Shown here: positions 1-64,000 of the stretch, one piece after another
Layout of the letters: each line of letters starts with the position of its first letter
How positions within the stretch are numbered: the stretch's first letter is position 1
The notes under the pieces: generated by a model
The model's database searches: none
Told to the model about the DNA's origin: nothing
Seen by the model: only the letters and a program-made list of their open reading frames with translations
Made by a program: the position numbers and the translations under genes
Source: a virus
Taxonomy: Duplodnaviria > Heunggongvirae > Uroviricota > Caudoviricetes
DNA: 64,000 bases
Reading direction: 5' to 3' (one strand)
IMG/VR virus record: IMGVR_UViG_3300022305_001387
Coordinates: 1 to 64,000 of that record

Positions 1-183
1 TTGTATAATAATGTAACTAATCTATATGATATTATATCTGAATCTGATTTTGGAATATATCAATTAGGAAATGTTATTTTAGACATTAAAGAATTAAAAG
101 AATCTACTTCATCATTCAAAGTAGAAAACCCACCATTTGACATGAATTTATTAACGATAGAATAATATTTATATAAAAAGAAA

Positions 184-486
184 ATGGAAGCAGCAAGACC
201 AAAAATAAATGTAAAGATAGCAGGAAAAAATCTTGGGCTATTATTTGATGTTAATGATCATGAAACAAAGAAAGGCATTAAGTTGCATTTTGTGTTAGAT
301 GAAAACTTTGATGATGTTAGAGACAAGCAAGCACTCGCATCGAAAATATCTACAGCTTTGCAAAGAAAATTCGGCCAAGCAGGAATTGTAATAGATTACG
401 ATGAAAGATCTCCATACGAAAATGCAATATCATACATAGTACCTCTACAATCAATATCAGAGATTCTTATAAAAGCATTAAAATAA
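184..486 (+). CDS. hypothetical protein (100 aa)
   Basis: ATG ORF in track; A-rich upstream; part of co-directional plus-strand array. Confidence 0.5.
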   Translation: MEAARPKINVKIAGKNLGLLFDVNDHETKKGIKLHFVLDENFDDVRDKQALASKISTALQRKFGQAGIVIDYDERSPYENAISYIVPLQSISEILIKALK

Positions 487-503
487 TAAATAAAAAATAA
501 GTT

Positions 504-857
504 GTGGCAAGAAGAAAAACGATAAGAGCTTTATTCGAAGACATCAATAATCTAACATCAGAAGATATAATAAAATCTCAAGCTCTAAAACAATTACTTA
601 AAGTACAAGTGCCTGTTTGCATATTAGATGCTCATAATACTAAGAAACAATATGCAAGTGTATTTGAAATAAATGAAACTGAAAATTACGTAGACATACA
701 TAGAAGAGATTGGGTTCAAGCTTTAGAGACATGTATATTATGGTATCTTGAAACTGAAGAATATGAGAAATGCAGTAAGATACGAATGATCATTGAAGAA
801 ATTCAAAAGAAACCGAAGACAAAGATTAATGTTAAAACAGAACAAAATGGCGAATGA
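504..857 (+). CDS. hypothetical protein (117 aa)
   Basis: ATG ORF in track, co-directional. Confidence 0.5.
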   Translation: MARRKTIRALFEDINNLTSEDIIKSQALKQLLKVQVPVCILDAHNTKKQYASVFEINETENYVDIHRRDWVQALETCILWYLETEEYEKCSKIRMIIEEIQKKPKTKINVKTEQNGE

Positions 858-1248
858 TTATAAGAATGTTCAAATAGCAGTCGAAGAACTTTTAAATACT
901 AAAACAGTGATTAGAAGAAAAAAGAAAAGCGAACAGAATAAAAAGAAAGAATTATTTATTCAAGCTATAAACAATATAGAAACTGGAATAATAAGAACTA
1001 ATATAGCTTTTGCTGATTTCGGAATTGACTATTCTAATTACGATGAGGCGTATCATATTGCTATAGACTCCCTTATTATACTTGCATTTGGTAAAGATGC
1101 CGCAGAGCTAATTGGGTTCTATCTTTGGGACAGAGTAAATCCAGATGGCTCAATAAATCCAGTACTCGATGAAGATGATAATGAAATATTACTTAAAGAT
1201 GTCCATGAATTATGGGATCTATTATGTAAATTGAATCCACAACTTTAA
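847..1248 (+). CDS. hypothetical protein
   Basis: Track ORF starts at 793; internal ATG at 847 gives an ATGGCGAATGA start/stop overlap with the upstream gene, typical of this array. Confidence 0.45.
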   Translation: MANDYKNVQIAVEELLNTKTVIRRKKKSEQNKKKELFIQAINNIETGIIRTNIAFADFGIDYSNYDEAYHIAIDSLIILAFGKDAAELIGFYLWDRVNPDGSINPVLDEDDNEILLKDVHELWDLLCKLNPQL

Positions 1249-1249
1249 T

Positions 1250-1951
1250 ATGCCTAAAGAGTTTCGTTATTTTGGATATGACTTCACAGAAGAAGATGTT
1301 CGCAGAGCTATGGCTGCGACTAGAAGTAATGCTGAAGCCGCAAGATACTTAAAAGTGGGAATCACCACATACAAAAAATACGCAAAGAAATATATTGACA
1401 TTCTCACAGGAAAAAATCTATGGTATCTTCATATGAATACCTCTTCTCGAGGTATACCAAAGAAATGGAATACTGGAGAATTAAAAGGAGATCTTGATAA
1501 GATGCTAACTGAGAAACAACACAATAGTCCAAAAAGATTGGCTGTGTTAAAAGCTCTACTTATGAAGGACGGCAGATTAGGATACTGCTGTCATGCTTGT
1601 GGCTTCAGCGAAAGAAGATTAACAGACATGAAGCTACCTTTGATAATATCATTCAAGAATGGACACAGAAATGATTGGAGAATAGATAATTTAAAATGGG
1701 TATGTTACAATTGTGCATTCGTACTTGGATTAGATTACTTCTCAAATAGAATGATAAGAGACATGGAATCGTTTACAGTACATACACCAGAAAAAAATGA
1801 AGAGATAAAAAAATTCTATGATCTCGATGAATTCTATATGCAACATTTATCAAAGCTTGGACTAGACGACAAAGGCGATATAATACAAAAAGATACTCCA
1901 CCCCCGCCTGAACATGATGATGCTGACGATCTTATAGACATAATCAATTAA
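1250..1951 (+). CDS. putative HNH-type endonuclease with N-terminal HTH-like region
   Basis: Cys/His pattern CCHAC...HRNDWRIDNLKWVCYNC resembles the HNH/zinc-finger nuclease motif; N-terminus AEAARYLKVGITTYKKYAK is HTH-like. Confidence 0.45.
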   Translation: MPKEFRYFGYDFTEEDVRRAMAATRSNAEAARYLKVGITTYKKYAKKYIDILTGKNLWYLHMNTSSRGIPKKWNTGELKGDLDKMLTEKQHNSPKRLAVLKALLMKDGRLGYCCHACGFSERRLTDMKLPLIISFKNGHRNDWRIDNLKWVCYNCAFVLGLDYFSNRMIRDMESFTVHTPEKNEEIKKFYDLDEFYMQHLSKLGLDDKGDIIQKDTPPPPEHDDADDLIDIIN

Positions 1952-1954
1952 TTA

Positions 1955-2182
1955 TACATGATGATTTTTAATCAATCATAACTATATAATATCCAATTGA
2001 AAACAACGCATTGGTAGTCAATAAGTCATGAGTTAATAATAATTTACATATGTAAAGCATTGGTTCTCCCCGAAATATTTTTGAAAATAGTTGCGAAATA
2101 ATTTTACCATGTCAACGGATAGGGGTACTTTTACACTAATCGGCCGATATTGGTTAGATATTATAAAAAAAATTAATAAGTT
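1955..2182 (+). promoter_or_regulatory. conserved intergenic promoter/5'UTR module, copy A
   Basis: Contains TGTAAAGCATTGGTTCTCCCCGAAATATTTTTGAAAATAGTTGC...AATTTTACCATGTC, shared with copies at 4.9, 9.1 and (partially) 31.3 kb; TTTG / TAnnTTT-like Bacteroidota promoter elements. Confidence 0.5.
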
Positions 2183-3262
2183 ATGGCATTATCAAAACGC
2201 AGTTTGCAACAAGCAAAGCAAGTATTGAAACAGATCTTAGAATCAGATGTAGATGTTATCGTAACACGCGCTACGTTAGACATTAAAATTGAAATTGTAA
2301 AATTCCCATGGCTCAAATCCAATCACGATCGCAATCCTAAAAGACAAACAATCTATGTAAGCAAACAATACGATCCAATTCGTTATTGGATGGTGACAAC
2401 AGGCTTTCTCAAACAAGAATATGATCAAAACAAATATTGGTACTATGTAAACAAATCTGGAATTAGACGCTTTTTAGAGACAGGCATAATTCCGCAATTG
2501 AATATATCAACTAAACGAAACGAATATATGACAAAAAAAGAAAGAACTTTACAACATGTTGAAGCGCATAACAATGAAATGCATTACACCGACATTATCA
2601 AGTTCGTCTATGAATTGAATAATGGCAAAGGCACATTCGATCCTATAGAGAATCGTGGTTATTATTCAAGTGCATTTCGTAAGAATGCTACATATCGAAA
2701 TGGCATGAGAATCCCAGACGGACACTTTGTAAAAGATAATCGTAAAGGCTATTTGTTTAAATTGCCTAATGGTCTTTGGGCTGTTTGTCGTCCAGGTGGT
2801 AAAAAGAAAGAAGAAACAAAAATTAATATAGATCGATTCCTTACTGATGCTGAATACAATCGTATGTGTAATGCATTGGCAGTGCATAGCATAACATCTG
2901 ATCAACTCGATAATCTTGCAACCAAATATTGGTACAAAGGAGATGGTGATGTAGTGTCTTGTTATAATTGGGCATACAATGATCTTCTACCTCAAAACGA
3001 AATATCGGAAACTGTTAAAGATCTCTACAAAGAATTAGATAGAATTGCAGACGAGATGATTACAGAAAATAAAGCTCAAGAGAAAAAATACATGATAGTA
3101 TGGAAAACAGATAGCGATCATGATATTGTAGAAGGCATATTCTCAGAACAACAAGTAAAGAACTTTTTCGAAGATAGAAATACTAATGCGTTCTATGTAG
3201 TTGAGATTGCAAAGATGGTAGATATAGAAAAGAAAATCACTACGACTATTTCAATAAAGTAA
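2183..3262 (+). CDS. hypothetical protein (359 aa)
   Basis: Long ATG ORF directly after module A and an AAGTTATG start context. Confidence 0.6.
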   Translation: MALSKRSLQQAKQVLKQILESDVDVIVTRATLDIKIEIVKFPWLKSNHDRNPKRQTIYVSKQYDPIRYWMVTTGFLKQEYDQNKYWYYVNKSGIRRFLETGIIPQLNISTKRNEYMTKKERTLQHVEAHNNEMHYTDIIKFVYELNNGKGTFDPIENRGYYSSAFRKNATYRNGMRIPDGHFVKDNRKGYLFKLPNGLWAVCRPGGKKKEETKINIDRFLTDAEYNRMCNALAVHSITSDQLDNLATKYWYKGDGDVVSCYNWAYNDLLPQNEISETVKDLYKELDRIADEMITENKAQEKKYMIVWKTDSDHDIVEGIFSEQQVKNFFEDRNTNAFYVVEIAKMVDIEKKITTTISIK

Positions 3263-3296
3263 TCTAATCATTATAACATAATTAAAATAATAACAT

Positions 3297-3482
3297 ATGA
3301 AACAGCAAACTACTAAGTGTTCATTAGTGAGTTACATTAAAGAATTCAATGCGTGGTGTGAAATGTTTAAAGTCGGCACCATGGTAAAATTCAGAGAAGA
3401 GAAAAGAATGTATTATCCCGGAGAGTTTGATACTGAAAAATTTAAAAAAATGGTCGCATCAAAAAAAGAACTAGTCAAATGA
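3297..3482 (+). CDS. hypothetical protein (61 aa)
   Basis: ORF; ATGA overlap with the next gene. Confidence 0.45.
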   Translation: MKQQTTKCSLVSYIKEFNAWCEMFKVGTMVKFREEKRMYYPGEFDTEKFKKMVASKKELVK

Positions 3483-3871
3483 AAAATAAATTAACGCATC
3501 ATGACGCAAAAAGAATTTTGCAATGGTGCATGGATACATATGGAAAAAGCAAATGCAATGGTAATTTCCCAGCCATAGAATTCAAAAAGCCAGATCATAG
3601 TCAGCAAGACTATGCTGGCTACTATGATGAGGACGAAGAACTAATATTTGTTAACAAAGATCTGAATACAACCATTGAAGAATTAGCTAAAACTATTATC
3701 CACGAATATACTCATTATGTTAAGCATCCAATGAAAGATTATTATACTTTGGCACGGTATTTGAAGCATGATAGTAATCCGATGGAGATCGAAGCATCAA
3801 AGATAGAGAAGCGCGACTATAAGAAATGTTTAAATGAGATAAAAAATCGATGCAAAGGCCAAAAAAATTGA
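3479..3871 (+). CDS. putative HExxH zinc-metallopeptidase-like protein
   Basis: Motif TIIHEYTHYVKH (HExxH); 130 aa. Confidence 0.4.
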   Translation: MKNKLTHHDAKRILQWCMDTYGKSKCNGNFPAIEFKKPDHSQQDYAGYYDEDEELIFVNKDLNTTIEELAKTIIHEYTHYVKHPMKDYYTLARYLKHDSNPMEIEASKIEKRDYKKCLNEIKNRCKGQKN

Positions 3872-3908
3872 TTGCAAAGCAAAATTAATAAAAGGAAAAG
3901 AATATTTA

Positions 3909-4127
3909 TTGTATATGCTAACGCAAGAAAAAATAAATAGGTTGGCAGAAATTGCAATTCCTGATAAGGTTCATCCATATCTACACATAAACTGTCAGGA
4001 AGCATGGGTAAGTGTAGTTGCAAACCTAATAAAGGAAAAGCAAATCCAACCAAAAAATTACAATCTGTTATTGCTTGTTAAACATTGGGAGATAGTGCTT
4101 TTAAATTATTACAGTACCCAAAACTAA
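3909..4127 (+). CDS. hypothetical protein (72 aa)
   Basis: ORF in track. Confidence 0.4.
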   Translation: MYMLTQEKINRLAEIAIPDKVHPYLHINCQEAWVSVVANLIKEKQIQPKNYNLLLLVKHWEIVLLNYYSTQN

Positions 4128-4132
4128 CTCAA

Positions 4133-4447
4133 ATGAACCACCTACAGATTTTAATTCCCAAAATGAATGACGTTATGCTTCAATACGGGATTCTCGGAAT
4201 ACTATCTTTTTTTCTTGGCTATTTTGCATGGCATACTTATCAATCAGTATCAAAGAAAAACGATGAAGAATACAAGAGAATGGTCACTCGTAATGAGAAA
4301 CTCGAATCTGATGTTGAAAAACTAAGAAGCGAAATGATGGACGTTATAGTAGAAGAGAGAGATAGAATGGCAAGTCTTGTTAGTGCAAATACAACTGCAC
4401 TAGTAGAATTGAGAAAAACTATTGTTGATTATCTACTTGAACACTAA
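4133..4447 (+). CDS. membrane-anchored coiled-coil protein
   Basis: Start moved to ATG 4133 just after the stop of the upstream gene (track ORF starts at 4085); hydrophobic segment GILGILSFFLGYFAW followed by a charged helical region. Confidence 0.45.
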   Translation: MNHLQILIPKMNDVMLQYGILGILSFFLGYFAWHTYQSVSKKNDEEYKRMVTRNEKLESDVEKLRSEMMDVIVEERDRMASLVSANTTALVELRKTIVDYLLEH

Positions 4448-4480
4448 AATATTATTCACGTAATCCTATCTTATGAGACT

Positions 4481-4762
4481 ATGCAAAATAGATTTACACT
4501 ACTCACTAAGATGGCGGACCGTTTATTGAAGGCAAGCAATAAGATCGAAGCCTTAAATAAATCGCGTGAACGATCAGATAAGATAAAGAAACTTCACGAA
4601 TCAATTTCTGAAAGATACAAATTCATAGTCACTAGACATGAAAGCCTTATCGATATAGAATGCGATGTGAAGTTTCTCAAACTTATAGAAAAGACATTAT
4701 CTCCTACATCGAGTCAAGAGAATAAATTAGATGCTCTTTTTAAGAAGTACAACATCAAATGA
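4481..4762 (+). CDS. hypothetical protein (93 aa)
   Basis: ORF in track. Confidence 0.45.
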   Translation: MQNRFTLLTKMADRLLKASNKIEALNKSRERSDKIKKLHESISERYKFIVTRHESLIDIECDVKFLKLIEKTLSPTSSQENKLDALFKKYNIK

Positions 4763-4764
4763 AT

Positions 4765-5024
4765 ACGACTGTTGACGCACCAGAAGCTCACCATCTCAGC
4801 ATATCTATACGCCTTATACATATATAGCCCCCTCCCCCTATCATAACTGATTGATTATCAATAGAGCAAACAAATATAACTTTGTTTAATATGTAATTGA
4901 TTGGTTCTCCCTGAAGTATTTTTAAAAAAAGTTACTAAAAATTTTACCATGTCGCGGGAACGCGGTAATTTTACCCTATTCGGCCAACGATAGGCTATCA
5001 AATTATAAAAAAAAATAATAAGTT
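4765..5024 (+). promoter_or_regulatory. conserved intergenic promoter/5'UTR module, copy B (includes C-tract element)
   Basis: CCTTATACATATATAGCCCCCTCCCCCTA at 4812-4840, then TTGGTTCTCCCTGAAGTATTTTT...AATTTTACCATGTCGCGGG...TTCGGCC, matching copies A and C. Confidence 0.5.
4812..4840. repeat. C-tract element CCTTATACATA.ATAGCCCC..CCCC (copy 1 of 2)
   Basis: Near-identical to 9008-9036; CCCCCTCCCCC runs in an AT-rich genome. Confidence 0.7.
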
Positions 5025-5810
5025 ATGACAAAATTGAATTACAAAAATGCTGCTCAAGCCAAACGCGAAACTGGATTATCTTACATTGGAGCTGTTAACT
5101 CAAGCGCTAAGATCTTAAAAAACGAAAAGTATAATGAGCTTACTTACATTATCTATCTCGCACCCGCCAACCTAAGCGGATATGAAGTGTGTCCGATGCG
5201 TACAGACGAATGTACACACGCATGTTTATTTGGTAGTGGCCAAGTTATCATGGATAAAACTAATCGTATTGTTGAATCGCGTATCAAAAAGACACAAATG
5301 TTTTTCACTGATCGTGAGTACTTTATGTCGTGGGTAGTAAAAGAGATTGAACAAGCTAAAGCAAAAGCTGAGAAGAAAGATATGAAATTCTCTGTACGTT
5401 TGAATGGTACATCAGATCTCGAACCAACACTATTCAAATTAAATAACAAAACACTATTTGAAATATTTCCAGACGTACAGTTCTACGACTATACTAAAGT
5501 GCCTAAACGTTTTAGATTGCTGCAAACATATAGTAACTACGATCTAACGTTTAGTTATTCTGGACACAATTGGTCTGCATGTGAAGATATATTAGATAGC
5601 AAATCTGGTCGTGTAGCAGTGGTATTCGAAAAGAATTTACCTGAAACTTACAAAGGTTATAAGGTAATCGACGGCGATGCATATGATATGCGATACGTAG
5701 ACGACAAGAGTGTAATTGTTGGATTGAAATTTAAACGCGTTAAGAATAAAGTAGAAAAGACAAACAACGCATTCATCGTAGCGATAGACGATATTAATAG
5801 AAATAAATAA
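5025..5810 (+). CDS. hypothetical protein with Cys cluster (261 aa)
   Basis: Long ORF after module B; CPMRTDECTHAC motif; no confident family assignment. Confidence 0.6.
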   Translation: MTKLNYKNAAQAKRETGLSYIGAVNSSAKILKNEKYNELTYIIYLAPANLSGYEVCPMRTDECTHACLFGSGQVIMDKTNRIVESRIKKTQMFFTDREYFMSWVVKEIEQAKAKAEKKDMKFSVRLNGTSDLEPTLFKLNNKTLFEIFPDVQFYDYTKVPKRFRLLQTYSNYDLTFSYSGHNWSACEDILDSKSGRVAVVFEKNLPETYKGYKVIDGDAYDMRYVDDKSVIVGLKFKRVKNKVEKTNNAFIVAIDDINRNK

Positions 5811-5834
5811 TTAATTACAATAAAAATAAAAGTT

Positions 5835-6095
5835 ATGACTAAGAAAGAAATTAAAAATGAAATTAACAAAGCGGTGTACATATATGCCGAATCATTAGGT
5901 TACGATATGTCAGACGATAATGACGGATCATGCGTAACATTCTCCAAACCCGATAGAAAAGATGCTTACGATTGTATCGAATACAGTCGTTCGTATCACG
6001 AAACGTACGTTGTAAATTGGTGCAGCAATGAATTAAAATCAGACGCAGATATAATCAACGAATTTGCAAAACAACAACAATTAAATTATCAATAA
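5835..6095 (+). CDS. hypothetical protein (86 aa)
   Basis: ORF preceded by AATAAAAATAAAAGTTATG. Confidence 0.5.
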   Translation: MTKKEIKNEINKAVYIYAESLGYDMSDDNDGSCVTFSKPDRKDAYDCIEYSRSYHETYVVNWCSNELKSDADIINEFAKQQQLNYQ

Positions 6096-6105
6096 AATAA
6101 GAGTT

Positions 6106-6351
6106 ATGAAATACATACTGACAACTAATAAAGATATTTACGAAGATTGTTATGGCTCTAAGGCGCTTAGACACAAAAAAGGTGCTAAAGTATCAATGAG
6201 CGAAAAGTACTTCAACGAATTAAAACAAAGTGGTACAGTTGAATTAATGTCAGGCTTCGGTGAATATATATCTACTGCTAAATACGCACTATCAGACTTC
6301 GAATCAGAAGTAACTGTCGAAAAACAAATTAATCAAAAAATAAAACTGTAA
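6106..6351 (+). CDS. hypothetical protein (81 aa)
   Basis: ORF preceded by AATAAGAGTTATG. Confidence 0.5.
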   Translation: MKYILTTNKDIYEDCYGSKALRHKKGAKVSMSEKYFNELKQSGTVELMSGFGEYISTAKYALSDFESEVTVEKQINQKIKL

Positions 6352-6357
6352 TAATTT

Positions 6358-6618
6358 ATGAACAAAGCTTTAATTACCACAGCATTTCAATTGTATGTAG
6401 ACACAGTTCCTATGGAAACAATGTCAGCAGATCATCCAGAATTTCACGATCTGTATTCCAAAGAGTGTCAACTATTCAATCTTCTCAGACAAATGGATTG
6501 GCAAGAATTAGAAGATTATAAATACAAAGTTAGAATCTATAATATCGATCATGGCATTTCAAACGAAAACAAGTGGTCTAAAGAAGATCTATATGAAGAC
6601 GAAGATCAAAATTATTAA
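6358..6618 (+). CDS. hypothetical protein (86 aa)
   Basis: ORF in track. Confidence 0.5.
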   Translation: MNKALITTAFQLYVDTVPMETMSADHPEFHDLYSKECQLFNLLRQMDWQELEDYKYKVRIYNIDHGISNENKWSKEDLYEDEDQNY

Positions 6619-6637
6619 TCAATAAAAAATAAAAGTT

Positions 6638-6807
6638 ATGAAGTTTCAAGAAAAAGGCAGCACTGCCAAAAAACATTTTCAAATTAGTTTAATCAAATCT
6701 ATTATTCGTATCTTCGCATGCGTATATCTTTGTTATGGAGATTATGTAGGAGCAGGTATTGTACTCGGTATTGCTGAGCTGCTTGGTATCTATGAAGAAA
6801 TTGCTTA
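6638..6807 (+). CDS. small hydrophobic protein (56 aa)
   Basis: Not in track (<60 aa); preceded by AAAAATAAAAGTTATG; hydrophobic stretch IIRIFACVYLCYGDYVGAGIVLGIAELLGI. Confidence 0.35.
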
Positions 6808-6835
6808 ATCAAATAATCAATAAAAAATAAAAGTT

Positions 6836-7084
6836 ATGAAAGTAAAATTAGAAATGTGCAAGTGCATCAAATGCGGTAATGATATGCCGCTCCTTCGTAA
6901 GATAAAATATGGTTATAAGAGTTGCATAAACTGTTCCACTGTTCAACCGGTTGGTGGAGTGCAAATCGCTAATCATAAAACAGGAAACGAGATACAAATC
7001 ATGCCAATGGAATTGGCGAATAGAATGAATACTCTAGCTTCAAGACAAGGGTACGGAGTTTGTTCTGGAATGAAACATAGTTAA
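6836..7084 (+). CDS. zinc-ribbon-like protein, paralog of 12501..12716
   Basis: CKCIKCGN...CINCS and shared ..HKTGNEIQIM.. with 12501 (..HKTADSIQII..). Confidence 0.5.
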   Translation: MKVKLEMCKCIKCGNDMPLLRKIKYGYKSCINCSTVQPVGGVQIANHKTGNEIQIMPMELANRMNTLASRQGYGVCSGMKHS

Positions 7085-7103
7085 TTAATAAAAAATAAAA
7101 GTT

Positions 7104-7358
7104 ATGAACGAAAAAGAAAAAACAATATTGACTGCTCTTGCAGTTTTGATAGGCTTGGCACTACTTTCAAGTATGACATCATGTATGTCTTCGAAAGACA
7201 TCTCAGGCAGAGATAGTTTAATTTCAGGTGCTAACCACAAATGCTCAATAAAAAGATCAATGAGATATTCCACATGGGAATATGCATCGCCTAATGTGCA
7301 GCTCATGATATCGCATAACAAATCTAATATGATTTTTGAAATAAATAAAAAGAAGTAA
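7104..7358 (+). CDS. putative lipoprotein / membrane protein
   Basis: N-terminus ILTALAVLIGLALLSSMTSC looks like a signal peptide with a lipobox-like Cys. Confidence 0.45.
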   Translation: MNEKEKTILTALAVLIGLALLSSMTSCMSSKDISGRDSLISGANHKCSIKRSMRYSTWEYASPNVQLMISHNKSNMIFEINKKK

Positions 7359-7360
7359 TT

Positions 7361-7474
7361 ATGTTTTGGATAGCATTCGCAATAGTTATTTTCGGTGCAT
7401 TAGTTTTAGAAACCGTAAAAATAATTTGTAAAACCATTTTCGATATCATTAAATTTATAAAAGAAAAGAGTTAA
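7361..7474 (+). CDS. small hydrophobic peptide (37 aa)
   Basis: MFWIAFAIVIFGALVLE...; fills the gap before 7477. Confidence 0.3.
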   Translation: MFWIAFAIVIFGALVLETVKIICKTIFDIIKFIKEKS

Positions 7475-7476
7475 TA

Positions 7477-8232
7477 ATGAAGAAAAAAAATAAAACCGTA
7501 GTTCTTGGAGACATTCATGGAAGATCAGTGTGGAAACTCATATATGAATTAGAGAAGCCTGATAAAATGATATTCATAGGTGATTACTTCGATTCCTTCG
7601 ATATCAAAGGCGTAGATCAATTAAACAACTTTCAAGACATAATCAAATTCAAAGAGAGCGGAGTGTGTGAAGTGATTATGTTAATAGGCAATCACGATCA
7701 TCATTATTTCCCAGAAATTGGAGATACAGGTACAAGTGGCTATCAACATTTATTTGCGCCATCAATTCAATATGTTGTAGATGAAAATAGACATCATTTG
7801 CAAATAGCGTATCAAATAGATGATATGTTATTTACTCATGCTGGTGTTAGTAGTGTTTTCATGGATCAAGTATTTGGAAAAGACGGATGGAAAGTAGAGA
7901 ACATTGCTATTGATCTAAATGAAATGTTCAAATACAAACCAAAAACATTTATATTCGGAGAATTTGCGCTCATGAATAAGATGTCTTATCTAGATCCTCA
8001 TGGTGATAGCGTAGATCAATCGCCTATTTGGATCAGACCTAAATCTTTAATGAGAGCAAATAAAGATACGCTTCGCAAAAAAGTTATACAAGTAGTAGGC
8101 CACACTCAACAGCACGAAATAGATAAGAAAGGCGCTGCTACAGGAGGAAGATATTATTACATAGATACTTTAGGAACAAGCGGCGAATACATGATAATAA
8201 ATGATGGAAAAATAAGTTTCAATAAAGTATAA
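7477..8232 (+). CDS. calcineurin-like metallophosphoesterase (Ser/Thr protein phosphatase family)
   Basis: Signature motifs GDIHG, GDYFD, GNHD in canonical order. Confidence 0.8.
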   Translation: MKKKNKTVVLGDIHGRSVWKLIYELEKPDKMIFIGDYFDSFDIKGVDQLNNFQDIIKFKESGVCEVIMLIGNHDHHYFPEIGDTGTSGYQHLFAPSIQYVVDENRHHLQIAYQIDDMLFTHAGVSSVFMDQVFGKDGWKVENIAIDLNEMFKYKPKTFIFGEFALMNKMSYLDPHGDSVDQSPIWIRPKSLMRANKDTLRKKVIQVVGHTQQHEIDKKGAATGGRYYYIDTLGTSGEYMIINDGKISFNKV

Positions 8233-8279
8233 ACTTTGGCATAAAATTTGCATTATAATAGATACAAAACCCACCTACT

Positions 8280-8409
8280 ATGAAAAAGCTACTTTATATT
8301 ATGATGACTCACATTACATGTTCATTTACTGGCCATGAATTGAAAACAGTTTACACATACAATGGAAGTACAAATTATAAGTGTGCTAAGTGCAATGAAC
8401 ACCAATAAG
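8280..8409 (+). CDS. small hypothetical protein (42 aa)
   Basis: Short ORF with CAKC motif; weak. Confidence 0.25.
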
Positions 8410-8496
8410 AAAAAACTTTTAACACTTATAAATTAGTTTTCTATAATCCAAATATTAGCTATATATTAGTCTTATAATTAAAAACAAATAAACGTT

Positions 8497-8775
8497 ATGA
8501 ACAAGAACACAAAACAAAGCTCAAAGAGCGTATCAAGCAATCGTCCAACATCTTACACAAAGTTGACGTACATTCAAAAAGTAAGTCGTATTAATCGTAA
8601 ACTTCGCACAGGAGACATCAGCCGTATTGCTGAAGCAACTGGCTACTCTACAACTCACGTATCAGACGTAGTTAGTGGTAAGTATTTCAACGACACCATC
8701 GTTAATCGTATCTACGATTTGACTCGTAATCGTGTATCAAACGCGGTTAAGTTGACGAAGATGGAGAATGCCTAA
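8497..8775 (+). CDS. putative HTH DNA-binding protein
   Basis: GDISRIAEATGYSTTHVSDVVSG resembles a helix-turn-helix. Confidence 0.45.
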   Translation: MNKNTKQSSKSVSSNRPTSYTKLTYIQKVSRINRKLRTGDISRIAEATGYSTTHVSDVVSGKYFNDTIVNRIYDLTRNRVSNAVKLTKMENA

Positions 8776-8819
8776 TAACAAAACATACTAACTGCTAGCG
8801 CATCGCAGCGCGGCACACA

Positions 8820-8883
8820 AGATCAGTCACCGGATTATGCTTTTCTAAGCTATCTTAAGACTGATCTTTTTTTATGTGCTCAC
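8820..8883 (+). terminator. possible hairpin terminator
   Basis: AGATCAGTC...GACTGATCT 9-bp stem (large loop) followed by TTTTTTT. Confidence 0.35.
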
Positions 8884-8989
8884 TTATACATGATAAAAAA
8901 TTCATATACACAACTGATTGATCGTAACAAATTTCAGCATATAATTGTTACGGAAATAATAGCTGCCAGATCAGTCAGGAAGCTCATGG

Positions 8990-9235
8990 CCAAAGCTTCG
9001 GATCTTACCTTATACATACATAGCCCCTGTCCCCTGTACGTACCCGCCTAGGCCCACGGCAACTGATTAAACACCAATAACTTATATATTCACTGGAAAT
9101 ATATGTGTAAAGCGTTGGTTCTCCCTGATATTTTTTTGAAAATAATTGCTTAAATATTTTTTTATGTCAAAAAATCGTCGTAGATTTCCTAAATAACAAC
9201 AAACAGACTACCTAACAATTAAAAAAAAACATAAT
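8990..9235 (+). promoter_or_regulatory. conserved intergenic promoter/5'UTR module, copy C
   Basis: CCTTATACATACATAGCCCCTGTCCCCTG, then TGTAAAGCGTTGGTTCTCCCTGATATTTTTTTGAAAATAATTGC...TGTCAAAAAATCGTCG...AAAAAAAACATAATATG. Confidence 0.5.
9008..9045. repeat. C-tract element (copy 2 of 2)
   Basis: CCTTATACATACATAGCCCCTGTCCCCTGTACGTACCCGCC; matches 4812-4840. Confidence 0.7.
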
Positions 9236-9592
9236 ATGAACAAAGCAACAACTTACAACGACGCTATCTGGAACACTTCATCTCAAGAGCAAACTGTTTA
9301 CATAGCTAAAGCTGCTACAAAGCTTACTGAAAAAGCATCTAGTGATACACGTGTAGAATATGTAGACTTCTTCGGTAAGAAGCAAATCATTGCATGTCGT
9401 ACTAACAAGCAATTAAAAGAAGCTATGCAATTCTTATCAATGTTGAAACGTGAATCTAATACAATCAATCAGATCTGCGCACAGTACAACGTTAAGAATG
9501 GTAAGTTTCAAAACTTATCAAAGCTTAAGCAACAATTAAGAGACGCTGGTCTTACTGCTTCTGCAGTTAATCGTTTAGCTGTTATTAAGTAA
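9236..9592 (+). CDS. hypothetical protein (118 aa)
   Basis: ORF after module C. Confidence 0.55.
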   Translation: MNKATTYNDAIWNTSSQEQTVYIAKAATKLTEKASSDTRVEYVDFFGKKQIIACRTNKQLKEAMQFLSMLKRESNTINQICAQYNVKNGKFQNLSKLKQQLRDAGLTASAVNRLAVIK

Positions 9593-9644
9593 TATCTATC
9601 TCAATTCAAATCAAATCATAAAAAAAATAAACAAAATAAAAGTT

Positions 9645-10073
9645 ATGAAAAAATTAGAAATTATCAATTCAGAAAAAATCAATCAAGTAGAATTTATTTC
9701 AGATCGTAAAGGCGAATACAGAGCTATCGTTAAAGTGCAAGCGGGCTTCATGACAGTTGTAGACGATTTTGGTATTCAATGTAATTGGGAAAAACCACAA
9801 TGGAATTCTGCTATCGATGTATTTCGCAACTTTAAGAAAGGAGCATTACAAACTATCCAGTTTAAAGCTAAAGGTACTGATTCATGGTTGACTATATTCG
9901 CCAAATCTGGTAACAAAGTAAAGCTTATGGACTATCAGTTGTTTAAAGATATGGAAGTTGGTGACATCAATCAAAACTGGTCTAATACCAATTTATACAG
10001 TCAAAAAAATTATGGCTTATGTAACGCAAAAACATGGGCTGATAAAGCATTCGTTGTAAACAAGTCTAAATAA
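9645..10073 (+). CDS. hypothetical protein (142 aa)
   Basis: ORF preceded by AAAATAAAAGTTATG. Confidence 0.55.
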   Translation: MKKLEIINSEKINQVEFISDRKGEYRAIVKVQAGFMTVVDDFGIQCNWEKPQWNSAIDVFRNFKKGALQTIQFKAKGTDSWLTIFAKSGNKVKLMDYQLFKDMEVGDINQNWSNTNLYSQKNYGLCNAKTWADKAFVVNKSK

Positions 10074-10100
10074 TTAATCAATAAAAATAAAATTAAAGTT

Positions 10101-10310
10101 ATGCAAAAAAACAATCCTTACATCGACAGTAACAACATTGACAGATCACAAGAGATCGAAGCGATGTTTCAACCAACGTTAGAAGACATTAAAAATGATC
10201 CTGAGTTTTATGCTGAATTGGTTAACGATCTTATGTATCACGTTAAATATGGTATAGGCATTACACAGATTATGAAAATGGCAATGGATACATTAGAAAT
10301 GCCAATATAA
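10101..10310 (+). CDS. hypothetical protein (69 aa)
   Basis: ORF preceded by AAATTAAAGTTATG. Confidence 0.5.
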   Translation: MQKNNPYIDSNNIDRSQEIEAMFQPTLEDIKNDPEFYAELVNDLMYHVKYGIGITQIMKMAMDTLEMPI

Positions 10311-10366
10311 TTAAATTTACTAAACAATCAAATCAAATAATCAATAATAAATTAAAATATATAACT

Positions 10367-10588
10367 ATGTTTAACGATTTTGACTACTCAGAATTTGACG
10401 AGCAACTTGATAATGATTACTCATTACCAATTGAAGAAAACACGAAAGCTCTTAAAGCGGCAAAGAAAGACATTGAGAAAGTTATTGTACAAGATCCAGA
10501 AGAAGAGATCGAAATAAATAATGATGACTTCGCCAAAGATTGGATAGAAATTACAGAAGATGATGGCGATGACGATTTAGATGACTAA
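10367..10588 (+). CDS. acidic hypothetical protein (73 aa)
   Basis: ORF; D/E-rich. Confidence 0.5.
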   Translation: MFNDFDYSEFDEQLDNDYSLPIEENTKALKAAKKDIEKVIVQDPEEEIEINNDDFAKDWIEITEDDGDDDLDD

Positions 10589-10652
10589 TAAAAACACTAA
10601 TATGAATCACTATCAAATCACCACTTTTATCAAAACACAAAAAAATAAAGTT

Positions 10653-11033
10653 ATGACACAAGATTACGATCAGACACTAACAAAACAAATGGCAAAAGAA
10701 GTAGTTGGCGATGGACAAACACCAAATCTATGGTTCGTTACATCGGGTCCTTATGTGGCTGTTCATGATGGAGATATATCGTACGACTTTGAATTGATCG
10801 AAGGATATAATTCAGATAAAGATACTCATACATATGGTCCTTACACAAGTTACGAAGCGGCTTTAAGATGTTACAACAAAATAGAATTAAGCTTTGATTA
10901 TGGAGTTGGACAAGCATTCATTGAAGATAGAGAATGCGGTACAGTTACAGAGAAATGGTTGGTTAAAAGAGTGAGAACAGAATATATAGAAAGCGAATAC
11001 GATAATTCAAAAAGATTCTACAAAAATAATTAA
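10653..11033 (+). CDS. hypothetical protein
   Basis: Track ORF starts at 10581; the conserved AAAAAATAAAGTTATG context sits at the internal ATG 10653. Confidence 0.5.
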   Translation: MTQDYDQTLTKQMAKEVVGDGQTPNLWFVTSGPYVAVHDGDISYDFELIEGYNSDKDTHTYGPYTSYEAALRCYNKIELSFDYGVGQAFIEDRECGTVTEKWLVKRVRTEYIESEYDNSKRFYKNN

Positions 11034-11051
11034 TCACATAAAAAAATACAC

Positions 11052-11195
11052 ATGAAATTAAGTAAATGCTGTAATGCAGAAGTAATATTTGTAATGGTAG
11101 ATGATCATGTTGGACACGGCATACATGAAGAGACAGAGTGCTCTAATTGTAGCGAACTTTATCCAGAAGTATATGATGACGAAGAGGAAGACTAG
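11052..11195 (+). CDS. small Cys-rich (zinc-ribbon-like) acidic protein (47 aa)
   Basis: CC..(20)..CSNC; flanked by the direct repeat AATTAATCACATAAAAAAA (11029 and 11213); preferred over the antisense track ORF 11058..11249. Confidence 0.35.
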   Translation: MKLSKCCNAEVIFVMVDDHVGHGIHEETECSNCSELYPEVYDDEEED

Positions 11196-11240
11196 ACAAC
11201 AATAATAAAAATAATTAATCACATAAAAAAAACAAAAGTT

Positions 11241-11531
11241 ATGAAACAAAAAAAATTAACATTCCAACAAGTGGTAACTCGCTTAGAAAAAGCTGAGATT
11301 CCATGCACAGTTAAACGTTTCGAATACGACGACGAAATAACATACTCAATTGAATTTGGCTTTAATTGGCCAGAAGAGTTGCTATCTGAGGTCGATAAAG
11401 CATTCGATGCATACGGCGATAAGGTGCCTCATTATATAGAGTTTTGTGCTAGTTCTGATGGTGGTGAAATGACTGCTAAGAAGATGATCGCTGGTGGTCC
11501 TAAAGACTACATCGGCTACAACAAATGGTAA
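11241..11531 (+). CDS. hypothetical protein (96 aa)
   Basis: ORF preceded by AACAAAAGTTATG. Confidence 0.5.
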   Translation: MKQKKLTFQQVVTRLEKAEIPCTVKRFEYDDEITYSIEFGFNWPEELLSEVDKAFDAYGDKVPHYIEFCASSDGGEMTAKKMIAGGPKDYIGYNKW

Positions 11532-11565
11532 ACAAAAACAAATTAATAAATTAAAAACAAAAGTT

Positions 11566-11925
11566 ATGAAAGCATTATTGATCGACTCAAAAAACAAAGT
11601 AGTAAAACAAATCGAAATCGGTGAACACTTCACTGAAATTTCAAAAGCAATAGATTGCGAAACATTTTCAGCTCCTCACATTTTAGAGAATGAAGACACA
11701 CTATATTGTGACGACGAAGGATTGCTGAAAGGTCCTCAACATTTCTTCTTACTCGATACTTATCCTCAGCCAATTGCAGGAAATGGTTTAATTTTAGGCT
11801 GCGACGATGAAGGAGATAGCATCGATGTTAAAACTACTCTCGATGAATTAATTAGTAGAATAACATTCATGAATATTGACGATGCATACAATTGGTCGTT
11901 TAATCAATCTTATCAATTTAACTAA
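11566..11925 (+). CDS. hypothetical protein
   Basis: Track ORF starts at 11494; conserved AAACAAAAGTTATG at internal ATG 11566. Confidence 0.5.
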   Translation: MKALLIDSKNKVVKQIEIGEHFTEISKAIDCETFSAPHILENEDTLYCDDEGLLKGPQHFFLLDTYPQPIAGNGLILGCDDEGDSIDVKTTLDELISRITFMNIDDAYNWSFNQSYQFN

Positions 11926-11941
11926 AATAAAAAAAATTATA

Positions 11942-12184
11942 ATGGCGCAAATAAAAAAAACAACTAGAATTGCAACTCAAAAAACAAATCGTCAAGTATT
12001 AACTAAAGCGATTAAAGATCTAAGTGATATTGATTTGGTATTTTTACGTGAACGCATACTCAGATCATGCGATGAAGTTCTAAGTAATAAAGAACAGATA
12101 CTAAAAGACATGCAATTTAGTTTTATAAAACCAGATTTATTTATCGAGTCTATGCAAAACATAAAAGATAAAATAGATTTCTAA
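11942..12184 (+). CDS. hypothetical protein
   Basis: Internal ATG 11942 after the upstream stop; A-rich context. Confidence 0.45.
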   Translation: MAQIKKTTRIATQKTNRQVLTKAIKDLSDIDLVFLRERILRSCDEVLSNKEQILKDMQFSFIKPDLFIESMQNIKDKIDF

Positions 12185-12252
12185 CTTGAAGTTTATATTT
12201 CTCGATTCAAAAATAATCATTTAATTTTAATACTAATCAAAAAATACAGTTT

Positions 12253-12480
12253 ATGATAATTGACAACACACTTACAAAAGAGGAATTAGAATTCTGTTAC
12301 TATAAAAGAGGTAACGCTGGTGGATTCAAAACAAAATTGATTGAAACAATATTCGCAGCTGATGATGGAAATAGAGCAAAACTAGCTCAAGCATTTCCAG
12401 ATCTTGTAGAAGTAGTTGTTAGGTATGGTAATGAGAGAGGCTATTGGAAAGATTTAGAAACTAGATTCTCAAATTTATAA
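12253..12480 (+). CDS. hypothetical protein (75 aa)
   Basis: ORF preceded by ATACAGTTTATG. Confidence 0.5.
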   Translation: MIIDNTLTKEELEFCYYKRGNAGGFKTKLIETIFAADDGNRAKLAQAFPDLVEVVVRYGNERGYWKDLETRFSNL

Positions 12481-12500
12481 ACATAAAAAAAATAAAAGTT

Positions 12501-12716
12501 ATGCAAATAGAAAGAAAATGTAAAGTATGTCAAGAAGTTATACACCCACTTCGAGTGAAAATGGGATATTCAACTACATGTGTTAAACATTCAACTGCTG
12601 AGAGATACACAGGAGTTGTTGTAGCAGATCATAAAACAGCAGACTCTATTCAAATCATTAAAGATCCAGAAGTTGGTAGAAAATTGATGGAACTTAGTAA
12701 TGTTTATGATCATTAA
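12501..12716 (+). CDS. zinc-ribbon-like protein, paralog of 6836..7084
   Basis: CKVCQ...C.KHS; shared HKT..IQI motif. Confidence 0.5.
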   Translation: MQIERKCKVCQEVIHPLRVKMGYSTTCVKHSTAERYTGVVVADHKTADSIQIIKDPEVGRKLMELSNVYDH

Positions 12717-12754
12717 TAATCGGTATTTATTATCATATAATACAATCCTCAAAA

Positions 12755-12931
12755 ATGAAATATAATTTCGAAAATCTGAGTCCTGACGAAAAAGAACAAC
12801 TCGAAGAATATGTATCGAGTGTCAAAGAAATAAAAAAAGAGATCAAGAAATTGGTTGCTAAGTCTAAAGGACATAACATAGATGAAACTGGCGGCAACAT
12901 GTCGAGCGGTTTACATATCAGCTCCAACTAA
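12755..12931 (+). CDS. small hypothetical protein (58 aa)
   Basis: Plus-strand ORF MKYNFENLSPDEKEQLEEY...; preferred over the overlapping antisense track ORF. Confidence 0.35.
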   Translation: MKYNFENLSPDEKEQLEEYVSSVKEIKKEIKKLVAKSKGHNIDETGGNMSSGLHISSN

Positions 12932-12953
12932 TTTAAAAAATAATACATAAGTT

Positions 12954-13304
12954 ATGCAAATGCAACGAATATTGTACGGAGTACTTTTTGGTGTAATAGC
13001 GCAAGTAATTACTTTCTTGCAATTACAAGGCCAAATGAAGTATAGTATATTAAAAAACAATACATGGTTTTTAGTATTGATGGGAATGCCTATATCTTTT
13101 TTATTCCTAATGTCAGTGAAAAATTTCATACTAGCTTTTAATGGAGAAATTTGGCCTTCAAGAATTATAGGATTCGGAATAGGAGTAATCATATTTACCA
13201 TTATGTCTGAAATTCTATTTAAAGAAGTTATGACATTAAAAACAATAACGTGTTTGTTTCTGTCAATGTTGATTATATTAATTCAAATTTTTTGGAAAAA
13301 TTAA
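12954..13304 (+). CDS. multi-pass membrane protein (116 aa)
   Basis: Preceded by ATACATAAGTTATG; 3-4 hydrophobic segments. Confidence 0.5.
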   Translation: MQMQRILYGVLFGVIAQVITFLQLQGQMKYSILKNNTWFLVLMGMPISFLFLMSVKNFILAFNGEIWPSRIIGFGIGVIIFTIMSEILFKEVMTLKTITCLFLSMLIILIQIFWKN

Positions 13305-13413
13305 TTCACAATGAAAATAATTAATAAAGTTTTGCAATCTTTGTATAAATTTGAAAATTGGTTTAATAACAAATTCGGATGGTTTTTTACAAACGGAAAC
13401 AAACAATAAACAA

Positions 13414-14001
13414 ATGAAAGTCTATAAAAAGTTACAGCTTCCAAAAGATTCTGCATGGGATAGAAAAACATGGAGACGATATACTCATTGGAGAATAAAA
13501 TTCTTTATTGATGGTGTCAAAAACTTATTAAGATGGGTGCCTATTATATATAAAGACAGAGACTTCGATGATTATTATATCTTAAAAATGCTCCAAAAGA
13601 AAATAGAATTTCAAAGACAATATCTCGTAGAACAAAATAGACACACTCATATAGATTGTGATAATTATTGGATGACACTCGTTTTGAATTTATTAGAAAA
13701 AGAAATAGAAAACTATTATGCTTTAGAGATATATGATTATCTAAATAGCGAAATAAAATTTGTGCCTTACGAAGATTCACTCGATAGTTATAAAATGGAA
13801 AAAACAACCATTAGCGAAAACTTAGATGACTATTTAAACAAATATCCTTTATCAATAAGAGCTGTAATGAAGCAAAATAAAGATAGAGATTTTACAGATA
13901 AAGAAACTCTTGCTTTTTATGTTGGAGAATATAATAGCAAAAAATGTAGAAACTTACTTTTTGAAATACTAAAACACAAGAGCAACCAATGGTGGGATTA
14001 A
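13414..14001 (+). CDS. hypothetical protein
   Basis: Track start 13351 is a TTG; first ATG in an A-rich context is 13414. Confidence 0.5.
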   Translation: MKVYKKLQLPKDSAWDRKTWRRYTHWRIKFFIDGVKNLLRWVPIIYKDRDFDDYYILKMLQKKIEFQRQYLVEQNRHTHIDCDNYWMTLVLNLLEKEIENYYALEIYDYLNSEIKFVPYEDSLDSYKMEKTTISENLDDYLNKYPLSIRAVMKQNKDRDFTDKETLAFYVGEYNSKKCRNLLFEILKHKSNQWWD

Positions 14002-14210
14002 TAATATCTTTAATCATTACTTTATTGATAGCAATTATATGGACGATTGGTATTAATAATGTAATCGAACAATATCCAGATTATAAAGGCGAAGACTTTT
14101 TAAATACATATGAAACAGAATACGACTTCTACAAACTCACAGAAAATAAAAGTGGTAAAAAAACAAGGCAGAAAAAGCAAGTATCACAAATCAAAGCTAA
14201 AGCTAAATAA
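13989..14210 (+). CDS. small membrane-anchored protein (73 aa)
   Basis: N-terminal hydrophobic GLIISLIITLLIAIIWTIGI; Lys-rich C-terminus. Confidence 0.45.
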   Translation: MVGLIISLIITLLIAIIWTIGINNVIEQYPDYKGEDFLNTYETEYDFYKLTENKSGKKTRQKKQVSQIKAKAK

Positions 14211-14658
14211 GGATGGATCAATTACGATATACGAATAACACAGGAGCTGTCCAATCTATTAAATTGGGGCATCCCAATAGGCAAACACAGGCATATGAAA
14301 ATAGATAGACCAATGAGCTCCCATTTCACGCAATTTAGTCAGGCAATGGATTGGAAATCAATCAGTTATAACTCATTGGAATTCAATAACTTATATATTA
14401 TCGTGTCCAATCATGGACATATCTTTCACCAAAAAATGAAGCGCATTGAAAAAAGATAAGAAAGGCTTCTACGTGGCAAATTCATTTCAGCAACTCGCTG
14501 AATTGTACAAATCGATCAACGAAAACCAACAGCAAAACCCGAATGCAAAAAAGGAACAGAAGATCAGAACACGAGAAGCAATGAAGCAAAGAAAACAAGA
14601 CTCGTAAGAATAATTTTTCTAAATAGAAAATATAGTTTAATTTAAAATAAAACAACTC

Positions 14659-14913
14659 ATGAAAGTAATTTATTTTACAGCCGAATGGTGCGGTCCATGC
14701 AAAGCACTGAAACCTATCGCACTACAAGTATCTCAAGAAACAGGAGTTTCAATAGATTTTGTAGATGTAGATATGAATAAAGATAAAGCTGCTGCTATGC
14801 AAGTGGCATCTGTACCAACTCTTATTGGTATAGATAGCGTAGGAACTATAAAGTTTAGACACACAGGCATGGCAAGTAAACAAGCACTTAAAAATCTCTT
14901 TAATAAGGTTTAA
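14659..14913 (+). CDS. thioredoxin
   Basis: AEWCGPCKALKP active-site motif (CGPC) in an 84-aa Trx-fold-sized protein. Confidence 0.85.
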   Translation: MKVIYFTAEWCGPCKALKPIALQVSQETGVSIDFVDVDMNKDKAAAMQVASVPTLIGIDSVGTIKFRHTGMASKQALKNLFNKV

Positions 14914-14914
14914 T

Positions 14915-15247
14915 ATGAAACATGAAACATACTCTCAATATCTAAAAGAAATTATAGATTTGGTTCCAGACGATGTAGATGCTGCATTCATAGAATTACT
15001 TCGAATAGCATTACTTCCAATTGTTAAAATGAGATGGGAAGAATATGTTATTGGAAAAACTGAAATATATTATTTAACAGAAGATGAATTAGAGACTTCA
15101 TGGCAAACAGCAAATATGAAACTCATTGAAAATAACTTAAGAAACCTATCAGAATTTGGTTTAATAAAGATGGGAGTCAACGAAGATGGAGAAATAGTCT
15201 ATTCTATTACTGAAGATGGATTAGAATACGTTAAAAACTTAGACTAA
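14915..15247 (+). CDS. hypothetical protein (110 aa)
   Basis: ORF immediately after thioredoxin. Confidence 0.5.
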   Translation: MKHETYSQYLKEIIDLVPDDVDAAFIELLRIALLPIVKMRWEEYVIGKTEIYYLTEDELETSWQTANMKLIENNLRNLSEFGLIKMGVNEDGEIVYSITEDGLEYVKNLD

Positions 15248-15298
15248 AGAATGTTCAGTAGAAGCCTCGATCCGTATATTTATATGTAAAGATCGCAA

Positions 15299-18200
15299 AT
15301 GGCATTAATACTTAGACTGAATCAAGCGAATGCTCTTACATATACAGAACTTGATGGAAATTTTGTTTATTTAGATGGAAGAATAACTAGTGTAAATAGT
15401 AGTTTAACTACTAATATAACAAATGTATCATCATCTATAGTAAATACTATAACTAATAATTCAAGTTCTTTTTCAACATCAATTACAAATTTATCAAGTT
15501 CTACTGCTGCTTCATATACTAGTTTATCAAGTTCAGTAGCTTCTGATACAACTGATTTAAGTGCAATTTCATCTTCACTGGTTGCAGTTTCTTCATCTTA
15601 TGCACCATTATCATCTTCATATTCTCAGTTATCTAGATCTCTTTCTGTTAATGTAGCAAATGTTATAACTACTGGTAGTGCTACTGCATTTCAAAGCATA
15701 ACTGGTAGTTTAATAATATCAAGTAGCTTTCGAGTAATTGGTAAACTAGAAACAACAGGATCTATATTTGCTACTAAATATATTGGAACATTTGGAACAA
15801 CTGCATATGGTGGAATTGGTCCAGCTTTAGATGGTGAATATAATTCAATTAGTGAGATATATAATGTAACTGCAACAAAAGTACCGGCTTTTCCTTTTAT
15901 GTTTAATAATCCTGATAGAGTTTCAACTGCAACTGTTGGTGGAGTGCAATATGTTTTTACTGATATTGGTATAGGTTATCCTGGTTTAAATTCAATAGGA
16001 TCATTAATTAGTCCTGCTGTATATTTCTCAAAAACTGCAGCATCAACAGCTCCATATCCAAAATATATGACTGTTATATCTGATAATACAACAGTTACTT
16101 TAGCAGATGTAAATAATGGAATTTATACAACAAATGGTAGAAATCATACGCTAACTGTTACGGGCAGTTTTCTATCTTTAGACGGAGTTTCTTTAGGTAC
16201 TCATTTATCTGATACACATCACATAACAGGATCTACTAAATTTACTGGATCTATGTATGTTTATGGATTAACTACTCCTCCATCTACGATCGCTTCCACA
16301 AATATATTAGTTGTTAGTAGTTCAGGTCAGATATTTTTAACAGCTTCTTCTGCCACAGGCGGAACCTTTGATACTGCAAGTTTTGTTTCTACCAGTAGTT
16401 TCAATCAGTTTACAAGTTCAGTAGTAACTACTTCAAGTTTCAATCAGTTTACGAGTAGCGTTGTTTCTACAAGCAGCTTCAACCAATTTACAAGTTCAGT
16501 AGTAACTACATCCTCATTTAATATGTTTACTGGGTCTGTTATAACAACAGGCAGCATAGGAGCGAGTCAGTCAATAACAGGATCTTTAACATTATCAGGA
16601 TCTTTTATCATAACTGGTTCAATATCTCTAAACAAGTTGGTTACCTCAAGTGCAGTAACAAATGTATTGACTTATGATACGACTAATGGAAAAGTTTATT
16701 ATACAGCATCTACAGCTATAGGAGGAGGAAATTCAGGATTTGTTACAACTACTACATTCAATGATTTTACTGGATCTGTAATAACAACAGGAAGTGTAGG
16801 ACGAACTCAATCTATAACAGGATCTTTGACAATGTCAGGATCGTATGATATAAAACCTAATTTTGCGAGTACTTATATGGCTTCGCTTACAACAGTCAAT
16901 ACAAGCATTGGTCAAGCATTTGGAGCTTTAATACTCAGAGAAGACAGTGCTGGAACAGGCAATGTAGCAACTTTAAAAACAGATAATCTTACAGCAGATA
17001 GAACAGTGGCTCTCCCTAATAATACTGGAACTTTATTAATGAGAATCAATGAGCAAGAAGGAGATGCTAATGGTAATATTACCATAACTGGAAGCATCAC
17101 AACTGGACTTCTTACAACATCTAGCTTTAATGCATTCACTTCAAGCGTAGTTACAACATCTTCATTTAATAGTTTCACAGGATCAGTAATCACTACTGGA
17201 AGTATATCAATAAGACAATCAATAACAGGATCTTTAATTATATCTGGCAGTAATACAAGTATTATAGGACTAATAACAGCTTCTGCTGCTAATTTAACAA
17301 ATGTGTTAATGATTAGTAGTAGTGGACAATTATTCACCACTGCGTCCTCTGCAATTGGCGGAGGAGGAAATACAACAAATAATTATTATACATCAGCATC
17401 ATTTATATCATCAGGTAGTGTCAGCGCGAGTGTCAATACGAATTCAGCTTCATTCAAAATTACTAGTGGTAGTAGTACATTTATGTTTGTTAGTAATAGC
17501 GGACAAATAGGATTTGGCACTACAAGTTCTCAAGATAGAGTTCAAATATATGGCGATATAGCTTTAAGAAGCGGATCAAATGTTAATACAAATTATGGTA
17601 TGATTAAGTTTGGAACAGATGATCCAAATAATCTATCTCATTATGCAGGCATAGCGTCAAGTGGATACGGAAGCAGCATAGCTAAAGCCAATCTCATGTT
17701 CATTACTGATGGCTCACAAGGTCCATCAGAAAAGATGAGAATTTATGGCGGAGGTAGTGTAACTATTGGAACAACTTCATCTTTAGGTTTTAAAGTAGAA
17801 ATAGATGCTGTAGAAGTAGCACCCGGCTCAGCACTCAGAATATATCAAGACAATACAAATACTTTAGATAAAGCTGGAACAGGTTCTCACATACATCTTG
17901 ACAATCCAAATAGTCTAGGTACAACTGCAATAACTTCATATATCAGTGGCAGTTTTAGAGGCAAGATATTAAATACGTATGAAGGAGATTATCACTATGT
18001 CGTATCAGGATCAGGCGATCATTACTTCTGGACTCAAGGTTATCAAGATAGCGGAGCTATAAGAATGTATATAAGTGCTAGTGGTAATGTTGGTATCGGA
18101 CCTAATTTTCTTGGTCCAAAACAAACTCTAACAGTATCAGGCTCTGTAGGATTTTTGAATATGGTTACAGCATCAGTGCCTGTTACTAATGTGCTAATGA

Positions 18201-20248
18201 TTAGTAGTAGTGGACAAGTTTTCTTAACAGCTTCTTCTGCAATTGGTGGCGGCGGTGGTGGATTATCAGGAGGCACTCCAAATTATATACCAAAATGGAC
18301 TAGTACATCTCAACTTTCAACATCTAGTATATATGATAATAGTGGAAATATTGGTATAGGAATTACAAGCCCTATAACAAAATTAGATGTAGATGGATTC
18401 ATACATTCAGCTGCTAGTTTAATTGGAGATGCTAATCAAGCTTCTAACGGATCTTTAGTTAGCGGCATATCAAGCTCAGCATATGGAATCTATTCACAAG
18501 CTCAAGGAGCTTTTACAGAGGCTTGGATGTATTCTACCCATGCCGAAGGATATGCTACTTTTGTTGGCAATAGAAGTCCAATTTATTATAGTGTTATAAA
18601 TGGAAATCAAGTTTATATACCTGGAAGAGTATCATATTTCAGTATTGCAGATACTATTATTGGTTTAGATACAGGTTTTGGTGGAACTCAAGTTGCAGAA
18701 GGTAATATTACAAATATTAGTTATAATTCTCAAACAGGAATAACAACTATTACCATAGATAATAGTCTATATAATGGTATTGAAGTTACAACATGGACAA
18801 AAGATGGAATCATTCCTGATAATGATCCTAATGATGCAGCACATGCTGAAGGCGTGCTATCTATAGCTGTAGGAAGTGGAGCGCATGCTGAGGGTATTGG
18901 AACATCAGCAAATAATATCTCAGCTCATTCTGAAGGATTATATACTATAGCAAGTGGAGTATCTTCACACACTGAAGGAGAATACACTAAAGCTCATGGT
19001 GAATGCAGTCACGCAGAAGGATATAGCACAATTGCTTTAGGAGACTATCAACATGTACAAGGTAAATGGAATTTGACTTCTTCTTTACAAGCTGCATTTA
19101 TACATGGAAATGGTACATCTGATAGCAATAGAAGTAATCTTATATTTGCCTCTGGATCAGAAGTACAAATTTCAGGTAGTTTAAAAATAACTGGCTCTGC
19201 GATACTTTTCGGATTAGTTACAAGTTCAACATCAAATGTTATAACATACAATACAACTACAGGTCAATTATATTATACAGCTTCATCAGCAATTGGAGGA
19301 GGAGGAAATACAACAAATAATTATTATAATACGTCTTCTTTCATAACATCAGGAAGTATTACTGCTAGCGTGAATATCGGTGCAACATCATTTCAAGTTA
19401 CTAGCGGTAGTAATACATTAATAGCCGTTCGTAATAATGGTGATACCATCATATCAGGATCATTAACAATAGTAACAGGAAGTACAGAATTTCAAGTTTT
19501 AGAAACAGGCACAAAAATAGGAAATATTAGTAGTGATTTCCACACAATCACAGGATCTTTAAATATATCAGGATCTATTAATATGACAGGATCTGCATAT
19601 TTCTCTAGTTCAAGATTCGTAATAAATGCTAATGATTTTACAATACAAAGTTCTGGAACTCAACTTGGAAATGCCACTACAGATGCTCATACAATAACTG
19701 GTAGTTTAGGAATTAATGGTAATGTTTATATAACTGCATCTTTAACTTCAAATCCTGCTCTTATTGTTGAAGGATCTGGTTCATCAAATTCAGTATTTTC
19801 AGTTAGAGGATCTTTAGGAGAATTGTTTAGCGTAAGTGATACTCTTACTGGTTCTTTATTCTCTGTAAATGATATATCTGGTCTTCCGATATTAGATGTT
19901 AATTCTGATCAAACAACAAAGATAGGCAGCTTCTTAGCACCAGGAATGTATACTTCAACAAAAGTAACTGCTAACTCAGGAATCACAGTGATATATAGTT
20001 TACCTACTGCATCATATGATGGAGCATGGTATGATTATACAATTAGATCAGGATCTATTAGCAGAGCGGGTAGTATAATAGCAATATGGAGTGGTAGTCA
20101 AGTTAATTACAGTGAAGTATCAGCATCATCATTTGGTACATCAACAGGATTTGTATTTGGTGCTAGTATTTTAGGAGGTAATATGATTCTTTCAGGATCA
20201 GCTCCAACAAATACATGGATAGTTAAAACAATAATAAGATCTATATAA
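15299..20248 (+). CDS. giant repeat-containing tail-fibre-like protein (1649 aa)
   Basis: S/T/G/N-rich; repeated modules (..NVLMISSSGQxFxTASSAIGGGG.. at four positions; SITGSLxxSGS motifs); tandem TSSFNQFTSSVVT repeats. Confidence 0.7.
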   Translation: MALILRLNQANALTYTELDGNFVYLDGRITSVNSSLTTNITNVSSSIVNTITNNSSSFSTSITNLSSSTAASYTSLSSSVASDTTDLSAISSSLVAVSSSYAPLSSSYSQLSRSLSVNVANVITTGSATAFQSITGSLIISSSFRVIGKLETTGSIFATKYIGTFGTTAYGGIGPALDGEYNSISEIYNVTATKVPAFPFMFNNPDRVSTATVGGVQYVFTDIGIGYPGLNSIGSLISPAVYFSKTAASTAPYPKYMTVISDNTTVTLADVNNGIYTTNGRNHTLTVTGSFLSLDGVSLGTHLSDTHHITGSTKFTGSMYVYGLTTPPSTIASTNILVVSSSGQIFLTASSATGGTFDTASFVSTSSFNQFTSSVVTTSSFNQFTSSVVSTSSFNQFTSSVVTTSSFNMFTGSVITTGSIGASQSITGSLTLSGSFIITGSISLNKLVTSSAVTNVLTYDTTNGKVYYTASTAIGGGNSGFVTTTTFNDFTGSVITTGSVGRTQSITGSLTMSGSYDIKPNFASTYMASLTTVNTSIGQAFGALILREDSAGTGNVATLKTDNLTADRTVALPNNTGTLLMRINEQEGDANGNITITGSITTGLLTTSSFNAFTSSVVTTSSFNSFTGSVITTGSISIRQSITGSLIISGSNTSIIGLITASAANLTNVLMISSSGQLFTTASSAIGGGGNTTNNYYTSASFISSGSVSASVNTNSASFKITSGSSTFMFVSNSGQIGFGTTSSQDRVQIYGDIALRSGSNVNTNYGMIKFGTDDPNNLSHYAGIASSGYGSSIAKANLMFITDGSQGPSEKMRIYGGGSVTIGTTSSLGFKVEIDAVEVAPGSALRIYQDNTNTLDKAGTGSHIHLDNPNSLGTTAITSYISGSFRGKILNTYEGDYHYVVSGSGDHYFWTQGYQDSGAIRMYISASGNVGIGPNFLGPKQTLTVSGSVGFLNMVTASVPVTNVLMISSSGQVFLTASSAIGGGGGGLSGGTPNYIPKWTSTSQLSTSSIYDNSGNIGIGITSPITKLDVDGFIHSAASLIGDANQASNGSLVSGISSSAYGIYSQAQGAFTEAWMYSTHAEGYATFVGNRSPIYYSVINGNQVYIPGRVSYFSIADTIIGLDTGFGGTQVAEGNITNISYNSQTGITTITIDNSLYNGIEVTTWTKDGIIPDNDPNDAAHAEGVLSIAVGSGAHAEGIGTSANNISAHSEGLYTIASGVSSHTEGEYTKAHGECSHAEGYSTIALGDYQHVQGKWNLTSSLQAAFIHGNGTSDSNRSNLIFASGSEVQISGSLKITGSAILFGLVTSSTSNVITYNTTTGQLYYTASSAIGGGGNTTNNYYNTSSFITSGSITASVNIGATSFQVTSGSNTLIAVRNNGDTIISGSLTIVTGSTEFQVLETGTKIGNISSDFHTITGSLNISGSINMTGSAYFSSSRFVINANDFTIQSSGTQLGNATTDAHTITGSLGINGNVYITASLTSNPALIVEGSGSSNSVFSVRGSLGELFSVSDTLTGSLFSVNDISGLPILDVNSDQTTKIGSFLAPGMYTSTKVTANSGITVIYSLPTASYDGAWYDYTIRSGSISRAGSIIAIWSGSQVNYSEVSASSFGTSTGFVFGASILGGNMILSGSAPTNTWIVKTIIRSI
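16391..16546 (+). repeat. 4 x 39-bp tandem repeat inside the fibre gene
   Basis: Units start at 16391, 16430, 16469, 16508; encode TSSFNQFTSSVVT x3 plus TSSFNMFTGSVIT; copies differ mainly at synonymous sites. Confidence 0.8.
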
Positions 20249-20249
20249 T

Positions 20250-21035
20250 ATGGCATTTCGTTTCGGAAATCAAATAATAACAGATGGTTTAGTACTCTAT
20301 CTTGATGCAGGAAATCCAGTTTCATATCCTCGTAGTGGTACTACATGGAGAGATTTATCAAATAATGGCAATAATTTCACTTTAACTAATTCTCCTATTT
20401 ATCAAAATTCAGCTATAAGATTTAATCTTGATGGAACAATAAATCAATACGCTACGTGTGTTAATAATACATTTGGTAATTTTGATACTCAAAATTTTAC
20501 AATAGAATATGTTGCAAATTTTCCATCCACGAATGGAGGATTCTCAGCAATATTGAGTAATAATCATGGAGCTTATCATGCTACAGGTTCAAATACAGTA
20601 GCCGGATATAGTTTAGGAATAATTAATCAAACATATTTTCAAGATAATGGATATAGAGCTAATAGTAATTCAGAACAATTTGGAGCTAATGCCACAAATA
20701 TGCCATTAAAAGACCAAATAACACATCAAGTTTATACTATTCAAAGAGGACCATCTAATGTAGACACAGTAACTGGTAAACTTTATAAAACTGGATCTTT
20801 GACTACAACAATAACATATGATATGGGACCGACTAGATACGCAACTACTGGTCTTAATCCTCTTGGAGATAGTAAAATATCTAATGTAATATATCCATTA
20901 ACTATGATGAAAGCCGCAGCAAATAACTATTATGCAAGTGGTAGCGTATACCAAATAAGAGTTTATAATAGAGTGCTATCTTCAACGGAAATTACACAAA
21001 ATTATATTATAACAAAAAATAGATTTAGAATATAA
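20250..21035 (+). CDS. LamG/concanavalin-A-like lectin-domain protein
   Basis: LVLYLDAGNPVSYPRSGTTWRDLSNNGNNFTLTNSPIY ... IRVYNRVLSSTEITQNY, typical of LamG-type domains. Confidence 0.55.
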   Translation: MAFRFGNQIITDGLVLYLDAGNPVSYPRSGTTWRDLSNNGNNFTLTNSPIYQNSAIRFNLDGTINQYATCVNNTFGNFDTQNFTIEYVANFPSTNGGFSAILSNNHGAYHATGSNTVAGYSLGIINQTYFQDNGYRANSNSEQFGANATNMPLKDQITHQVYTIQRGPSNVDTVTGKLYKTGSLTTTITYDMGPTRYATTGLNPLGDSKISNVIYPLTMMKAAANNYYASGSVYQIRVYNRVLSSTEITQNYIITKNRFRI

Positions 21036-21036
21036 T

Positions 21037-21750
21037 ATGGCAAAGAGTACAACAGAAGGAGCTGGTAGCATAGTAACAAATGGATTAGACATGTATTTAG
21101 ATGCCGCTAATAATAACTCATATCCTGGTTCTGGCACTACATGGTTTGATCTTAGCGGAAATAAAAACAATTTTACTTTAGTAAACTCTCCAACATATAC
21201 AGGCAAAACAATAGACTTTAATGGAAGTAGTCAATATGCTTTATGCGTTAATAATACTTTCGGTAATTATGGATCAAATAGTTTTACCTTTGAATATGCA
21301 ATAAGTATTACATCTTCGCCAAGCACAGGAGTAATTATGGTTAAAAGAGGCCAAATTACAAATATAGGAATAGATGGTTCGCCAGGAATATGTGATAGAG
21401 TAGGAGCAAATAATTTCTTTGCGCAAGATAATAATCCAGGCGGAGTATCAAATAATACTACAAATATAACTAGTCTTACATCATTAGCTATAGGAACAAA
21501 AGCACATATGACTTATACAGTAGAGAGAAATGGATTTGCCGCAACAGGAAGTAGATACCTCAATGGAGTATTAACAAATACCGATAAGAAAACATTTATA
21601 GGTAGCAATACTATTGATAATGCTAATACAATGCAATTAATGAATAGTAGTGCAGGAAGTATTTATATTATGAGATTCTATAATAGAGTTCTATCATCAA
21701 CAGAAGTCAGACAAAATTATTTATCAACAAAAGTAAAAGCCGGTATATAA
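21037..21750 (+). CDS. LamG-like lectin-domain protein (paralog of 20250..21035)
   Basis: LDMYLDAANNNSYPGSGTTWFDLSGNKNNFTLVNSPTY ... MRFYNRVLSSTEVRQNY. Confidence 0.55.
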   Translation: MAKSTTEGAGSIVTNGLDMYLDAANNNSYPGSGTTWFDLSGNKNNFTLVNSPTYTGKTIDFNGSSQYALCVNNTFGNYGSNSFTFEYAISITSSPSTGVIMVKRGQITNIGIDGSPGICDRVGANNFFAQDNNPGGVSNNTTNITSLTSLAIGTKAHMTYTVERNGFAATGSRYLNGVLTNTDKKTFIGSNTIDNANTMQLMNSSAGSIYIMRFYNRVLSSTEVRQNYLSTKVKAGI

Positions 21751-21751
21751 T

Positions 21752-22333
21752 ATGGCAGGAAGAACAGGACCAGGGCTAATAGGAAATCAAAGTTGGACAT
21801 TAACAAATCTCGATGTAACCACTTATAGAAACGGGGACATAATTCCCCAAGTGACATCTTTCTCTACGTGGGCCAATCTTACAACGGGAGCGTGGTGTTG
21901 GTATGGAAACAGTGAAGCATCGGGATCTAAGTACGGAAGACTATATAATTCTTATGCAGTTAAAGATTCGAGGGGTTTAGCTCCTATTGGTTGGCACGTT
22001 GCGACTCAAGCGGAGTGGAGTTCTTTATTTGATAAGTTTGGAGGTATTAATGCAGCAGCTCCTGCTTTAAGATCTAAAGGCACAGATTACTGGACTACAA
22101 ATACTGGAACAAATCAATCATCAATGAATATTAGAGGAGGTGGAGTTAGAAATAATATTGAAGTTGTTCTTGGTGATCAAGGGTTCTACTTAGAAAAAAC
22201 ATGGGCATACTACTATGCGAGCAACGCTACAAATCTATATCGAGTACAAGCAGATATTACTCAAGTAGTCGATTGGGGAACTATTCTAAGTACAAGATAC
22301 GGTGCTTATATAAGAATAATAAAGAATACTTGA
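21752..22333 (+). CDS. FISUMP (Fibrobacter succinogenes major paralogous, TIGR02145-like) domain protein
   Basis: IGNQSW..NL, AWCWY, YGRLYNSYAV, LAPIGWHVATQAEW, GGGVR, YGAYIRIIK match the family consensus as I recall it. Confidence 0.7.
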   Translation: MAGRTGPGLIGNQSWTLTNLDVTTYRNGDIIPQVTSFSTWANLTTGAWCWYGNSEASGSKYGRLYNSYAVKDSRGLAPIGWHVATQAEWSSLFDKFGGINAAAPALRSKGTDYWTTNTGTNQSSMNIRGGGVRNNIEVVLGDQGFYLEKTWAYYYASNATNLYRVQADITQVVDWGTILSTRYGAYIRIIKNT

Positions 22334-22388
22334 TAATTAAATTTATCCAAGATAAAAATATTGATTAAGTTTATCTAAACAAATAGTT

Positions 22389-22661
22389 ATGGCAGACTTC
22401 TCAAAACAATATTGCGACTTATACGATCCAGAAATGCCACACGATTTCGATATAGAAAAAGTGGCCGAAAAGTTAGACAACGATTATTACCTATCTTTTA
22501 TTTGCGAAGGCTTTGGCTTCAGTGCTATTGGCAAAGATAATGAAGGTCAAATAATACTTTATTTTAACAGTGATAATGATTTACCTCATGTTGGATGGGT
22601 AAAATATCAAGATTTTATTAATGAACATACAAAAAATCTCAATAACGAGACTCCTTCGTAA
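22389..22661 (+). CDS. hypothetical protein (90 aa)
   Basis: ORF preceded by AAATAGTTATG. Confidence 0.5.
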   Translation: MADFSKQYCDLYDPEMPHDFDIEKVAEKLDNDYYLSFICEGFGFSAIGKDNEGQIILYFNSDNDLPHVGWVKYQDFINEHTKNLNNETPS

Positions 22662-22716
22662 TTATGAACCCCTTTAGATTCTATCTAAAACAATTTTTAA
22701 ACAAAACAAAACAAAC

Positions 22717-23244
22717 ATGAAAAAAGTAGTATTATTTTTAGCTCTCGCAATCGCTACAACTATCGCGAGCGCACAATTTAAAAAAGCCGACAAATTCGTT
22801 GAAGGCACATTTATGTATTCAAAATCCACAGGAGTTGACGCAGAAACAAGTGTTAAACCAACTGTAGGTTATTTCTTATCTGACAGATTTGCAGCAGGCA
22901 TATTTGCAGTTGCGAGTAAAGATGCATCAACTAAAGACTTTGGTATTGGAGCATTCGGCAGATGTTATTTCGCCAATGTATCAAAGATCAAAGTATTTTG
23001 TCAAGCTGATCTTAGCAATCTAACAGAAAAAGACAATGCTACAGATGTCAAAGCATCTACTTTCTCAGCAGGTCTGGGACTTGGTGCCAATTATTTCGTA
23101 GGATCAAAATGGGCAGTTACAGCTAACGTGTCTAATTTAGTATCTTACGCTAGTCAGAATTCTAATTCAACGTTCTCTGTTGGATTCGACGGACTTACAA
23201 ATCCTTTTACCATTGCAAAATTCGGAGTATTATATAAGTTCTAA
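22717..23244 (+). CDS. small outer-membrane beta-barrel-like protein with signal peptide
   Basis: Signal peptide MKKVVLFLALAIATTIASAQ; alternating amphipathic strands; C-terminal ..FGVLYKF (aromatic terminal residue typical of OMP barrels). Confidence 0.55.
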   Translation: MKKVVLFLALAIATTIASAQFKKADKFVEGTFMYSKSTGVDAETSVKPTVGYFLSDRFAAGIFAVASKDASTKDFGIGAFGRCYFANVSKIKVFCQADLSNLTEKDNATDVKASTFSAGLGLGANYFVGSKWAVTANVSNLVSYASQNSNSTFSVGFDGLTNPFTIAKFGVLYKF

Positions 23245-23270
23245 TTAAATTTACGAAGGAGTTATTTCAA

Positions 23271-23301
23271 AGGAGGTCTGATTTGTCAGGCCTCTTTCAT
23301 T
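23271..23301 (+). terminator. rho-independent terminator-like hairpin
   Basis: AGGAGGTCTGA-TTTG-TCAGGCCTCT followed by TTCATTT. Confidence 0.5.
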
Positions 23302-23314
23302 TAAAAAAACAAAT

Positions 23315-24265
23315 ATGATAAACAAAATCGGTTATGCTTGTATTAACATGACTCTCGGTAAATCAGCTACCACAAACAGAGGCATGACACTCAAAACATT
23401 TAAAGCCAAAGGTCCAGATTATGTATCTGAATTGGCACTTAAGAATGCACAAGACGTTATTAAGATTCTTAAGTGGAATGAAGAACACGGCATAAAAATG
23501 TTCAGGCTCTCATCTGCGCTGATTCCATGGGGCAATGTAGTTGATATAGATTCTCTAAAAGACATAGACCAGATAGCCGCAGCACTCAAGGAAGCAGGCG
23601 ATTACGCAGCAGAACACGGACACAGAATCACTACACACCCTGGTCCATACACAGTTATTGCATCTACAAATAATATTGTAGTAGTAAATGCCATAAAAGA
23701 TTTAGAGATGCACGCTAAAGTATTTGATCTTATGGGTTTGAGTAAAACTCCATATAACAAGATAAATATACATGTCAATACAACTACAAACGGCAAGAAA
23801 GAATCTATGAAAAGATTCTGCGATGCCTATTGGCATTTGTCAGATTCTGTAAGATCAAGATTGGTTGTAGAGAATGACGATAAAGCGAGTCAGTACTCAG
23901 TAGAAGATCTGATGTATGTACATGAATTGATAGGTATTCCAATTACATTTGATTATTTCCACCACTCTCATCAACCTGGATCTCTCACAGAGGAACAAGC
24001 GCTGAAATTGGCAGCAACTACATGGCCTGAAGGTATCACTCAAGCTACTCATTATAGTGAGAGTAAAAGATTACACGAAAACAATCCTAAAGAAAATGCA
24101 CGTGCACATTCGGATATGGTAAATAGCTTACCTGAAACTTATGGACTCGACATAGATGTAATGACAGAATGCAAACTTAAAGAACTTGCACTATTACCTC
24201 ATATGGATAGCATTACTAAGAAATTAATCTTTGAAGATAAAAAAGAATCGTTTATATTTATATAA
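23315..24265 (+). CDS. uvdE: UV DNA damage endonuclease (UvdE family)
   Basis: Colinear matches to Bacillus UvdE: RLSSALIPW, INIHV, VVENDDKASQY, ITFDYFHHS, RAHSDMV, DVMTECKLKELALL. Confidence 0.85.
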   Translation: MINKIGYACINMTLGKSATTNRGMTLKTFKAKGPDYVSELALKNAQDVIKILKWNEEHGIKMFRLSSALIPWGNVVDIDSLKDIDQIAAALKEAGDYAAEHGHRITTHPGPYTVIASTNNIVVVNAIKDLEMHAKVFDLMGLSKTPYNKINIHVNTTTNGKKESMKRFCDAYWHLSDSVRSRLVVENDDKASQYSVEDLMYVHELIGIPITFDYFHHSHQPGSLTEEQALKLAATTWPEGITQATHYSESKRLHENNPKENARAHSDMVNSLPETYGLDIDVMTECKLKELALLPHMDSITKKLIFEDKKESFIFI

Positions 24266-24299
24266 ATAAAGCAAAACATTATTCATTAAAACAAAAATC

Positions 24300-24590
24300 A
24301 TGATTCCATCATTAATTTCTATGTTAGTTATTATTGCGGTAGTAACAACCTTGATTGTGGGTGTACAGAAATCTAAGAAAAACGAGATTCAAACTCAAGA
24401 TTACTGGAAACTAAAGTTATCAGAAGCTGAGGCTCAACAAAAAGAATTCGAAGAGTATGCAGAAAAAGTTCTTAATCAACCAAAAAAGAGAGCGGCAAAA
24501 ATGAAAGCAGAAACAGCTCCAATTGAAAAGAAGAAACAAACAAAAAAACCAAAGTCAACTAAAAAACAAAATACATATGAAATGCATTAA
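24300..24590 (+). CDS. membrane-anchored Lys-rich protein (96 aa)
   Basis: N-terminal TM ISMLVIIAVVTTLIVGV, K-rich tail. Confidence 0.5.
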   Translation: MIPSLISMLVIIAVVTTLIVGVQKSKKNEIQTQDYWKLKLSEAEAQQKEFEEYAEKVLNQPKKRAAKMKAETAPIEKKKQTKKPKSTKKQNTYEMH

Positions 24591-24735
24591 AGCCGTAAAA
24601 CCTACTAAACAAATTAAAGTAGGCGAAATGAAAAGAGTTCAAGATAAAGAAGCAGATCTTTCTGTTAAAGATGGATATTGGCAATACGCATCTAAATCAG
24701 AATGGAAAGCATATAAGAAACCAGTAATAGAATAA
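24577..24735 (+). CDS. small hypothetical protein
   Basis: Internal ATG 24577 of the track ORF 24523; 14-nt overlap. Confidence 0.35.
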   Translation: MKCIKAVKPTKQIKVGEMKRVQDKEADLSVKDGYWQYASKSEWKAYKKPVIE

Positions 24736-24760
24736 TTTACCACATAAAAAATAATAATAA

Positions 24761-25054
24761 ATGAATTACAAATTAAAAACATTTCCGCAAGTACAATGGT
24801 GGAGCGAGAGCAGAGATTTTAGTATTCAAGATCAAGAAGGTAATGTGTCTCATTTAAGAGTTACAGAAAGTCCTGAAGGCACATCAGTAAAAATATTTGA
24901 TGAACAAAATGAGAGTTGGAATGATGCAAATTCAGACGTTTTTTATTGGGTAGAAAATGAATTAGAAGTACAAGAAATGCAACTCGATCTCGAAAAAAGA
25001 GAACAACAACTATTAGAAAAAGAAAACAATCAACTACAAAACCAAGAAAACTAA
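24761..25054 (+). CDS. hypothetical protein (97 aa)
   Basis: ORF in track. Confidence 0.5.
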   Translation: MNYKLKTFPQVQWWSESRDFSIQDQEGNVSHLRVTESPEGTSVKIFDEQNESWNDANSDVFYWVENELEVQEMQLDLEKREQQLLEKENNQLQNQEN

Positions 25055-25245
25055 TGCCATTAGAAAATATTAACATAGCAGGATTCACAGATCAACCATC
25101 TAGTGTAGACTATAACGAAAAACCAGGTAAAAAGAAAGATAAAATGACAATTGAAGAAAAGACTCTAATTCTACAAGAATTACAAAGAGGCGATCTTCCT
25201 GATGGCGCAAGAAAAGTATTTCTTGATCTTTTACAAAACGGATAA
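25054..25245 (+). CDS. hypothetical protein (63 aa)
   Basis: TAATG stop/start overlap. Confidence 0.45.
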   Translation: MPLENINIAGFTDQPSSVDYNEKPGKKKDKMTIEEKTLILQELQRGDLPDGARKVFLDLLQNG

Positions 25246-25247
25246 TT

Positions 25248-25538
25248 ATGATAGAAGGAATATTAAATAAGTCTGAAAATAATTGGATAGTAAAGCATAA
25301 TAAACTTGTCCATACTTTAGTAGGCAATCATGATTACAAAATAACTATTGAAGATGCATATCTTGATGCTCATCCAGAACACATCATGTGGCTCAAGGTA
25401 TTTGGCAAAGAAGGCATGAAGGTTTGCTTTGAAGTAGAAACAATTGCTAAAGGCGAAAACGAATGGGATATTATGGATATAGACGTTGCTAAACTTAAAG
25501 CATGTTTTCCTGATACACATGAATATGTTCAAGACTAA
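25248..25538 (+). CDS. hypothetical protein (96 aa)
   Basis: ORF in track. Confidence 0.5.
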   Translation: MIEGILNKSENNWIVKHNKLVHTLVGNHDYKITIEDAYLDAHPEHIMWLKVFGKEGMKVCFEVETIAKGENEWDIMDIDVAKLKACFPDTHEYVQD

Positions 25539-25548
25539 AACAAAATAA

Positions 25549-26094
25549 ATGTTTGATAAACTAATAGCTATAATACAACAATTTGGAGCTGCAGCATTGC
25601 CAATCTTTATTGTAGATATGTGGGAAATGAGTATAGTTCTAAGAGCGGGAAACTTTCTAAAGATAGCAAAACCTGGTTTACATTTTAAAATACCTTTCAT
25701 CGATTCTATTTGGAAACACACAATCATAACGCAATCTTTACACATACCGCCTCAATCTATAACAACGTGCGATAACGAAAATGTAGTGGTTAAAGGGATA
25801 ATAAGATTTAAAATAAGTGACATCAAATTGTTTCTAACCACCATCACAGAGCCCAAAGACGTTCTAATAGATACCACAGCTGGCATGATAAGAGAGATAA
25901 TAGAGAACACAGATTGGGAAGACTTAGTTGAAGTAGACGAGAAACTAACTCCAGCTGTTGCCAATTTTGTTAAGAAATGGGGTATAGAAGTAGAAAAGGT
26001 GACACTTACAGACTTGCAAATGGCTAATTCAATACGAGTGATAAATGATAATATGTTTGGAGCTCATGCAATTCCACTAGATCAATCCAATTAA
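25549..26094 (+). CDS. SPFH/band-7 (stomatin/prohibitin-like) domain protein
   Basis: N-terminal hydrophobic segment, then KPGLHFKIPFID...TQSL.IPPQSITTCDNENVVVKGIIRFKISD, characteristic of SPFH domains. Confidence 0.75.
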   Translation: MFDKLIAIIQQFGAAALPIFIVDMWEMSIVLRAGNFLKIAKPGLHFKIPFIDSIWKHTIITQSLHIPPQSITTCDNENVVVKGIIRFKISDIKLFLTTITEPKDVLIDTTAGMIREIIENTDWEDLVEVDEKLTPAVANFVKKWGIEVEKVTLTDLQMANSIRVINDNMFGAHAIPLDQSN

Positions 26095-26106
26095 AAAATA
26101 TACTAT

Positions 26107-26271
26107 ATGGAATCATATGACATCTATTTTATTTCTATAATGTGTTTATTAGGAGTACTTCTAAACATTAGTATTAAAGATGAAGATATGAGATTGGGAA
26201 TAAACTCTATCATAATATTGTATACACTTGGATATATAACCCATATCATAGTTCAATACTCATTCACATAG
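26107..26271 (+). CDS. small membrane protein (54 aa)
   Basis: Two hydrophobic segments; directly downstream of the SPFH gene (possible membrane partner). Confidence 0.35.
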   Translation: MESYDIYFISIMCLLGVLLNISIKDEDMRLGINSIIILYTLGYITHIIVQYSFT

Positions 26272-26284
26272 AAAATACAAAGTT

Positions 26285-26560
26285 ATGCAAAGACAAGAAA
26301 AGATGGATTACAAATGGGATATTCAATACATGGATATAGATCCAGATAGTGGAGATACATCTGATCCCAAAACTGTGGCAACCACCAAATTTCCCAACTA
26401 CGCAAATATAATTCTCGATGCTTTTTGCAATCAAGACGAGAATCCAAACAGACATTATTTTATAGTCAAATGTATCAATCATTCTATAAAAGAGACTCAG
26501 TATAAACACGCCAAATGGTTTGATAACCATCAGCCATCATGGGATACAGGAACCAGATAA
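26285..26560 (+). CDS. hypothetical protein, paralog family A (with 30458..30664)
   Basis: Shared DIDPDSGDTS...DENPNRHYF vs DIDPDTGDVS...DDEPNRMYY. Confidence 0.5.
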   Translation: MQRQEKMDYKWDIQYMDIDPDSGDTSDPKTVATTKFPNYANIILDAFCNQDENPNRHYFIVKCINHSIKETQYKHAKWFDNHQPSWDTGTR

Positions 26561-26569
26561 AAATAAACC

Positions 26570-26770
26570 ATGTTAGAATTCAAGAATCCTATTCCAGTAG
26601 TAGTAATAGAAGGCACTAAAGATGGCTATGCTATATACGTAACGAATGGAGGATCTTTTGAGAATGATATATGGTGTGTAGTGCTTTGCGAAGGAGGAAT
26701 AGTTAGACACTATAGATCAGATCAGATAAAGATATGTCACAATGCAACATTAGATATTAAAAAACAATAA
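26570..26770 (+). CDS. hypothetical protein (66 aa)
   Basis: ORF in track. Confidence 0.45.
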   Translation: MLEFKNPIPVVVIEGTKDGYAIYVTNGGSFENDIWCVVLCEGGIVRHYRSDQIKICHNATLDIKKQ

Positions 26771-26772
26771 TT

Positions 26773-27351
26773 ATGAAAGAAACAACAAATGAACAAACCA
26801 ATGGAGAAAGGTTTGATGAGTTTCTAAGAACAATAGAAGGCTATCCAGAATTAGAAGGTACGTTTAATCTATGTAGTGATATAATAAACAAGCACGCAAA
26901 TGAAAGTGTCCCTCTTCCAGATAAACTCCAAGATGAATTGCTAAGCGTACGAGAAATGAAGAAGTTACATGTTAAAGAACAAAGATACGCACTCGCAAGC
27001 ATATACAGAGAAGCAGAGAAAGAATTGCAAAGCTTGATTATAAATCAAAGCCAAAAACCAGAAGCGGAAGAACCAACATGTTCCAACTGTCAAATGTTGT
27101 TAAGCGCCATCGGAGTCGGTCAAGGCTTGATCTGCGACTTGAACAAATGTCGTATCCCTCACAGCAAGCACACTTGCCAATACCATTTCAAGACAGTGCC
27201 AAAAAGTGCAACGAGTGCAAGTTTTGATAGCCAAGACATAACGGACGAGCGTATCTACGAGGAATCTGCAAAACAAGGTTATATGATGCTGGCAACTCAA
27301 TTGGCCTGGGAAGATGGAGCTAAATGGTGTAGGAACGAACTCAAGAAATAA
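26773..27351 (+). CDS. Cys-rich hypothetical protein (192 aa)
   Basis: CSNC...C..NKC...C motif. Confidence 0.5.
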   Translation: MKETTNEQTNGERFDEFLRTIEGYPELEGTFNLCSDIINKHANESVPLPDKLQDELLSVREMKKLHVKEQRYALASIYREAEKELQSLIINQSQKPEAEEPTCSNCQMLLSAIGVGQGLICDLNKCRIPHSKHTCQYHFKTVPKSATSASFDSQDITDERIYEESAKQGYMMLATQLAWEDGAKWCRNELKK

Positions 27352-27411
27352 TTAGTTGTAATTGATGGGAATAGATTATATTTGATATAGACAAAACATT
27401 AAACGTATAAC

Positions 27412-27687
27412 ATGAAAACAGGAACATCAACTCTAATGGACAACGTACTAAACAAAGACAGCGAAGCAAATAAATCAGGTAATTACGCAGAAGAATGGAT
27501 CATTAGTCCTCCACAAGAAGAAACTTTTACAGAACAAACTTTTACACTCAATACATCATTCACCCAAACCAATTTCGCAGGCTGCTACTCTGTAGGAGGA
27601 TTCAGTATTTACTTGGAAAAGAGACCAAAATGGTTACACAGGAAAATGATGAAGCTGTGTTTGGGATGGGAATGGATTGATAATTAA
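27412..27687 (+). CDS. hypothetical protein (91 aa)
   Basis: ORF in track. Confidence 0.45.
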   Translation: MKTGTSTLMDNVLNKDSEANKSGNYAEEWIISPPQEETFTEQTFTLNTSFTQTNFAGCYSVGGFSIYLEKRPKWLHRKMMKLCLGWEWIDN

Positions 27688-27707
27688 AACATTAAACGTA
27701 TAATACA

Positions 27708-27902
27708 ATGACTGAACAAGAACTACAAAACTTTCCACAAATGATATCTGCAAAAATGGTAGCTCAACAACAACTGATAGACTTGCTTACGAACCAAGTG
27801 GTAGACCTGAGTACGATGTCCAAGATCGAGATTGGAGACGACGTGATCGCTGAGATCAAGAGACTAAACGAAGAAATAGCCAAATTAAAACCAGAACAAT
27901 GA
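27708..27902 (+). CDS. hypothetical coiled-coil protein (64 aa)
   Basis: ORF; ATGA overlap downstream. Confidence 0.45.
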   Translation: MTEQELQNFPQMISAKMVAQQQLIDLLTNQVVDLSTMSKIEIGDDVIAEIKRLNEEIAKLKPEQ

Positions 27903-28177
27903 AACTAACAGAAGCAGAATGGCTTGAAGCCAATAATAAAACAGAAGAAGCAAATCCTGCCAAGCAAAAGGCGAGAGAGCTGCTACACAAGTTCTATTTG
28001 TCGTTGCCGAACAATGGAGGTTTTACAGGCATCAATAACATCAATGCCAGATGGGACGAAGGAAAGAAATGTGCCATAATGGCAATAAACGAGATAATAG
28101 ATGCTCTAGACAAATCCTTGATCCATTCAGACATAGAATGGTGGAAACAGGTTAAACAAGAATTAGAAAAGATATGA
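27899..28177 (+). CDS. hypothetical protein, paralog family B
   Basis: C-terminal W.QVKQELEKI shared with 28174..28443 (W.LVKQEIEKL). Confidence 0.5.
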   Translation: MKLTEAEWLEANNKTEEANPAKQKARELLHKFYLSLPNNGGFTGINNINARWDEGKKCAIMAINEIIDALDKSLIHSDIEWWKQVKQELEKI

Positions 28178-28443
28178 CAGAATATGAAGTAGAAACATGG
28201 TCGTCGTTCCATCACGACGAAGAAAGGATACTAAAAGCACAAGAAGAAGCAGAACGCTTATACAGTACGTTCTTGCCTTTAGCAAAAGGCGATACGTTAG
28301 ACGAGGTAAAGCACAACACCAAGCAGTGCGCCACAGCCGCAGCACGCATGTTGAAGGGACAGTATCTACAGCTGTGTACTGTAAAAGGACCGGCCAAATT
28401 AACCCATTGGGATCTAGTAAAACAAGAAATAGAAAAGTTATGA
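28174..28443 (+). CDS. hypothetical protein, paralog family B
   Basis: See above; ATGA overlap with the next gene. Confidence 0.5.
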   Translation: MTEYEVETWSSFHHDEERILKAQEEAERLYSTFLPLAKGDTLDEVKHNTKQCATAAARMLKGQYLQLCTVKGPAKLTHWDLVKQEIEKL

Positions 28444-28826
28444 CATCAATAGAATGGTTATATGCTGAATTAGCAAAAAATAATAACTCAAATAATTCAA
28501 TAAAAGAAAGGATATATAGACAAGCGCAAATATGGAAAGATGCAAAAGAAATGCACAAGCAAGAGATTGTAACTGCATTTTATGAAGGTCAAGAGTATGA
28601 GTACCAATACCATATTAACAATGCTCCTAAATTTGATTCAGAAACATATTATAAAGAAACATTTGTAAGTAAGGGAAGTGATGAAGCTCTTAAATGTAAT
28701 TGTAATGTAGATTCATTTCTATGTCAAATACATGGTACTTCTGACGGGGGAAACAATAACAGCCTTTTAAAACTAAAAAAGATTAATTATGAAAGAAGAA
28801 TTGCTGAAGTATTGCTACAAACATAA
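28440..28826 (+). CDS. hypothetical protein, MTSIEWL family (paralog of 35100..35483)
   Basis: Track ORF 28197 re-started at ATG 28440; shared N-terminus MTSIEWL and ETFVSKGSD/N; 3' end reads through the 19-nt boundary repeat. Confidence 0.5.
   Translation: MTSIEWLYAELAKNNNSNNSIKERIYRQAQIWKDAKEMHKQEIVTAFYEGQEYEYQYHINNAPKFDSETYYKETFVSKGSDEALKCNCNVDSFLCQIHGTSDGGNNNSLLKLKKINYERRIAEVLLQT
28773..28791 (+). repeat. 19-nt gene-boundary repeat CTAAAAAAGATTAATTATG (copy 1 of 4)
   Basis: Identical 19-mer at 29898, 35083, 35657, each ending in an ATG. Confidence 0.8.
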
Positions 28827-28924
28827 AAAAGAATATGTTTATGATGTTAGTCAACGTCAGTTTGATTCCTTAATTCTACTTATAGAAGAAGATAACATTA
28901 AAACTTATGAAGAACTAGCAAAAT

Positions 28925-29707
28925 ATGGAATGGATTATTAAAAACTTAAATAAAATGAAAAAAGAATTTATTAAATACGAACAAGCATTAGAACTTAAAG
29001 AACTTGGGTTTGATGAACCTTTTAATCCATTTGACACTTTTTATTATAGAAATGGTGATTTATGTGAAGCTAATAAAGATGCTGTAGAGTATTTTAATAG
29101 TTTTAATGATGAAGTAGTATTAGCACCACTATACCAACAAGCATTTAGATGGTTTAGAAAAAATCATGGACTTTATTCATCTATATTACCTAAAAAATCA
29201 TATCCTGACAATTATGTTTCAGGTGTAGAATGGTATGTAACAATTTGCGGTGGGGATGGAGTAGAAATTGGTCCTGATGGAACTTATACTTACGAAGAAG
29301 CAGAACTTGAATGTTTAAATAAACTTATTGAAATCGTTGGAACAATAGAATTTCCCAAACACCCATCTGTTATTTCTGAAAATGGTAATGAGTTACTTTT
29401 TGATAAAGAAGGTAATTTGATAAAAGAAGTAGTAGAAGATGATGTTGAGAAGTCGGCTGTAGAAGAATATCCTATTTATGATGGTGACTTATTAGGAATT
29501 GCAAATAACCAAAAACATAGTAGAATTGATTTTATCAAGGGTTACAACAAAGCCAAAGAAACTCTATATACAGATGAACAAGTTGATGAAAAACTTAGAA
29601 AAGGAATAGCAAAATTTCATAATTGGGCTACTGGTAAAGATTGGGATTCATTTTATGGAGATTATGAAATTAAAATTAATAATATTATACAAGAACTTAA
29701 AAAATAA
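28925..29707 (+). CDS. hypothetical protein (260 aa)
   Basis: ORF in track. Confidence 0.55.
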   Translation: MEWIIKNLNKMKKEFIKYEQALELKELGFDEPFNPFDTFYYRNGDLCEANKDAVEYFNSFNDEVVLAPLYQQAFRWFRKNHGLYSSILPKKSYPDNYVSGVEWYVTICGGDGVEIGPDGTYTYEEAELECLNKLIEIVGTIEFPKHPSVISENGNELLFDKEGNLIKEVVEDDVEKSAVEEYPIYDGDLLGIANNQKHSRIDFIKGYNKAKETLYTDEQVDEKLRKGIAKFHNWATGKDWDSFYGDYEIKINNIIQELKK

Positions 29708-29711
29708 AACA

Positions 29712-29894
29712 ATGATAAATTTAGAAAATGCAAATTTTATAGGAGAAGGAGAATGGATAAAAGATACAGCATATCAGGTATATGAACTTGATGGTAGATA
29801 TTATGCTGTCGTAGTAGTAGGTCATTCTAATAAGGAGGTTATTGATGATATGACAATAGAAATTAAAAAAGAAGACATTGGTAATTACATTTAA
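29712..29894 (+). CDS. hypothetical protein
   Basis: Internal ATG 29712 after the upstream stop. Confidence 0.45.
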   Translation: MINLENANFIGEGEWIKDTAYQVYELDGRYYAVVVVGHSNKEVIDDMTIEIKKEDIGNYI

Positions 29895-29897
29895 CAA

Positions 29898-29917
29898 CCT
29901 AAAAAAGATTAATTATG
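29898..29917 (+). repeat. 19-nt gene-boundary repeat (copy 2 of 4)
   Basis: CCTAAAAAAGATTAATTATG; ATG at 29915 starts the next gene. Confidence 0.8.
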
Positions 29918-30151
29918 AAATTCATAACACTAGCAGATAGCCAAGGACGTAGAGTCTTAATCAATCCAATGACGATAACAACACTACAGGAGGAAGAGGA
30001 TACAGATCTATTATTCAAGGCTAAGATATATACAATGGGAGGTGATAGAAGGCATGTAAGGGAGACTATAGAAGAGATCTTAGAGCTAATAAAAAAATCA
30101 GAAAACATTCATACAATCACCTGGGAGACAGAACCAAAATCAGATATATGA
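29915..30151 (+). CDS. hypothetical protein (78 aa)
   Basis: ORF after the boundary repeat. Confidence 0.5.
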   Translation: MKFITLADSQGRRVLINPMTITTLQEEEDTDLLFKAKIYTMGGDRRHVRETIEEILELIKKSENIHTITWETEPKSDI

Positions 30152-30474
30152 ATAAAGAACAACAGCAGATTGTTGATAAGGTATATGAAGAGTATGAGAG
30201 GCTTTGTCAATCACAGGAGCTTATTGATTATGACGATAAAGAGACCTTTATCAAAAGTATTAAGAATTATAGTATGGTTGCAAAGCGGTGGGGATTAAAG
30301 ATTGAGGAAAGAGAGTTGAGTGAAGAAGAAAGATACGACTTATATGAAGAAAAGTATATGTTTACTGAAACGATTGAGGAAAGGGGAATTGATTATAAAT
30401 ATAAAATACCAACCAAACTAATCACAGTAACATACGAAGGTAAAACAATAGAGAGTTATGATAGGAATAGATAG
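30148..30474 (+). CDS. hypothetical protein (108 aa)
   Basis: ATGA overlap. Confidence 0.5.
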   Translation: MNKEQQQIVDKVYEEYERLCQSQELIDYDDKETFIKSIKNYSMVAKRWGLKIEERELSEEERYDLYEEKYMFTETIEERGIDYKYKIPTKLITVTYEGKTIESYDRNR

Positions 30475-30664
30475 CATCAAACCACACTACGAGATAAGAG
30501 CAAGAGATATAGATCCGGATACGGGAGACGTGTCTAAGGATTGGGCATTGGCAATAGCAATGAAAAAAGAAGCAGCATACTTAATAGTTCATGCTATGAA
30601 TACAACAGATGACGAACCAAACAGAATGTATTACGCATTGCATAGAGAAGAAATAAAACAATAA
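30458..30664 (+). CDS. hypothetical protein, paralog family A
   Basis: See 26285. Confidence 0.45.
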   Translation: MIGIDSIKPHYEIRARDIDPDTGDVSKDWALAIAMKKEAAYLIVHAMNTTDDEPNRMYYALHREEIKQ

Positions 30665-30705
30665 CAAAAGGATAATATAATAATCATAATCCAGATAAGA
30701 CCAAG

Positions 30706-31020
30706 ATGATAGAGTGTACATGTATAAATGCAAACAATAGACCCAAAGAAATACCCAAAAACAAATGGGTAAAGAAGGGAAATACATACACCGTCATATA
30801 CACACTAACTGTATTGCCGCAACGACAGTTGGCGTTCCATCTGCAAGAGATAGATCTGGACGAATCAAATGCACCATACGAATACTTCTTAGCTAATAGA
30901 TTTGCATTTAAACCTGAAGCGCTGGATGAGTTAATGGATCTGATTAAAGCATGTAGTGATACAGACTTTTCAATGGAAGAGCTGCTAAAGCAGACAGAGC
31001 TGGTGACAGCCACGACGTAA
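30706..31020 (+). CDS. hypothetical protein (104 aa)
   Basis: Plus-strand ORF preferred over antisense 30684..31034. Confidence 0.5.
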   Translation: MIECTCINANNRPKEIPKNKWVKKGNTYTVIYTLTVLPQRQLAFHLQEIDLDESNAPYEYFLANRFAFKPEALDELMDLIKACSDTDFSMEELLKQTELVTATT

Positions 31021-31260
31021 TCAAATCGACACAAGCTCCACCGAAATCGGAAGACACACTAAATATAAACAATCACGACCACACCAACAGCAATAACCCC
31101 TATGCATAGACTGCCGCTTCTTCCCCGTGGCATACACCACCCACCTCCCCACATGGGCATCCCCATATTCTTGTATATCCGTATTAAGGATAAACATAAT
31201 ACACAACGCGTTGATGAGTCGGACACAGAATCCAAGCCTGTCCCTAACTCGTTGGTTGCC
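31021..31260. other. non-coding C/A-rich strand-asymmetric region
   Basis: No convincing ORF; CCACCCACCTCCCCACATGGGCATCCCC C-tracts; precedes promoter module D. Confidence 0.3.
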
Positions 31261-31261
31261 A

Positions 31262-31379
31262 ATAAAAACTTTTGAAAATACTTGTATAATTATTTTTTAG
31301 TGTCAAAATGTTGTCGTATATTACATATATAATCAATCAAGCAGCTGCAAACCAGCTCAAAAACTAAAAAAAACATAAT
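31262..31379 (+). promoter_or_regulatory. conserved promoter/5'UTR module, copy D (partial)
   Basis: TTTTGAAAATACTTG..TATTTTTTAGTGTCAAAATGTTGTCG...AAAAAAAACATAATATG, parallel to copy C. Confidence 0.45.
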
Positions 31380-31667
31380 ATGACACAAGCCAATGCCACT
31401 AACAGTTACACACTAACAACAATGAACAGCGACCAAGTCTACATGTATATGAAACGTAATGCCCACAAGACTTCTAACACGAACTTGGATTGTTTAGCAG
31501 AAGCCATTCTTACTTCTTATGGATTCGATACTGATATTAACAAGAGCGATCTTAAGCTTATAGCTATTATGCCAGGATATATGTCGGACTTGGACTTCAG
31601 AACTATGGAATGCCATGTATCAACGCAGATGACGGTCGTGCCTTTCTCGGTTGCACACGTTGACTAA
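31380..31667 (+). CDS. hypothetical protein (95 aa)
   Basis: ORF after module D. Confidence 0.5.
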   Translation: MTQANATNSYTLTTMNSDQVYMYMKRNAHKTSNTNLDCLAEAILTSYGFDTDINKSDLKLIAIMPGYMSDLDFRTMECHVSTQMTVVPFSVAHVD

Positions 31668-31736
31668 TCACACCAGATCCAATGCCCTATTACCTTTCAT
31701 CTAATTCTATTTAAAATAAAAAAAACAATTAAAGTT

Positions 31737-32627
31737 ATGAACAAGAACATCATCCTTTCAGCTCTTCAATCTCAGTTACAAACAGTTAAAGCAGACGCTA
31801 TCGCCCATGAGAACGACGTCTACACGCCAGCATTGGCAAAGCTTACAAGCAAGATCAAAGTTTATTTCGATCAGTACGTTGCTCAGAACATTCACGACAT
31901 CTCTATTGCTTCTGATCGTATCACTATCCAACCTAATGACGATACGTCTTACGGAAACACTATCAGCATTGATTATCGTGGCAGTTGGAGAAACGACGGA
32001 GCCTATTTCGAAACTTCTTCTTACCGTCCAGATCTAAAGTCTAACGAAGACAATACCAATACCGTCCGCTATTACAAAACTTTGGCTGCTATTGCTAACA
32101 CATTCGATTTGATCTGCGAGCAGTACAAGACCAAATGGTTGACTGCATTTGCCAAGATCGAATCAGCCAAGTCTGACAAGTACTCTGAGATCTACAAGAT
32201 CGAAAGAGAGATCAGAACCTGCGAGGCTGAGATTGCTGAATTAGAGAAAGAGAAGTATAACCAATCTGGCATTGAATTGACGTTGAAGCCTACGGCCAAT
32301 TACGATTCTTGCTATGACAACAACGAGTGCGTGTATACCAAGAAGATGGTTGAGCACCATATCAAGGCTCATTACGGTCGTAGCAAATACGATTACGCTT
32401 ACATCAATTCGTTCAAGGTTGTTTCATTCCCTAAAGCCAAGCACGGCAAGGTTATATTAGAATGGAAAGGTGGAGCTGATGACACTAAGACACGTACAGT
32501 TGAGCTGAACAAACAACGTTACGCTGAGTTCATCTCAGAAGTACACAACTGGCAAACTAAAGGTGCTGTTGAAAGAGAAGAGAGCATCGACGAAAGAATC
32601 GCTAGATACAATAAAGTAGACGCCTAA
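31737..32627 (+). CDS. hypothetical protein (296 aa)
   Basis: Preceded by AATTAAAGTTATG. Confidence 0.6.
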   Translation: MNKNIILSALQSQLQTVKADAIAHENDVYTPALAKLTSKIKVYFDQYVAQNIHDISIASDRITIQPNDDTSYGNTISIDYRGSWRNDGAYFETSSYRPDLKSNEDNTNTVRYYKTLAAIANTFDLICEQYKTKWLTAFAKIESAKSDKYSEIYKIEREIRTCEAEIAELEKEKYNQSGIELTLKPTANYDSCYDNNECVYTKKMVEHHIKAHYGRSKYDYAYINSFKVVSFPKAKHGKVILEWKGGADDTKTRTVELNKQRYAEFISEVHNWQTKGAVEREESIDERIARYNKVDA

Positions 32628-32775
32628 TCTAAATCACTAAACAATTAAACACATATGTTATGTAACACACATATAACCATACCATAATATGAGGTTAGAC
32701 TTCCTACCAAAAAGTTAATCTTCTCTATATCACCAGAATCAATTAATTTTATCTATAATCAAAACAATAAAAGTT

Positions 32776-33609
32776 ATGTCACAATCAGTATCGCCTAAGG
32801 CACAATCGTTTAAAGCAGGAGCAATCAATTCAATCAGCATGGAAGTAGCCAAGCAACAGGCACCAGCCATCTTCGCTACCGAACCCGCATCGTATATCAA
32901 CCAGAACAGGTATCACTTCACACCTACCTTCGAGATCATAGACATGATGAAGGATATGGGTTATGCATTAACCGGAGCCAAGCAGAGCAAGACTAAGATA
33001 CCTCTGCGTCATAATCACGGAGTACACATCGTAGAGTTCCAGCATCCTGATCTGTATGTAAAGGACAGCACTAACAACGAGATAGAAGCCAGACCTACCA
33101 TCGTTATGGTTAACTCATCAGATGGCTCTAGACCGTTTGACTTTCAGATGGGTATGTTCAGATTGGTATGTAGTAATGGCCTAATCGTTAAGAGCAAAGA
33201 CTTAGGTGGCTTCAAAGAGAGACACACCAAATATAACTTCACTGATCTCAAGGCCATGATCAGCAGCAAAGTAGATTCATTACCTAAGACCATAGAGAAA
33301 ATTAATACATGGACTGGCATAGAGATGGATGCCAAGACCAGACACGCATTCGCAGTAGAAGCTCTAGCTCTCAGATTAGGCAATGATCGTCAAGCAGAGA
33401 CCTACGAGATTCATTCAATCCTGTCCGCTAAACGTAAAGAAGACGAGCCAAACAATCTATGGTGCACATTCAATCGTGTACAAGAGAACCTGATCAAAGG
33501 CGGCTTTCAAATCAACGAAAGGCAAGCACGCCCTATCACCAACCCTTGGCAAGACCTACAGTTGAATCAAAGCCTGTGGACATTAGCTGAAAAGTACGAA
33601 GCCTGTTAG
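32776..33609 (+). CDS. DUF932-like protein
   Basis: VNSSDGSRPFDFQMGMFRLVCSNGLIV resembles the ..HDGS..F....G.FRLVCSNG motif I associate with DUF932 proteins of phages/ICEs (recollection, not a search). Confidence 0.45.
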   Translation: MSQSVSPKAQSFKAGAINSISMEVAKQQAPAIFATEPASYINQNRYHFTPTFEIIDMMKDMGYALTGAKQSKTKIPLRHNHGVHIVEFQHPDLYVKDSTNNEIEARPTIVMVNSSDGSRPFDFQMGMFRLVCSNGLIVKSKDLGGFKERHTKYNFTDLKAMISSKVDSLPKTIEKINTWTGIEMDAKTRHAFAVEALALRLGNDRQAETYEIHSILSAKRKEDEPNNLWCTFNRVQENLIKGGFQINERQARPITNPWQDLQLNQSLWTLAEKYEAC

Positions 33610-33770
33610 TAGTCACGAGTGGAACCGGTTGTCCACAAGTTGGACGCCGGCGACCCACTAGTTACCCACTAGCTCTCCGCAAAAGGGCTAATATTCGTAG
33701 CTAGCGCTTTGGTAAGGGGGCCCGGGGGGCTTTACTCCTCACCAACCCCAAGGAATTTTCAAAAAAGTCA
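33610..33770 (+). other. GC-rich, probably structured, non-coding element
   Basis: GTGGAACCGGTTGTCCAC hairpin; direct repeat CCCACTAG-TTA-CCCACTAG; inverted CTAGCT..AGCTAG; GGGGGCCCGGGGGGC; GC far above local background. Confidence 0.35.
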
Positions 33771-33884
33771 AATAATTTATTTACGTAAATATAAAAAACA
33801 AGTTATGCAAATCATCGAATCACAAATTCAAATCTTATCGGGTTATCCCAAGCCAATCAGTATCATTCATCTAAATTAAAGACT

Positions 33885-34001
33885 ATGAGCGACTTCGCAA
33901 TCATGGTGCTAATAGCATTACCAAACATTATATTCTGCGCCGTAATATTCGCCATGGATATAGCAAACTGCATTGAAAATCGTAAAAATAAAAACAAATG
34001 A
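33885..34001 (+). CDS. small membrane protein (38 aa)
   Basis: Hydrophobic AIMVLIALPNIIFCAVIFAM; ATGA overlap with 33998. Confidence 0.3.
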   Translation: MSDFAIMVLIALPNIIFCAVIFAMDIANCIENRKNKNK

Positions 34002-34402
34002 AAAAACTAACAGCACAACAAGAGCGAGCTTGGACGGAAACCGCATCTGTCGTACATTTCATGAACATTGTACAAGAGGCAAAAGAGAAGTTGCCAGCAT
34101 TAGCAGCAGAGCTCAACGCCAATGAGTTTCACACATCATTTAGTATCGAACAAGAGCACGACTCCAAAGACATTGAATTCTCATGTAAAATTAATTGTAC
34201 GTTTGGCAAATGGAGCAACTATCATTGTGGCAGTTACATCAATGACACGCATGACTTCGATGCAGCGGCCAACAGCATACGTGAGATGCACGCCAAATGG
34301 AAAAAGGAAGAGGACGCAAGAGAGCGCAAGCGCGAAGAAGATAGAATCAAGCAAGCACTCTACGAAGACTACCGAGCGCAATTATCCAGCACACCATTCT
34401 AA
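33998..34402 (+). CDS. hypothetical protein (134 aa)
   Basis: ORF in track. Confidence 0.5.
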   Translation: MKKLTAQQERAWTETASVVHFMNIVQEAKEKLPALAAELNANEFHTSFSIEQEHDSKDIEFSCKINCTFGKWSNYHCGSYINDTHDFDAAANSIREMHAKWKKEEDARERKREEDRIKQALYEDYRAQLSSTPF

Positions 34403-34418
34403 ACCAAAAAAACAAGTT

Positions 34419-34682
34419 ATGACACCGAGACAATACAACGAGTTAAACAGACAAGCAGACGTGATAGAGCAACACACGCACTCCGAGATCGAGCGCCAGT
34501 TGCAAGAGATGCAAGCCAACAAGAAATATATAGCTATGGAATTATGGCCTCCACCGGGACAAAATAGAATTCAGCCTCTTGGCAATGAGATGCGCATCAA
34601 CGAAGGCAGAGCCGGCAAGTGGACAGGAGTCAGCGAAGCGTTCTACGACACTATGGCCAAGAAATATGACTCACGAGGCTAA
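34419..34682 (+). CDS. hypothetical protein
   Basis: Track ORF 34122 re-started at ATG 34419 after AAACAAGTTATG; the upstream part overlaps 33998..34402. Confidence 0.45.
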   Translation: MTPRQYNELNRQADVIEQHTHSEIERQLQEMQANKKYIAMELWPPPGQNRIQPLGNEMRINEGRAGKWTGVSEAFYDTMAKKYDSRG

Positions 34683-34749
34683 AACGCACCGGGGACGGGG
34701 ATTGAATTTTTACATTCTAAACAATTATATTTACATAAATACATTACAT

Positions 34750-35097
34750 ATGAGTGGAGGAGCATTTGAATACAAGCAATATAACATCAGCCAAATTGCT
34801 GATGAGATTGAACAGTTTATCCGAGACAACGGTCGTCCTAAAACGGCGCAAGAATTGAGAGATGAAAGTTGGGGCAGAGATGCCTCATGGTATGAAAAGT
34901 ATCCCGAATATTTGAATTACCATGCATATCCAGACGACATCATCGAAGAGTTTAAACGAGGTCTGCACATAATGAGACAAGCCTACATCTATGCTCAACG
35001 CATTGATTGGTTGCTTAGCGGCGATGATGGAGAGGACTCTTTTCGCAGCCGGTTACAAGCAGAACTTAACGCATTAGAAAAAACTAAAAAAGATTAA
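34750..35097 (+). CDS. hypothetical protein
   Basis: Track ORF 34579 re-started at ATG 34750. Confidence 0.5.
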   Translation: MSGGAFEYKQYNISQIADEIEQFIRDNGRPKTAQELRDESWGRDASWYEKYPEYLNYHAYPDDIIEEFKRGLHIMRQAYIYAQRIDWLLSGDDGEDSFRSRLQAELNALEKTKKD

Positions 35098-35102
35098 TTA
35101 TG
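35083..35102 (+). repeat. 19-nt gene-boundary repeat (copy 3 of 4)
   Basis: ACTAAAAAAGATTAATTATG; the upstream gene ends ..KKD* inside it. Confidence 0.8.
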
Positions 35103-35483
35103 ACATCAATAGAATGGTTAATAGAACAATTTAATCTACAAGCATATACTCCTCACATTGAAAAAGCCAAAGAAATGCACAAAGCTGAACTTGGTAAGAC
35201 ATGGGATGCTGCATTAGATGCAGGGCAGAGTAGAGCATGGAATGTTATGAGAGCTTATGAAGACTTTGATGAATGGTATGAAACATTTGTAAGTAAGGGA
35301 AGTAATGACCATATTGTTGACACCAACGAAATGGTAGATATTTCCCAACAAGAAACTCTATATACAGAAGAACAAGTTAGGGAAGCAATATCAAAATCTG
35401 TATCTATTTTAGTTGGTCAAGAAATTAATTTAGCACAATTAAAAGAATTAACTATCCAATCACTTAAACAACCTAAACAATGA
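35100..35483 (+). CDS. hypothetical protein, MTSIEWL family
   Basis: Paralog of 28440..28826. Confidence 0.5.
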   Translation: MTSIEWLIEQFNLQAYTPHIEKAKEMHKAELGKTWDAALDAGQSRAWNVMRAYEDFDEWYETFVSKGSNDHIVDTNEMVDISQQETLYTEEQVREAISKSVSILVGQEINLAQLKELTIQSLKQPKQ

Positions 35484-35671
35484 AAAATAAACTAAAACAA
35501 TTAATAGGTTGGATTAGATTAAAAATTTGGGGTTTCTGTCCTAAATGTAATTCTGATGCACCTAAATTGTATGATTGTGAAGTTTGTAATTGGGAAAACC
35601 AATATGAAGGTTACAAATTTGTATGGTGGAATAGATTTATTAAACAACTTAAACAACCTAAAAAAGATTAA
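35480..35671 (+). CDS. small zinc-ribbon-like protein
   Basis: CPKCNS...CEVC. Confidence 0.45.
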   Translation: MKNKLKQLIGWIRLKIWGFCPKCNSDAPKLYDCEVCNWENQYEGYKFVWWNRFIKQLKQPKKD

Positions 35672-35676
35672 TTATG
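35657..35676 (+). repeat. 19-nt gene-boundary repeat (copy 4 of 4)
   Basis: CCTAAAAAAGATTAATTATG. Confidence 0.8.
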
Positions 35677-35913
35677 ACATCAAATAAAGCAGATTGGCTA
35701 ACAGAACGAGTCTTAGAACGAGCTCAATGGTATTACACAACCAGTTATCAACGCTGGGCGTTAGAACTTAGTCACGACAAAAATGTTACTATTGCCAAAG
35801 ACATTGCAGTTTTCGTTGTGATTGAACTGCAAAGCCAAACTGAAGACGATTTTTGGTCGGAAGTCAAGCACACTATTATCCGACTCCAGCATAAGGAGTT
35901 ATACAAACCTTAA
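35674..35913 (+). CDS. hypothetical protein (79 aa)
   Basis: ORF in track. Confidence 0.45.
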   Translation: MTSNKADWLTERVLERAQWYYTTSYQRWALELSHDKNVTIAKDIAVFVVIELQSQTEDDFWSEVKHTIIRLQHKELYKP

Positions 35914-35922
35914 AAATAGCAT

Positions 35923-36228
35923 ATGACACAAGAACAACAACAAGACATTCAAGACAAGTTGGATCGACTCACAGATTTGGTAAAAACATCAAACGCAGAG
36001 GCACAAGACTTTGTGATGAGCAATCGCGCAGTCACTTGCATACAAATCATCGGTAAATTCTGTGATGGTCCAGTACAGACGATATTGTCTATGGAAGCTG
36101 TCCAGAGCTGCAGGGAATGTACAACTCTGCAAGACCTTATAGAAACAATAGCTCAACACATGGACTTCGACAGCGAAGCTCAGGGCGCTTCATTCATTTT
36201 AAACTATTTAGACTATGAAATTGATTAA
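35923..36228 (+). CDS. hypothetical protein (101 aa)
   Basis: ORF in track. Confidence 0.5.
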   Translation: MTQEQQQDIQDKLDRLTDLVKTSNAEAQDFVMSNRAVTCIQIIGKFCDGPVQTILSMEAVQSCRECTTLQDLIETIAQHMDFDSEAQGASFILNYLDYEID

Positions 36229-36511
36229 GTGGAAATACAAACCAAGTGGCAACTGCCCGGTACAAGCTGAAGGAGAATTTCTCGGTTGGTACTTTTACTT
36301 TCGTGCTAGACACGACAAGGCCACCATCGAGTTTTCTCGTACCGAAGCGGGTTGGGAAAACGAATTGATTCACGCACGATATGTGCTGGCTACTGAACCT
36401 GATCCGATGGCTGGATGGATGCCAAAATGGAAATGTAGATTTCTTATATACGTCGGGTGCATGCTCTTCTTTTTTAAACGAAACAAACACGAACTCTATG
36501 TCTCACATTAA
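36215..36511 (+). CDS. hypothetical protein (98 aa)
   Basis: ORF in track. Confidence 0.4.
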   Translation: MKLIKWKYKPSGNCPVQAEGEFLGWYFYFRARHDKATIEFSRTEAGWENELIHARYVLATEPDPMAGWMPKWKCRFLIYVGCMLFFFKRNKHELYVSH

Positions 36512-36767
36512 ATATTGCTCTACATACACAAGTACCAAGTGCAACTGTCCCGATGGTGTGTGTCGCAGACAAGCGGCGGAGGCAGAAGCAGAACGATTCA
36601 AGTTAGACAAACGTCAACGTATGCAACAGTTCATAGATGATCTCACCGACTTTCAATTGTTTCTACGTGACAAAGGCTACATCACCGATCACGATTGGGC
36701 CTACGAGGACGAGGCCACCGAGTTTGCCTATCAAACTATGGCGTATAGATTGGAACTCGAAAACTAG
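36498..36767 (+). CDS. Cys-rich hypothetical protein
   Basis: Internal ATG 36498 of the track ORF 36381; CSTYTSTKCNCPDGVC. Confidence 0.4.
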   Translation: MSHIKYCSTYTSTKCNCPDGVCRRQAAEAEAERFKLDKRQRMQQFIDDLTDFQLFLRDKGYITDHDWAYEDEATEFAYQTMAYRLELEN

Positions 36768-36875
36768 ATTTTCTGGTTGTCCTGAATAGTTTTTTATTTA
36801 TGTAAATACTAACATATCGGGACCACAAAGCATTTATGTACTCGAAAGCATACCATTGGATCTGCTAAGAGTCAA

Positions 36876-36994
36876 AGTCAGATGGTGAAATGGTAGACAC
36901 TATGGCAAGTAACTGAATCCTGAAGGCTGCAACCTAATGGCAGTAAGTGAACCCATACCGGACGCGGTTGTAGGTTCGATTCCTACTCTGACTA
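36876..36994 (+). tRNA. tRNA-like gene 1 (119 nt; class-II-type D arm, long interior)
   Basis: Acceptor AGTCAGA/TCTGACT+A, D region GGTGAAATGGTAGACAC, T arm GTAGG-TTCGATT-CCTAC, stem-loop ACCG-GACG-CGGT before the T arm; ~30 nt longer than canonical, anticodon arm not placeable by eye. Confidence 0.5.
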
Positions 36995-37010
36995 CTAAAA
37001 AATAAAAGTT

Positions 37011-37113
37011 ATGAGAAATTTTGATAAAGAATTTAAAGATTGGAAATCTGAGATGATAGGGTTTTTATTAGCTGGTTTCATCTTAGGAGTTTGTTTTGGA
37101 ATATTAATATAGA
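37011..37113 (+). CDS. small hydrophobic peptide (33 aa)
   Basis: After AAAAAATAAAAGTTATG; IGFLLAGFILGVCFGILI. Confidence 0.3.
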
Positions 37114-37121
37114 TATTATTT

Positions 37122-37227
37122 AGTCAGGTGGCGGAATAGAGCAGACGCTAAAATAACGAGTGGACAGCGTGCCATTGGGGAAGAGCCATAAAAGTTACGC
37201 ATACAGGTTCGAATCCTGTCCTGACTA
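37122..37227 (+). tRNA. tRNA-like gene 2 (106 nt)
   Basis: Acceptor AGTCAGG/CCTGACT+A, GGCGGAATAGAGCAGACGC D region, T arm ACAGG-TTCGAAT-CCTGT; long interior. Confidence 0.5.
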
Positions 37228-37229
37228 CA

Positions 37230-37392
37230 GACTTTCACCTATGGCTGTGCAAAGAACTGGTGAAACCCATTAGGAGCCGCAGACTCATTGAATGGGGGCG
37301 TAGGCAACATGAACCTACAACGGTAGAGTGCCTGTAACCGGGTATACCGGCTCCGCAAGAGACCGGGTGACCGTGGAAATCTCTACCAACAT
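37230..37392 (+). other. GC-enriched structured spacer between tRNA-like genes
   Basis: GGTAGAG...CTCTACC long-range pairing, CCGG-GTATA-CCGG hairpin, GTAGG..CCTAC; the track ORF 37328..37513 here looks spurious. Confidence 0.25.
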
Positions 37393-37481
37393 AGTCAGGT
37401 GGCGGAATTGGTCGCTAGTTAATAATAAGGGTCAGTGCTTAGCTCCCGAAAATGATACAGGTTCGATTCCTGTCCTGACTA
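37393..37481 (+). tRNA. tRNA-like gene 3 (89 nt; Leu-like class II 5' half)
   Basis: AGTCAGG-TG-GCGGAATTGGTCGC closely resembles the bacterial tRNA-Leu 5' half; T arm ACAGG-TTCGATT-CCTGT; acceptor CCTGACT+A; central region atypical. Confidence 0.55.
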
Positions 37482-37502
37482 CTAATCAAAAAATAAAAGT
37501 TT

Positions 37503-37718
37503 ATGACAATTGAATTTATCAAAGAAACAAAAGCAAATGGCGACCAATTGTATTACACTAAAGTCGATGACATGTACATTAGTTCAACACTATCGTTTAA
37601 CATAGACGAAGCAAAAGCAATGTACGATAACGTAGTAAAAAACAACGGTAAGTACGTTACTATAGAAGTATTAGAATCAGTAGAGATAGATGATGCAACT
37701 GGTGGTGAAGTATTCTAA
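37503..37718 (+). CDS. hypothetical protein (71 aa)
   Basis: After AAAAATAAAAGTTTATG. Confidence 0.5.
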   Translation: MTIEFIKETKANGDQLYYTKVDDMYISSTLSFNIDEAKAMYDNVVKNNGKYVTIEVLESVEIDDATGGEVF

Positions 37719-37721
37719 TAT

Positions 37722-37794
37722 GCCGCGTTAGAAAAATTGTTAAGTCGTCTCCCTTTCACAGAGAAGATTACGGGTTCGAGTCCCGTACGTGGTA
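37722..37794 (+). tRNA. candidate tRNA (73 nt), anticodon loop CTTTCAC (UUC, Glu?)
   Basis: Acceptor GCCGCGT/ACGTGGT (two G.U), T arm ACGGG-TTCGAGT-CCCGT, anticodon stem TCTC/GAGA; weak D stem. Confidence 0.45.
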
Positions 37795-37821
37795 CAAAGA
37801 CTTTATAAATTTATAATGTTA

Positions 37822-38100
37822 TTATTTAATTTGGCCGATATATTGAAATCCACCAACAGCAGGAGGTTTTTGAAATTTCAATCCACCATCTTTTACCAGT
37901 TTTTCTTTATTCACAAAGGCAAAAGTTTTTTCACCAAAAGCAGCAATCATTTTTACATTGCATGCTTGCATCAATCTAGATTCGCCTATTGATACAGCTT
38001 TGATAGCATCTTCTTTGGTAGAGAATTTAAAATATACTGATTGAGTTTTAACGTCTTCTGTAAGATCAAAATTAATTCCTAATATTTGAATTTTTTTCAT
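37822..38100 (-). CDS. hypothetical protein (92 aa), lone minus-strand gene in the plus-strand array
   Basis: Start taken at internal ATG (MKKIQILGINFDL...); the overlapping plus-strand track ORF 37789..37992 is low-complexity. Confidence 0.5.
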   Translation of the reverse strand: MKKIQILGINFDLTEDVKTQSVYFKFSTKEDAIKAVSIGESRLMQACNVKMIAAFGEKTFAFVNKEKLVKDGGLKFQKPPAVGGFQYIGQIK

Positions 38101-38148
38101 GAGTATCTTTATTAATAAATATAAATCAATATTAAAAAACAACAAGTT

Positions 38149-38397
38149 ATGCACAAAACAATTTCATTAGTAGCAATCGCTATTGCATTAATCGCTTTAA
38201 TCGGATGGGCAGCACAAGGCTGCGTAGACACGAAACATAAATATGAGATCGAATATGGCCACGGCAAGTGGGCTTTATCTGATTTCACAGACAGCTTCGT
38301 ATTAGACGGCAGTATCAGATACATTAACGAACACGGAGATTCCGTTCGTAGATACGGTACCTTTTCAGTGAGTAATAATAGAGACTACCGAAAATAA
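38149..38397 (+). CDS. small secreted/membrane protein
   Basis: Signal-like N-terminus ISLVAIAIALIALIGWAAQGC. Confidence 0.5.
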   Translation: MHKTISLVAIAIALIALIGWAAQGCVDTKHKYEIEYGHGKWALSDFTDSFVLDGSIRYINEHGDSVRRYGTFSVSNNRDYRK

Positions 38398-38472
38398 TAC
38401 ATGTTATGCACTTGAGAATTAATCTTTCCTCTCTTCTCTTTTTTTATTACTTTTATATATAAACAATAAGTT

Positions 38473-38718
38473 ATGGCAAAAGCAATATTAGAATTTGATC
38501 TTAATGATTCAGATGATGCAATGGCTCATATGAGAGCTGTCAAGTCTCAAGATATGGCACTTGTATTATGGGAAATGGCATATAATGTTAAAAAACGAAT
38601 ACTGAGTCAATCAGAGACAGAAAAGCTAGATGCTTATGATGCAGTTGAAAAAGTATTTGAGACGCTTTGGGAAGAGATGGGAAACCATGGTATCGTTTTA
38701 GATGATTTAATATGTTAA
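38473..38718 (+). CDS. hypothetical protein (81 aa)
   Basis: After AACAATAAGTTATG. Confidence 0.5.
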   Translation: MAKAILEFDLNDSDDAMAHMRAVKSQDMALVLWEMAYNVKKRILSQSETEKLDAYDAVEKVFETLWEEMGNHGIVLDDLIC

Positions 38719-38728
38719 ATTAATTATT

Positions 38729-39196
38729 ATGGAATATATATACAAATGCCCGAATTGTGGAGAATCTAAAAATCTTCATTTTAATTATGATTATTCAAAA
38801 CAACACAGACCTATACTAGAAGTTATGTGTAATTTTTGTGGTGAATATTTTGATGGTAATATACCCGTGTCTGAATTGATAGCTAGATATGATGAGGATA
38901 GTAGATTATCTACCTATCTAGAAAAAGAAGCCAACATATCTGATGACTTTCAAATTGGACCAGATGGTGCTTATGAGCATACAGAATGGGATAACACTTT
39001 GATGGATGGATTACATGATGAAGAATTTCCAGATTTTCAAACGAAACCAGGATTTGTTGAAAGACGAATGAAACTAGGTAAAGAAATCAATGATAGAGTT
39101 TGGGATCAAATATATGAATCATACAATGGCATATCTGATCTACATAATTTTGTAGATTGGTTAAAAGCTAATTATCTTGCACCTGAAATAATATAG
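38729..39196 (+). CDS. zinc-binding hypothetical protein
   Basis: CPNCGES...CNFCGE Cys pairs. Confidence 0.5.
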   Translation: MEYIYKCPNCGESKNLHFNYDYSKQHRPILEVMCNFCGEYFDGNIPVSELIARYDEDSRLSTYLEKEANISDDFQIGPDGAYEHTEWDNTLMDGLHDEEFPDFQTKPGFVERRMKLGKEINDRVWDQIYESYNGISDLHNFVDWLKANYLAPEII

Positions 39197-39198
39197 TT

Positions 39199-39771
39199 AT
39201 GAAAATAGACAGAAAAGAATTAAAGTGGTTTTTAGATAATATCAGACGTAAAGCGGAAAGAGACAATGAAGAAGTTACTGATGAAATGCTTGCAGATAAG
39301 TTAGCACATTATATGGAAGTTAATCCAGGTTGTATTGATATGAATGAGAGCAATCGTTCAGGCCGATATTATTATTCTACTGTCGGATATGGTGTGTTTA
39401 GTTTGCTTGGCGAAAGATATAGAATGGGTAGAGTTGAAGTATTTGATAAACAAAATGATAGCGGTTATCAGGTAGATGAGGGTGTGTATTGTATGCCATT
39501 TGAAGCGGCAAACCAATTTGAGCAGTTCATAGAGACTATAGAAACTGACTTACCAATCAATATAGAGATGGGAACTATGGCTCAATGTCGTGCGGCGGTT
39601 GCTGAAGAACTTGGAATACCTGAAGATAAGTTAAATGATTCAGATACTAAGAAAGCATATTATAGTAAAAAGAATGATGAAGAGGCTCAGAAACTTGGAT
39701 ATAAAGATTTCGATGATCAACTTGCTAATAGTAGTTTAGGCGACTTAAGATTAAATAAAAAACAAGATTAA
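39199..39771 (+). CDS. hypothetical protein (190 aa)
   Basis: ORF in track. Confidence 0.5.
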   Translation: MKIDRKELKWFLDNIRRKAERDNEEVTDEMLADKLAHYMEVNPGCIDMNESNRSGRYYYSTVGYGVFSLLGERYRMGRVEVFDKQNDSGYQVDEGVYCMPFEAANQFEQFIETIETDLPINIEMGTMAQCRAAVAEELGIPEDKLNDSDTKKAYYSKKNDEEAQKLGYKDFDDQLANSSLGDLRLNKKQD

Positions 39772-39779
39772 TATAAATT

Positions 39780-39968
39780 ATGGAACAGACACAAAATTAT
39801 GATAATGTAATTACCGAGGTATTTGAAGCTAAATTTCTTGGTGAGTTAAGAACTTCTATGCGAGAGTTTTTAGAGAAATGGGCTGAACTGCCACACAGCG
39901 GATCTGTTGGCTCACCGAAGTATATTGATGGAATATGGCAAGTAGAGGCTAAAAGATTTTTAAAATAA
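39780..39968 (+). CDS. hypothetical protein (62 aa)
   Basis: ORF in track. Confidence 0.45.
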   Translation: MEQTQNYDNVITEVFEAKFLGELRTSMREFLEKWAELPHSGSVGSPKYIDGIWQVEAKRFLK

Positions 39969-39982
39969 TATAATAAAAGGTT

Positions 39983-40585
39983 ATGAATAAAAAAGAACAA
40001 GAGTTTGTCGACTTCATAAAACGACAATGTAAGATATATGGTGTTAAACTAATAATGAAAGATAAAAAACACTTGACTCTTACCGGTAATATAAAATGCT
40101 CAGGTTATTTTGATGATGGAGATGATATGAAACCAATATTAGCAGTAGCTACTAATAGAAAAGATTGGATAGAAATACTAGCTCATGAATATTGTCACTT
40201 GACGCAATGGGTTGCAAAGATAAATTTATGGGATAAAGCTGGTACCAGTTTATCATATGTAGATTCTTGGTTGTCAGGTAAAAAAGTTAGAAACATAAAG
40301 TATCATTTAGGTATTGCTAGAGATTTGGAATTAGATAACGAGAGACGTACTGCTAAGTTATTAAAAGCTTGGGATTTGGGAATAGACATAGAGCATTACA
40401 TTAGGAAAGCAAACGCATACGTACAATTCTACAACTATATGTATAAAACAAGAAAATGGTGTAGTCCTAAAAATTCTCCTTATACTAATGAGCGCCTTAT
40501 TGCACAGATGTCGAAGAGGTTCAATATGAGATATAAGAAAATGAGTAAACGAGTAGAAAAAATATTTACACAAGAAAAAATTTAA
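39983..40585 (+). CDS. putative HExxH metallopeptidase-like protein (ImmA/IrrE-like motif)
   Basis: EILAHEYCHLTQW; second HEY.H protein in the window (cf. 3479). Confidence 0.4.
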   Translation: MNKKEQEFVDFIKRQCKIYGVKLIMKDKKHLTLTGNIKCSGYFDDGDDMKPILAVATNRKDWIEILAHEYCHLTQWVAKINLWDKAGTSLSYVDSWLSGKKVRNIKYHLGIARDLELDNERRTAKLLKAWDLGIDIEHYIRKANAYVQFYNYMYKTRKWCSPKNSPYTNERLIAQMSKRFNMRYKKMSKRVEKIFTQEKI

Positions 40586-40596
40586 ATTAATATATT

Positions 40597-40773
40597 ATGG
40601 TAGAACAAGCATATCTAATCAAACCACCTAAACATGCAACAAGGGGCAGAAGAAAAGACAAATCATTATATCAAGAAGAGATTGAAAAAGCTCTTTGGAC
40701 TTTAGGTAAAAACTTTTTGCAGCTCACTAAAGAAGAAGAAGAAATAATTTTAAATCTAGCTAAAAGATTCTAA
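40597..40773 (+). CDS. small basic protein (58 aa)
   Basis: Fills the gap; KHATRGRRKDK. Confidence 0.3.
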   Translation: MVEQAYLIKPPKHATRGRRKDKSLYQEEIEKALWTLGKNFLQLTKEEEEIILNLAKRF

Positions 40774-40774
40774 T

Positions 40775-40999
40775 ATGTATGTAAAAGATAAGTATAGGTT
40801 AAATCCTCTTTCATTACAACCGGGCGGACACACCGTTCATGTAGTATTTGAAGACGGTTTCGAACAGATATATGATAAGGTGAAATATCCAAAACCTTAT
40901 ATAAAAAAAATATCTAAAGAAAGTCGTAGAAAAATAGCAAAAGTATATGTGGATAATGATCCAATGTTAGATTTTGCCAAGTATATAACTAATAATTAA
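40775..40999 (+). CDS. hypothetical protein (74 aa)
   Basis: ORF in track. Confidence 0.45.
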   Translation: MYVKDKYRLNPLSLQPGGHTVHVVFEDGFEQIYDKVKYPKPYIKKISKESRRKIAKVYVDNDPMLDFAKYITNN

Positions 41000-41103
41000 T
41001 TAGACAAAAATCCTCTCTTTTTTTATACCTCAGCATATTTATTATAGATAGTCCAAGTAAGAAATAGGTTTAAGTGTAAGGTTGTCCGACAACTCACTAG
41101 ACT

Positions 41104-41688
41104 ATGAAAACTTTACTAACTATTGTATTAGTGTTTTTGTTTTCTTTGACAAAGGCACAAAATCCGGATACAGTTCAATACAATGCTACTAATCTATCTA
41201 TATATCAAGTAGCAAATACTCCCGGAGTAGTTTACACATGGACCATTGCCTACCCAGGAATTATCCTTAGTGGACAAGGCACTAACACAATCACGGTCGA
41301 TTGGGGATTAACGAATCCCGGATACATTATAAATGCAGTTTCAGTGTTTGCGACAAATCAATCTAGTTGCAAAAGTCCAATTTCTTTTTTGGACATTTTC
41401 GTACCAATACCGTTATCTTCTATTTTTTTTCCAAACAGTTTTACTCCAAATGGTGATGGATTGAACGATGGGTGGTCTCCAATCACTTTCAATATAGTCA
41501 AAATCAAGTGGCAAGTTTACAACAGATGGGGTGAGTTAGTCTATCAGTGTAGCGATATAGGAAAAAAATGGAATGGAGAATACAAAAATGAGAAACAGCC
41601 AATAAGCAATTTTGTTTTTCAGTGTTGGTGGAAAGGGGTTGATGGTAAAACTGGATTTCAAAAAGGAAACCTAATATTAATCCGATGA
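41104..41688 (+). CDS. secreted protein with T9SS type-B (gliding-motility-associated) C-terminal sorting domain
   Basis: Signal peptide; C-terminal FFPNSFTPNGDGLNDGW...VYNRWGELVY...WNG...GNLILIR matches the T9SS type-B CTD consensus. Confidence 0.75.
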   Translation: MKTLLTIVLVFLFSLTKAQNPDTVQYNATNLSIYQVANTPGVVYTWTIAYPGIILSGQGTNTITVDWGLTNPGYIINAVSVFATNQSSCKSPISFLDIFVPIPLSSIFFPNSFTPNGDGLNDGWSPITFNIVKIKWQVYNRWGELVYQCSDIGKKWNGEYKNEKQPISNFVFQCWWKGVDGKTGFQKGNLILIR

Positions 41689-41903
41689 AAAAATATAAAA
41701 AATATACTGTAAGAATAATAATATTATTGGTTTTATTTTTATTAGCTATTTTATTAAATTCTTGCAATAAGTATTATTCGCCAGAAAAATATGCTAATCC
41801 AAGACATAAGTATATCATTCGTACGACTAAAGGAGAACGTCAAATGACAAGGCTATTAAGACAGTATACTTTTCATGATAGAAGATATGGTTGTGGTTAT
41901 TAA
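41685..41903 (+). CDS. putative lipoprotein (72 aa)
   Basis: LLAILLNSC lipobox-like signal. Confidence 0.45.
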   Translation: MKKYKKYTVRIIILLVLFLLAILLNSCNKYYSPEKYANPRHKYIIRTTKGERQMTRLLRQYTFHDRRYGCGY

Positions 41904-41912
41904 AAATAATTA

Positions 41913-43289
41913 ATGAGAAATATACTTATTACGATATTATCATTTATTCTTTATTTCGCAGGATATTCTCAATGCGGCAATACAGATTTCGAATTGGGTA
42001 ACTTTACTGGATGGAGCGCTCGATTGGGTTCGTGTTGTCCAATAAATTTACCGACAGCGGGATTTGGCAATGGCAGACAAACAATAATGACTCAAGGAAT
42101 TGATCCACACTCTTGCGGAGGACTCCGTACAGTTTACGCGGGTACATATTCAGCAAGACTTGGTAATGATAGAGTTGGCGCACAGGCAGAATCTCTATCT
42201 TATGCTTTGCAAATAACCTCGGCAAATACAATAATAAGATACGCGTATGCAGTAGTATTTCAAGATCCAGGACATGCTACCGCAGATCAACCACGATTTC
42301 AATCTCGTGTTAGATTAGCAAACGGTACAGTAATTCCATGTACGAATTATACTGTCACCGCTGCATCAAATTTACAAGGATTTCAATATTGTCCGCCACC
42401 ACCTCCAGATACGGCAAAAGTTGCGTGGAAAGATTGGACAGAAGTTGCATTAGATCTATCAGCATATGTAGGACAAACTGTGACATTAGAATTTGAAACT
42501 GGAGATTGTAACTTAGGCGGACACTATGGCTACGCATATATTGATGCTGTTCAGTGTGGACAAGTCGATACACATATACCCTATTGCGAAGGAGATACTA
42601 GTTTAACAATAAATGGCATGGGTGGATTTGCAAGTTACCATTGGGAAACAGGAGATACAACACAAAATATAACAATAAATCCACAACTATATGATACTAT
42701 TAGCTGTGTTGTTACTACAGTTTTAGGTTGTCAATTAACACTGTATTATGTATTAGATGTAGCTCCAGGTCATCCTAATTTTATGTATGTTGTTAATTGT
42801 AATGGCTTGGTTCAATTTACAAATATGAGTGTAGCGAATTATACTCCTATAAATTATCTTTGGACGTTTGACGATGGCACTACATCAACCGATGTTAATC
42901 CTGTTCATAGTTTTATATCTGGTAATCATAATGTAAATCTATCGATCTCTTCAAATTTAGGATGCGGTAAAGATACAACTATACAAATATCTGTTCCGCC
43001 TATTCTAAGTCCTAGTTTTTTAGTAAATCCAGTTTGTTTAGGAGAAACATCAATATTCAATAATACTACTCCTCAATCACCAAATTATTATATATCTTAT
43101 TTATGGGATTTTGGTGATGGTGGACAATCAATATTACAGAATCCTAGTCATATGTATTTGACTGCAAATATATTTAATGTAAGTTTAACTGCTATATCTA
43201 ATTCCTCTCCTCCATGTAGTTCAACTTATTTCGGTCAAGCTATAGTTAACGCCGTTCCAATAAGTTTAGGTCCCATCAATCACAACTAG
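41913..43289 (+). CDS. secreted PKD-repeat protein (458 aa)
   Basis: Signal peptide; WTFDDGTTSTDVNPVHSF and WDFGDGGQSILQNPSHMY PKD signatures; no C-terminal sorting domain. Confidence 0.7.
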   Translation: MRNILITILSFILYFAGYSQCGNTDFELGNFTGWSARLGSCCPINLPTAGFGNGRQTIMTQGIDPHSCGGLRTVYAGTYSARLGNDRVGAQAESLSYALQITSANTIIRYAYAVVFQDPGHATADQPRFQSRVRLANGTVIPCTNYTVTAASNLQGFQYCPPPPPDTAKVAWKDWTEVALDLSAYVGQTVTLEFETGDCNLGGHYGYAYIDAVQCGQVDTHIPYCEGDTSLTINGMGGFASYHWETGDTTQNITINPQLYDTISCVVTTVLGCQLTLYYVLDVAPGHPNFMYVVNCNGLVQFTNMSVANYTPINYLWTFDDGTTSTDVNPVHSFISGNHNVNLSISSNLGCGKDTTIQISVPPILSPSFLVNPVCLGETSIFNNTTPQSPNYYISYLWDFGDGGQSILQNPSHMYLTANIFNVSLTAISNSSPPCSSTYFGQAIVNAVPISLGPINHN

Positions 43290-43347
43290 AGTTTCGTACT
43301 CAATTAAGGATTAATTGTTAGTTTCATAACTTAAAAAATTAATCAAT

Positions 43348-44346
43348 ATGAAGTACATTCTATGCCTTTTTCTTTTATTGAATTTCTCAGTTCAAAGTAA
43401 ATCACAATGCATTGATATTTACGGAAGACAATCAGATTGCCCAACTGCTGATGATTCTCTTGTCGTATATAACAACGCTTTAAAAGTGTATGAATTTTAT
43501 GAAAAGAATCCAGATTATGTCAAGTTGAAATCTGTAAAACTTAAAACCAGACAAGAGGTTATAAATTGTTTTTACTCATTACAAGATGCTGTAGACACAT
43601 TTAATATAAGATGGCAGTTAAGGGAGCGCGTATTAAAAGGCGAATTTATACCCAGTGTTTTACTTCCAAGAGACGGTAAAAATATTGCATTAAGCGAATA
43701 TTATCAATACTTAGATGCTTATCGTTTCTATCAAAGAGAATTAGAGAACGGCATATTAAATATTAATTCTCCATTTCCTATATATGATATTAGAATTTCT
43801 CCATTAGTGGTGAATTCTTATGAAAATAGATTTGGAAGAGACGGATTTAACGGAGATTTCGTGAATGTGGCATTGTATATCCCTGTAACAGTTAAGCCAT
43901 ATAAACTATTAACCGAAGAAGAAAAAGTAATTAGAGAGCAAATACTGAAAGGTGTAATTCCAAAAAAAATAGTGCCTAAAACTAATAAGGTAATTACGCC
44001 TACTCCTCCGCCAAAATCTGAAATAAAAGAGATTATTAAAGACACCACTCCTCTACCGAGTGCAAATATAGAAATTATTTTGCCTTCTGTACAAAAACAA
44101 GTGAAAATGAAAACTAATAAGATTCCAAATGGTGCAATACCTTTTTATATTCGTAACGGCTCTGGTGGTGGTTGTCTTATAGGCTATATGATAGGTAGAA
44201 AATTTAGAAAGTATTTACCGACAGATGAATTCTATAATGAAGCAGTACCAACTATAGTTAAAGAATTTTTAAACAATGATATACAATTAGACAAATATCT
44301 TAGAATACAATTTGGAGCATACTACAATGGGTTTTATGAAGATTAA
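43348..44346 (+). CDS. secreted hypothetical protein (332 aa)
   Basis: Signal peptide MKYILCLFLLLNFSVQSKSQ. Confidence 0.55.
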   Translation: MKYILCLFLLLNFSVQSKSQCIDIYGRQSDCPTADDSLVVYNNALKVYEFYEKNPDYVKLKSVKLKTRQEVINCFYSLQDAVDTFNIRWQLRERVLKGEFIPSVLLPRDGKNIALSEYYQYLDAYRFYQRELENGILNINSPFPIYDIRISPLVVNSYENRFGRDGFNGDFVNVALYIPVTVKPYKLLTEEEKVIREQILKGVIPKKIVPKTNKVITPTPPPKSEIKEIIKDTTPLPSANIEIILPSVQKQVKMKTNKIPNGAIPFYIRNGSGGGCLIGYMIGRKFRKYLPTDEFYNEAVPTIVKEFLNNDIQLDKYLRIQFGAYYNGFYED

Positions 44347-44366
44347 CATTTAAAAAAACAAAAAAT

Positions 44367-45713
44367 ATGAAAAACCTGTTAACACTTATTGCGTTATTCG
44401 CAATATCGCTTGGACAAATTCAAGCTCAAAAACTTAGAAATTTAGGATCAAAAGTAAATTCTGTAAAACACGAAATTAGACCAATTATCTCTAAAGATGG
44501 CGGTGTAATGTTTTTTACCGTAGACGGTGGACCAGCAAACAGAAAAGGGCAAGACATTTGGATGTCTGTGAAAAGTGTAGATAGCGGATGGAGAAAAGCT
44601 GAAAGATTGCCAGATTATATCAATAGCCAAAAATATAATGGCGTTTATTGGTGCTCTGCTGATGGTAGAAAATTACTGTTAAGAGGAGAATACGATTTAA
44701 AAAAAACTCGTGGATTTTCATTTACAGAAAGAGTGGATGGTCGATGGACTACTCCTTCACCAATAAAAATAATCAACTATTCAAATATATCTCGTGGAAT
44801 ATTCACTGGAGCCACGCTATCATCGGACGAAAAAGTGATGATACTGTATTTCTGTGAGGAAACAAATGGAGATAACAATGATTTATTTATTAGTTTTTTA
44901 AACGATATAACTAATGAATATTCTTCTCCTATTAAATTAATCATTAGTAAAGAAGAAGAAGACGAGATTAGTCCATATATTTCACCTGATGATAAAACGC
45001 TTTTCTTTTCCTCAGATAAAAAAGGTGGATTGGGTAGCTATGATATTTGGATGTGTAAAAGACAAGATTCAACATGGATGAATTGGTCTGATCCTATGAA
45101 TATTGGAGCTCCATTTAATTCCAAAAAATGGGATGCTTATTTCTCAATAGGAGATAACGGAACTATGGGATATGTTGCTACAAATTGGGTACACAGTTTA
45201 CCAAGCGGATGCGGTGGAGCAGACATAGCCAGCGATACACTGCCTGATTATCTAAAGCCAGAATATCCAAAAGTAATAGAACCTATTCATGATACTATTT
45301 ACATTCATGATACAATTAGTTTTACAGTTCCTTGTAGTCCTTTCGATACTATGACAACAGAGAAATTACGTGAGCAATTAACTAGAAGCAGAGTATTATT
45401 TGATTTTGGAAGATCAGATTTAAGAAGCGATGCATATTACGCACTAGATGTGACTATAGAAATAATGAAAAGAAATCCAAATATTAAAATAGAAGTAGGC
45501 GGAAACACAGACGCAATTGGTATCAGTACAAGAAATCAAAAGCAATCTGATGAGCGAGCTCAATCTGTTAAAAGCTATTTAATATCTAAAGGAATAGATC
45601 CATCAAGAATAGTTGCTAAAGGATATTCAAATACAAGACCTGTTGGAAGTAATAAAACAGATGAAGGTCGCCAATTGAATAGACGCGTAGACATAATAGT
45701 GACTCAAGAATAA
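44367..45713 (+). CDS. OmpA-family protein with N-terminal repeat domain
   Basis: Signal peptide; C-terminal OmpA-like ..IEVGGNTDAIG....NQKQSDERAQSVKSYLISKGIDPSRIVAKGYSNTRPVGSNKTDEGRQLNRRVDIIVTQ. Confidence 0.8.
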   Translation: MKNLLTLIALFAISLGQIQAQKLRNLGSKVNSVKHEIRPIISKDGGVMFFTVDGGPANRKGQDIWMSVKSVDSGWRKAERLPDYINSQKYNGVYWCSADGRKLLLRGEYDLKKTRGFSFTERVDGRWTTPSPIKIINYSNISRGIFTGATLSSDEKVMILYFCEETNGDNNDLFISFLNDITNEYSSPIKLIISKEEEDEISPYISPDDKTLFFSSDKKGGLGSYDIWMCKRQDSTWMNWSDPMNIGAPFNSKKWDAYFSIGDNGTMGYVATNWVHSLPSGCGGADIASDTLPDYLKPEYPKVIEPIHDTIYIHDTISFTVPCSPFDTMTTEKLREQLTRSRVLFDFGRSDLRSDAYYALDVTIEIMKRNPNIKIEVGGNTDAIGISTRNQKQSDERAQSVKSYLISKGIDPSRIVAKGYSNTRPVGSNKTDEGRQLNRRVDIIVTQE

Positions 45714-45731
45714 TTTTAATTAATATATCCT

Positions 45732-46355
45732 ATGAAACTTATACTCTCAATAATCGCCTTTTTATTTGCGTCTTATGCTAATGCTAGTGTTGATACAAGT
45801 AGAGAGGCGCTTATTAGAGTGTTTAAAAAAGAAAAGGAGTTAGAGCTATGGATAAAAAGCGGAAACAAATTTACTTTATACAAAAAATACAAGGTATGCA
45901 AATTAAGTGGAAAATTTGGACCAAAAAGGGAAGAAGGCGATCTTCAAGTTCCCGAGGGAGTTTATGAAGTAAATATATTAAATCCACATAGTAATTATAA
46001 AAAATCCATAGGCATTAATTATCCAAACAAATCTGATAGTATCTTAAGCCAATATGCACATAAAGGAGGATTAATATTCATTCATGGTAATTGCGTATCT
46101 GTAGGATGCATAGCAATAGGAGATCAAAATATAGAAGAGCTATACAAATTAGTTTCTAAGTGCAATAAAACCTATGTGCATATATTTCCAGCAAAATTTG
46201 ATGAATCGAGTGATTATATTGAAAAAAATCTAGTAGAAAAACCTGAATTGACTGAATTCGAATTAGACTTATATCAAGTGTACTTGTATTTTAATCAGCT
46301 TAAAATCCTACCGAAAATTGAAATATCTGATGAGGGCAGATATATCATAGAATAA
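45732..46355 (+). CDS. L,D-transpeptidase (YkuD)-like secreted protein
   Basis: Signal peptide; IFIHGNCVSVGCIAIG resembles the YkuD catalytic H...SxGC motif. Confidence 0.5.
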   Translation: MKLILSIIAFLFASYANASVDTSREALIRVFKKEKELELWIKSGNKFTLYKKYKVCKLSGKFGPKREEGDLQVPEGVYEVNILNPHSNYKKSIGINYPNKSDSILSQYAHKGGLIFIHGNCVSVGCIAIGDQNIEELYKLVSKCNKTYVHIFPAKFDESSDYIEKNLVEKPELTEFELDLYQVYLYFNQLKILPKIEISDEGRYIIE

Positions 46356-46428
46356 TCTTCTACTTTAAAATTATATTGAATTTAAATCACGATATTTATT
46401 ACTTTACTGGTAATAAATTTATATTTTC

Positions 46429-47469
46429 ATGAAAGATTTTAATTTACACAAATTCTTAAGAGACAATCCTTTAACAAAGCAAAAACAGACTTTGAAAAAA
46501 GGAAAAATAAACGAATCGTTCGAAGGTTTCGGCGGATACAGAGATATATCGCCTATACACGAAGCTCCTATTCAAACAAAAGATTTTAATTGGGATCCTA
46601 CTGATACTGCTGATTATGATGAGCAGTCACAACCAAATAAGTGGATCGCTGATATCGATCGTATGCAACCTGAATATGGAGATTGGAAAGCTACTTGGGA
46701 ACACCCAGGAATTATTGTTTGGTCAAACGCTGATATTCCTGATGCGGTAGTTGTTGCAACTCCAGGATGGGACGGTCAAGGCACTCCAGTTGAATTTCAA
46801 TCTAATGCAGGTTCATCTCAAATGTTAAAAGTTTTGGATCAAGATCAATTCGCGACTTTTAAAGATTATCTTAATGCAATTAGACCTTATTTAGATATGG
46901 TACTTGATGCTAATGTTAATCCTACAAGTACTGACTATGAGACTAGCGATATTAAAGCTCCAGGAATGGGAGAATTTCAAGGTTTACATGAAGGTAAAGA
47001 AGATATTCTTAATAAGATTGAACGTTGGTTACACACTACAACTGAACCTTATGCTGATTACGAATTTGATGGAGATGATACAGTTACTCTTTATGATGAA
47101 GATAACAACGAAATAGAATCATTATCAGTATCTAGAGATATGGGAATAAGAAGCAAAAATTATATGGGAACTCAATACGATTCATCTGAAGACATGGCTG
47201 TAGATATGGTTAAGAAAGGTATAAGGGAAAATGATTCTTTTATCCAAGCACAAAGAGATGCTGATAGTGTGACATCTGATAAAGGTTGGCAATATGATGA
47301 TGAAGAAGAGATGCCAAGTAGAATTGAAGGTCTTGTAAACCTTAGAGAATTAGCTAAATTTGCAGAAGCTGTTATGGCAATTGCTCAAGATTTAGACGAT
47401 GAAGGCTTTGATTCAATTGATATTAAAAAGTTGTTGAAAGACAAACTTGATGATATGATTATTGGATAA
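46429..47469 (+). CDS. acidic hypothetical protein (346 aa)
   Basis: D/E-rich; followed by a strong terminator. Confidence 0.55.
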   Translation: MKDFNLHKFLRDNPLTKQKQTLKKGKINESFEGFGGYRDISPIHEAPIQTKDFNWDPTDTADYDEQSQPNKWIADIDRMQPEYGDWKATWEHPGIIVWSNADIPDAVVVATPGWDGQGTPVEFQSNAGSSQMLKVLDQDQFATFKDYLNAIRPYLDMVLDANVNPTSTDYETSDIKAPGMGEFQGLHEGKEDILNKIERWLHTTTEPYADYEFDGDDTVTLYDEDNNEIESLSVSRDMGIRSKNYMGTQYDSSEDMAVDMVKKGIRENDSFIQAQRDADSVTSDKGWQYDDEEEMPSRIEGLVNLRELAKFAEAVMAIAQDLDDEGFDSIDIKKLLKDKLDDMIIG

Positions 47470-47493
47470 TATATCATTGTACATAAAAAATAT

Positions 47494-47516
47494 AAGCCCC
47501 TTTTTGGGGCTTTTTT
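47494..47516 (+). terminator. rho-independent terminator
   Basis: AAGCCCC-TTTTT-GGGGCTT followed by TTTTT. Confidence 0.75.
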
Positions 47517-47540
47517 ATTATATTTAATTAAATAAAAGTT

Positions 47541-47834
47541 ATGCAACCATATTCAGTTTATTATTTACATTTTCAAGATGGCAGAGAAGTTGAATCCAAT
47601 TGGAATAGATGCCAAGATTTTGTCTGTTGTGTTATGGCAGATAGTCAACAGCATGCTATAGATCAAACAACATATATAGCTCTTAATCAAAAAAATGCCA
47701 GGCATATAAAAGTATTAGGCGTTGGACATTGTAAAGAAGAGTGGACAAAAGAACCTCAACCAATGAGAACTGATGAGCAAGAAATGCGCACTCAATTAGA
47801 CTCCATGTTTGAAAGAATACACGCAAAAAAGTAA
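47541..47834 (+). CDS. hypothetical protein (97 aa)
   Basis: After AAATAAAAGTTATG. Confidence 0.5.
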   Translation: MQPYSVYYLHFQDGREVESNWNRCQDFVCCVMADSQQHAIDQTTYIALNQKNARHIKVLGVGHCKEEWTKEPQPMRTDEQEMRTQLDSMFERIHAKK

Positions 47835-47867
47835 GAATTTACATATTTATAATAAAACAAAAACGTT

Positions 47868-49040
47868 ATGAGTTTACTTTCGATGACAGATTACTATCCG
47901 GAGTTTCTTCGCTATTATGCGATGGCAAAAACACAACAAGAAGAATGCAACTTAGGTCTTATACCGCACGCAGAATCTTCAATTCCAGACGATTTAATGA
48001 AACACGTAGAACTCTACGATGTAGTTGAAAGAAAATATGCTGGATTTTCTCAGATCGTTAACGATATATTCTATGGTTGGACAGAGGATCATCCTTACTG
48101 GAAGCGTATGCAAGCCGGTTTAGCGAGTGGACCAAGAGAAGAGATTGCTCCTAAATGGAATGGTAAAAGAACTCAATTAAAAACAGAAGATTGGTTCTTT
48201 TTATTTTTAGTGCATCGATTAACAGGTTCAGCTATTAACTATGCCAAAAAACCAAGCGGATATCACAATAGTATTCTATTTGATCTTCACGAATGTGAGA
48301 ATATTCCACAAATGGTAGAAAAAATAAAAAATAGAATTTCTCCATTTTATACATCAGTTGGATATCAGATTGCCGCATTTCCAAAACCTCAAGGATCATA
48401 TAAAAGAGGGGGAGATTATTTCATTTGTGAATGGGTTCCTCAATTGGCAAAAGACGTTTTAGCCTTCTTAGAAGAAGGAGGAACTAAAAAAGACTTTAGA
48501 CAAGTGGGAGATTTCATGTTTGCATGGAATAAAGAAAGAGGATTTAGAGCATTTAAGTTTCAATATTCCGCTTTTATTGCTGATATTGCAGATTGGTTTC
48601 CTCAATATATAAACAAAGAGAGTCCATTCTATTATGGTACAAATGCTATAGAGTGTTTAAATTATTTAGCAAAAAAAATCAAAGGTGTGCCTCAAGAAGT
48701 ATTTTTAGACATGATAACTAAAAAAATATATGAAGACACTGGAGCTTATCCTTATAATAGCGAGGACGTTACCTGTGATTTTATTCGTTATGTAGAAAAT
48801 TATGTAAAACCAGGAAATGATTATAGACATTTGGATTACGATAATCTTTGGAATAGCAGTAATATAAAAGATCATCCATACGGTAGACAAAAAGCTATGT
48901 TAGATCTAGGGCTAGTTCCCACATTTAAAAATATAACTGATCATCCATCTGATGATAAGATTATTAAATCTGTTAATGTAACACCTGAGCAATATAAAGA
49001 AAAAGTAAAAGAGTTTAATTTTAATTATCAAGTACAATGA
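47868..49040 (+). CDS. large hypothetical enzyme-like protein (390 aa)
   Basis: After AACGTTATG; ATGA-coupled to the next gene. Confidence 0.6.
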   Translation: MSLLSMTDYYPEFLRYYAMAKTQQEECNLGLIPHAESSIPDDLMKHVELYDVVERKYAGFSQIVNDIFYGWTEDHPYWKRMQAGLASGPREEIAPKWNGKRTQLKTEDWFFLFLVHRLTGSAINYAKKPSGYHNSILFDLHECENIPQMVEKIKNRISPFYTSVGYQIAAFPKPQGSYKRGGDYFICEWVPQLAKDVLAFLEEGGTKKDFRQVGDFMFAWNKERGFRAFKFQYSAFIADIADWFPQYINKESPFYYGTNAIECLNYLAKKIKGVPQEVFLDMITKKIYEDTGAYPYNSEDVTCDFIRYVENYVKPGNDYRHLDYDNLWNSSNIKDHPYGRQKAMLDLGLVPTFKNITDHPSDDKIIKSVNVTPEQYKEKVKEFNFNYQVQ

Positions 49041-50041
49041 CTGACATCATATATCAAAACACCTGCGAAGTTGAATTTAAAGGCAAGAAACCAAAAGATA
49101 GTTGGATGGCCAATTGGTCATTAGACCAAAGATTAGATAAGTTTTTTGAATTTTGTAGAGTATTCGACGACAGACAAGACAGATTACTTAAAGACGAATA
49201 TCAAATATTCTCTCATCGTTTGCATTGGCACGAGCATCCATTTTGCGATCTAATGCAATCTGTAACTGACAACAAACTTAGACTATATTATACACTTGTT
49301 TTTTCTTTTACTAACGAGCATTGGGGAACTCTAAATAAATTGATGGGAGAAGGAGCTGATGCTACTGAGACTCATTTTGAGAACAATAGGCACGCTCGTA
49401 ATGATTTGTTTCAGATATATTATCCCAAAGGCACAAACGTAAAGCAGTGGCTTCTGAGAGGTCCTCTACAAGCCGCAGGAGCTTTGAAGTATGTATTGGA
49501 TGAAGTAGAAAGAGGCGACCGTAGAAGATTCACAATGATGGAGTTCGCTAAATTACTCGAAGGTTATTTCAAAACTTATCTAAACTTTAGAAGTCCTTTA
49601 TATCCGTGTAAGAACACTGCAAGATATATTGCTATGGCCTATCCACACTTAGTAGATCCAGAATCTATTCTTTTTGGTGGAACTGGTCACTTCGATGGTC
49701 TACATCAAATTTTCGGTGGACACAATCTAAATGGAAAAGTTAAGTACTCTATCGATGAAAATGGTTTATTCGTTCCAGAAAACAAACAAGCAGAAACATG
49801 GTTGTATCAAATGGATGTTCTTGTAAATGATCCTCGCAACCCTATGATTTCTCAAAAGTATTTAAACGTAGAAGATAAAACTTGTTTCTTCTGGAAGCAC
49901 ATAGGCATCCATCACGGAGCAAAGAAGCCCACTAAAAATATTCCATACACATGGATATTCTCAGACAATTTCAATCTTGGCAATCACTCAGATTTTTTAG
50001 AAAATATTAAAGAAAGAAGTTTAATGTATGAAGAGGCTTAA
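49037..50041 (+). CDS. large hypothetical enzyme-like protein (334 aa)
   Basis: Translationally coupled to 47868; His/Cys-containing conserved-looking blocks. Confidence 0.6.
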   Translation: MTDIIYQNTCEVEFKGKKPKDSWMANWSLDQRLDKFFEFCRVFDDRQDRLLKDEYQIFSHRLHWHEHPFCDLMQSVTDNKLRLYYTLVFSFTNEHWGTLNKLMGEGADATETHFENNRHARNDLFQIYYPKGTNVKQWLLRGPLQAAGALKYVLDEVERGDRRRFTMMEFAKLLEGYFKTYLNFRSPLYPCKNTARYIAMAYPHLVDPESILFGGTGHFDGLHQIFGGHNLNGKVKYSIDENGLFVPENKQAETWLYQMDVLVNDPRNPMISQKYLNVEDKTCFFWKHIGIHHGAKKPTKNIPYTWIFSDNFNLGNHSDFLENIKERSLMYEEA

Positions 50042-50052
50042 TATTTATAGAT

Positions 50053-50610
50053 ATGAAATTAATGAGCATCTTATTAGAAGCTGATGCTGAAAGCAAATCA
50101 GCTGAGGTAGTAGACCAACTAAAATCCCAAATGTCTTCTTTAATTAAGAACATAGATGCTTCGTTAGAAGATACTACAGATCAAAAAAACGAAGGTTTAT
50201 TAACAGTAGCTAGCATAGCGGTGGCATTACCGTCTATTATGGGATTGGCAGCTAAATTCGGTAAATCTGCATCTAACGTAATAAATAAAATTATTGGTAA
50301 AAAACCAACTGCAAAAGAAGAAGAGGAGAATTGGTTCGCAAAATTAGGGAAAATTGCAGACGATTTACATCATTTATATTTATCTCCGCTTGAAAAAGTT
50401 ACTGCGAAATTTATAAAAGATCCTGTTAAATCTAAAAAAGTAGCTCACGCTATATTTCACGTTATTGTTGCTATCATGTTAATTGCATCAGGCGCGACAG
50501 CGGTGAAAGCTTTACAATCAAAAGAAATATCTCTTGCTACATTAGAAACAGCATTGGCGGCTGTAAAAGGCGGAGAAATAAAAGCCTACATAACTAAATT
50601 ATTAGCATAA
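50053..50610 (+). CDS. membrane-associated hypothetical protein (185 aa)
   Basis: Hydrophobic segments TVASIAVALPSIMGLAA and AIFHVIVAIMLIASGATAV. Confidence 0.5.
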   Translation: MKLMSILLEADAESKSAEVVDQLKSQMSSLIKNIDASLEDTTDQKNEGLLTVASIAVALPSIMGLAAKFGKSASNVINKIIGKKPTAKEEEENWFAKLGKIADDLHHLYLSPLEKVTAKFIKDPVKSKKVAHAIFHVIVAIMLIASGATAVKALQSKEISLATLETALAAVKGGEIKAYITKLLA

Positions 50611-50614
50611 TTAT

Positions 50615-51544
50615 ATGAAAAAAGAATATTTAAAAAGATTAATAGAAGGTTTATTAGAAGCCGAGGAAGAAGAGACTCAAGAAGATCCTAAAGTTAGTGA
50701 TACTGATGATGCTGCGTCAAAATTAGATTCAGCATTTAAATCAGCCGATGTAGCTGATTTTGTATCTCAATTTAAAAGTATAGCATCTGATCCTAAAGTT
50801 CAAGCAGTATTGAAAGCCGGTACTACTGATGGAAATCCTAAAGATGAACAAGTTACATACTCAAAAGGCAATATAAAAGTTACTTATTTAATACCAACAC
50901 AAGCCGAAATTGGATTTGATCAAAGTATAGCAAATATATTAACTGATCAATATGGTAGTTTAGAGAGTATACTTAAAGGAAATGCTGATGTGGGTGGACC
51001 AATTGTTACTTATAACGGAAAATATGTAATTGATGGACATCATAGATGGAGTCAAGTATATGCCGCTAATCCAAATGCAACAATGGCTAATTTAGATATT
51101 AAAGGTAAATTAAAAGCCACTGATATTTTAAAAATAGTTCATGCTTCTATTGCTGCTAAGGTGGGAAAGGTGCCATCTGCAAATCCAAAAGGAATCAATA
51201 TCTTAAAAGGCATTAATTTTAATCAAGTATTAGATGCCGTTAATGAAAAACTTTCTGATAAGGCTAAGAAAATTTGGGATGCGAATGGTCAAAAAAGTAA
51301 TGAGGCAATAGCAAAATTAATATACAATAATCTAAAAAGATTAATAAGTAAGAATAAACCAGTAGATGGCGCACCAGGTAGAAAAGACATGCCTCAAACA
51401 GATGTTGGCGGAAAACCTGCTGAGAAGTTGGCAATGATTCAAAAAGGCGCGGTTAATTTCAAAGATCCAAAAGGATCAGACGTTAAAAATAAAGCTTTAG
51501 CCGAAGTAAAACGTCTTCAAAAGAGGGCCGGCATAATAAAGTAA
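50615..51544 (+). CDS. ParB-like nuclease-domain protein
   Basis: IPTQAEIGFDQS...KYVIDGHHRW resembles the ParB/Srx N-terminal DGHHR motif. Confidence 0.5.
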   Translation: MKKEYLKRLIEGLLEAEEEETQEDPKVSDTDDAASKLDSAFKSADVADFVSQFKSIASDPKVQAVLKAGTTDGNPKDEQVTYSKGNIKVTYLIPTQAEIGFDQSIANILTDQYGSLESILKGNADVGGPIVTYNGKYVIDGHHRWSQVYAANPNATMANLDIKGKLKATDILKIVHASIAAKVGKVPSANPKGINILKGINFNQVLDAVNEKLSDKAKKIWDANGQKSNEAIAKLIYNNLKRLISKNKPVDGAPGRKDMPQTDVGGKPAEKLAMIQKGAVNFKDPKGSDVKNKALAEVKRLQKRAGIIK

Positions 51545-51570
51545 TAGTCAAAATGCTATATAAATGTATT

Positions 51571-51599
51571 GGGAGCTCATGGTAGCTCCCTTTCTTTTT
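51571..51599 (+). terminator. rho-independent terminator at the convergent strand switch
   Basis: GGGAGCT-CATGGT-AGCTCCC followed by TTTCTTTTT. Confidence 0.7.
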
Positions 51600-51699
51600 G
51601 TCCTATAGTTACTATAAATAAGCTTTTTTAGTTGAGCCATGATTAAAGGGTGAGCTCTAAATCAGTTGGGTATCTAATTGATTATCAATATGTTATAAT

Positions 51700-52158
51700 C
51701 TATTGATTTTCAACGAGTTGCTTAACGTCTCTTCTGAACCATTTACCTTGAATATTTTCATTATAGCTGTTTGTAGATAGCACTTCATATACCATTTGAT
51801 GGTAAACTTCATAATAAGATAATTGCTTTTTAGAGTAGCAAAATTCTATGATTTCTCTTTTGAATTTATGTGGGCCTAAAACTTTAACATCTTCTAAAAG
51901 AGGCTTACAACTACCATAATATTTTATCCAATCGCTTTCTTTAATTATTTTTTGTTTAGATGGTACTTTTCCTGGTTTCGACCAAGCTTCTTTCTCTTTT
52001 AGAGTCAGTTTTTTTGTGAGAAGATTTCTTAGAATTTTTTTACCTATATAGATTTTTCCGTTATCTGTATTATAAATCTTATAAACGAATCCTATGCAAT
52101 TTTGAGGAAAGTCTTCCATAGAAACATATTCTTTCCCAGAATATAACCAATTTGTCAT
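51700..52158 (-). CDS. GIY-YIG-like endonuclease (putative free-standing homing endonuclease)
   Basis: CIGFVYKIYNTDNGKIYIGKK resembles the GIY...YIG motif; sits in the strand-switch gap. Confidence 0.55.
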   Translation of the reverse strand: MTNWLYSGKEYVSMEDFPQNCIGFVYKIYNTDNGKIYIGKKILRNLLTKKLTLKEKEAWSKPGKVPSKQKIIKESDWIKYYGSCKPLLEDVKVLGPHKFKREIIEFCYSKKQLSYYEVYHQMVYEVLSTNSYNENIQGKWFRRDVKQLVENQ

Positions 52159-52180
52159 GATGTTTATTATAAATATATAA

Positions 52181-52864
52181 TTACGGAGTAAATTGTACGT
52201 ATTCTGATGTTGCGCTGGTTTCTGTATAACTTTGATTATATGGCGTACTTATAGATGCAGTTGGTGAATAATATGGATCAGGTGGTGACGTTGGTATTAT
52301 GAAGCCAGGAGAATATTCAGTATTTGTTATTATTGCCAATCCTTGAGAATATATTATATTTCCAACATGAATATTACTATTTTCTAAATCTATTAAATTA
52401 CCATTTCCATCATCAATTATATTATATTCATTTCCTATTATTGGTCTTAGATTAAATGTATTTTTAGATACTTGTTCTCCAAAAATTTGAGGAGATATAT
52501 TAATTACTGCTATGAGATCACCGGATCCAGTAGGAATATATCTATATTCATATTCTGAAGAACCTGAATACGCTGAGGATTGTGCATTCCAATTCCAACA
52601 ACTCGCAGAATTATTTAAAGATCCTGTTAGATATTCTTCATAATATAAATGTTTTATAGATCTATACATTATACTTTGAGATCCAGTTATTCCAAATTTT
52701 TGTACATCACCATTTTTAGCTCCATTCACAGATATACTTACAGATATAAAAGTATCTCCAGTTGCATATCCATCCCAACTACTTGTATATGTAGAAGTGC
52801 ACTTTAACTTTATTGGGGTTATTGTAGTACTTTTTGGTGATATGGAATTTTTAGATAGGCTCAT
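52181..52864 (-). CDS. tail-fibre/structural protein, paralog pair member
   Basis: Shares NAQSSAYSGSSEYEYRY.PTGS, IDDGNGNLID, YSQGLAIITN with 52871..53806. Confidence 0.55.
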   Translation of the reverse strand: MSLSKNSISPKSTTITPIKLKCTSTYTSSWDGYATGDTFISVSISVNGAKNGDVQKFGITGSQSIMYRSIKHLYYEEYLTGSLNNSASCWNWNAQSSAYSGSSEYEYRYIPTGSGDLIAVINISPQIFGEQVSKNTFNLRPIIGNEYNIIDDGNGNLIDLENSNIHVGNIIYSQGLAIITNTEYSPGFIIPTSPPDPYYSPTASISTPYNQSYTETSATSEYVQFTP

Positions 52865-52870
52865 TTTTTA

Positions 52871-53806
52871 TTAGCAAGTTCCATTCATTAATATAATTTT
52901 TATATAACTATTTTCATCTATAACACCATCATAAATTAATGTTGGACTAACATTAACTGGTGGGTTTCCTATAAATGGAGGATTAGGCACAGTAAATTGT
53001 TGATCAGTATTATATGTAGCTAAAAGATTTCCATATTGATCTCTTGATTCATGCTTACATCTTACACACCAGTCTCCATTAGAACTAAATCTAATAGTCG
53101 GTTTTATTGTTGATACATTTCCAGAATTAGGATATATTGTAGTTGATGTGTCTCTAGTTACAGGAAAACTTCCGCCAGCATAGCCTATAGCGCCATTATC
53201 TAAGGATATAGATAATATAGAGGCCTTTATAGATGCATTAACTATATCAATTTTTAATCTATTATGGTAAAAAGCAAAAGAATAATCTTGATTTGTTATT
53301 AATACTATTCCTTGAGAATATATTACGCTTCCTACATGAGTCGATGTATTTTTATCTATAAGATTACCATTTCCATCATCAACAATTAAATAATTATTTC
53401 CTGTTTCTGGTTTTATAACTAAAGTGTTTCTTGATATTTGTTCACCAATTACTATTGGAGGAGAGCTTATTATTCCAACAATTGCTTCAGATTGAGTAGG
53501 AAAATATCGTAATTCGTATTCTGATGAACCTGAATAAGCCGTTGATTGAGCATTCCAATCCCAAGAACTACCAGAATTTAAAACAGATCCGGTTAAATAA
53601 TTTTGACCATACAACTGTCTCATACTATGGAAATTGAGAGTTGATTGCGGAACTGATCCTGAGATAGATATTGGAGAATTTACGCCAACTTTAGAAGATA
53701 TACCATAATCTTCAAATGAGTAAAAAGCATAACTAGAAGAATACTTCAACTTTATTTGAGTCGTAGATATGTCTGATTGTTTTATGGTCTTCTTACAGTT
53801 ATTCAT
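52871..53806 (-). CDS. tail-fibre/structural protein, paralog pair member
   Basis: See 52181. Confidence 0.55.
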   Translation of the reverse strand: MNNCKKTIKQSDISTTQIKLKYSSSYAFYSFEDYGISSKVGVNSPISISGSVPQSTLNFHSMRQLYGQNYLTGSVLNSGSSWDWNAQSTAYSGSSEYELRYFPTQSEAIVGIISSPPIVIGEQISRNTLVIKPETGNNYLIVDDGNGNLIDKNTSTHVGSVIYSQGIVLITNQDYSFAFYHNRLKIDIVNASIKASILSISLDNGAIGYAGGSFPVTRDTSTTIYPNSGNVSTIKPTIRFSSNGDWCVRCKHESRDQYGNLLATYNTDQQFTVPNPPFIGNPPVNVSPTLIYDGVIDENSYIKIILMNGTC

Positions 53807-53818
53807 AATCAGTTTACA

Positions 53819-54121
53819 CTATGAATCCCATCTAACCACAAAAGTTATGTCTGTATTTGGTGGAATGGGATATGGTTGTGATAGCTTGGCCACCACTAAT
53901 AATTGATCCATATCGTTATATAATCCTATTGTAGTCGCATATGGTCTAAAATCTGATCCTGTTACAGCATCTATATAAGATCCTGTCGTACCAGATTTTA
54001 TTGCACTTAAATTTTGCGTATAATTAAAATCATTTTCATTGACATGACATCTATATTCATTTTGATATATAGTTGTTTCTGAGCAAAAGCTCATTGAATA
54101 TGGTTCGAATACAAGTGGCAT
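53819..54121 (-). CDS. small structural protein sharing a C-terminal domain with 54160..55191
   Basis: TTIGLYNDMDQLLVVAKLSQP vs TTVGMYNDNNELLAVAKLSKP. Confidence 0.5.
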   Translation of the reverse strand: MPLVFEPYSMSFCSETTIYQNEYRCHVNENDFNYTQNLSAIKSGTTGSYIDAVTGSDFRPYATTIGLYNDMDQLLVVAKLSQPYPIPPNTDITFVVRWDS

Positions 54122-54159
54122 TTAACAATAAAAAATTAAAAAATCAAAAACAAAATTTA

Positions 54160-55191
54160 TTACCAATCTAATTTAACTCTTATTAGAGCTTCTTTTGTAA
54201 AATCTTTTACAAGTGGCTTAGATAGTTTTGCGACAGCTAATAATTCATTATTGTCATTATACATTCCTACAGTTGTTATATATGTTTGGGAACTGTTTAT
54301 AAAATTTGTATAAATAAGATCGCCTGATCCTGTTATAAATGATGGATTTGTTGTGTAATTATATTCTGCATTTTTGATTCTAACAAAAACATAATCAGAA
54401 GAAATTGTCTCTTGAGAATTTAATTGAAAAGAACCTCCTGATTTAATAATATCATACATTTGATTATTATTAGCTTTACTAATTGCAGATGTTCCGGTGC
54501 CTGAATATAATGTTGCCGCTAATCCTCCGTTTGCAGAGGTTTGCTGTAAAGCTAGAGGATTTAAAACTATAAGTCCAACATCAGGTAAAAATAATCCATA
54601 AGAACCAGATGCTGTAAATCCTTTTTGAGAAGCTCCTGATAATTGAGTTACGCTTCCAGCAGTTCCATTAGATCCTGATACTATATTAAATACTCTTCCA
54701 CAATCCAAATAGTTTATTACATTTGAATCTAAAGAATCATCTGTTAAAAAAAGAGTATTAGATCCTGATACTAGTTTTAGATTAAATGTACCGGTCATCA
54801 TAGATTCTTTATATCTATTTCTATCAATTTGAATAGAGAATACATTTAAAGATCCAGTATTTCCTTGTCCAAAATTAAAAAGACCTTCATTATCTCCATA
54901 AACTATATTTCTATATTGTCCATAATTTATTCTAGAGTATGTATTTGCAACTACTAAACTATTTAAAGGAGCTGAGCCTGTGCCTTGAATATGACCATAA
55001 GCTATACTAAATTGAATTGCTGAGCTACTTCCTGTTGGATCTCCATTATAAACATCAGTAAAAAAATTACTTGTTGAGGTCGAAGAAGTAAAAAATGTAG
55101 ACAACGTTGGAGTATTAGAACTCCATGCTGGTGCAGTTACAGTGTCTGATGAAACTACTATATCTGTTGGATCAAATCTTGTGAATGACAT
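54160..55191 (-). CDS. structural (tail/baseplate-like) protein (343 aa)
   Basis: S/T/G/N-rich; shared C-terminal motif. Confidence 0.55.
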   Translation of the reverse strand: MSFTRFDPTDIVVSSDTVTAPAWSSNTPTLSTFFTSSTSTSNFFTDVYNGDPTGSSSAIQFSIAYGHIQGTGSAPLNSLVVANTYSRINYGQYRNIVYGDNEGLFNFGQGNTGSLNVFSIQIDRNRYKESMMTGTFNLKLVSGSNTLFLTDDSLDSNVINYLDCGRVFNIVSGSNGTAGSVTQLSGASQKGFTASGSYGLFLPDVGLIVLNPLALQQTSANGGLAATLYSGTGTSAISKANNNQMYDIIKSGGSFQLNSQETISSDYVFVRIKNAEYNYTTNPSFITGSGDLIYTNFINSSQTYITTVGMYNDNNELLAVAKLSKPLVKDFTKEALIRVKLDW

Positions 55192-55193
55192 AA

Positions 55194-55856
55194 TTATGCT
55201 TTATTTACGTATGATATATTTACTGGTATTGTTAATCTTGCTCCTGAATCTCTGCCAGTGATTGTTAATGTTGTATAAATAGTGGTATTTGAACCGAATA
55301 TAGTATTTACAGTTGTAGCTGTTAAGTTTATAGTTGTGCCTATTACTGTTTTACTAACATTAGTTCCTATAGTTGATGTTGTATTTAATTGATTAGCTTC
55401 AGGTGTATTTATTCCAACGCCAGTGAAAGTAGACATTGTTCTAACATCTCCTATTGTAGCGACATATCCTGATTGCTCATATGATGAATTAGCACCAAGA
55501 TAATTTAAAGTTTGAGGAGTAATCGCTAAAGAAGATCCTTGTTTCAAATTTATAGTTGCAAACCCAGCATCTATAAAAGGTAGTTTTGCTGTTCCTCTTG
55601 GAAGAGTTATAAGTTTGTATTTCATTATCTCTTGATCATTAGGATAAGCCTGGAGAACTGGCATATTTTCAATTGATTCTCCATAAAATGCAGAGCCTGA
55701 TGGATGGGATGGATTATATAAACTATAATCTATTTCATCATCACCAAGAGAAAATTGAGTTATTCTAAAAGATCCATCGTTTCTTGATAACAACTCTCTT
55801 CCTTTTTTTGTTAGTATCGCGTCTACTACGACTGATGTGCTACTTAAATATGACAT
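55194..55856 (-). CDS. structural hypothetical protein (220 aa)
   Basis: Co-directional and tightly packed. Confidence 0.5.
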   Translation of the reverse strand: MSYLSSTSVVVDAILTKKGRELLSRNDGSFRITQFSLGDDEIDYSLYNPSHPSGSAFYGESIENMPVLQAYPNDQEIMKYKLITLPRGTAKLPFIDAGFATINLKQGSSLAITPQTLNYLGANSSYEQSGYVATIGDVRTMSTFTGVGINTPEANQLNTTSTIGTNVSKTVIGTTINLTATTVNTIFGSNTTIYTTLTITGRDSGARLTIPVNISYVNKA

Positions 55857-55899
55857 ATTTTATTTCGTTGTTTTTTATAAATATTTGTATTTTCAAAAA

Positions 55900-56676
55900 T
55901 TAAAATGTACCAAGACCAAGGAAATCACTTCCTGCTGTATTTGATTGGCCTGTATTTTGTGTTGATAATAATTGATTTTGAACGTTTGTTTGAATTGTTG
56001 ATATATTTGCTATTAACATTGGATCAATATCATCTGATATTAAAAAACCATAAGATGTTGCTCCAGGTGATTTCTTAAATTGTAATATAATATTTTGTTC
56101 ATCTTTTATTTTTTTTACAAATACAACAGTATCTATATTCTCTGGATTTGTTATAAAGATTGAATTTAGTGTATCCAAAGTATTAATACGAACTAGCCCA
56201 TCAGAATATGTCGTTACCACTGATTCTACTGTTAATTCTTGTATAGATCCATTTGTCGATCTTATTACTATCTTATCAGCAGGATTTATAAAAAATGGTT
56301 CATTTATATCTAGATATTTTTGATAAAGACTAGAAGTAACAAGAGATACATTGCCACCTGAACCTGATTCAAAATAAGGAATTTGATAATAACTTGAACC
56401 GTAAAAAGAAGATATGCTATAGTTTAAAATTAATTGATTTGGTGCTAGTGTGCCTGTTATAAAATTTCCGTATGTTACACTTGATGTTGCATATGGATAT
56501 GCTCCATTTAAAGGGGGAACTATATTCACAGTTAAACTGCCTTCTCCAAAAGACGCAGTATAGTTTTTAGAAGTTGGTAGATTTTCACTAATAAATTCAA
56601 AAGTGATTTTATCATTTGGTAGCAACTGTCCTGCAGTTGTATCTATTGAAAATGTATATGATCCTGAGTATGCCAT
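55900..56676 (-). CDS. structural hypothetical protein (258 aa)
   Basis: Abuts the giant gene (shared coordinate 56676). Confidence 0.5.
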   Translation of the reverse strand: MAYSGSYTFSIDTTAGQLLPNDKITFEFISENLPTSKNYTASFGEGSLTVNIVPPLNGAYPYATSSVTYGNFITGTLAPNQLILNYSISSFYGSSYYQIPYFESGSGGNVSLVTSSLYQKYLDINEPFFINPADKIVIRSTNGSIQELTVESVVTTYSDGLVRINTLDTLNSIFITNPENIDTVVFVKKIKDEQNIILQFKKSPGATSYGFLISDDIDPMLIANISTIQTNVQNQLLSTQNTGQSNTAGSDFLGLGTF

Positions 56677-59600
56677 TATAAACGTACGCCTAAAGTAAAA
56701 TATGGGTTAGTAATTATTGTTGATCCATTTGCATCTGTTACGCCTTGAAAAAGATCTATGTATTCCGTAAGTCCTATATCAGATAAAGTTATATAACCAT
56801 TAGCCGTTTGAGCTAAATGACGTGTATCAAATGCTGCTCCTCCTGGATATGACCAAAATTTAAAATTCACAATCACAAATGGAGTAGTACCACTACTACG
56901 AACATTTGGTGGATTAGGTGCTTGAGGACTTGGAATTATAGGTGTAAACGTAGTCCATGTAGTAGGAGAATTTGGATTATCAAAACTATTATTTGCATAA
57001 TTAAGATTATTATCAATATCTCGATATGGCATCAAATAGTCTGCTTTGCCTTGATTATACATAAATTGTATTGCAATACTTGCAGTATATTGTCCTGCAG
57101 GCATCCAATATTTTCCATTATAACTAAATCTATCTGTTCCAATATATTCAGCAGAAAATCTAATTCTTTTTGTAGAATTTGGATCTTGATTCATAGTAAC
57201 TCTCCAATTACTATAATTTTGAACTGAGCTTGGAATTCCAATAGGTATATCTATTGGTAAACCTGAACTTGCGTTGCTAAATACATAGTTTTTAGAAGAT
57301 ATTATTATATCGTTTTTCTTTATTAAAAATGTTACAGATCCTGATTGTGTATCATCACTAACTTCATAATTAAATGGTAAATTAACTTTTATATTATAGT
57401 CTCCTGGTGCCACAATTGAATATGTCGGGCTTTGAACATCTCCACCAGCTCCACCATTTCCAAATCCGGGCGTATATGCATTAGCAGGATCGCTTATATC
57501 ATTATTAAAAATATTATATATAGATTGAGTTGTACTGATACCGGTAGGTTCAAATATGTAGTATGGACTAATAGCTCCACTTCCACTTATGAATCTGTTA
57601 TTTACTGAACCGGTTGGGTCAGGATTATTAGAAGCTTCATTTCCAACGTCTGGAGCATTGGTGAAATTGAAGTATACTTTTTTATCTTGAGTATTTGAAA
57701 AATAAACAATTGGAGTATAGCTATATCCGCTTTCAAAAATATTTTTTATTCCGTCTGTATTTTTTTGATTACTATATTTTGTATTATCAAATTGTTTTAC
57801 TGTAAGATCTTTACCTGATTTAAATATATTTTGAACCTCAAACCAGTTTTTATTCTCTAAATTTAATTCATATAAGCCGCTTATATTATCTACTAAATAA
57901 ACTAATTTAGCATTCACTTTTCCTGAGAAAAACGAACTTGTGGACATTTGTGTAAATAGAGCTATTTTTTTAGATCGTCTTTCGATAACCGAATAATTTC
58001 CATAAGATGTATCTCCTTTCCAATTTTTAGAAGAAGTAGAATATACATTATAGTAAAGAGCTTCTAATTTAGATCCATAGTATCTAGGAATAGTACTTCT
58101 TTGTATATAGTAATTATAGTCTTGCACATATGCATACGGCGTATTTATATCATTATATGTAGATTCATTATTAACTAGAGATCTTGATATTGTATTCTGT
58201 ATCGTAGATATATTTACTGGTGTTATTGGATTAGTTGAATAATCTACGTCTAAAAATCTTTTAGATCTTTCTGCATTTACTACATTTTGATAAATTGCAG
58301 ATCTTTGTATAGATATTGGAGATGTTCTAGCATCAGTATTTTGAGAAAAAAATACTGTATCGCCAAAATAAGTTCCTTGAGAATTACCATTTAGTGTAAC
58401 TGAATTAAGAATAGTTGGATTATTTGATGGTTCTTTTTGACTAAATTCATTAGAATCTATTGCACTAAATTCAGTATTTTGAAATTCTCCTGTATATTTC
58501 TCAAAACCAAAAGAACTTGTATACGGCACATATCCTATTGAAGTAGGTATATTTTTATTTGTTGTCGTATTAATTGTATAAGAAGTAGCATGATCTCCAG
58601 AAATATTTACCATATCTATAGATTGAGTAAATATATCAATACTCATAGATGGCTCATGCCTTGCATACTTATTTCTTTCTAAAATATGTGGCTTAATAAT
58701 TATTCCAGATGATACAGTAGATCTTGCAGGAACAAAATCTTTTACCATCTTAAATAGTGAATTATTATAATACTTTATAAGTCTAATATATTCCCAAACA
58801 TTGTGCTTTTTATCATATGTTGAGAAATAAGTATTTTTTTGAGACTCTAAAGAAGGATAACTATTTAGATATTGATCCGCAGGATTTCCTATTAAATTAT
58901 CTATATTAAAATAACCTAGAGAAGAAGATATTTCTCTATTTAATTGATCAGCTGGAGAGAACCCTATTTCTACTACTGGTGTATTTTGTCTATTATCATC
59001 ATCAAAATATTGAAGAGTAGAATATGGAGATAAAACTGATTGAGATAATTCTAGACTTTGACTAATAATTCTGATCTTATCATTATTTATATCAACAACG
59101 CCTATTTTATCGAATCTATCATATCCTCCAAATTGATTTATGGTTAATATATCGCTTGGTATTCCATAACAAGAAATAAGAGCTTTTACTCCTCTTTCTG
59201 TGCCTCTTGTTTTTAATAGATACGGCAAGTTGTGATATATTCTTTTATATATCTCTTTTTGAATTTGATCATATGGTAGTGTATCGTAACTAGATGTTAC
59301 ATATGTTTTTATTACTTCAGATCCAGTTGGCGGTAATAATGTGCCTGATTGACCTATACCGAATAATGTATAATAAACGTTATCTGACAGATTAGTATTT
59401 GTATAAAGTTCTATTCCAAAACTTTTTATTGAATCAGCCACTAAGTCTAAAGATATGCCGGTTTTTGGATTATTTGTTGCATTATATCTATTAGAAACAT
59501 CTTTATAGTATACCCAAATATTATCAAAGTGTTGACCAATCATATTGATAAAAGTTCCATATGGAGCATTATCTGGATCATCTGTTAGATATGATGGCAC

Positions 59601-60863
59601 GCTATTAACCAAATTGTCTATATTACTATTATCATACGAAGATGCTGAATACAACATAGACATGGCAGCTCCTAAAGGCAATTGATCTTCAGATCCTATC
59701 CAATCTATTGCTTGAGAAGATGTTACTGAATATAATTGATATGGTTTTTTTGTAGTGCTTTTTGGCCAAGCAAACGATTCTGAGGTATAATATAGATAAT
59801 AGTCGTAGATGTCAAATTTATTTATTATACTGTCTATATTATTTTGTAAAATTTGAACAGATGAAGATACAACACTAGAATTTCCAGATATAGATTGTTG
59901 ACTATTTATTTGACCATAATAAGATTCTATTAAACTTAATTTATATTGAAAGTTTTTTAATCTCTCTGTTGCGCTTGAAAAATGTACAAAGTTAGAAAAA
60001 TCACTATAATCTATATTTATCGAAATTGATTTATCATCATAATACGACATTAGCTGCTGCATTGAAGATGATGTATTTGCAGAAAATAGACTATTGTAAT
60101 TATAATAAGGCGTTGTTTGGCCTATTTTTTCAATTATTTTTACATTATAATTAGGGCCTCTTAATGCAAATTGCTGATTTATATCTTCCGCTTCTATTTG
60201 AATATCTACAAGATATTCTACAGATTGAGATAATTTATCTACCATCCAAAGAGTAGATTTTATATCGTAGTCGAATGGAAGAGGTTCATATAACTTAATT
60301 AATATGTATGGATTTCCATCAGTATCTTCTATGTATGCTGCATTAACAGCGAGTATTAGATTATTATTTCCAAAATTTAAATAAAAATCAGAATAATAAT
60401 TTTTTGTAGTTATATAAGATTGGAATGATTGAATTCCAGATCTCATTGCATCTCCAGATATGGTTTGAGAGGTAAGCTTTATTTCTTTTCTACTTGGAGA
60501 AATATCTTTTATCCAATATCTAGCTGCTGTTGAAGATGCAAATAAAGTCTTTAAAAAATTGTATTGTATATTTACTCGACCTCTAGTGTATCCTGAAGAT
60601 TTAGCATCTGCTTCTGGATCTAAAACTATTGATGAGTATTTTGATGTGCCTAATGCCGCAAGATCACCTAAAGAGTATCCTTGAAAATTATAATCAGAAT
60701 CTAATAATGTATTTATTTCATCGTATATAAAACGCTCTACATAATCATTTGTATCACCAAAAGAAGAATTAATATAATTAACCCTTATAAGATTGTCGTC
60801 TACTGATGAATAATCAGAAACCTTTATGCCTTCTCCTAAAAAATTTACATTTACAATCTCCAT
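56676..60863 (-). CDS. giant virion structural protein (1395 aa)
   Basis: Uninterrupted 4.2-kb ORF in the structural block; S/N/Y-rich. Confidence 0.7.
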   Translation of the reverse strand: MEIVNVNFLGEGIKVSDYSSVDDNLIRVNYINSSFGDTNDYVERFIYDEINTLLDSDYNFQGYSLGDLAALGTSKYSSIVLDPEADAKSSGYTRGRVNIQYNFLKTLFASSTAARYWIKDISPSRKEIKLTSQTISGDAMRSGIQSFQSYITTKNYYSDFYLNFGNNNLILAVNAAYIEDTDGNPYILIKLYEPLPFDYDIKSTLWMVDKLSQSVEYLVDIQIEAEDINQQFALRGPNYNVKIIEKIGQTTPYYNYNSLFSANTSSSMQQLMSYYDDKSISINIDYSDFSNFVHFSSATERLKNFQYKLSLIESYYGQINSQQSISGNSSVVSSSVQILQNNIDSIINKFDIYDYYLYYTSESFAWPKSTTKKPYQLYSVTSSQAIDWIGSEDQLPLGAAMSMLYSASSYDNSNIDNLVNSVPSYLTDDPDNAPYGTFINMIGQHFDNIWVYYKDVSNRYNATNNPKTGISLDLVADSIKSFGIELYTNTNLSDNVYYTLFGIGQSGTLLPPTGSEVIKTYVTSSYDTLPYDQIQKEIYKRIYHNLPYLLKTRGTERGVKALISCYGIPSDILTINQFGGYDRFDKIGVVDINNDKIRIISQSLELSQSVLSPYSTLQYFDDDNRQNTPVVEIGFSPADQLNREISSSLGYFNIDNLIGNPADQYLNSYPSLESQKNTYFSTYDKKHNVWEYIRLIKYYNNSLFKMVKDFVPARSTVSSGIIIKPHILERNKYARHEPSMSIDIFTQSIDMVNISGDHATSYTINTTTNKNIPTSIGYVPYTSSFGFEKYTGEFQNTEFSAIDSNEFSQKEPSNNPTILNSVTLNGNSQGTYFGDTVFFSQNTDARTSPISIQRSAIYQNVVNAERSKRFLDVDYSTNPITPVNISTIQNTISRSLVNNESTYNDINTPYAYVQDYNYYIQRSTIPRYYGSKLEALYYNVYSTSSKNWKGDTSYGNYSVIERRSKKIALFTQMSTSSFFSGKVNAKLVYLVDNISGLYELNLENKNWFEVQNIFKSGKDLTVKQFDNTKYSNQKNTDGIKNIFESGYSYTPIVYFSNTQDKKVYFNFTNAPDVGNEASNNPDPTGSVNNRFISGSGAISPYYIFEPTGISTTQSIYNIFNNDISDPANAYTPGFGNGGAGGDVQSPTYSIVAPGDYNIKVNLPFNYEVSDDTQSGSVTFLIKKNDIIISSKNYVFSNASSGLPIDIPIGIPSSVQNYSNWRVTMNQDPNSTKRIRFSAEYIGTDRFSYNGKYWMPAGQYTASIAIQFMYNQGKADYLMPYRDIDNNLNYANNSFDNPNSPTTWTTFTPIIPSPQAPNPPNVRSSGTTPFVIVNFKFWSYPGGAAFDTRHLAQTANGYITLSDIGLTEYIDLFQGVTDANGSTIITNPYFTLGVRL

Positions 60864-60881
60864 TAAGATAACTTCTTTTTA

Positions 60882-61220
60882 TTATTTTGTTATGTTACTT
60901 ATAGTTAAATAAGTTTCACTTAAGTCTATTATTTGTTGTTTCAACGTATTAATCTCTTCTATTAGAGCTCTTTTTTCTTCATCTATAACTTCTGTTCCAA
61001 GATATTGGCTGCTTCTTTCTACAAGTGTTGTATGAGAATTAGTGCCTGTTATTGGAATATCATAAAACAATTGATTATATAATCTAAAAAGATCATTAAT
61101 ATCTAGTGAAATTGTAGGAGTAGTAATTACAGGTTTTACAAATTCAGTAAAATCAACGTCTACTACATTTCTATACGTATTTATTCCACGTATTTCTTTT
61201 ACTAGTCCTATTTTTTCCAT
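60882..61220 (-). CDS. structural hypothetical protein (112 aa)
   Basis: ORF in track. Confidence 0.5.
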   Translation of the reverse strand: MEKIGLVKEIRGINTYRNVVDVDFTEFVKPVITTPTISLDINDLFRLYNQLFYDIPITGTNSHTTLVERSSQYLGTEVIDEEKRALIEEINTLKQQIIDLSETYLTISNITK

Positions 61221-62278
61221 TATCTAGTTATTTTAAAAATATCACCGTTATCAATAACTATCGTCTCTCCAGAATTTAATACAGTTTTGATTAATATTTT
61301 ATAATATCTTTCAGGTTCTAATCCCGACATATAAATATTAAAATAATTTCCTTCTGTATCGCAGCTTACTTTTGTATATTGATTATCGAAATCTATTATT
61401 GTATCTTCTGTTTTTACGTCTTTAACTGACCAATATGAACTGCTTGGCAATCTTTTATTAGTTGTATATAAAGAAGATGTAGTAAAAACTCTAGCAGGAT
61501 ATGTATCTCTTGCAGAAACTCTAAATTGAAATTTATCAGTAGTATTTTTAACTATATCAGGATTATTTGAAACATGAATAGTTGATCTATTTGAAGTGAC
61601 TTCTACAAGAGATCCAGTAATATATGAGCTATCATCCCAACGTACTTCTAAACATGGAGGATATATAGTTGGACTATCTACACTATAAAAATTAAGTTTT
61701 ATATAACTGCCTGAATAATTTTCTATTGATGATGAATGCTTAAGTATAAATCCATAATTATTTGCTCCATTAAACCAATTAGTAACTATAGGTGTAACTA
61801 AAGCATTAATATCTTTTTCATCTTTATAATCAAAAGATTGAGAACATTTAGTGTTCCATGATCCACCACCAGGAGTTATATAATAAGATGGAGAAGACCA
61901 ATTATTAGAAGCGCTAACATATGAAGAAGTATTATACCAAGAAACTCCATTTCTTATTTCAGGACTTGCAATAAATTTTCCAGTTCCCATAGTCCAAAAA
62001 TCAGAAATTTGATTTATTTCTATTTTATAAGTAGTTGAAAGATTTTCTGCATTAGACAAATATAATTTTAAATATGCATCCCAAGATCCTGATTTTAGGT
62101 TTTTAATTTTTTGAATATCATCATTGGAAAATAAAATTAAAGATCTTCTAATATTATCAGAGCTTTGATTATTATTTAAAACAGATACTTCAAGAAGTTC
62201 ATCTAACCCTGTATTTTTTGAGGGATAATAAGAATAAATCGATGCGTCAGCAGTAGGAAATATTTTATATATTGCCAT
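61220..62278 (-). CDS. structural hypothetical protein (352 aa)
   Basis: ORF in track. Confidence 0.55.
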   Translation of the reverse strand: MAIYKIFPTADASIYSYYPSKNTGLDELLEVSVLNNNQSSDNIRRSLILFSNDDIQKIKNLKSGSWDAYLKLYLSNAENLSTTYKIEINQISDFWTMGTGKFIASPEIRNGVSWYNTSSYVSASNNWSSPSYYITPGGGSWNTKCSQSFDYKDEKDINALVTPIVTNWFNGANNYGFILKHSSSIENYSGSYIKLNFYSVDSPTIYPPCLEVRWDDSSYITGSLVEVTSNRSTIHVSNNPDIVKNTTDKFQFRVSARDTYPARVFTTSSLYTTNKRLPSSSYWSVKDVKTEDTIIDFDNQYTKVSCDTEGNYFNIYMSGLEPERYYKILIKTVLNSGETIVIDNGDIFKITR

Positions 62279-62301
62279 TTTTATGTTTTATTATAATTAT
62301 T

Positions 62302-63912
62302 TTAATAAGCAACTACTTTGCCTTGAATATCTGTATTAAGATATTTTATTTCAAAGATTGATGGATCTAAAGATGGATATATAACATTTTTAAGTGTAGC
62401 GCCTTTTATATCATATGCATATTTAGAATATCCACTAGACTCTCCAACTTTATTGACTATTTCAACTGTTGAAACTGTTTGTACACCATCTATTTGATCT
62501 AATAATGAATATACATTAGATAATATTATTGGTTGATTTATTTGCCAATTCGCTATGTTAAAATAATCTTTTAATGCAGTTATACATCTAGCAATTACAT
62601 CTTGACCTGAGAAACTTGGACGAATTATTATTTCAAAGTTGCATCCTATGTTTATTATATAAGCATTTTTTATATTAATTGCATCAGTTAATAATTTATA
62701 TTCATTCAAATATGTTTTTAAGTTTTGCAATAATGCTGGTGATGTGTTGGCTAGATTTGCATTTATATTATAGCTTAAAACATAAAGTGTTATTAGTAAT
62801 GGATCTTTTTGATAGTTAGTACCATCCGTATAGCTATTAAATATAGCATCATCTTTTGTGACAAATATTTTAGATATTTTACCAAATTTAGCAGGCATTG
62901 CAGTAACTCTTGACATATAGTCTTGTTGAGTAACTGCTCTCATTTGACTTGAGAATTGAGAAAGCGTATTATATCTTAATTCTTCTGTGGTTTCTCCATC
63001 GCCGCCTCCGGCAGCAGGATTTGGATTATCAATTACAACAGTATTAACTCTTGATGGAGATCCAATAGAAGTAGCAGAAATACTTGTTACTCTATTTAAT
63101 TGATTTGATAAAACATTAGAAGCAGCTCCACCGCCAGTAAGATAACTTACAGTTAGTGTAGTATTTTTTGGTACTAATCCATAAGTTTGTGTTACTACGA
63201 AATTAGTAGGATCGAATGCCGTTGTCAAAAAAGATAGTCCATCAATAGAGCCTAAGCTTGCACTCATTGGAATAGGCAGGATCTGATTATCAGCCTTTGT
63301 ACTATCGATTCCAGAACCAAATTCTAATAAAAGAGTTCCATTAGATAAAAATCTAGATGTAAATCTTCTTGGAACTGATAGCTTTTCAATCATATAAGGA
63401 ACCTGATTATTATATTGATAAAGATCAGGATAGTTTGAGGCAATGTTTGCAACTGGATTAAGTATATAATCTTGAGCGAGATATGGAACTTCGTACCATT
63501 TCTTACCATCGCTATCTACAACACTAACAATTTCTATTATATTAGAGTCCTGAATAGCTATAGATGGAAATCTATCAGAATTTCCAAAAGAATAATTTGA
63601 AGATTTTAATTGACCAGATATTGCTTTAATAGATTTTTTCAATAAAAAAGTATCAGGTCTTCCAGCTGTTGTTGAATATACAGTAATATCAGTTGGATTC
63701 ATAGATGATGACATAGTGAAATCTATTTTTTCAGGTACATAGAAACCAATACCTTGATTTACACCCGATCCTACTTGCATGCCTTCTGATATTGTTAAAG
63801 CATAGTCAAAATCAGGATTCCAATTAGATCCATTTTGTTTTGCTAATACAGTTTGATATACATCTAAATCTACAACAGCTGCTGATGTTATTTTTGGTCT
63901 ATATCCTAACAT
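62302..63912 (-). CDS. baseplate/tail structural protein (536 aa; N-terminus may extend upstream)
   Basis: Long ORF; reading frame stays open upstream of the ATG towards the window edge. Confidence 0.55.
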   Translation of the reverse strand: MLGYRPKITSAAVVDLDVYQTVLAKQNGSNWNPDFDYALTISEGMQVGSGVNQGIGFYVPEKIDFTMSSSMNPTDITVYSTTAGRPDTFLLKKSIKAISGQLKSSNYSFGNSDRFPSIAIQDSNIIEIVSVVDSDGKKWYEVPYLAQDYILNPVANIASNYPDLYQYNNQVPYMIEKLSVPRRFTSRFLSNGTLLLEFGSGIDSTKADNQILPIPMSASLGSIDGLSFLTTAFDPTNFVVTQTYGLVPKNTTLTVSYLTGGGAASNVLSNQLNRVTSISATSIGSPSRVNTVVIDNPNPAAGGGDGETTEELRYNTLSQFSSQMRAVTQQDYMSRVTAMPAKFGKISKIFVTKDDAIFNSYTDGTNYQKDPLLITLYVLSYNINANLANTSPALLQNLKTYLNEYKLLTDAINIKNAYIINIGCNFEIIIRPSFSGQDVIARCITALKDYFNIANWQINQPIILSNVYSLLDQIDGVQTVSTVEIVNKVGESSGYSKYAYDIKGATLKNVIYPSLDPSIFEIKYLNTDIQGKVVAY

Positions 63913-64000
63913 ATACGCTAATGTGTAAAGATTATTAGGCTGTTTAGCGTATTGTAAAAAACTTTCTTGGATTTGATTATCTAAATAAAAAGATAGTACA

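Follow-up and report, generated by a model that had tools for sequence, protein, structure and literature searches.

A recurrent 19-nt stop–start junction at the edges of AT-rich small-gene cassettes in an uncultivated phage genome

The DNA analysed here (hereafter the window) is a 64-kb stretch from an uncultivated source and is part of a large phage. The host is probably a member of the Bacteroidota, clues to this being a T9SS CHU_C domain in one of the proteins and, as the nearest cultured relative, a Flavobacterium phage with 45% identity in the baseplate protein. The 19-mer CTAAAAAAGATTAATTATG is present in four exact copies, which form the edges of two AT-rich islands of small genes (Table 1). 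All four had been located in a first-pass annotation, albeit with coordinates one base off at three of them, and the identities of 24–26 nt given there for two pairs were recovered (24 nt for 28769/35080 and 26 nt for 29892/35651), together with a third pair, of 26 nt, at 35084/35658 (CTAAAAAAGATTAATTATGACATCAA). When up to three mismatches to the 19-mer were permitted, six matches were found in the window against 0.31 expected, and none of 100 shuffles gave six or more, which excludes chance. Each copy is laid out as ...AAA AAA GAT TAA tt ATG, with stop codons in two of the three frames, and the ATG at its 3' end, first described as a start codon, opens an ORF (of 50, 78, 127 and 79 aa, respectively).

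Table 1. Positions of the junction copies, islands and neighbouring genes in the window
Feature	Position	Strand	Description
Diverged resident junction	26757..26775	+	TTAAAAAACAATAATTATG = ...KKQ* tt ATG; 3 mismatches to 19-mer; matches AAAAAANNNTAATTATG
Resident 89-aa gene (W..VKQEIEKL*)	28174..28443	+	Left edge of island A; ATGA overlap, no 19-mer
AT-rich island A	28440..29894	+	Four small genes: 28440-28826 (MTSIEWL domain), 28789-28941, 28955-29707, 29712-29894
Junction copy 1	28773..28791	+	5' edge of 50-aa gene cassette
Junction copy 2	29899..29917	+	Right edge of island A, 5' edge of 78-aa gene cassette
78-aa gene cassette (MKFITLADS...)	29915..30151	+	After copy 2; single-gene block common to L322, 93.9% nt
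Resident 115-aa gene (MSGGAF...)	34750..35097	+	Last codons replaced by junction sequence; homologues without KKD*
Junction copy 3	35084..35102	+	Left edge of island B; source of ...TKKD* tail of resident gene 34750-35097
AT-rich island B	35100..35671	+	Two genes: 35100-35483 (MTSIEWL, 127 aa), 35480-35671 (63-aa CxxC...CxxC protein)
Alternative junction type	35462..35483	+	CACTTAAACAACCTAAACAATGA; ...LKQPKQ* with ATGA stop/start overlap
Junction copy 4	35658..35676	+	Closes island B on its right side; resident gene 35674-35913 starts here
Resident 79-aa gene	35674..35913	+	First three codons (MTS, ATGACATCA) match cassette right flank

Both islands stand out in base composition, with a GC3 of 0.12–0.20 as opposed to 0.3–0.5 outside. 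The same range of 0.12–0.20 within island A compares with 0.42 in the gene to its left, and at copy 2 GC3 steps from 0.15 to 0.32; the two genes of island B, which extends between copies 3 and 4 (574 nt apart from start to start), have values of 0.18 and 0.16 and lie between genes with values of 0.38 and 0.36. Island A is a patchwork of 40–210-nt segments, each 85–95% identical to many contigs. Morons are extra phage genes of deviant composition that carry a promoter and terminator of their own. They are also covered in the introduction of PMC3029335. Like morons, the islands consist of added genes of atypical base composition that are set between resident ones and missing from relatives; unlike morons, they have no promoter or terminator of their own that was detected, and the cassettes are in translational continuity with their neighbours.

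The position of the repeat relative to upstream gene ends was found to be as originally reported. At copies 3 and 4 the upstream ORF ends ...KKD* within the repeat; copy 2 is intergenic, the preceding ORF stopping 4 nt before it, and the sequence upstream (ATT TAA CAA CCT AAA AAA GAT TAA) is the canonical ...LKQPKKD* tail with an AAA to TAA change; copy 1 lies inside the MTSIEWL-family ORF and is read through in the sole stop-free frame. The possibility raised earlier that this ORF is frameshifted relative to its paralogue at 35100 was not borne out, there being no sign of a simple frameshift; upstream of 28773 the KKD* frame is open for four codons only, and the segment 28686–28769 is without a homologue. 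The claim that the repeat marks gene boundaries irrespective of reading frame proved overstated, since 53 of the 64 copies in the window and viral contigs (83%) are in the KKD* frame, with the remainder in other frames (eight using the second stop, TAA at positions 2–4, and three the open frame). The stop codon of the upstream ORF is inside the 19-mer in 61 of the 64. Twenty one-mismatch variants were also collected, 12 of which differ at position 1 and four at position 14, the latter all A to G changes that keep the stop (TAA to TAG).

None of the 47 homologues checked of the resident gene 34750–35097 has the KKD* ending, and its orthologue in L313 (81% aa identity, same length) ends ...TLANTPKP*, the last six codons being different. 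The absence of KKD* from these homologues indicates that the tail belongs to the junction as opposed to the upstream protein. To the right of island B, the orthologues of gene 35674–35913 in the closest relatives, L320/L321, begin MEDKQHWLAERVLERAQ... as opposed to MTSNKADWLTERVLERAQ... in the window.

Beyond the window, the exact 19-mer was found in 60 copies in 50 viral stretches, on backbones as different as 25 to 41% in GC. The 17–19-mer occurs in ∼50 viral contigs, in surroundings that are otherwise unrelated and often with conserved flanks (...QSLKQPKKD* / MTSIEWL...), and, among 1596 pairs of copies, 1566 have no flank of at least 40 nt in common. Where a locus has at least two copies (n = 26), these are always co-oriented and about one small gene apart. 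The 38 matches to the 19-mer in 596 Gb of cellular genomes include none with conserved flanks. The small-gene paralogues of the window (two MTSIEWL genes, at 28440 and 35100, and three W..VK-type genes) and its uncultivated source would fit with the copies being remnants of tandem duplication, or having arisen when metagenome assembly formed chimeras at short repeats. Such an origin is, however, highly improbable, given that the four copies have mostly unrelated flanks, that the same junction recurs in dozens of independent contigs and that each of the island and flanking proteins is on record in identical form from 2–4 contigs; moreover, repeats of 19–26 nt are below the usual assembler overlap, and two chimeric joins would be needed per island.

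Comparison with related contigs revealed that all four copies coincide with a homology breakpoint. At copy 1, homology to L040 (91.7%, 181 nt) begins at 28770 with no similarity upstream, and around copy 2 L322 is 93.9% identical only over 29890–30152, the flanks differing on both sides. Homology to the L313/L310 orthologue (84% nt) stops at 35105, by copy 3, and homology to L320/L321 (∼87% nt, 1.2 kb and 8.4 kb) begins exactly at 35659, in copy 4, the genes to the left of which differ from those of the window. Empty sites are also evident. Island B is missing in L313/L310, the next gene in L313 following directly via CCATAATTATGACAC; L323 and L324 are 92% and 90% identical in nucleotides up to 28443, diverge thereafter and have the homologue of 30148 directly after the 28174 orthologue, the 1.7-kb segment 28444–30147 (island A and the 78-aa cassette) being missing. 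Parts of the islands are found elsewhere: 35462–35686 matches L030 at 97% (97.3% nt for the 63-aa gene, with different neighbours), the end of this match at 35686 being a further breakpoint by copy 4, and 35355–35477 is 98.4% identical to L014. In L307, a second backbone relative, the same junction connects other cassettes at a different site. Gene content in relatives thus varies exactly at the junctions, a comparison on which the initial proposal had been staked and which left it standing.

Endpoints of HSPs of at least 100 nt lie within 12 nt of the four copies in 11 of 120 cases against ∼2 expected, many of these HSPs being non-independent and from near-identical contigs. Breakpoints also cluster at gene starts that are without the repeat (28440, 30148, 34750 and 35480), so that selection to keep genes intact is enough to account for part of the pattern. 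Crossovers in the cassettes also use other short conserved linkers, including the ATGA overlap that alone marks the left edge of island A, the alternative junction type, and internal linkers (e.g. ETFVSKGS). This variety of crossover points is better fitted by general homology-driven exchange than by a fixed cut site, and together with the lack of any integrase or recombinase gene in or near the islands, and of an inverted-repeat structure in the 19-mer, it renders improbable a dedicated mobility site, at which a site-specific recombinase, a homing endonuclease or an enzyme of that sort would move the cassettes in an integron-like or homing-like way. The features that would suit such a site are single-gene cassettes with the same sequence at both ends, their high similarity across backbones, and HNH or homing-endonuclease-like genes elsewhere in the window, at 1250–1951 and 51700–52158(-).

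Translation initiation regions of Bacteroidia are devoid of a Shine-Dalgarno (SD) sequence (Baez et al. 2019; PMC6847099), and A-13, A-12 and A-3 are positive start-site determinants in F. johnsoniae (PMC6847099). The 19-mer shares with these regions an A-run at -14 to -9, A at -3, the lack of an SD or of an extra AUG nearby, and low predicted structure, being predicted to be more unpaired than random windows (0.63 vs 0.47), and A-rich leaders without an SD precede nearly all genes of the window, which is a further clue to a Bacteroidota host. A role in translation is inferred from this sequence match to determinants that were measured in one Flavobacterium species and of which the 19-mer does not share A-6, its base there being T. 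Whereas host start regions show a loose preference, the 19-mer is exact, and its invariant GATTAATT part is unaccounted for by the published determinants.

The same match could mean that the 19-mer is a near-optimal SD-less initiation region at which different genes arrived independently, and that neither recombination nor the mobility of cassettes involves it. The native ending of Mre11/gp47-like genes is ...SKKD* TAA, the closest of them having the full 19-mer without portable flanks, so that some of the 50 viral matches are convergent as opposed to portable; in addition, resident junctions of the same architecture and other repeated leader classes (e.g. ATAAAAGTTATG, 18 matches vs 1.7 expected) occur in the window. 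Convergence alone is nevertheless rather unlikely, since in 28 of the 55 unique copies (window included) the identity runs on into conserved flanks 10–15 nt past the start-site region on either side, whole cassettes are 92–98% identical in otherwise unrelated contexts, and the GC3 islands, the breakpoints exactly at the copies and the empty sites in relatives also count against it. T4 RegA is a translational repressor that acts on start regions. A site for a phage-encoded repressor of this kind, or for a DNA-binding protein, that co-controls early genes would be consistent with the exactness of the copies, their fixed position relative to the ATG, their single orientation and the homogeneity of variants within a genome (the TAG variant accounts for three of four copies in L004, and for both copies in each of L115, L129 and L148). 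However, no candidate regulator was identified, no palindrome or conserved RNA structure is present in the 19-mer, the backbones on which it resides are very different, and the islands and breakpoints would be left unexplained, such that an operator is still less likely than convergence.

It seems likely, with a probability of about 0.62, that the 19-mer is a portable stop–start initiation junction that also provides short homology for exchange among AT-rich small-gene cassettes. It sits at cassette edges and joins unrelated genes in many contigs, and homology to other contigs, relatives with 84–94% nucleotide identity among them, breaks at all four copies; the cassette pool would circulate among uncultivated phages, probably of Bacteroidota hosts. 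In the mRNA, the 19-mer would end the upstream gene by virtue of TAA in two of three frames and then present the next ATG in an unstructured, SD-less leader, where the A-run and A-3 would promote initiation on Bacteroidia ribosomes, and the stop 2 nt before the start could allow termination–reinitiation. In the DNA, junctions at both cassette ends and at resident gene boundaries would supply 17–50 nt of homology, where recombination, by phage or host, may insert, delete or swap whole genes that are still translatable, the ...KKD tail being gained by upstream proteins as a side effect. The junction-derived KKD* tail, the variation in gene content and the match to initiation determinants lend support to the earlier view of a nucleic-acid-level boundary signal, and both halves of the suggestion that it is a cassette-shuffling site or a coupled-translation signal find support, the translation half by inference from sequence. 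When orthologues are compared, the junction shows no clear excess of conservation over its flanks (18/18 nt vs 87% in L320; a 1-nt deletion in L322), and such conservation as it has could stem from recent transfer and not from selection.

The nearest analogues are the PeSLs (promoter-early stem-loops) of T4-type phages (Arbiol et al. 2010, PMC2839356; Comeau et al. 2014, PMC4122927) and the start-associated sequences (SAS) of cluster K mycobacteriophages (Pope et al. 2011, PMC3203893). PeSLs, too, are short motifs that recur between small, dispensable genes of hyperplastic regions, extend from one gene's stop to its successor's start, are sites of indels and replacements between close relatives, and have been proposed as homology for modular shuffling. 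However, PeSLs are intergenic and comprise a sigma-70 promoter and a terminator-like stem-loop, with an SD, whereas the 19-mer has neither promoter match nor stem-loop, takes in the final three codons of the gene before it, has a core of only 17–19 nt and, should it act, would do so on translation. SAS are also asymmetric short repeats in one orientation, within a few bases of the ATG of non-structural genes of different families, sometimes with the upstream stop inside the repeat; they, too, are absent from host genomes, and a translation-initiation role is suspected for both. They differ in being 13 bp long and GC-rich with an SD core (AGGAG), and in occurring in 11–19 copies per genome in a single phage cluster, as opposed to four copies of an A-rich sequence in the window and a spread over many different backbones; no link to cassette exchange has been made for SAS, whereas the 19-mer coincides with homology breakpoints. 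Under the boundary ('linker') sequence model of phage mosaicism (summarised in PMC3029335), module junctions are predicted to carry short conserved stretches between DNA that is unrelated to the left and right. The 19-mer fits this prediction exactly, with the distinction that the boundary is here an explicit sequence that recurs, also serves as a start region and overlaps coding sequence.

The 19-mer is one of at least two junction types that follow the same upstream sequence. At 34 loci with the anchor CAATCACTTAAACAACC, the 19-mer type comes next in 13 and TAAACAATGA in ∼12, and among 120 protein homologues a KKD tail is present in 38 and a PKQ tail in 19.

The 19-nt repeat CTAAAAAAGATTAATTATG, a stop-start junction, is present in the window as four exact copies on the + strand, at 28773, 29899, 35084 and 35658 (copies 1 to 4), in agreement with the number and strand in the first-pass annotation, three of whose four positions were one base off. 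When up to three mismatches were permitted, six matches were found in the window against 0.31 expected, and none of 100 shuffles reached six. Longer pairwise identities of 24 nt and 26 nt were also confirmed, as was a third, between copies 3 and 4, which measures 26 nt and includes ATGACATCAA. Each copy does end in a start codon, and the ATG opens an ORF in all four cases. Within the repeat, whose codons run ...AAA AAA GAT TAA tt ATG, a TAA at positions 12-14 closes the frame that encodes the C-terminal tail KKD*, a second TAA at 2-4 lies in the frame of the ATG and the third frame is open; this design ends two of the three incoming frames inside the element. When the window's four copies were pooled with 60 from viral contigs, the upstream ORF was found to terminate as ...KKD* at 53 of the 64, to stop at the other TAA at eight and to use the open frame at three, indicating that the signal is not frame-blind, contrary to the earlier view that it marks gene boundaries irrespective of reading frame. 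At copy 2 the upstream ORF has the tail ATT TAA CAA CCT AAA AAA GAT TAA, which is the canonical ...LKQPKKD* ending with one nonsense change. At copy 1 the open frame carries the ORF from 28440 across the element and into the next gene, and no support was found for a simple frameshift there. Immediately 5' of copy 1, at 28759-28772, AACAGCCTTTTAAAA resembles a partial second junction (AACAACCT...) and may be a recombination scar. Copies with a single mismatch vary at position 1, the commonest internal change being A14G, which retains the stop (TAA to TAG). The resulting TAG variant, GATTAGTTATG, accounts for three of the four copies in the IMG/VR viral contig stretch L004 and for both copies in each of L115, L129 and L148, a clustering which suggests that junction copies are homogenised within a genome.

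The sequence preceding the start codon was compared with the Shine-Dalgarno (SD)-less initiation region of Bacteroidia, where four adenines, namely A-13, A-12, A-3 and A-6, promote initiation in F. johnsoniae (Baez et al. 2019, PMC6847099). In the numbering of that study the repeat has adenines throughout -14 to -9 and again at -3, and so carries three of the promoting adenines (A-13, A-12 and A-3), but the residue at -6 is T (GATTAATTATG). The 19-mer has no SD core (GGAG or AGGA), as is the case for leaders across the window, and the element contains no second AUG. Its predicted unpaired fraction is 0.63, compared with 0.47 for random windows. A scan for sigma-70-like promoters, as distinct from those of Bacteroidota type, placed no + strand site over any of the four copies and returned 20 sites in the region versus 27 in its shuffles. 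Terminator-like sites were likewise absent from the four copies, and Rfam covariance models run over 27500-38200 gave only three tRNA matches, none at the repeats. Bacteroidetes promoters comprise a -7 box, TAnnTTTG, and a -33 TTTG. A promoter reading of TAATTATG, which fits the -7 box at five of its six specified positions, was rejected, since the implied start site is intragenic and the -33 TTTG is absent.

The copies are associated with two AT-rich islands of small genes, the limits of which are listed in the table together with the tRNA features of the window. Third-position GC (GC3) is 0.12-0.20 in the four genes of island A and the two genes of island B, versus 0.3-0.5 in the surrounding genes. 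Both islands are a patchwork of 40-230-nt segments with 85-98% identity to a wide range of contigs, whereas the resident block at 31.2-33.8 kb aligns over kilobases with backbone relatives at 71-82% identity. Exact copies of the window proteins are known from 2-4 JGI contigs, the longest of 107,775 nt. Neither Pfam nor PHROGs assigned a function to the cassette proteins, and a homologue search retrieved 161 unnamed metagenomic proteins. The AlphaFold model of the 127-aa protein is weak (pLDDT 69, pTM 0.28), with two helical parts and a disordered VSKGS... linker. The MTSIEWL proteins, named after their N-terminus (28440-29707 and 35100-35483 in the window; 4037-4462 in viral contig stretch L020), are domain-level mosaics in which an N-terminal helical module, MTSIEWL...YYxETF, and the disordered VSKGS... 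linker are followed by interchangeable C-terminal modules; two segments that lie in separate window genes (28440 and 28955) are joined directly in L020.

Limits of the AT-rich islands and tRNA features in the window
Feature	Position	Strand	Remarks
Island A	28440-29894	+	Contains copy 1 and extends to copy 2; on the left the repeat is lacking and an ATGA overlap forms the edge
Island B	35100-35671	+	Edges are exactly copies 3 and 4
Unusually long tRNA-like sequence	37122-37227 (106 nt)		Third Rfam match, 31.5 bits
tRNA Ile(aat)	37393-37482 (90 nt)		ARAGORN
tRNA Glu	37722-37795		ARAGORN

Comparison with related viral contigs revealed that all four window copies are homology breakpoints. In the closest relatives, L320 and L321 (86.7% nucleotide identity over 8.4 kb), homology begins at 35659, one base into copy 4, and to the left of this breakpoint the genes are different: one encodes 111 aa, and the other, of 67 aa, is an MTQTSIEWL gene with the tail ...NNTFKKD*. 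Contigs L313 and L310 carry an orthologue of the resident gene 34750-35097 (81% amino acid and 84% nucleotide identity), with homology extending up to 35105, and there the orthologue directly adjoins the next gene via CCATAATTATGACAC, an arrangement that constitutes an empty site for island B. The tails of this gene are equal in length but read ...TLANTPKP* in L313 and L310 versus ...ALEKTKKD* in the window, and the KKD* ending was seen in none of 47 other homologues checked. Contigs L323 and L324 are 92% and 90% identical to the window up to 28443 and then continue directly with a homologue of 30148-30474, indicating a 1.7-kb insertion in the window at 28444-30147. The part that L322 has in common with the window is only a 78-aa gene plus junction (29890-30152, 93.9% identity), both flanks being different, and in L040 it is only a 50-aa gene, from 28770. 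A 63-aa gene in L030 is 97.3% identical to its window counterpart and has the same two junction types around it, with different neighbours. The variation in gene content among relatives that was anticipated at these junctions is evident in these contigs, and is tied to indels or replacements between small accessory genes. In L307, a further backbone relative, this junction links three AT-rich cassettes, although at another site. Alignments at least 100 nt long, which are not independent of one another, have 120 endpoints within 27.0-37.5 kb; 11 of these are no more than 12 nt from one of the four copies, where about 2 would be expected, and other gene starts also gather endpoints. The repeat is a junction common to cassettes of one or a few genes that have passed from phage to phage.

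Among IMG/VR viral contigs the exact 19-mer was located in 50 stretches, and two or three copies are present in several of these. These contigs range from 25 to 41% GC and have different backbones, indicating that the 19-mer is not confined to one phage cluster. Conserved flanks, ...CTTAAACAAC upstream (...LKQP-KKD*) and/or ACATCAATAGAA downstream (MTSIEW...), accompany 28 of the 55 unique copies in viral contigs and the window. Cellular genomes totalling 596 Gb contained 38 matches, which look like chance occurrences because none of the 37 unique copies has the conserved flanks, and this route identified neither a prophage nor a host. The element is absent from cultured phages, which provided only chance matches to a 70-nt consensus junction, none of them significant, no megablast match for the region and no tblastn match for the MTSIEWL protein. 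Among 1596 pairs of unique copies, 1566 have no common flank of at least 40 nt, the left flank alone is common in 19, mostly in the gp47 group described below, and the right flank alone in one. Two or more core copies are present at 26 loci, always co-oriented and spaced by about one small gene, and the proteins downstream of the repeat are diverse. Flank-anchored scans revealed a few discrete junction types, ...QSLKQP being followed by either the 19-mer type or TAAACAATGA, a stop/start overlap, and several recurrent leaders preceding the MTSIEWL start. The tails of 120 protein homologues of the 127-aa gene include KKD in 38 and PKQ in 19. Eight viral matches sit after an Mre11/gp47-like gene, a family that natively ends ...S/K-K-K/N-D*; in this lineage the 19-mer is native and decays with divergence, so it can arise without import. 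A 408-nt gene directly after the 19-mer in contig stretch L015 was accordingly downgraded as evidence for a cassette, since the Mre11/gp47-like gene of that lineage natively ends ...SKKD*; this one-gene insertion is a gene-boundary indel of the ordinary kind.

The proposal that the repeat acts as a boundary signal at the nucleic acid level, in cassette shuffling or coupled translation, is borne out for the cassette junction, and its start-region sequence makes a part in translation plausible. At the mRNA level the element would terminate the upstream gene and expose the following ATG within a strong leader that lacks an SD, with termination-reinitiation possible at the junction; at the DNA level it could supply short homology for exchange. 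Other conserved linkers, namely ETFVSKGS, PKHPSVISENGNELLFDKEGNLIKE, ETLYTEEQV and the MTSIEWL start, are also found at crossover points, so the exchange looks homology-driven as opposed to site-specific. No recombinase or integrase was detected near the islands among the window proteins scanned, which come from 64 kb out of a genome that spans 108 kb or more, and the copies lack the inverted repeat of an integron attC or other site-specific site. It seems improbable that Bacteroidota phages have a self-propagating mini-cassette system of which the junction forms the cis-acting end, and in which single small genes bounded on both sides by a specific stop-start sequence of about 20-50 nt would be moved between co-infecting phages by a dedicated activity (recombinase, nuclease or replication template-switching) recognising it; such a system would be a translation-coupled counterpart of integron cassettes.

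The junction has close analogues among known systems; no description of the motif itself was found in the literature searched. Its evolutionary role is that of the T4-type PeSL (PMC2839356, PMC4122927), which is likewise sited among small accessory genes and coincides with indels or replacements that distinguish close relatives; however, PeSL is a promoter plus stem-loop cassette, whereas the 19-mer copies have neither sigma-70-like -35/-10 elements nor a stable stem-loop. With the start-associated sequences of cluster K mycobacteriophages (PMC3203893) it shares the logic of position and orientation, being asymmetric, situated at the start codon and present in one orientation before genes of different families, but those sequences contain an SD core at the ribosome-binding position, which the 19-mer lacks, and are not linked to exchange. 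It also conforms to the boundary-sequence model of mosaicism (PMC3029335), the same short sequence occurring at junctions with unrelated DNA to one side of it or to both. The concept is not new, but boundary sequences as clear and recurrent as this junction, whose function we infer, have rarely been documented; here the boundary sequence is explicit, is shared by dozens of uncultivated phages and coincides with particular gains and losses in relatives that have 84-92% nucleotide identity. It explains the common ...KKD tail of unrelated small proteins, and the overlap of the start region with the end of the preceding gene suggests how phages of SD-less hosts could swap genes and keep expression. 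The motif could help to find accessory-gene cassettes in Bacteroidota phage metagenomes, and might serve as a portable start region when Flavobacterium or Bacteroides is engineered.

The window is phage-like, with densely arranged genes that occupy the + strand as far as about 51.6 kb and the - strand from there on, and nearly all of them have an A-rich leader that lacks a Shine-Dalgarno sequence. The baseplate wedge protein is 45% identical to its counterpart in Flavobacterium phage vB_FspM_immuto. Together with a CHU_C domain, the immuto-like baseplate and the SD-less leaders make Bacteroidota the likely host. Proteins with PKD domains are encoded at 41104-41688 and 41913-43289, the first having in addition the CHU_C type IX secretion sorting domain; they are unusual phage cargo and point to a Bacteroidota host. 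A second, commoner class of start-associated leader, ATAAAAGTTATG, has 18 matches with at most one mismatch versus 1.7 expected, at 5800-12600 but also at 31728, 32767, 37002 and 47532. The majority fall in an array of about 20 small genes, where every gene has a near-identical leader of about 25 nt (AATTAATCAATAAAAAATAAAAGTTATG) in front of it, and the W..VK family encodes a version of this leader in its conserved C-terminal tail (...QEIEKL* = GAAATAGAAAAGTTATGA). The palindrome TATTTAC(A/G)TAAATA is intergenic at 24255, 33778, 34728 and 36795, just 5' of gene starts and after GC-rich stretches; it is conserved in the relatives L050, L107, L307, L308 and L313, followed by different first genes, and these are likely promoter or operator sites marking transcription units. 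A tRNA T-arm-like repeat has four copies within 36968-37795, of which that near 36968 was not called as a tRNA. Accessory domains at 23315-24265, 25549-26094, 32776-33609 and 45732-46355 comprise UvdE UV endonuclease, SPFH/Band 7, DUF932 and YkuD L,D-transpeptidase, and matches to HNH or homing endonucleases lie at 1250-1951 and, on the - strand, at 51700-52158.

What the first reader, a model, noticed from the sequence alone, without database searches (positions are those of the whole stretch)
36876..37794. Cluster of three paralogous, abnormally long tRNA-like genes plus one candidate tRNA
The three elements are 119, 106 and 89 nt long. They share a 5' AGTCAG(A/G)-TG-G(T/C)G(A/G)AAT.G (Leu-like class-II D arm) and a 3' T arm plus acceptor ending ..CTGACT-A. 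The acceptor and T stems covary between copies (AGTCAGA/TCTGACT with GTAGG/CCTAC, versus AGTCAGG/CCTGACT with ACAGG/CCTGT), which is the hallmark of selection on RNA structure. Their central regions are 20-50 nt longer than in canonical tRNAs, and I cannot place a normal anticodon arm. In copy 3 a GCTAG...TTAGC stem encloses about 20 nt, and copy 2 contains ATAAAAGTTACG, resembling the gene-start motif. They may be intron- or insert-bearing tRNAs, or tRNA-derived structural RNAs with another role such as processing signals, decoys or integration targets. A fourth, 73-nt element has a UUC anticodon loop but a degenerate D arm.
Basis: partly seen in the sequence, partly recalled or inferred. Interest (0 to 1): 0.75.

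Follow-up and report, generated by a model that had tools for sequence, protein, structure and literature searches.

The report
Phage tRNA-Leu-shaped RNAs lacking anticodons
The three long "tRNAs" are real, but they are non-decoding small-RNA genes of a large, uncatalogued phage family that keeps the upper body of a leucine tRNA and swaps the anticodon arm for a variable module of unknown function.

Summary
Three co-oriented elements (36876-36994, 37122-37227, 37393-37481) share a tRNA-Leu-type acceptor stem, D arm and T arm with compensatory changes, and none has an anticodon arm. The fourth element (37722-37794) is an ordinary tRNA-Glu(UUC).

The three are not a local oddity. A capped pattern scan hit more than 120 uncultured-virus contigs. 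A covariance model built from other members scores the window copies at 58-83 bits, against 40-54 bits for genuine phage tRNA-Leu genes. Family members run from about 84 to 190 nt, reach 13 copies per phage, sit in tRNA islands and are absent from cultured-phage records. Only six hits fell in bacterial or archaeal assemblies, all of them MAG contigs.

The chassis is nearly invariant (AGUCAGG/CCUGACU, A73, U48). The centre falls into more than 100 unrelated "payload" types. The copy-2 payload recurs in at least 45 contigs and contains a covarying pseudoknot helix. The copy-3 payload recurs once, between unrelated flanks.

Best reading: these are tRNA-Leu-derived chassis RNAs, matured like tRNAs and possibly leucylatable, that carry structured payloads. 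Processing, charging and function are inferred, not shown. Intron, tmRNA, Y-RNA, antisense and pseudogene readings were tested and not supported. Rfam 15 has no model for the family and I found no paper describing it.

The parts
36876..36994 (+). tRNA-like element, copy 1 (119 nt). Acceptor stem AGUCAGA/UCUGACU, Leu-type D arm GUGAAAUGGUAGACAC, T arm GUAGG-UUCGAUU-CCUAC, discriminator A, followed by C.
   Evidence: The family model R1, which was not trained on this copy, scores it 58.2 bits, E=9e-11. RF00005 does not report it. Sequence.
36901..36969 (+). Payload of copy 1. An anticodon-stem-like helix UAUGG (36901-36905) / CCAUA (36953-36957) encloses 47 nt instead of a 7-nt loop. The enclosed stretch contains an imperfect ~20-nt direct repeat (CUAUGGCAAGUAACUGAAUCC / CUAAUGGCAGUAAGUGAACCC). 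A Leu-type variable hairpin CCG-GACG-CGG follows at 36958-36967.
   Evidence: Cloverleaf-constrained fold and direct reading of the sequence. No relative of this payload or of its scaffold variant was found.
37122..37227 (+). tRNA-like element, copy 2 (106 nt). Acceptor stem AGUCAGG/CCUGACU. The D loop is atypical (AAUAGAGCAGA, no GG dinucleotide). T arm ACAGG-UUCGAAU-CCUGU, discriminator A.
   Evidence: R1 82.6 bits, E=3e-16. RF00005 31.5 bits, with 45 nt skipped. A 98% identical orthologue lies in L130.
37149..37202 (+). Payload of copy 2, a conserved pseudoknotted module. Hairpin GUGG (37160-37163) / CCAU (37172-37175). Its loop segment GCGUG (37167-37171) pairs with UACGC (37196-37200). 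An isolated pair C37157-G37185 covaries.
   Evidence: The payload motif is found in 45 IMG/VR stretches. In alignment A4 the 5-bp helix is 100% paired, with two pairs changed on both sides, and pair 38:66 reads UA 15 / CG 8 / UG 2.
37393..37481 (+). tRNA-like element, copy 3 (89 nt). Acceptor stem AGUCAGG/CCUGACU, short D arm GCGGAAUUGGUCGC, T arm ACAGG-UUCGAUU-CCUGU, discriminator A.
   Evidence: R1 69.8 bits, E=2e-13. RF00005 34.3 bits, with 37 nt skipped. ARAGORN calls it 'tRNA-Ile(AAU)'. A 94% identical orthologue lies between unrelated flanks in L208.
37416..37456 (+). Payload of copy 3. A/U-rich single strand UAGUUAAUAAUAA, then hairpin GGGUCAGUGCUUAGCUCCC (37429-37447), then GAAAAUGAU.
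   Evidence: Constrained fold. The hairpin and the 3' segment are identical in L208; the only two payload differences are U-to-C changes in the A/U-rich segment.
37722..37794 (+). Ordinary tRNA-Glu(UUC) with a weak D stem. It is not a member of the long family.
   Evidence: RF00005 49.8 bits over the full model. Called by ARAGORN. R1 gives only a 16-bit partial match to the T arm.
37228..37392 (+). 165-nt G+C-rich non-coding spacer between copies 2 and 3, possibly a separate RNA. It ends 6 nt before copy 3.
   Evidence: Fold of -49 kcal/mol but z-score only -1.0. No Rfam match. No homologue in the held loci. Unresolved.
37011..37112 (+). 33-aa hydrophobic small ORF wedged between copies 1 and 2, starting 16 nt after copy 1.
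   Evidence: ORF list. An orthologue with 93% nucleotide identity lies in L130, where it sits next to different elements.
37503..37718 (+). 71-aa ORF starting 21 nt after copy 3 and ending 3 nt before tRNA-Glu.
   Evidence: ORF list. No PHROG match and no relative in viral contigs.

Best explanation
The three elements are genes for small non-decoding RNAs built on a chassis derived from a class-II leucine tRNA.

Each RNA keeps the parts of a tRNA that the maturation and charging machinery reads. These are a 7-bp acceptor stem (AGUCAGG/CCUGACU), discriminator A73, U8/A14/A15, a Leu-type D arm, U48 and a canonical T arm. The anticodon stem-loop, and sometimes the variable arm or D loop, is replaced by a payload of about 33-95 nt. 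The payload differs completely between paralogues but is conserved among orthologues.

Shown here: membership of a large phage-restricted family; selection on the RNA structure of the chassis; absence of an anticodon arm; conservation and covariation of the copy-2 payload; conservation of the copy-3 payload between unrelated flanks; co-orientation with genuine tRNA genes in tRNA islands.

Inferred: the elements are co-transcribed with neighbouring tRNAs and small ORFs. RNase P and the tRNA 3'-end pathway (trimming plus CCA addition; C74 is encoded, CCA is not) cut them out, and the tRNA fold stabilises them. The payload is the working part and binds a protein or RNA that is still unknown.

The chassis carries the whole E. 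coli-type LeuRS identity set, which needs neither the anticodon nor the variable arm, so leucylation is plausible but untested. The near-fixation of the acceptor sequence points to a sequence-specific partner, or to homogenisation by recombination.
For: Family size: a capped scan hit 120 viral stretches, giving 133 distinct elements of 84-145 nt. Model R1 found 201 hits in 100 loci, with up to 13 copies in 5 kb of L065.

Window copies score 82.6, 69.8 and 58.2 bits with R1. Genuine phage tRNA-Leu genes score about 40-54 bits, and the window's tRNA-Glu scores 16 bits.

Chassis structure: 99.2% of cells paired, 10 of 15 pairs changed on both sides, no shuffle (0 of 500) as high, and slid controls only 28-39% paired.

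No anticodon arm: 5 of 172 members against 3.05 expected; ARAGORN anticodons are scattered.

Copy-2 payload: found in 45 stretches, with a covarying pseudoknot helix. Copy-3 payload: 94% identical element between unrelated flanks.

Acceptor sequence: AGTCAGG in 141 of 169 distinct long elements, and AGTCAGG or AGTCAGA in 10 of 14 in an independent set of loci anchored on a protein rather than on the RNA pattern. By contrast, 70 genuine tRNA-Leu genes from the same loci have 55 different acceptor strands.

Identity and tertiary positions: A73 in 157 of 169 and U48 in 156 of 169. The LeuRS identity rules come from PMC9976931.

Context: the nearest tRNA or tRNA-like neighbour is on the same strand in 100 of 100 cases. 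Position -1 is mostly U and position +1 is almost always C.

Distribution: no member among 50,697 cultured-phage records. Only six hits among 185,579 species genomes, all MAG contigs.
Against: There is no expression, end-mapping, CCA-addition or charging data. Every biochemical step is inferred.

No partner was found. No protein neighbour is conserved, either family-wide or for the copy-2 type. No antisense target exceeds chance in the window.

Payload folding is only modestly better than shuffled sequence (mean z -0.73).

The copy-1 payload has no known relative, so selection on it is unproven.

Copy 2 and its L130 orthologue lack the G18G19 dinucleotide in the D loop, which argues against leucylation of that copy.

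The extreme sequence identity of the chassis could partly reflect DNA-level homogenisation rather than an RNA-binding partner.
Confidence: 0.6

Rival explanations
1. They act mainly in cis as punctuation. The tRNA-like folds are cleavage signals that let RNase P and RNase Z cut long phage transcripts into separate mRNAs for the small ORFs around them. The released RNA itself has no role.
For: Many elements abut ORFs closely. In the window an ATG lies 16 nt after copy 1 and 21 nt after copy 3. In L065 elements alternate with small ORFs at gaps of 6-18 nt. No Bacteroidota-type promoter box TAnnTTTG lies on the + strand between 35500 and 38200, which fits co-transcription.
Against: A cleavage signal needs no conserved payload, yet the copy-2 and copy-3 payloads are conserved in unrelated genomic contexts. 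An ORF starting 5-60 nt downstream is barely more frequent than at random positions: 53 of 163 against 222 of 815. Genuine tRNAs nearby could already serve as punctuation.
Confidence: 0.12
2. They work mainly at the DNA level. The conserved 25-nt halves, whose ends are inverted repeats, act as portable homology or recombination sites that shuffle small accessory-gene cassettes between phages.
For: Copies are numerous and the ends are nearly identical. L130 carries the copy-2 orthologue and the 33-aa ORF in a different order, with the junctions at element borders. The copy-3 orthologue sits between unrelated flanks. Half-elements lacking the 5' scaffold exist in L047, L132 and L150.
Against: Compensatory changes, including strand-specific G-U pairs, preserve pairing on the transcribed strand. 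Positions that matter only for tRNA tertiary structure (U8, A14, A15, U48, T loop) are conserved. All elements are co-oriented with tRNA genes. This role could coexist with an RNA function.
Confidence: 0.1
3. They are functional tRNA-Leu genes interrupted by short introns or tolerated inserts, and the mature RNA decodes leucine codons.
For: The D arm, A73 and variable-arm position are Leu-type. Copy 1 has an anticodon-stem-like helix at the canonical position. Of 35 no-intron ARAGORN calls, 9 were Leu. One short member, L015 5644-5733, has a near-canonical CAA loop.
Against: A canonical arm occurs at chance frequency (5 of 172 against 3.05). Intron-mode anticodons are inconsistent even among orthologues. 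The inserts of 20-50 nt are far too short for a group I intron, and no intron model matches. The same phages carry ordinary tRNA-Leu(UAA) and tRNA-Leu(UAG) genes.
Confidence: 0.07
4. They are decaying pseudogenes of duplicated phage tRNA-Leu genes.
For: The centres are unalignable. Copy 2 has a degenerate D loop. The copy-1 payload is an orphan. Truncated half-elements exist.
Against: The chassis is under strong purifying and compensatory selection. The payloads of copies 2 and 3 are conserved across unrelated phages. One acceptor sequence is fixed in most of the distinct long elements (141 of 169), while genuine tRNA-Leu acceptor stems vary freely.
Confidence: 0.05
5. They are Y-RNA-like partners of a phage or host Ro60 (Rsr) protein, like the tRNA-mimicking YrlA RNAs.
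For: A Ro60 orthologue (TROVE 30.6 bits, above the 23-bit cut-off; Ro60 vWA domain 26.2 bits) ends 101 nt upstream of a copy-2-type element in L101, L148 and L158. Family elements occur within 6 kb of rsr in about ten of 43 Ro60-anchored phage loci. YrlA also has tRNA-like D, T and acceptor modules (PMC4201824).
Against: Several of those rsr loci carry what look like their own YrlA- and YrlB-type RNAs directly after rsr. The Rsr-binding motif GNCGAAN0-1G is not enriched in payloads: 4 of 107 against 1.8 expected. The topology differs: here the ends are at the acceptor stem, whereas in YrlA the ends form the Ro-binding stem. No YrlA match was reported by Rfam for the window elements or for the L065 array. 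No TROVE domain is among the 25 Pfam families shown for the window's 88 ORFs.
Confidence: 0.05

Closest known systems
Phage T4 'species 1' stable RNA (rnaC), with rnaD, in the T4 tRNA cluster
   Same: It is a non-decoding stable RNA of unknown function, 139 nt long, encoded on the same strand inside a phage tRNA gene cluster. It has a canonical T arm (CCGGG-UUCGAAU-CCCGG), and its two ends can pair like an acceptor stem.
   Different: No homology: R1 gives only 24 bits on part of rnaC. rnaC has no Leu-type D arm and an imperfect acceptor stem. It is a single gene, not a multi-copy family with interchangeable centres.
YrlA-type bacterial and phage Y RNAs (Ro60/Rsr partners; PMC4201824)
   Same: The RNA is modular: a tRNA-mimicking acceptor/D/T module with a conserved 15:48 Levitt pair, joined to a second functional module. 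[quoted passage not shown]
   Different: YrlA is circularly permuted relative to these elements: its termini form the Ro-binding stem and its 'acceptor' is closed by a loop. It carries GNCGAAN0-1G and lies next to rsr. The elements here have tRNA topology, lack that motif and get no Rfam YrlA hit. In several rsr loci they coexist with apparent YrlA/YrlB-type RNAs.
Engineered 'tRNA scaffold' for recombinant RNA expression (Ponchon and Dardel 2007; cited from my own knowledge)
   Same: The design principle is the same. The anticodon arm of a tRNA is replaced by an RNA of interest, so that the chimera is processed by RNase P and the 3'-end enzymes and resists nucleases.
   Different: That is a laboratory construct based on tRNA-Lys or tRNA-Met. 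Here the arrangement is natural, Leu-derived, phage-encoded and present in more than 100 payload variants. Processing and stability are not yet shown.
tmRNA
   Same: It has a tRNA-like acceptor/T domain without an anticodon, joined to another functional domain. Its charging is independent of an anticodon.
   Different: ARAGORN finds no tmRNA in the window. There is no G3-U70 alanine identity pair and no tag reading frame. A full D arm is present, and the elements are far smaller.
Aminoacylatable tRNA-like structures at the 3' ends of plant RNA viruses; MHV68 tRNA-miRNA chimeras (from my own knowledge)
   Same: A virus uses a tRNA shape to recruit host tRNA enzymes for purposes other than decoding.
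   Different: Those are eukaryotic viruses with different architectures: 3'-terminal pseudoknotted structures, or a tRNA followed by hairpins. There is no sequence relationship.

Membership tests
Canonical tRNA (Rfam RF00005; class-II tRNA-Leu) | 7-bp acceptor stem with a discriminator base | tested here: met
   All three copies have it. In the family alignment helix 1 is 99.8% paired, with 5 of 7 pairs changed on both sides. A73 is present in 157 of 169 elements.
Canonical tRNA (Rfam RF00005; class-II tRNA-Leu) | D arm with U8, A14 and G18G19, and a T arm with a UUCRANY loop | tested here: met
   Met in copies 1 and 3. Copy 2 has the D stem, but its D loop AAUAGAGCAGA lacks a GG dinucleotide.
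Canonical tRNA (Rfam RF00005; class-II tRNA-Leu) | 5-bp anticodon stem with a 7-nt loop (Y-U-NNN-R-N) carrying a consistent anticodon | tested here: not met
   Rfam skips 37-45 nt at this position. Only 5 of 172 members have such an arm, against 3.05 expected. ARAGORN anticodons are scattered.
Canonical tRNA (Rfam RF00005; class-II tRNA-Leu) | Score at or above the Rfam gathering threshold (29 bits) | tested here: inconclusive
   Copies 2 and 3 pass (31.5 and 34.3 bits), but only on the acceptor, D and T arms. Copy 1 is not reported even at E<=10.
Intron-containing tRNA (group I intron in tRNA-Leu(UAA), or bulge-helix-bulge introns) | An insert with a recognisable intron core, and exon halves that rebuild a canonical anticodon arm with the same anticodon in orthologues | tested here: not met
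   The inserts are 20-50 nt. No intron family matches. Orthologues of copy 2 are called His, Thr or Val by ARAGORN in intron mode.
tmRNA | Detection by ARAGORN as tmRNA, a G3-U70 pair, and a tag reading frame | tested here: not met
   ARAGORN reports no tmRNA. Pair 3:70 is U-A. The centre is only 40-69 nt.
YrlA / bacterial Y RNA | tRNA-like D, T and acceptor module | tested here: met
   compared with the description in PMC4201824.
YrlA / bacterial Y RNA | Termini forming the Ro60-binding stem with the GNCGAAN0-1G motif, and an acceptor-like stem closed by a loop | tested here: not met
   The termini are at the acceptor stem. The motif occurs in 4 of 107 payloads, against 1.8 expected.
YrlA / bacterial Y RNA | Encoded next to an rsr (TROVE) gene on the same strand; matched by Rfam's YrlA model | tested here: not met
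   No TROVE domain appears among the 25 Pfam families shown (of 27 found) for the window's 88 ORFs. Rfam reports no YrlA match at E<=10 for the window elements or at E<=1 for the L065 array. Several rsr-bearing phage loci carry separate YrlA-like RNAs.
T4 species-1 RNA (rnaC) type | Non-decoding RNA with a T arm and paired ends, encoded inside a phage tRNA cluster | tested here: met
   tRNA-Glu lies 240 nt downstream on the same strand. In the family, the nearest tRNA or tRNA-like neighbour is co-oriented in 100 of 100 cases.
T4 species-1 RNA (rnaC) type | Sequence or structure homology to rnaC | tested here: not met
   R1 gives 24.2 bits on part of rnaC, below the T4 tRNA-Leu (33.2 bits).
T4 species-1 RNA (rnaC) type | Accumulates as a stable RNA processed by RNase P | not testable with these tools
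   No RNA-level data are available.
AGUCAGG-chassis tRNA-Leu-like family (defined here, model R1) | R1 score above the range of genuine tRNA-Leu genes (over about 55 bits), Leu-type D arm, A73, U48, and no anticodon arm | tested here: met
   The window copies score 82.6, 69.8 and 58.2 bits and were not in the training set. Genuine tRNA-Leu genes score 40-54 bits.

The most novel reading that the evidence does not exclude
These RNAs are a natural tRNA display platform. The invariant Leu-type chassis is matured, given a CCA end and leucylated, so it would be bound by LeuRS and EF-Tu. This carries more than 100 different structured payloads to the host translation apparatus or to tRNA-recognising defence and toxin proteins. 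There the payloads would act as phage effectors, such as inhibitors, decoys or reprogrammers. The fixed acceptor sequence AGUCAGG/CCUGACU would be the identity element for a dedicated partner.
Probability: 0.2. Interest if true: 0.9.

Novelty: new variant of a known kind. Interest (0 to 1): 0.75.

Why it matters
If the reading holds, phages of freshwater Bacteroidota-type hosts carry a large, diversified arsenal of small RNAs that travel in a tRNA body. This family has no Rfam model and no member in cultured phages, and I found no paper that describes it.

It would be the natural counterpart of the engineered tRNA scaffold. It would also add a third architecture, after tmRNA and YrlA, to the short list of non-decoding tRNA mimics.

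The design makes several questions directly testable. What reads a fixed acceptor stem? Are anticodon-less RNAs leucylated in vivo? What do more than 100 payload modules bind?

For annotation, it explains a class of odd "tRNA" calls with undetermined isotypes, implausible anticodons or supposed introns in viral metagenomes.

Tried and rejected
1. Intron-bearing tRNA. ARAGORN in intron mode gave scattered anticodons and no Rfam intron model matched.

2. tmRNA. ARAGORN was negative.

3. Ro60/Y-RNA link. A TROVE protein next to one copy-2-type element looked promising. However, Ro60-anchored loci carry what look like their own YrlA/YrlB-type RNAs, and the Rsr motif is not enriched.

4. Antisense or guide role. 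The longest complementarity of each window payload to the rest of the window is 10-12 nt, within the shuffled range.

5. Conserved protein partner. Clustering 2,288 ORFs within 4 kb of elements gave a top cluster in only 17 loci (terminase-like by eye, not scanned). The neighbours of copy-2-type elements differ between lineages.

6. Common payload motif. There is only weak enrichment: GTAAGT in 11 of 107 payloads against 2.0 expected, plus fragments resembling AGGTG. Nothing is universal. A resemblance of copy 2 to the sarcin-ricin loop (ACGAGUGGAC) falls on positions that vary among orthologues.

7. Relatives of the window phage. DNA search of cultured phages found none. The flanking proteins found none in viral contigs or metagenomes. 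The copy-1 scaffold found none. The nearest cultured relative is Flavobacterium phage immuto, at only 45% amino-acid identity in the baseplate wedge protein.

8. Promoters and terminators. The sigma-70 and terminator scans were not above chance. No TAnnTTTG box lies on the + strand between 35500 and 38200.

9. One technical failure. My first constrained fold did not apply the constraints and was redone.
Full report
**Observation.** The window carries three co-oriented elements at 36876-36994 (119 nt), 37122-37227 (106 nt) and 37393-37481 (89 nt). Each begins AGTCAG(A/G)TGG(T/C)G(A/G)AAT and ends with a T arm, (T/C)CTGACT and A. The 5' motif occurs exactly three times in 64 kb, against 0.17 expected. 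Copy 1 differs from copies 2 and 3 by double, pair-preserving changes at acceptor pair 7:66, at two T-stem pairs and at one D-stem pair. Rfam's tRNA model reaches threshold for copies 2 and 3 (31.5 and 34.3 bits) only by jumping over 45 and 37 nt where the anticodon arm belongs. It does not report copy 1. ARAGORN calls only copy 3, as 'tRNA-Ile(AAU)'. The fourth element, 37722-37794, is a plain tRNA-Glu(UUC) (49.8 bits).

**The elements belong to a large family.** These gave 133 distinct elements of 84-145 nt. Their ends are almost invariant. Their centres differ in length and are mostly unalignable: 107 clusters at a loose k-mer threshold.

I aligned 62 members, none from the window (A3), and imposed only the acceptor, D and T helices. 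Of all cells, 99.2% are paired and 10 of 15 pairs show changes on both sides. No shuffle (0 of 500) reached these values, and slid controls were only 28-39% paired.

The covariance model R1 built from this alignment scores the window copies at 82.6, 69.8 and 58.2 bits (E from 3e-16 to 9e-11). It gives the window's genuine tRNA-Glu only a 16-bit partial match. Across 100 loci R1 found 201 hits at E<=1e-5. Genuine phage tRNA-Leu genes fall at about 40-54 bits. Some phages carry arrays: L065 has 13 elements in 5 kb, downstream of a block of ordinary tRNAs and alternating with small ORFs.

**Distribution and host.** No member was found among 50,697 cultured-phage records; only T-arm fragments matched. 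One genome per 185,579 bacterial and archaeal species yielded six hits, all on MAG contigs. The window itself is a myovirus-like phage. It encodes a baseplate wedge protein whose nearest cultured relative is Flavobacterium phage immuto, at 45% amino-acid identity. It also encodes proteins with CHU_C (type IX secretion) and Fib_succ_major domains. Some related loci have the Bacteroidota -7 promoter box TAnnTTTG just upstream of an element. A Bacteroidota host is therefore likely, but this is inferred.

**They are not decoders.** ARAGORN without introns of 133 elements, many with implausible or 2- and 4-nt anticodons. With introns allowed it, spread over about 20 isotypes, and orthologues of one element get His, Thr or Val. 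A strict search for a 5-bp stem with a 7-nt Y-U-NNN-R-N loop found one in 5 of 172 members, against 3.05 after shuffling the centres. The same loci contain ordinary tRNA-Leu(UAA) and tRNA-Leu(UAG) genes with normal anticodon and variable arms. No Rfam family other than tRNA matches the window elements or the L065 array.

**Anatomy.** With the cloverleaf helices enforced, 1-2 helices usually lie between the D and T arms. The first most often starts 1-2 nt after the D stem, as an anticodon stem would. The last most often ends 2 nt before the T stem, as a class-II variable arm would.

- Copy 1 has an anticodon-stem-like helix UAUGG/CCAUA that closes 47 nt, plus a Leu-type variable hairpin.
- Copy 2 has a hairpin whose loop pairs downstream, forming a pseudoknot.
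- Copy 3 has an A/U-rich single strand, one hairpin and a 9-nt tail.

In some relatives an extra hairpin is inserted in the D loop instead.

**Payloads are conserved among orthologues.** The copy-2 payload motif occurs in 45 viral stretches. In 25 aligned orthologues (A4) the helix GCGUG/UACGC (window 37167-37171 with 37196-37200) is 100% paired. It has two pairs changed on both sides: CG 20 / UA 5, and GC 22 / GU 2 / AU 1. An isolated pair (37157 with 37185) reads UA 15 / CG 8 / UG 2. The columns fixed by my search pattern say nothing either way; these covarying columns were free. In this set the acceptor and T stems vary by compensation while the payload stays fixed (for example L128: AGUGGUA/UGCCGCU).

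The copy-3 payload recurs in L208 in a 94% identical element whose flanks share nothing with the window. The copy-1 payload and its scaffold variant have no relative in any collection.

**The chassis sequence is constrained beyond its structure.** Among 169 distinct long elements, 141 have the acceptor strand AGTCAGG, 157 have A73 and 156 have U at position 48. In an independent sample of loci, anchored on a Ro60 protein rather than on the RNA pattern, 10 of 14 have AGTCAGG or AGTCAGA. By contrast, 70 genuine tRNA-Leu genes from the same loci have 55 different acceptor strands. The difference points to a sequence-specific reader of the acceptor stem, to homogenisation by recombination, or to both.

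The conserved positions (A73, U8/A14, A15:U48, G18G19, A20a) are the E. coli leucine identity set. [quoted passage not shown] Leucylation is therefore plausible, but untested. The D loop of copy 2 lacks the GG dinucleotide, which argues against charging of that copy.

**Flanks.** Position -1 is mostly U and the base after A73 is almost always C; CCA is not encoded. The nearest tRNA or tRNA-like neighbour is on the same strand in 100 of 100 cases. This fits maturation by the tRNA pathway (inferred). An ORF starting 5-60 nt downstream is hardly more frequent than at random positions (53 of 163 against 222 of 815), so pure punctuation is not a general explanation.

**Leads that failed.**
- A Ro60 (TROVE) gene ends 101 nt upstream of a copy-2-type element in one lineage, which suggested Y RNAs. 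But the 44 Ro60-bearing phage loci lie inside large tRNA islands, and several carry what look like their own YrlA- and YrlB-type RNAs directly after rsr. The Rsr motif is not enriched in payloads, and the topology differs from YrlA.
- No protein neighbour is conserved.
- Payloads show no above-chance complementarity to the window.
- T4 rnaC is the closest conceptual analogue: a T arm plus paired ends inside a tRNA cluster. It is not homologous (24 bits).
- Eight full-text searches found no description of this family. The library is incomplete, so this absence is only suggestive.

**Verdict.** The best-supported model is a phage family of tRNA-Leu-derived chassis RNAs carrying variable structured payloads (confidence 0.6). 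Family membership, RNA-level selection and loss of decoding are shown. Processing, stability, charging and payload function are inferred. It is a new variant of a known kind, the non-decoding tRNA mimics, and it has no Rfam model.

Noticed in passing
window 37228-37392: A 165-nt G+C-rich non-coding stretch lies between copies 2 and 3 and ends 6 nt before copy 3. It folds at -49 kcal/mol, but the z-score is only -1.0. It has no Rfam match and no homologue in the held loci. It contains a T-stem-like GUAGG...CCUAC hairpin with a 9-nt loop. It may be a separate RNA or a degenerate element.
   Followed up: partly
L074, L091, L096, L065, L108, L117, L208 and others (e.g. L208 reverse strand about 3500-3520): A small hairpin motif recurs: GAC, a 5-bp stem, the loop GAAAGA or GAAUAGA, the closing stem, then 4-6 nt, often A-rich. 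There are 23 distinct occurrences against 0 in reversed sequence. Eight of them lie 4-6 nt upstream of an element's 5' end, and their stems covary (CCUCG/CGAGG, GCAGG/CCUGC, UGAUG/CAUCA and others). The motif is absent from the window. Its function is unknown.
   Followed up: partly
L004, L057, L015, L208 (directly 3' of elements): A conserved non-coding sequence of about 75 nt, CCTAGCCTTTGTTTGGGGCAAGCG...CAAGTCAATACTAAAC, follows elements in several unrelated contigs, and in L208 it precedes the hairpin motif. Other recurrent 3' flanks exist, such as 'cacagtgttggctacaagcaccgagtagggtagtacactt' in L004 and L066. They are probably further uncatalogued RNAs of these tRNA islands.
   Followed up: no
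L165-L207 (Ro60 gene at about 6001-7320 in most): 44 phage loci encode Ro60/TROVE orthologues inside large tRNA islands. In several, the gene is followed by sequences that look like YrlA-type (GGGUAGCAACGUAAGGGUUACUUC..., T arm, CGAAAGCG-capped stem) and YrlB-type Y RNAs. ARAGORN miscalls the YrlA-like sequence as a 72-nt 'tRNA-Leu(taa)', for example at L101 6897-6968.
   Followed up: partly
L205 3519-3933; L167 2713-2774: A GOLLD RNA (280.7 bits) and a freshwater-1 RNA (86 bits) lie in the same phage tRNA islands that hold Ro60 genes and family elements.
   Followed up: no
L130 729-1200 versus window 36995-37229: A 192-kb viral contig carries a 98% identical copy 2 and a 93% identical orthologue of the 33-aa ORF (window 37011-37112), but in the opposite order. 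The junctions fall at element borders; the ORF's stop codon TAG overlaps the start of the next element. That next element is a different tRNA-like RNA of about 135 nt, which also resembles a sequence downstream of the Ro60 gene in L175.
   Followed up: partly
L197 4910-5017; L170 7936-8089; L189 7356-7501: Some family members carry an extra hairpin or a long insertion inside the D loop, between A14/A15 and G18G19, as well as or instead of the central payload.
   Followed up: no
L047 about 2420-2530; L132 and L150: These are truncated half-elements. They have the copy-2-type payload, T arm and 3' acceptor strand, but the 5' acceptor strand and D arm are replaced by unrelated sequence.
   Followed up: no
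window, ORFs throughout (e.g. 41104-41688; 32776-33609): The window's Pfam hits include a CHU_C type IX secretion signal with a PKD-like domain (41104-41688), DUF932 (32776-33609), UvdE, a SegE-like GIY-YIG endonuclease, OmpA, SPFH/Band 7, thioredoxin and YkuD. The tRNA-like cluster sits among small ORFs with no family match.
   Followed up: partly
family payloads: GTAAGT (11 of 107 payloads against 2.0 expected) and GTAAG (22 against 7.3) are over-represented in otherwise unrelated payloads. Copy 1 has GCAAGUAAC and GCAGUAAGUG. No consistent structural context was found.
   Followed up: partly

Follow-up and report, generated by a model that had tools for sequence, protein, structure and literature searches.

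[quoted passage not shown] The window is genuine phage, as judged by its baseplate wedge protein, which is 44.9% identical across 99% of the length to that of the myophage Flavobacterium phage vB_FspM_immuto; other phage-type genes and two tRNAs are also present. The phage resembles a large myovirus of the virulent type. Its host is probably a freshwater member of the Chitinophagaceae (Bacteroidota), and homologues of the island protein U332 found in genomes come nearly all from Chitinophagaceae MAGs. Phage genes flank the island on both sides. Its neighbours are small early-type genes, and the structural block lies far away at 52-64 kb. The same genes recur, with varying order and position, in six related contigs (L001, L003, L004, L005, L009 and L058); other backbone genes common to them and the window are 35-70% identical.

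The six ORFs are consecutive and lie on the plus strand (Table 1). The initial annotation had described them as a run of exported or envelope proteins, and the ORFs, domains and signal peptides were all borne out; searches with Pfam and NCBIfam models matched the T9SS type B C-terminal domain (CTD), PKD, OmpA_C and YkuD domains in turn. A heuristic based on N-terminal hydrophobic segments flagged 12 of the 107 predicted genes, including all six in the island; the chance of six flagged genes in a row is about 2e-4. By the same heuristic the signal peptide of each of the six is a canonical n-h-c one, and in four of the proteins Gln occupies +1 relative to the predicted cleavage, in keeping with the Bacteroidota Q-rule (PMC5837995). 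The lack of an A-rich/AAGTTATG start context, proposed earlier as a mark of the island, proved to carry no weight. AAGTT-ATG precedes just 18 of 98 genes, so its occurrence in 0 of 6 island genes is uninformative (P ~0.3), and the A content upstream of starts shows no contrast (0.54 versus 0.55). The island probably comprises two sub-modules. One would be a split T9SS type B cargo set, made up of T9B, its coupled small lipoprotein and PKD458; the other would be a periplasmic peptidoglycan set, made up of U332, a PorE-like anchor with propeller and OmpA_C domains, and a DpaA-type hydrolase.

Table 1. Features of the island and its borders (a slash within a motif marks the predicted signal peptide cleavage site).
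Feature	Coordinates	Strand	Characteristics
Upstream intergenic gap, 104 bp	41000..41103	+	T-run (CCTCTCTTTTTTTA), then CATATTTATT at 41034-41043
T9B, 194-aa exported mini-cargo	41104..41688	+	Signal peptide, one PKD-like Ig domain, type B CTD
Small lipoprotein, 72 aa	41685..41903	+	L-x-[GS]-C lipobox
PKD458, exported lectin-like protein	41913..43289	+	Signal peptide (YS/QC), CBM/MAM-like jelly-roll, Ig-like, 2 PKD domains
U332, exported	43348..44346	+	Conserved ~185-aa N-domain, Pro/Lys-rich linker, ~70-aa C-domain
PorE-like putative peptidoglycan anchor	44367..45713	+	SPI signal peptide (QA/QK), PD40 beta-propeller, OmpA_C
DpaA/YafK-type YkuD-fold hydrolase, exported	45732..46355	+	Cleavage site ANA/SV; YkuD 37.4 bits (cutoff 23.4)
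Acidic 346-aa protein	46429..47469	+	Between island and terminator, no signal peptide
Bidirectional intrinsic terminator hairpin	47494..47512		AAGCCCCTTTTTGGGGCTT, then T-run

The T9SS-sorted protein claimed for the island is T9B, whose type B sorting domain is bona fide and selectively maintained. Model TIGR04131 scores 53.5 bits (cutoff 35) over residues 109-193 of 194, the extreme C-terminus, aligned to profile positions 3-84 of 85; CHU_C scores 47.8 bits (cutoff 27) and PKD_6 31.2 bits. Among six phage T9B orthologues, 33 of the 40 invariant columns fall in the CTD, with invariant blocks FPNxFTPNGDGxNDGW, YNRWGE, KWNG and KGxxILIR, and the passenger varies. The signal peptide, as predicted by the heuristic, shows the order n-h-c and is followed by Q at +1 (TKA/QN; MKTLLTIVLVFLFSLTKA/QN). 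T9B aligns over its full length with the T9B of L058 (43% identity), the CTD giving the strongest match; its passenger shares 55% identity with domain 1 of a separate PKD_6 protein in that contig.

The small lipoprotein gene overlaps the T9B stop codon by ATGA and is evidently coupled to T9B in translation. Every lipoprotein copy (window, L001, L004 and L005) has the same 4-nt overlap, and these copies keep the lipobox and a mature N-terminus of the form C-N-[KR]-Y-[YF]-[ST]-P-[ED]-[KR]-Y-A-N-P. PKD458, which matches PKD_4 in two copies (74.8 bits), has no CTD and ends in ...PISLGPINHN, an instance of the unique I-x-H-[D/N] tail common to the CTD-less pieces. Its relatives in other large phages are fused to a type B CTD; the cargo appears to be split in the window and to be a single canonical CTD-fused protein in those phages. 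Of 40 IMG/VR loci, 27 show linkage of PKD458 to T9B. Since PKD458 lacks a CTD, its placement at the cell surface is putative.

No phage copy of the cassette carries a gene for the PorP/SprF shuttle. PF11751 matched no island protein, a PorP_SprF query run with phmmer --max against six-frame ORFs of the window and seven phage loci reached an E no better than 0.054, and tblastn found nothing in 40 further loci. Bacterial contigs with homologues encode both PorP_SprF and CTD cargo.

In the second sub-module, the PorE-like protein matches PD40 (49.8 bits) and OmpA (70.8 bits), and the peptidoglycan-binding motif xSxxRAxxVxxxL (LSxxRAxxVxxxL in PorE) is legible in it as QSDERAQSVKSYL. In two blocks it shares 41% and 48% identity with its nearest cellular relative, P0190, encoded directly downstream of a PorP_SprF gene; another cellular homologue, P0236, stands alone. 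A segment of about 110 aa in the cellular relatives, the CRD, is absent from the phage protein, and profile searches of it found neither TPR nor CarboxypepD_reg. Its scores against the NCBIfam models T9SS_PorE (131.6 bits, cutoff 600) and CHU_0125_OmpA (153.6 bits, cutoff 620) are far below cutoff.

The protein at 45732, labelled L,D-transpeptidase-like in the initial annotation, is better described as DpaA/YafK-type. Its residues 27-206 match E. coli DpaA (PDB 8IKR) with E=3e-29, and it keeps the pattern IHGxCVSxGCxA, which includes the catalytic Cys and has Ala where LD-transpeptidases have the Arg. In the alignment to 8IKR, IHGNCVSVGCIAI stands opposite IHGDCVSIGCYAM, and the lysine of GPK, equivalent to Lys83, is retained; residue roles are taken from PMC10653827. 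NCBIfam LdtF_DpaA_YafK scores 132.6 bits, under its equivalog cutoff of 365, and the protein matches PHROG 17304. Judged by these residues, the product is a DpaA-type hydrolase and not a transpeptidase. U332 has 140 homologues, mainly phage-borne, and neither it nor they match a known Pfam domain; it appears to found a new, mainly phage-borne family. It has many invariant polar residues and a dN/dS of 0.04-0.07, and AF2 models it with low confidence, with neither a fold nor a PDB entry matched. Some large proteins with tail-lysozyme, SLT, LysM or crAss cargo domains also contain the N-domain; such associations, seen in 3-4 of the 20 proteins sampled, do no more than hint at function.

The transcription unit of the cassette likely begins in the gap upstream of T9B. 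The 10-mer there occurs once in the window, and in L001, L003 and L009 a terminator hairpin followed by TCATATTTATTGGAAA lies 5' of the orthologous gene. The Bacteroidota -7 motif was not found in the gap, and for that reason no promoter is assigned to it. The strong terminator reported near 47.5 kb is a real hairpin, but it lies after the gene at 46429-47469 and not at the end of the island. The product of that gene has no match in Pfam, NCBIfam or PHROG, and the gene was not seen beside the module in related phage contigs; it may be co-transcribed with the island, and its membership of the cassette is uncertain.

From these parts we infer export by the T9SS, formation of a complex, and a benefit to the phage. 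The cassette probably remodels the surface and cell wall of the infected cell by parasitising the host T9SS. Sec would export all six proteins, and T9B would be passed on to the host T9SS; as no phage copy encodes a PorP/SprF shuttle, T9B would have to borrow one from the host. Host operons are proposed to act through a type B substrate, SprF and a PorE-like protein, tied to the wall (PMC12618676), and the phage PorE-like protein may likewise fasten the T9B-shuttle complex to the wall, and links between wall and envelope would be altered by the DpaA-like enzyme and U332. The infected cell would then show phage-specified glycan-binding proteins and altered envelope tethering. Type B substrates usually need their cognate shuttle in stoichiometric amounts (PMC12618676); with no shuttle encoded, export might be inefficient, or T9B might jam shuttles instead of being displayed.

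The benefit that we favour, tentatively and by analogy with T5 Llp and T4 Sp, is a block on adsorption or entry, whether by superinfecting phages or by progeny that would otherwise be lost on debris. In the literature, resistance to Flavobacterium phages maps to gliding and T9SS genes. The CBM-like fold and a PL6 lyase encoded in L001 would suit adhesion or foraging as well as exclusion.

Somewhat unlikely, yet the closest of the alternatives, is that the infected cell displays or secretes glycan-binding proteins, with a lyase in the relatives, and so is kept on polysaccharide particles or near other hosts, or gains nutrients during a long infection. The lyase that L001 adds is PL6/chondroitinase-B-like (202.6 bits), the known type B substrates are adhesins (PMC12618676), and the phage T9SS cargoes published so far are limited to glycoside hydrolases and one PA14 protein. 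But the window has no lyase, the sole CTD-bearing passenger in the island is a single Ig domain of about 85 aa, and secreted enzymes would be public goods, weakly selected in a lytic phage. Adhesion or foraging would also leave the DpaA-like hydrolase, the PorE-like anchor and U332 unexplained.

A role in lysis or egress appears improbable. On this account the wall-active proteins U332, the DpaA-like hydrolase and, in relatives, NlpC/P60, together with the small lipoprotein of the outer membrane, would weaken the attachment of outer membrane to peptidoglycan in the manner of spanins, and the outer membrane would fail at lysis. DpaA-type enzymes do release outer-membrane tethers from peptidoglycan (PMC10653827, PMC8263019). 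A small lipoprotein is at hand, the U332 N-domain keeps company with tail lysozyme, SLT and LysM, and in L004 the module has an NlpC/P60 gene on one side and a Phage_holin_10 gene on the other. Against such a role, neither the window nor L001, L003, L005, L009 or L058 has an adjacent holin or endolysin, a holin being adjacent only in L004. The lipoprotein is coupled to T9B and not to a type II membrane protein, and there is no i-spanin-like partner. The island sits among early-type genes at a distance from the structural block, its T9SS cargo and lectin-like protein have no obvious part in lysis, and Sec-exported enzymes would act ahead of holin triggering unless restrained.

Ig-like and PKD domains are frequent on phage particles, which could suggest Hoc-like decoration or structural proteins with N-termini that are merely signal-like. 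That reading is very improbable, given the six canonical signal peptides, four of them with the Bacteroidota Q, the remoteness from the structural block, and a T9SS CTD, lipobox, OmpA_C domain and periplasmic DpaA-type enzyme that would make no sense in cytoplasmic assembly.

The residency of the island in the phage is established. Its composition is indistinguishable from that of the phage backbone (GC 0.334 versus 0.335), and the deviation of its codon usage ranks 85 of 95 blocks; a compositional distinctness of the kind that would set a moron, strictly a gene set expressed from a prophage, apart from the backbone was not found. Island genes have dN/dS of 0.04-0.36 and are under purifying selection. 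A comparison of host and phage origin places all the closest relatives (50-84% identity) on phage-like contigs, with cellular homologues distant, at or below about 43%. It is scarcely credible that the island is host flank, an assembly chimera or a host operon captured very recently: its domains are typical of Bacteroidota envelope proteins and its cellular homologues reach 34-43% identity, but its codon usage matches the phage and its genes are under purifying selection. The genes are also found in no fewer than six further phage contigs, and dozens of IMG/VR contigs carry the PKD458/T9B pair. The auxiliary cassette first proposed is upheld in another respect, being present, absent, expanded or reshuffled among related phages. 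Variable presence and position go together with transcription signals: relatives have a terminator and a conserved element upstream of the cassette, and the window has a terminator on its downstream side. The cassette is probably a lineage-conserved accessory block of a large myovirus.

How does this block compare with known systems? T4 Imm and Sp are exported exclusion proteins of a virulent phage. The T5 lipoprotein Llp is another such protein (PMC9586334), and all three, like the products considered here, are made by a lytic-type phage as small exported proteins or lipoproteins and act in the envelope; they supply a plausible rationale for blocking adsorption or penetration of the wall. The cassette has no sequence or structural similarity to them, is far larger and would depend on the T9SS, and exclusion is proposed for it only by analogy. 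With E. coli DpaA (LdtF/YafK; PMC10653827, PMC8263019) the hydrolase has full-length similarity, the GC-x-A context of the Cys, the GPK lysine and a signal peptide in common; it differs in being phage-encoded, in scoring below the equivalog cutoff and in its Bacteroidota host, from a group with no Lpp-type tether known to us. With PorE (PG1058) the anchor shares a PD40 propeller followed by OmpA_C with the peptidoglycan motif, and it differs as a phage protein with an SPI instead of a lipoprotein signal and without TPR or CRD.

The nearest counterparts of the whole are the type B adhesin operons of F. johnsoniae, in which a substrate is encoded with a PorP/SprF-like shuttle and a PorE-like protein, as in Fjoh_3952/3951/3950, and their P. 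gingivalis equivalent, PG1035-PorP-PorE (PMC12618676). Both they and the cassette encode a substrate with a Sec signal and TIGR04131 together with a PorE-like binder of propeller and OmpA_C domains, both have PKD/Ig and lectin-like passengers of adhesin type, and in both a gene is tightly coupled directly 3' of the substrate gene. Here the set is phage-encoded, the downstream position is held by the 72-aa lipoprotein instead of PorP/SprF, the PorE-like protein is the reduced form described above, the cargo consists of a CTD carrier separate from CTD-less pieces that bear the I-x-H-[DN] tail, and a DpaA-type hydrolase and U332 are added. The 'Cryophage' of Bellas et al. 2020 (PMC7468147) likewise encodes T9SS sorting domains in variable accessory regions, with a presumed hijack of the host T9SS. 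Its CTDs are of type A, on an endoglucanase, a GH39 glycoside hydrolase and a PA14-domain protein, whereas the cargo here is of type B, would depend on a specific shuttle, and is accompanied by a PorE-like anchor, a lipoprotein and wall-active proteins in a module that recurs across many large phages.

The six genes of the island were found at exactly the positions given in the initial annotation, and profile searches recovered every domain it had named there: the type B C-terminal sorting domain (CTD) of type IX secretion systems (T9SS), PKD, OmpA_C and YkuD. Signal peptides were assigned by a heuristic, a simple N-terminal hydrophobic-segment test, which flagged all six proteins and so agrees with the exported character first ascribed to them. 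The test finds signal-like N-termini in 12 of 107 genes predicted across the window, and half of these twelve form the consecutive run in the island; the chance probability of such a six-gene run is about 2e-4. Gln opens four predicted mature N-termini (KA/QN, YS/QC, KS/QC and QA/QK, with the slash before the mature protein), as the Bacteroidota 'Q-rule' describes for substrates of signal peptidase I (PMC5837995). Envelope-type genes outside the island encode an exported 175-aa protein resembling an OMP beta-barrel, an SPFH/Band-7 protein, and two small lipoprotein-like ORFs.

Table. Positions of island genes, other window features, and features and module gene orders of related contigs
Feature	Position	Strand	Remarks
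T9B	41104-41688	+	TIGR04131 53.5 bits (cutoff 35), profile positions 3-84 of 85, extreme C-terminus; CHU_C 47.8 bits; PKD_6 domain N-terminal to CTD
Small lipoprotein, 72 aa	41685-41903	+	Lipobox
PKD458	41913-43289	+	Two PKD domains; C-terminal tail
U332	43348-44346	+	No known domain
OmpA protein	44367-45713	+	PD40 repeat and OmpA_C
YkuD protein	45732-46355	+	YkuD domain
Hairpin	47494-47512		
Baseplate wedge protein	62302-63912	-	
Fibre- or adhesin-like block	15299-22333	+	
OMP beta-barrel-like protein	22717-23244		Sub-threshold
SPFH/Band-7 protein	25549-26094		
Lipoprotein-like ORFs	7104-7358, 38149-38397		
Intergenic repeat	2060-2087, 4901-4928, 9115-9142	+	Divergent copy near 31.2 kb
Compositional outlier	30000-38000		
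DUF932 gene	32776-33609		
tRNA-Ile	37393-37482		Anticodon aat; unusual length, 90 nt
tRNA-Glu	37722-37795		Anticodon ttc
898-aa type B protein	L060 (LR756502.1 413908-422381), ORF 1781-4477		
Further tail-bearing proteins	L004, L005, L058, L061-L078, L098		
Lyase and ~762-aa protein	L001 3987-8054; L004 15075-17366		
Cellular U332 homologue and type A cargo	L002 5090-10969		
OMP-barrel-like ORF	L058 887-1327		
Module, phage loci L001/L006			T9B, lipoprotein, PKD458, PL6 lyase, 762-aa protein, YkuD, U332, OmpA
Module, L003 and L009			T9B, PKD, 762-aa protein, U332; YkuD also in L003
Module, L004			NlpC/P60, U332, OmpA, PKD_6, T9B, lipoprotein, PKD458, 763-aa protein, YkuD, holin
Module, L005			PKD_6, T9B, lipoprotein, PKD458, U332 only
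Module, L058			U332, OmpA, PKD_6, T9B

Two contrasts drawn earlier between the island and its flanks did not hold. Its genes had been said to lack the start context of the surrounding phage genes; AAGTT-ATG precedes only 18 of 98 genes, so that none in six is unremarkable (P about 0.3), and upstream A-richness is 0.54 inside the island and 0.55 outside. The strong terminator hairpin is real, but it lies after the next gene, for an acidic 346-aa protein without a signal peptide, rather than at the island's end. A sigma-70 promoter scan did no better than shuffled sequences, and the gap upstream of the island does not contain the Bacteroidota -7 motif TAnnTTTG; no promoter was assigned. Elsewhere in the window an intergenic repeat, TTGGTTCTCCCYGA..TTTTTGAAAATA.TTGC...ATGTC, sits in long gaps, at a distance of about 100-130 nt upstream of start codons. 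Three strict copies are observed where none is expected by chance, and a role as phage promoter or regulatory repeat is probable.

The phage setting of the island, recognized at the outset, is borne out by its surroundings. The baseplate wedge protein aligns over 99% of its length with its counterpart in Flavobacterium phage vB_FspM_immuto, a 160-kb myovirus, at 44.9% identity, and the window also bears dense small genes, two tRNAs, and GP88, UvdE and DUF932 genes. Megablast against GenBank phages found no close DNA relative of the 38-50 kb stretch. Far from the baseplate genes (52-64 kb, - strand) lies what looks like a fibre or adhesin block: a 1,649-aa protein without known domain, then two Laminin_G_3 proteins, the first scoring under Pfam's cutoff, and a Fib_succ_major protein.

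In composition the island cannot be distinguished from the rest of the window (GC 0.334 vs 0.335; GC3 0.212 vs 0.227), and its codon-usage deviation ranks 85th among 95 size-matched blocks; it is not a compositional island. The outlier of the window is a region of GC about 0.40 and GC3 about 0.41, compared to 0.33 and 0.22 elsewhere, that holds the DUF932 gene and long non-coding gaps. All island genes are under purifying selection, with dN/dS of 0.04-0.08 for U332 and the OmpA protein against a relative 82-83% identical and 0.15-0.24 for island genes against L001, values that are rough because dS is saturated (>1) in every pair. Phage-like composition, purifying selection, and recurrence in related phage contigs make a host flank or an assembly chimera very unlikely.

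Many backbone genes are common to the window and the module-bearing contigs, at 35-70% identity, while the module genes recur reshuffled, differing in order, content and position among these phage-like contigs. Judged by this gene content, the related phages form one lineage with a mosaic accessory module. OmpA is missing from the adjacent block in L003 and L009, and a homologue occurs about 7 kb upstream on the L009 contig (L062). Extra genes in relatives encode a PL6/chondroitinase-B-like lyase (589 aa) and a protein of about 762 aa, whose L004 copy gives a weak type A CTD signal below threshold (TIGR04183, 19.1 bits vs 23). PKD458 as a probe retrieved 40 further IMG/VR loci, the largest of their contigs being 321 kb. 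Of the 40, 27 have a small type B CTD gene linked to it and 16 a small PKD_6 protein, OmpA, U332 and YkuD are linked to it solely in the window's own sub-lineage, and no match to PorP/SprF, the host shuttle for type B substrates, occurs at any of the 40.

Across six phage orthologues of T9B, 33 of 40 invariant columns fall within the last ~90 residues, where the invariant blocks are FPNAFTPNGDGxNDGW, YNRWGE, KWNG and GKxG..KG..ILIR; the passenger region, about 85 residues, comes in two divergent types. A conserved CTD with a varying passenger is, at the level of sequence, the pattern expected of a working sorting signal. The window's passenger is 55% identical to domain 1 of a tail-ended PKD_6 protein in L058, and the whole protein aligns over its full length with L058's own T9B at 43% identity, most strongly across the CTD. 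These two matches mark the window's T9B as a chimera, and show that one passenger occurs either fused to a CTD or tail-ended beside a CTD protein. Four phages conserve the lipoprotein, whose mature N-terminus reads C-N-[KR]-Y-[YF]-[ST]-P-[ED]-[KR]-Y-A-N-P; it always starts in overlap with the T9B stop codon, at the same ATGA.

Several phages, among them L063 on a 225-kb contig, encode their whole cargo as a single ORF of about 880 aa, with a signal peptide, the same CBM-like domain as PKD458, PKD repeats, and a type B CTD; proteins P0321 and P0357 share this architecture. Since the same domains stand with a CTD in one ORF in other phages, on this comparison the window's lineage has divided a canonical type B cargo among separate genes. 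A type B domain (51.2 bits, cutoff 35) also occurs in an unannotated 898-aa protein of the deposited 642-kb uncultured 'megaphage' LR756502.1, and LR745206.1 gives four weaker type B matches.

PKD458 itself has no CTD. Its matches include CBM61, CBM4/16/22 and MAM domains, an alginate-binding CBM, and a gingipain K1 adhesin domain, and it resembles a lectin or adhesin rather than an enzyme. Every CTD-less piece of the module (members of the PKD458 and PKD_6 families and two further exported proteins) carries P-[LIV]-P-x-I-x-x-I-x-H-[DN] at its extreme C-terminus. The retrieved loci together contain 1,269 distinct ORFs of 100 aa or more, and I-x-H-[DN] ends 28 of them, against about 0.2 expected by chance. 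All 28 are module proteins with a signal peptide, and none of the approximately 1,240 other ORFs ends in this way. Tails co-vary within genomes (ISHD/ISHD, ISHN/ISHN, IYTN/IYTD). The sequence P-x-P-x-I-x-x-I-x-H-[D/N]-COOH may serve in docking or sorting; more simply, it could be left over from a linker preceding a CTD. Confinement of the tail to module proteins, its co-variation, and the passengers that are CTD-fused or tail-ended in sister phages support a larger reading of the docking tail, to which we assign a low probability: a minimal split type IX cargo system in large Bacteroidota phages, in which tail-docked, CTD-less passengers would be taken along by a stand-alone T9B-type carrier consisting of one Ig-like domain and a type B CTD, with the coupled mini-lipoprotein in the genomic position of the SprF shuttle. 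Such a system would imply either piggy-back export or a sorting signal of a new kind, and to our knowledge neither is known for T9SS.

U332 has 140 close matches, none with a Pfam domain and most on phage-sized contigs, and 36 loci in IMG/VR. It also occurs alone in phages of about 45 kb carrying ERF, NinG and lysozyme genes, and few genomes have it: 10 loci among 185,579 species, nearly all in Chitinophagaceae MAGs. By homology it is a new, mainly phage-borne family. No fold match under E=0.7 was found by Foldseek in the PDB, nor any match by profile search of PDB sequences. The low-confidence AF2 model (pLDDT 66) is alpha/beta and not a barrel, which speaks against U332 as a divergent PorP/SprF protein. 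A full profile search finds the conserved N-domain also inside many proteins of 600-2,900 aa (P0382-P0507). Five of 20 sampled show Phage_lysozyme2 (tape-measure-like), SLT transglycosylase, LysM, crAss cargo or SET domains, and 15 have no Pfam or PHROG match. This suggests an uncharacterized cell-wall-directed domain of phage virion proteins; these partners, from the few annotated proteins, hint faintly at a cell-wall-directed role for U332. On a 413-kb bacterial contig (L002), the gene for a cellular homologue lies directly 3' of that for a 1,581-aa T9SS type A cargo (beta-helix, PKD_6 and Por_Secre_tail), which hints at a link between U332 and T9SS cargo in cells too.

Among NCBIfam models the OmpA protein scores best with CHU_0125 and PorE, in each case far under cutoff. 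Two of its blocks align with P0190, a cellular protein, at 41% in the propeller (residues 1-299) and 48% in OmpA_C (residues 327-448), and it lacks the central carboxypeptidase-regulatory-like segment of about 110 residues; a PorP_SprF gene lies directly 5' of the P0190 gene in its bacterial contig. PorE, itself a lipoprotein, combines TPR, propeller, CRD and OmpA_C domains (PMC5053529), of which the phage protein keeps the propeller and OmpA_C, so by domain content it is PorE-like but reduced. The YkuD protein, called L,D-transpeptidase-like in the initial annotation, is better described as DpaA-type. Over residues 27-206 its similarity to E. coli DpaA (PDB 8IKR) reaches E=3e-29. It has the catalytic Cys in GC-x-A, with Ala where LD-transpeptidases have Arg, and retains the GPK lysine that the structure paper describes as DpaA-specific. 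The GC-x-A context and this lysine predict a hydrolase that releases proteins from peptidoglycan, or trims peptidoglycan, rather than a cross-linking enzyme.

As a working model, Sec would export all six proteins, and the host T9SS would be loaded with T9B, possibly together with the tail-ended, lectin-like PKD458. The PorE-like protein would fix the complex to peptidoglycan, and the DpaA-type enzyme and U332 would alter wall-envelope links. Type B export needs a dedicated shuttle and the cassette has none, so T9B must use host PorP/SprF or compete for one. The OMP-barrel-like ORFs in the window and L058 were rejected as substitutes, being too small, sub-threshold and mutually unrelated.

Phage resistance mutations in Flavobacterium typically fall in gliding and T9SS genes. 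T4 Imm and Sp are exported envelope proteins that block re-adsorption or entry. Llp of the virulent phage T5 acts likewise (PMC9586334). On these grounds we tentatively favour exclusion or progeny protection as the benefit, and the cassette is a testable candidate for surface conversion or superinfection exclusion. Almost equally plausible is a role in adhesion or foraging, in view of PKD458's CBM fold, the PL6 lyase in L001, and the glycoside hydrolases among the T9SS cargoes of 'Cryophage'. A third, weaker possibility is a role in lysis, suggested by the holin and NlpC/P60 genes that adjoin the L004 module.

Phage accessory genes for exported proteins are known already, as is phage T9SS cargo, for which the searchable literature holds one report: 'Cryophage', termed a unique occurrence by its authors (PMC7468147). 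Its cargo CTDs are type A, whereas that of the cassette is type B, and no description of type B cargo in phages was found in that literature. Here the type B cargo set recurs across many large and jumbo phage contigs and, in the window's lineage, comes together with a PorE-like wall anchor and a DpaA-type hydrolase. Three features are left unexplained: the splitting of the cargo with the tail at its C-terminus, the mini-lipoprotein coupled to T9B, and U332 as a family. Two unannotated features are now defined, the U332 family, with a domain common to tail-lysin-type proteins, and the I-x-H-[D/N] tail. The closest known system is the set of F. johnsoniae host operons that combine a type B substrate, its cognate SprF-like shuttle, and a PorE-like protein (PMC12618676). 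The phage cassette shares the substrate and the PorE-like anchor but lacks the shuttle, and offers T9SS research a natural, minimal probe of shuttle specificity.
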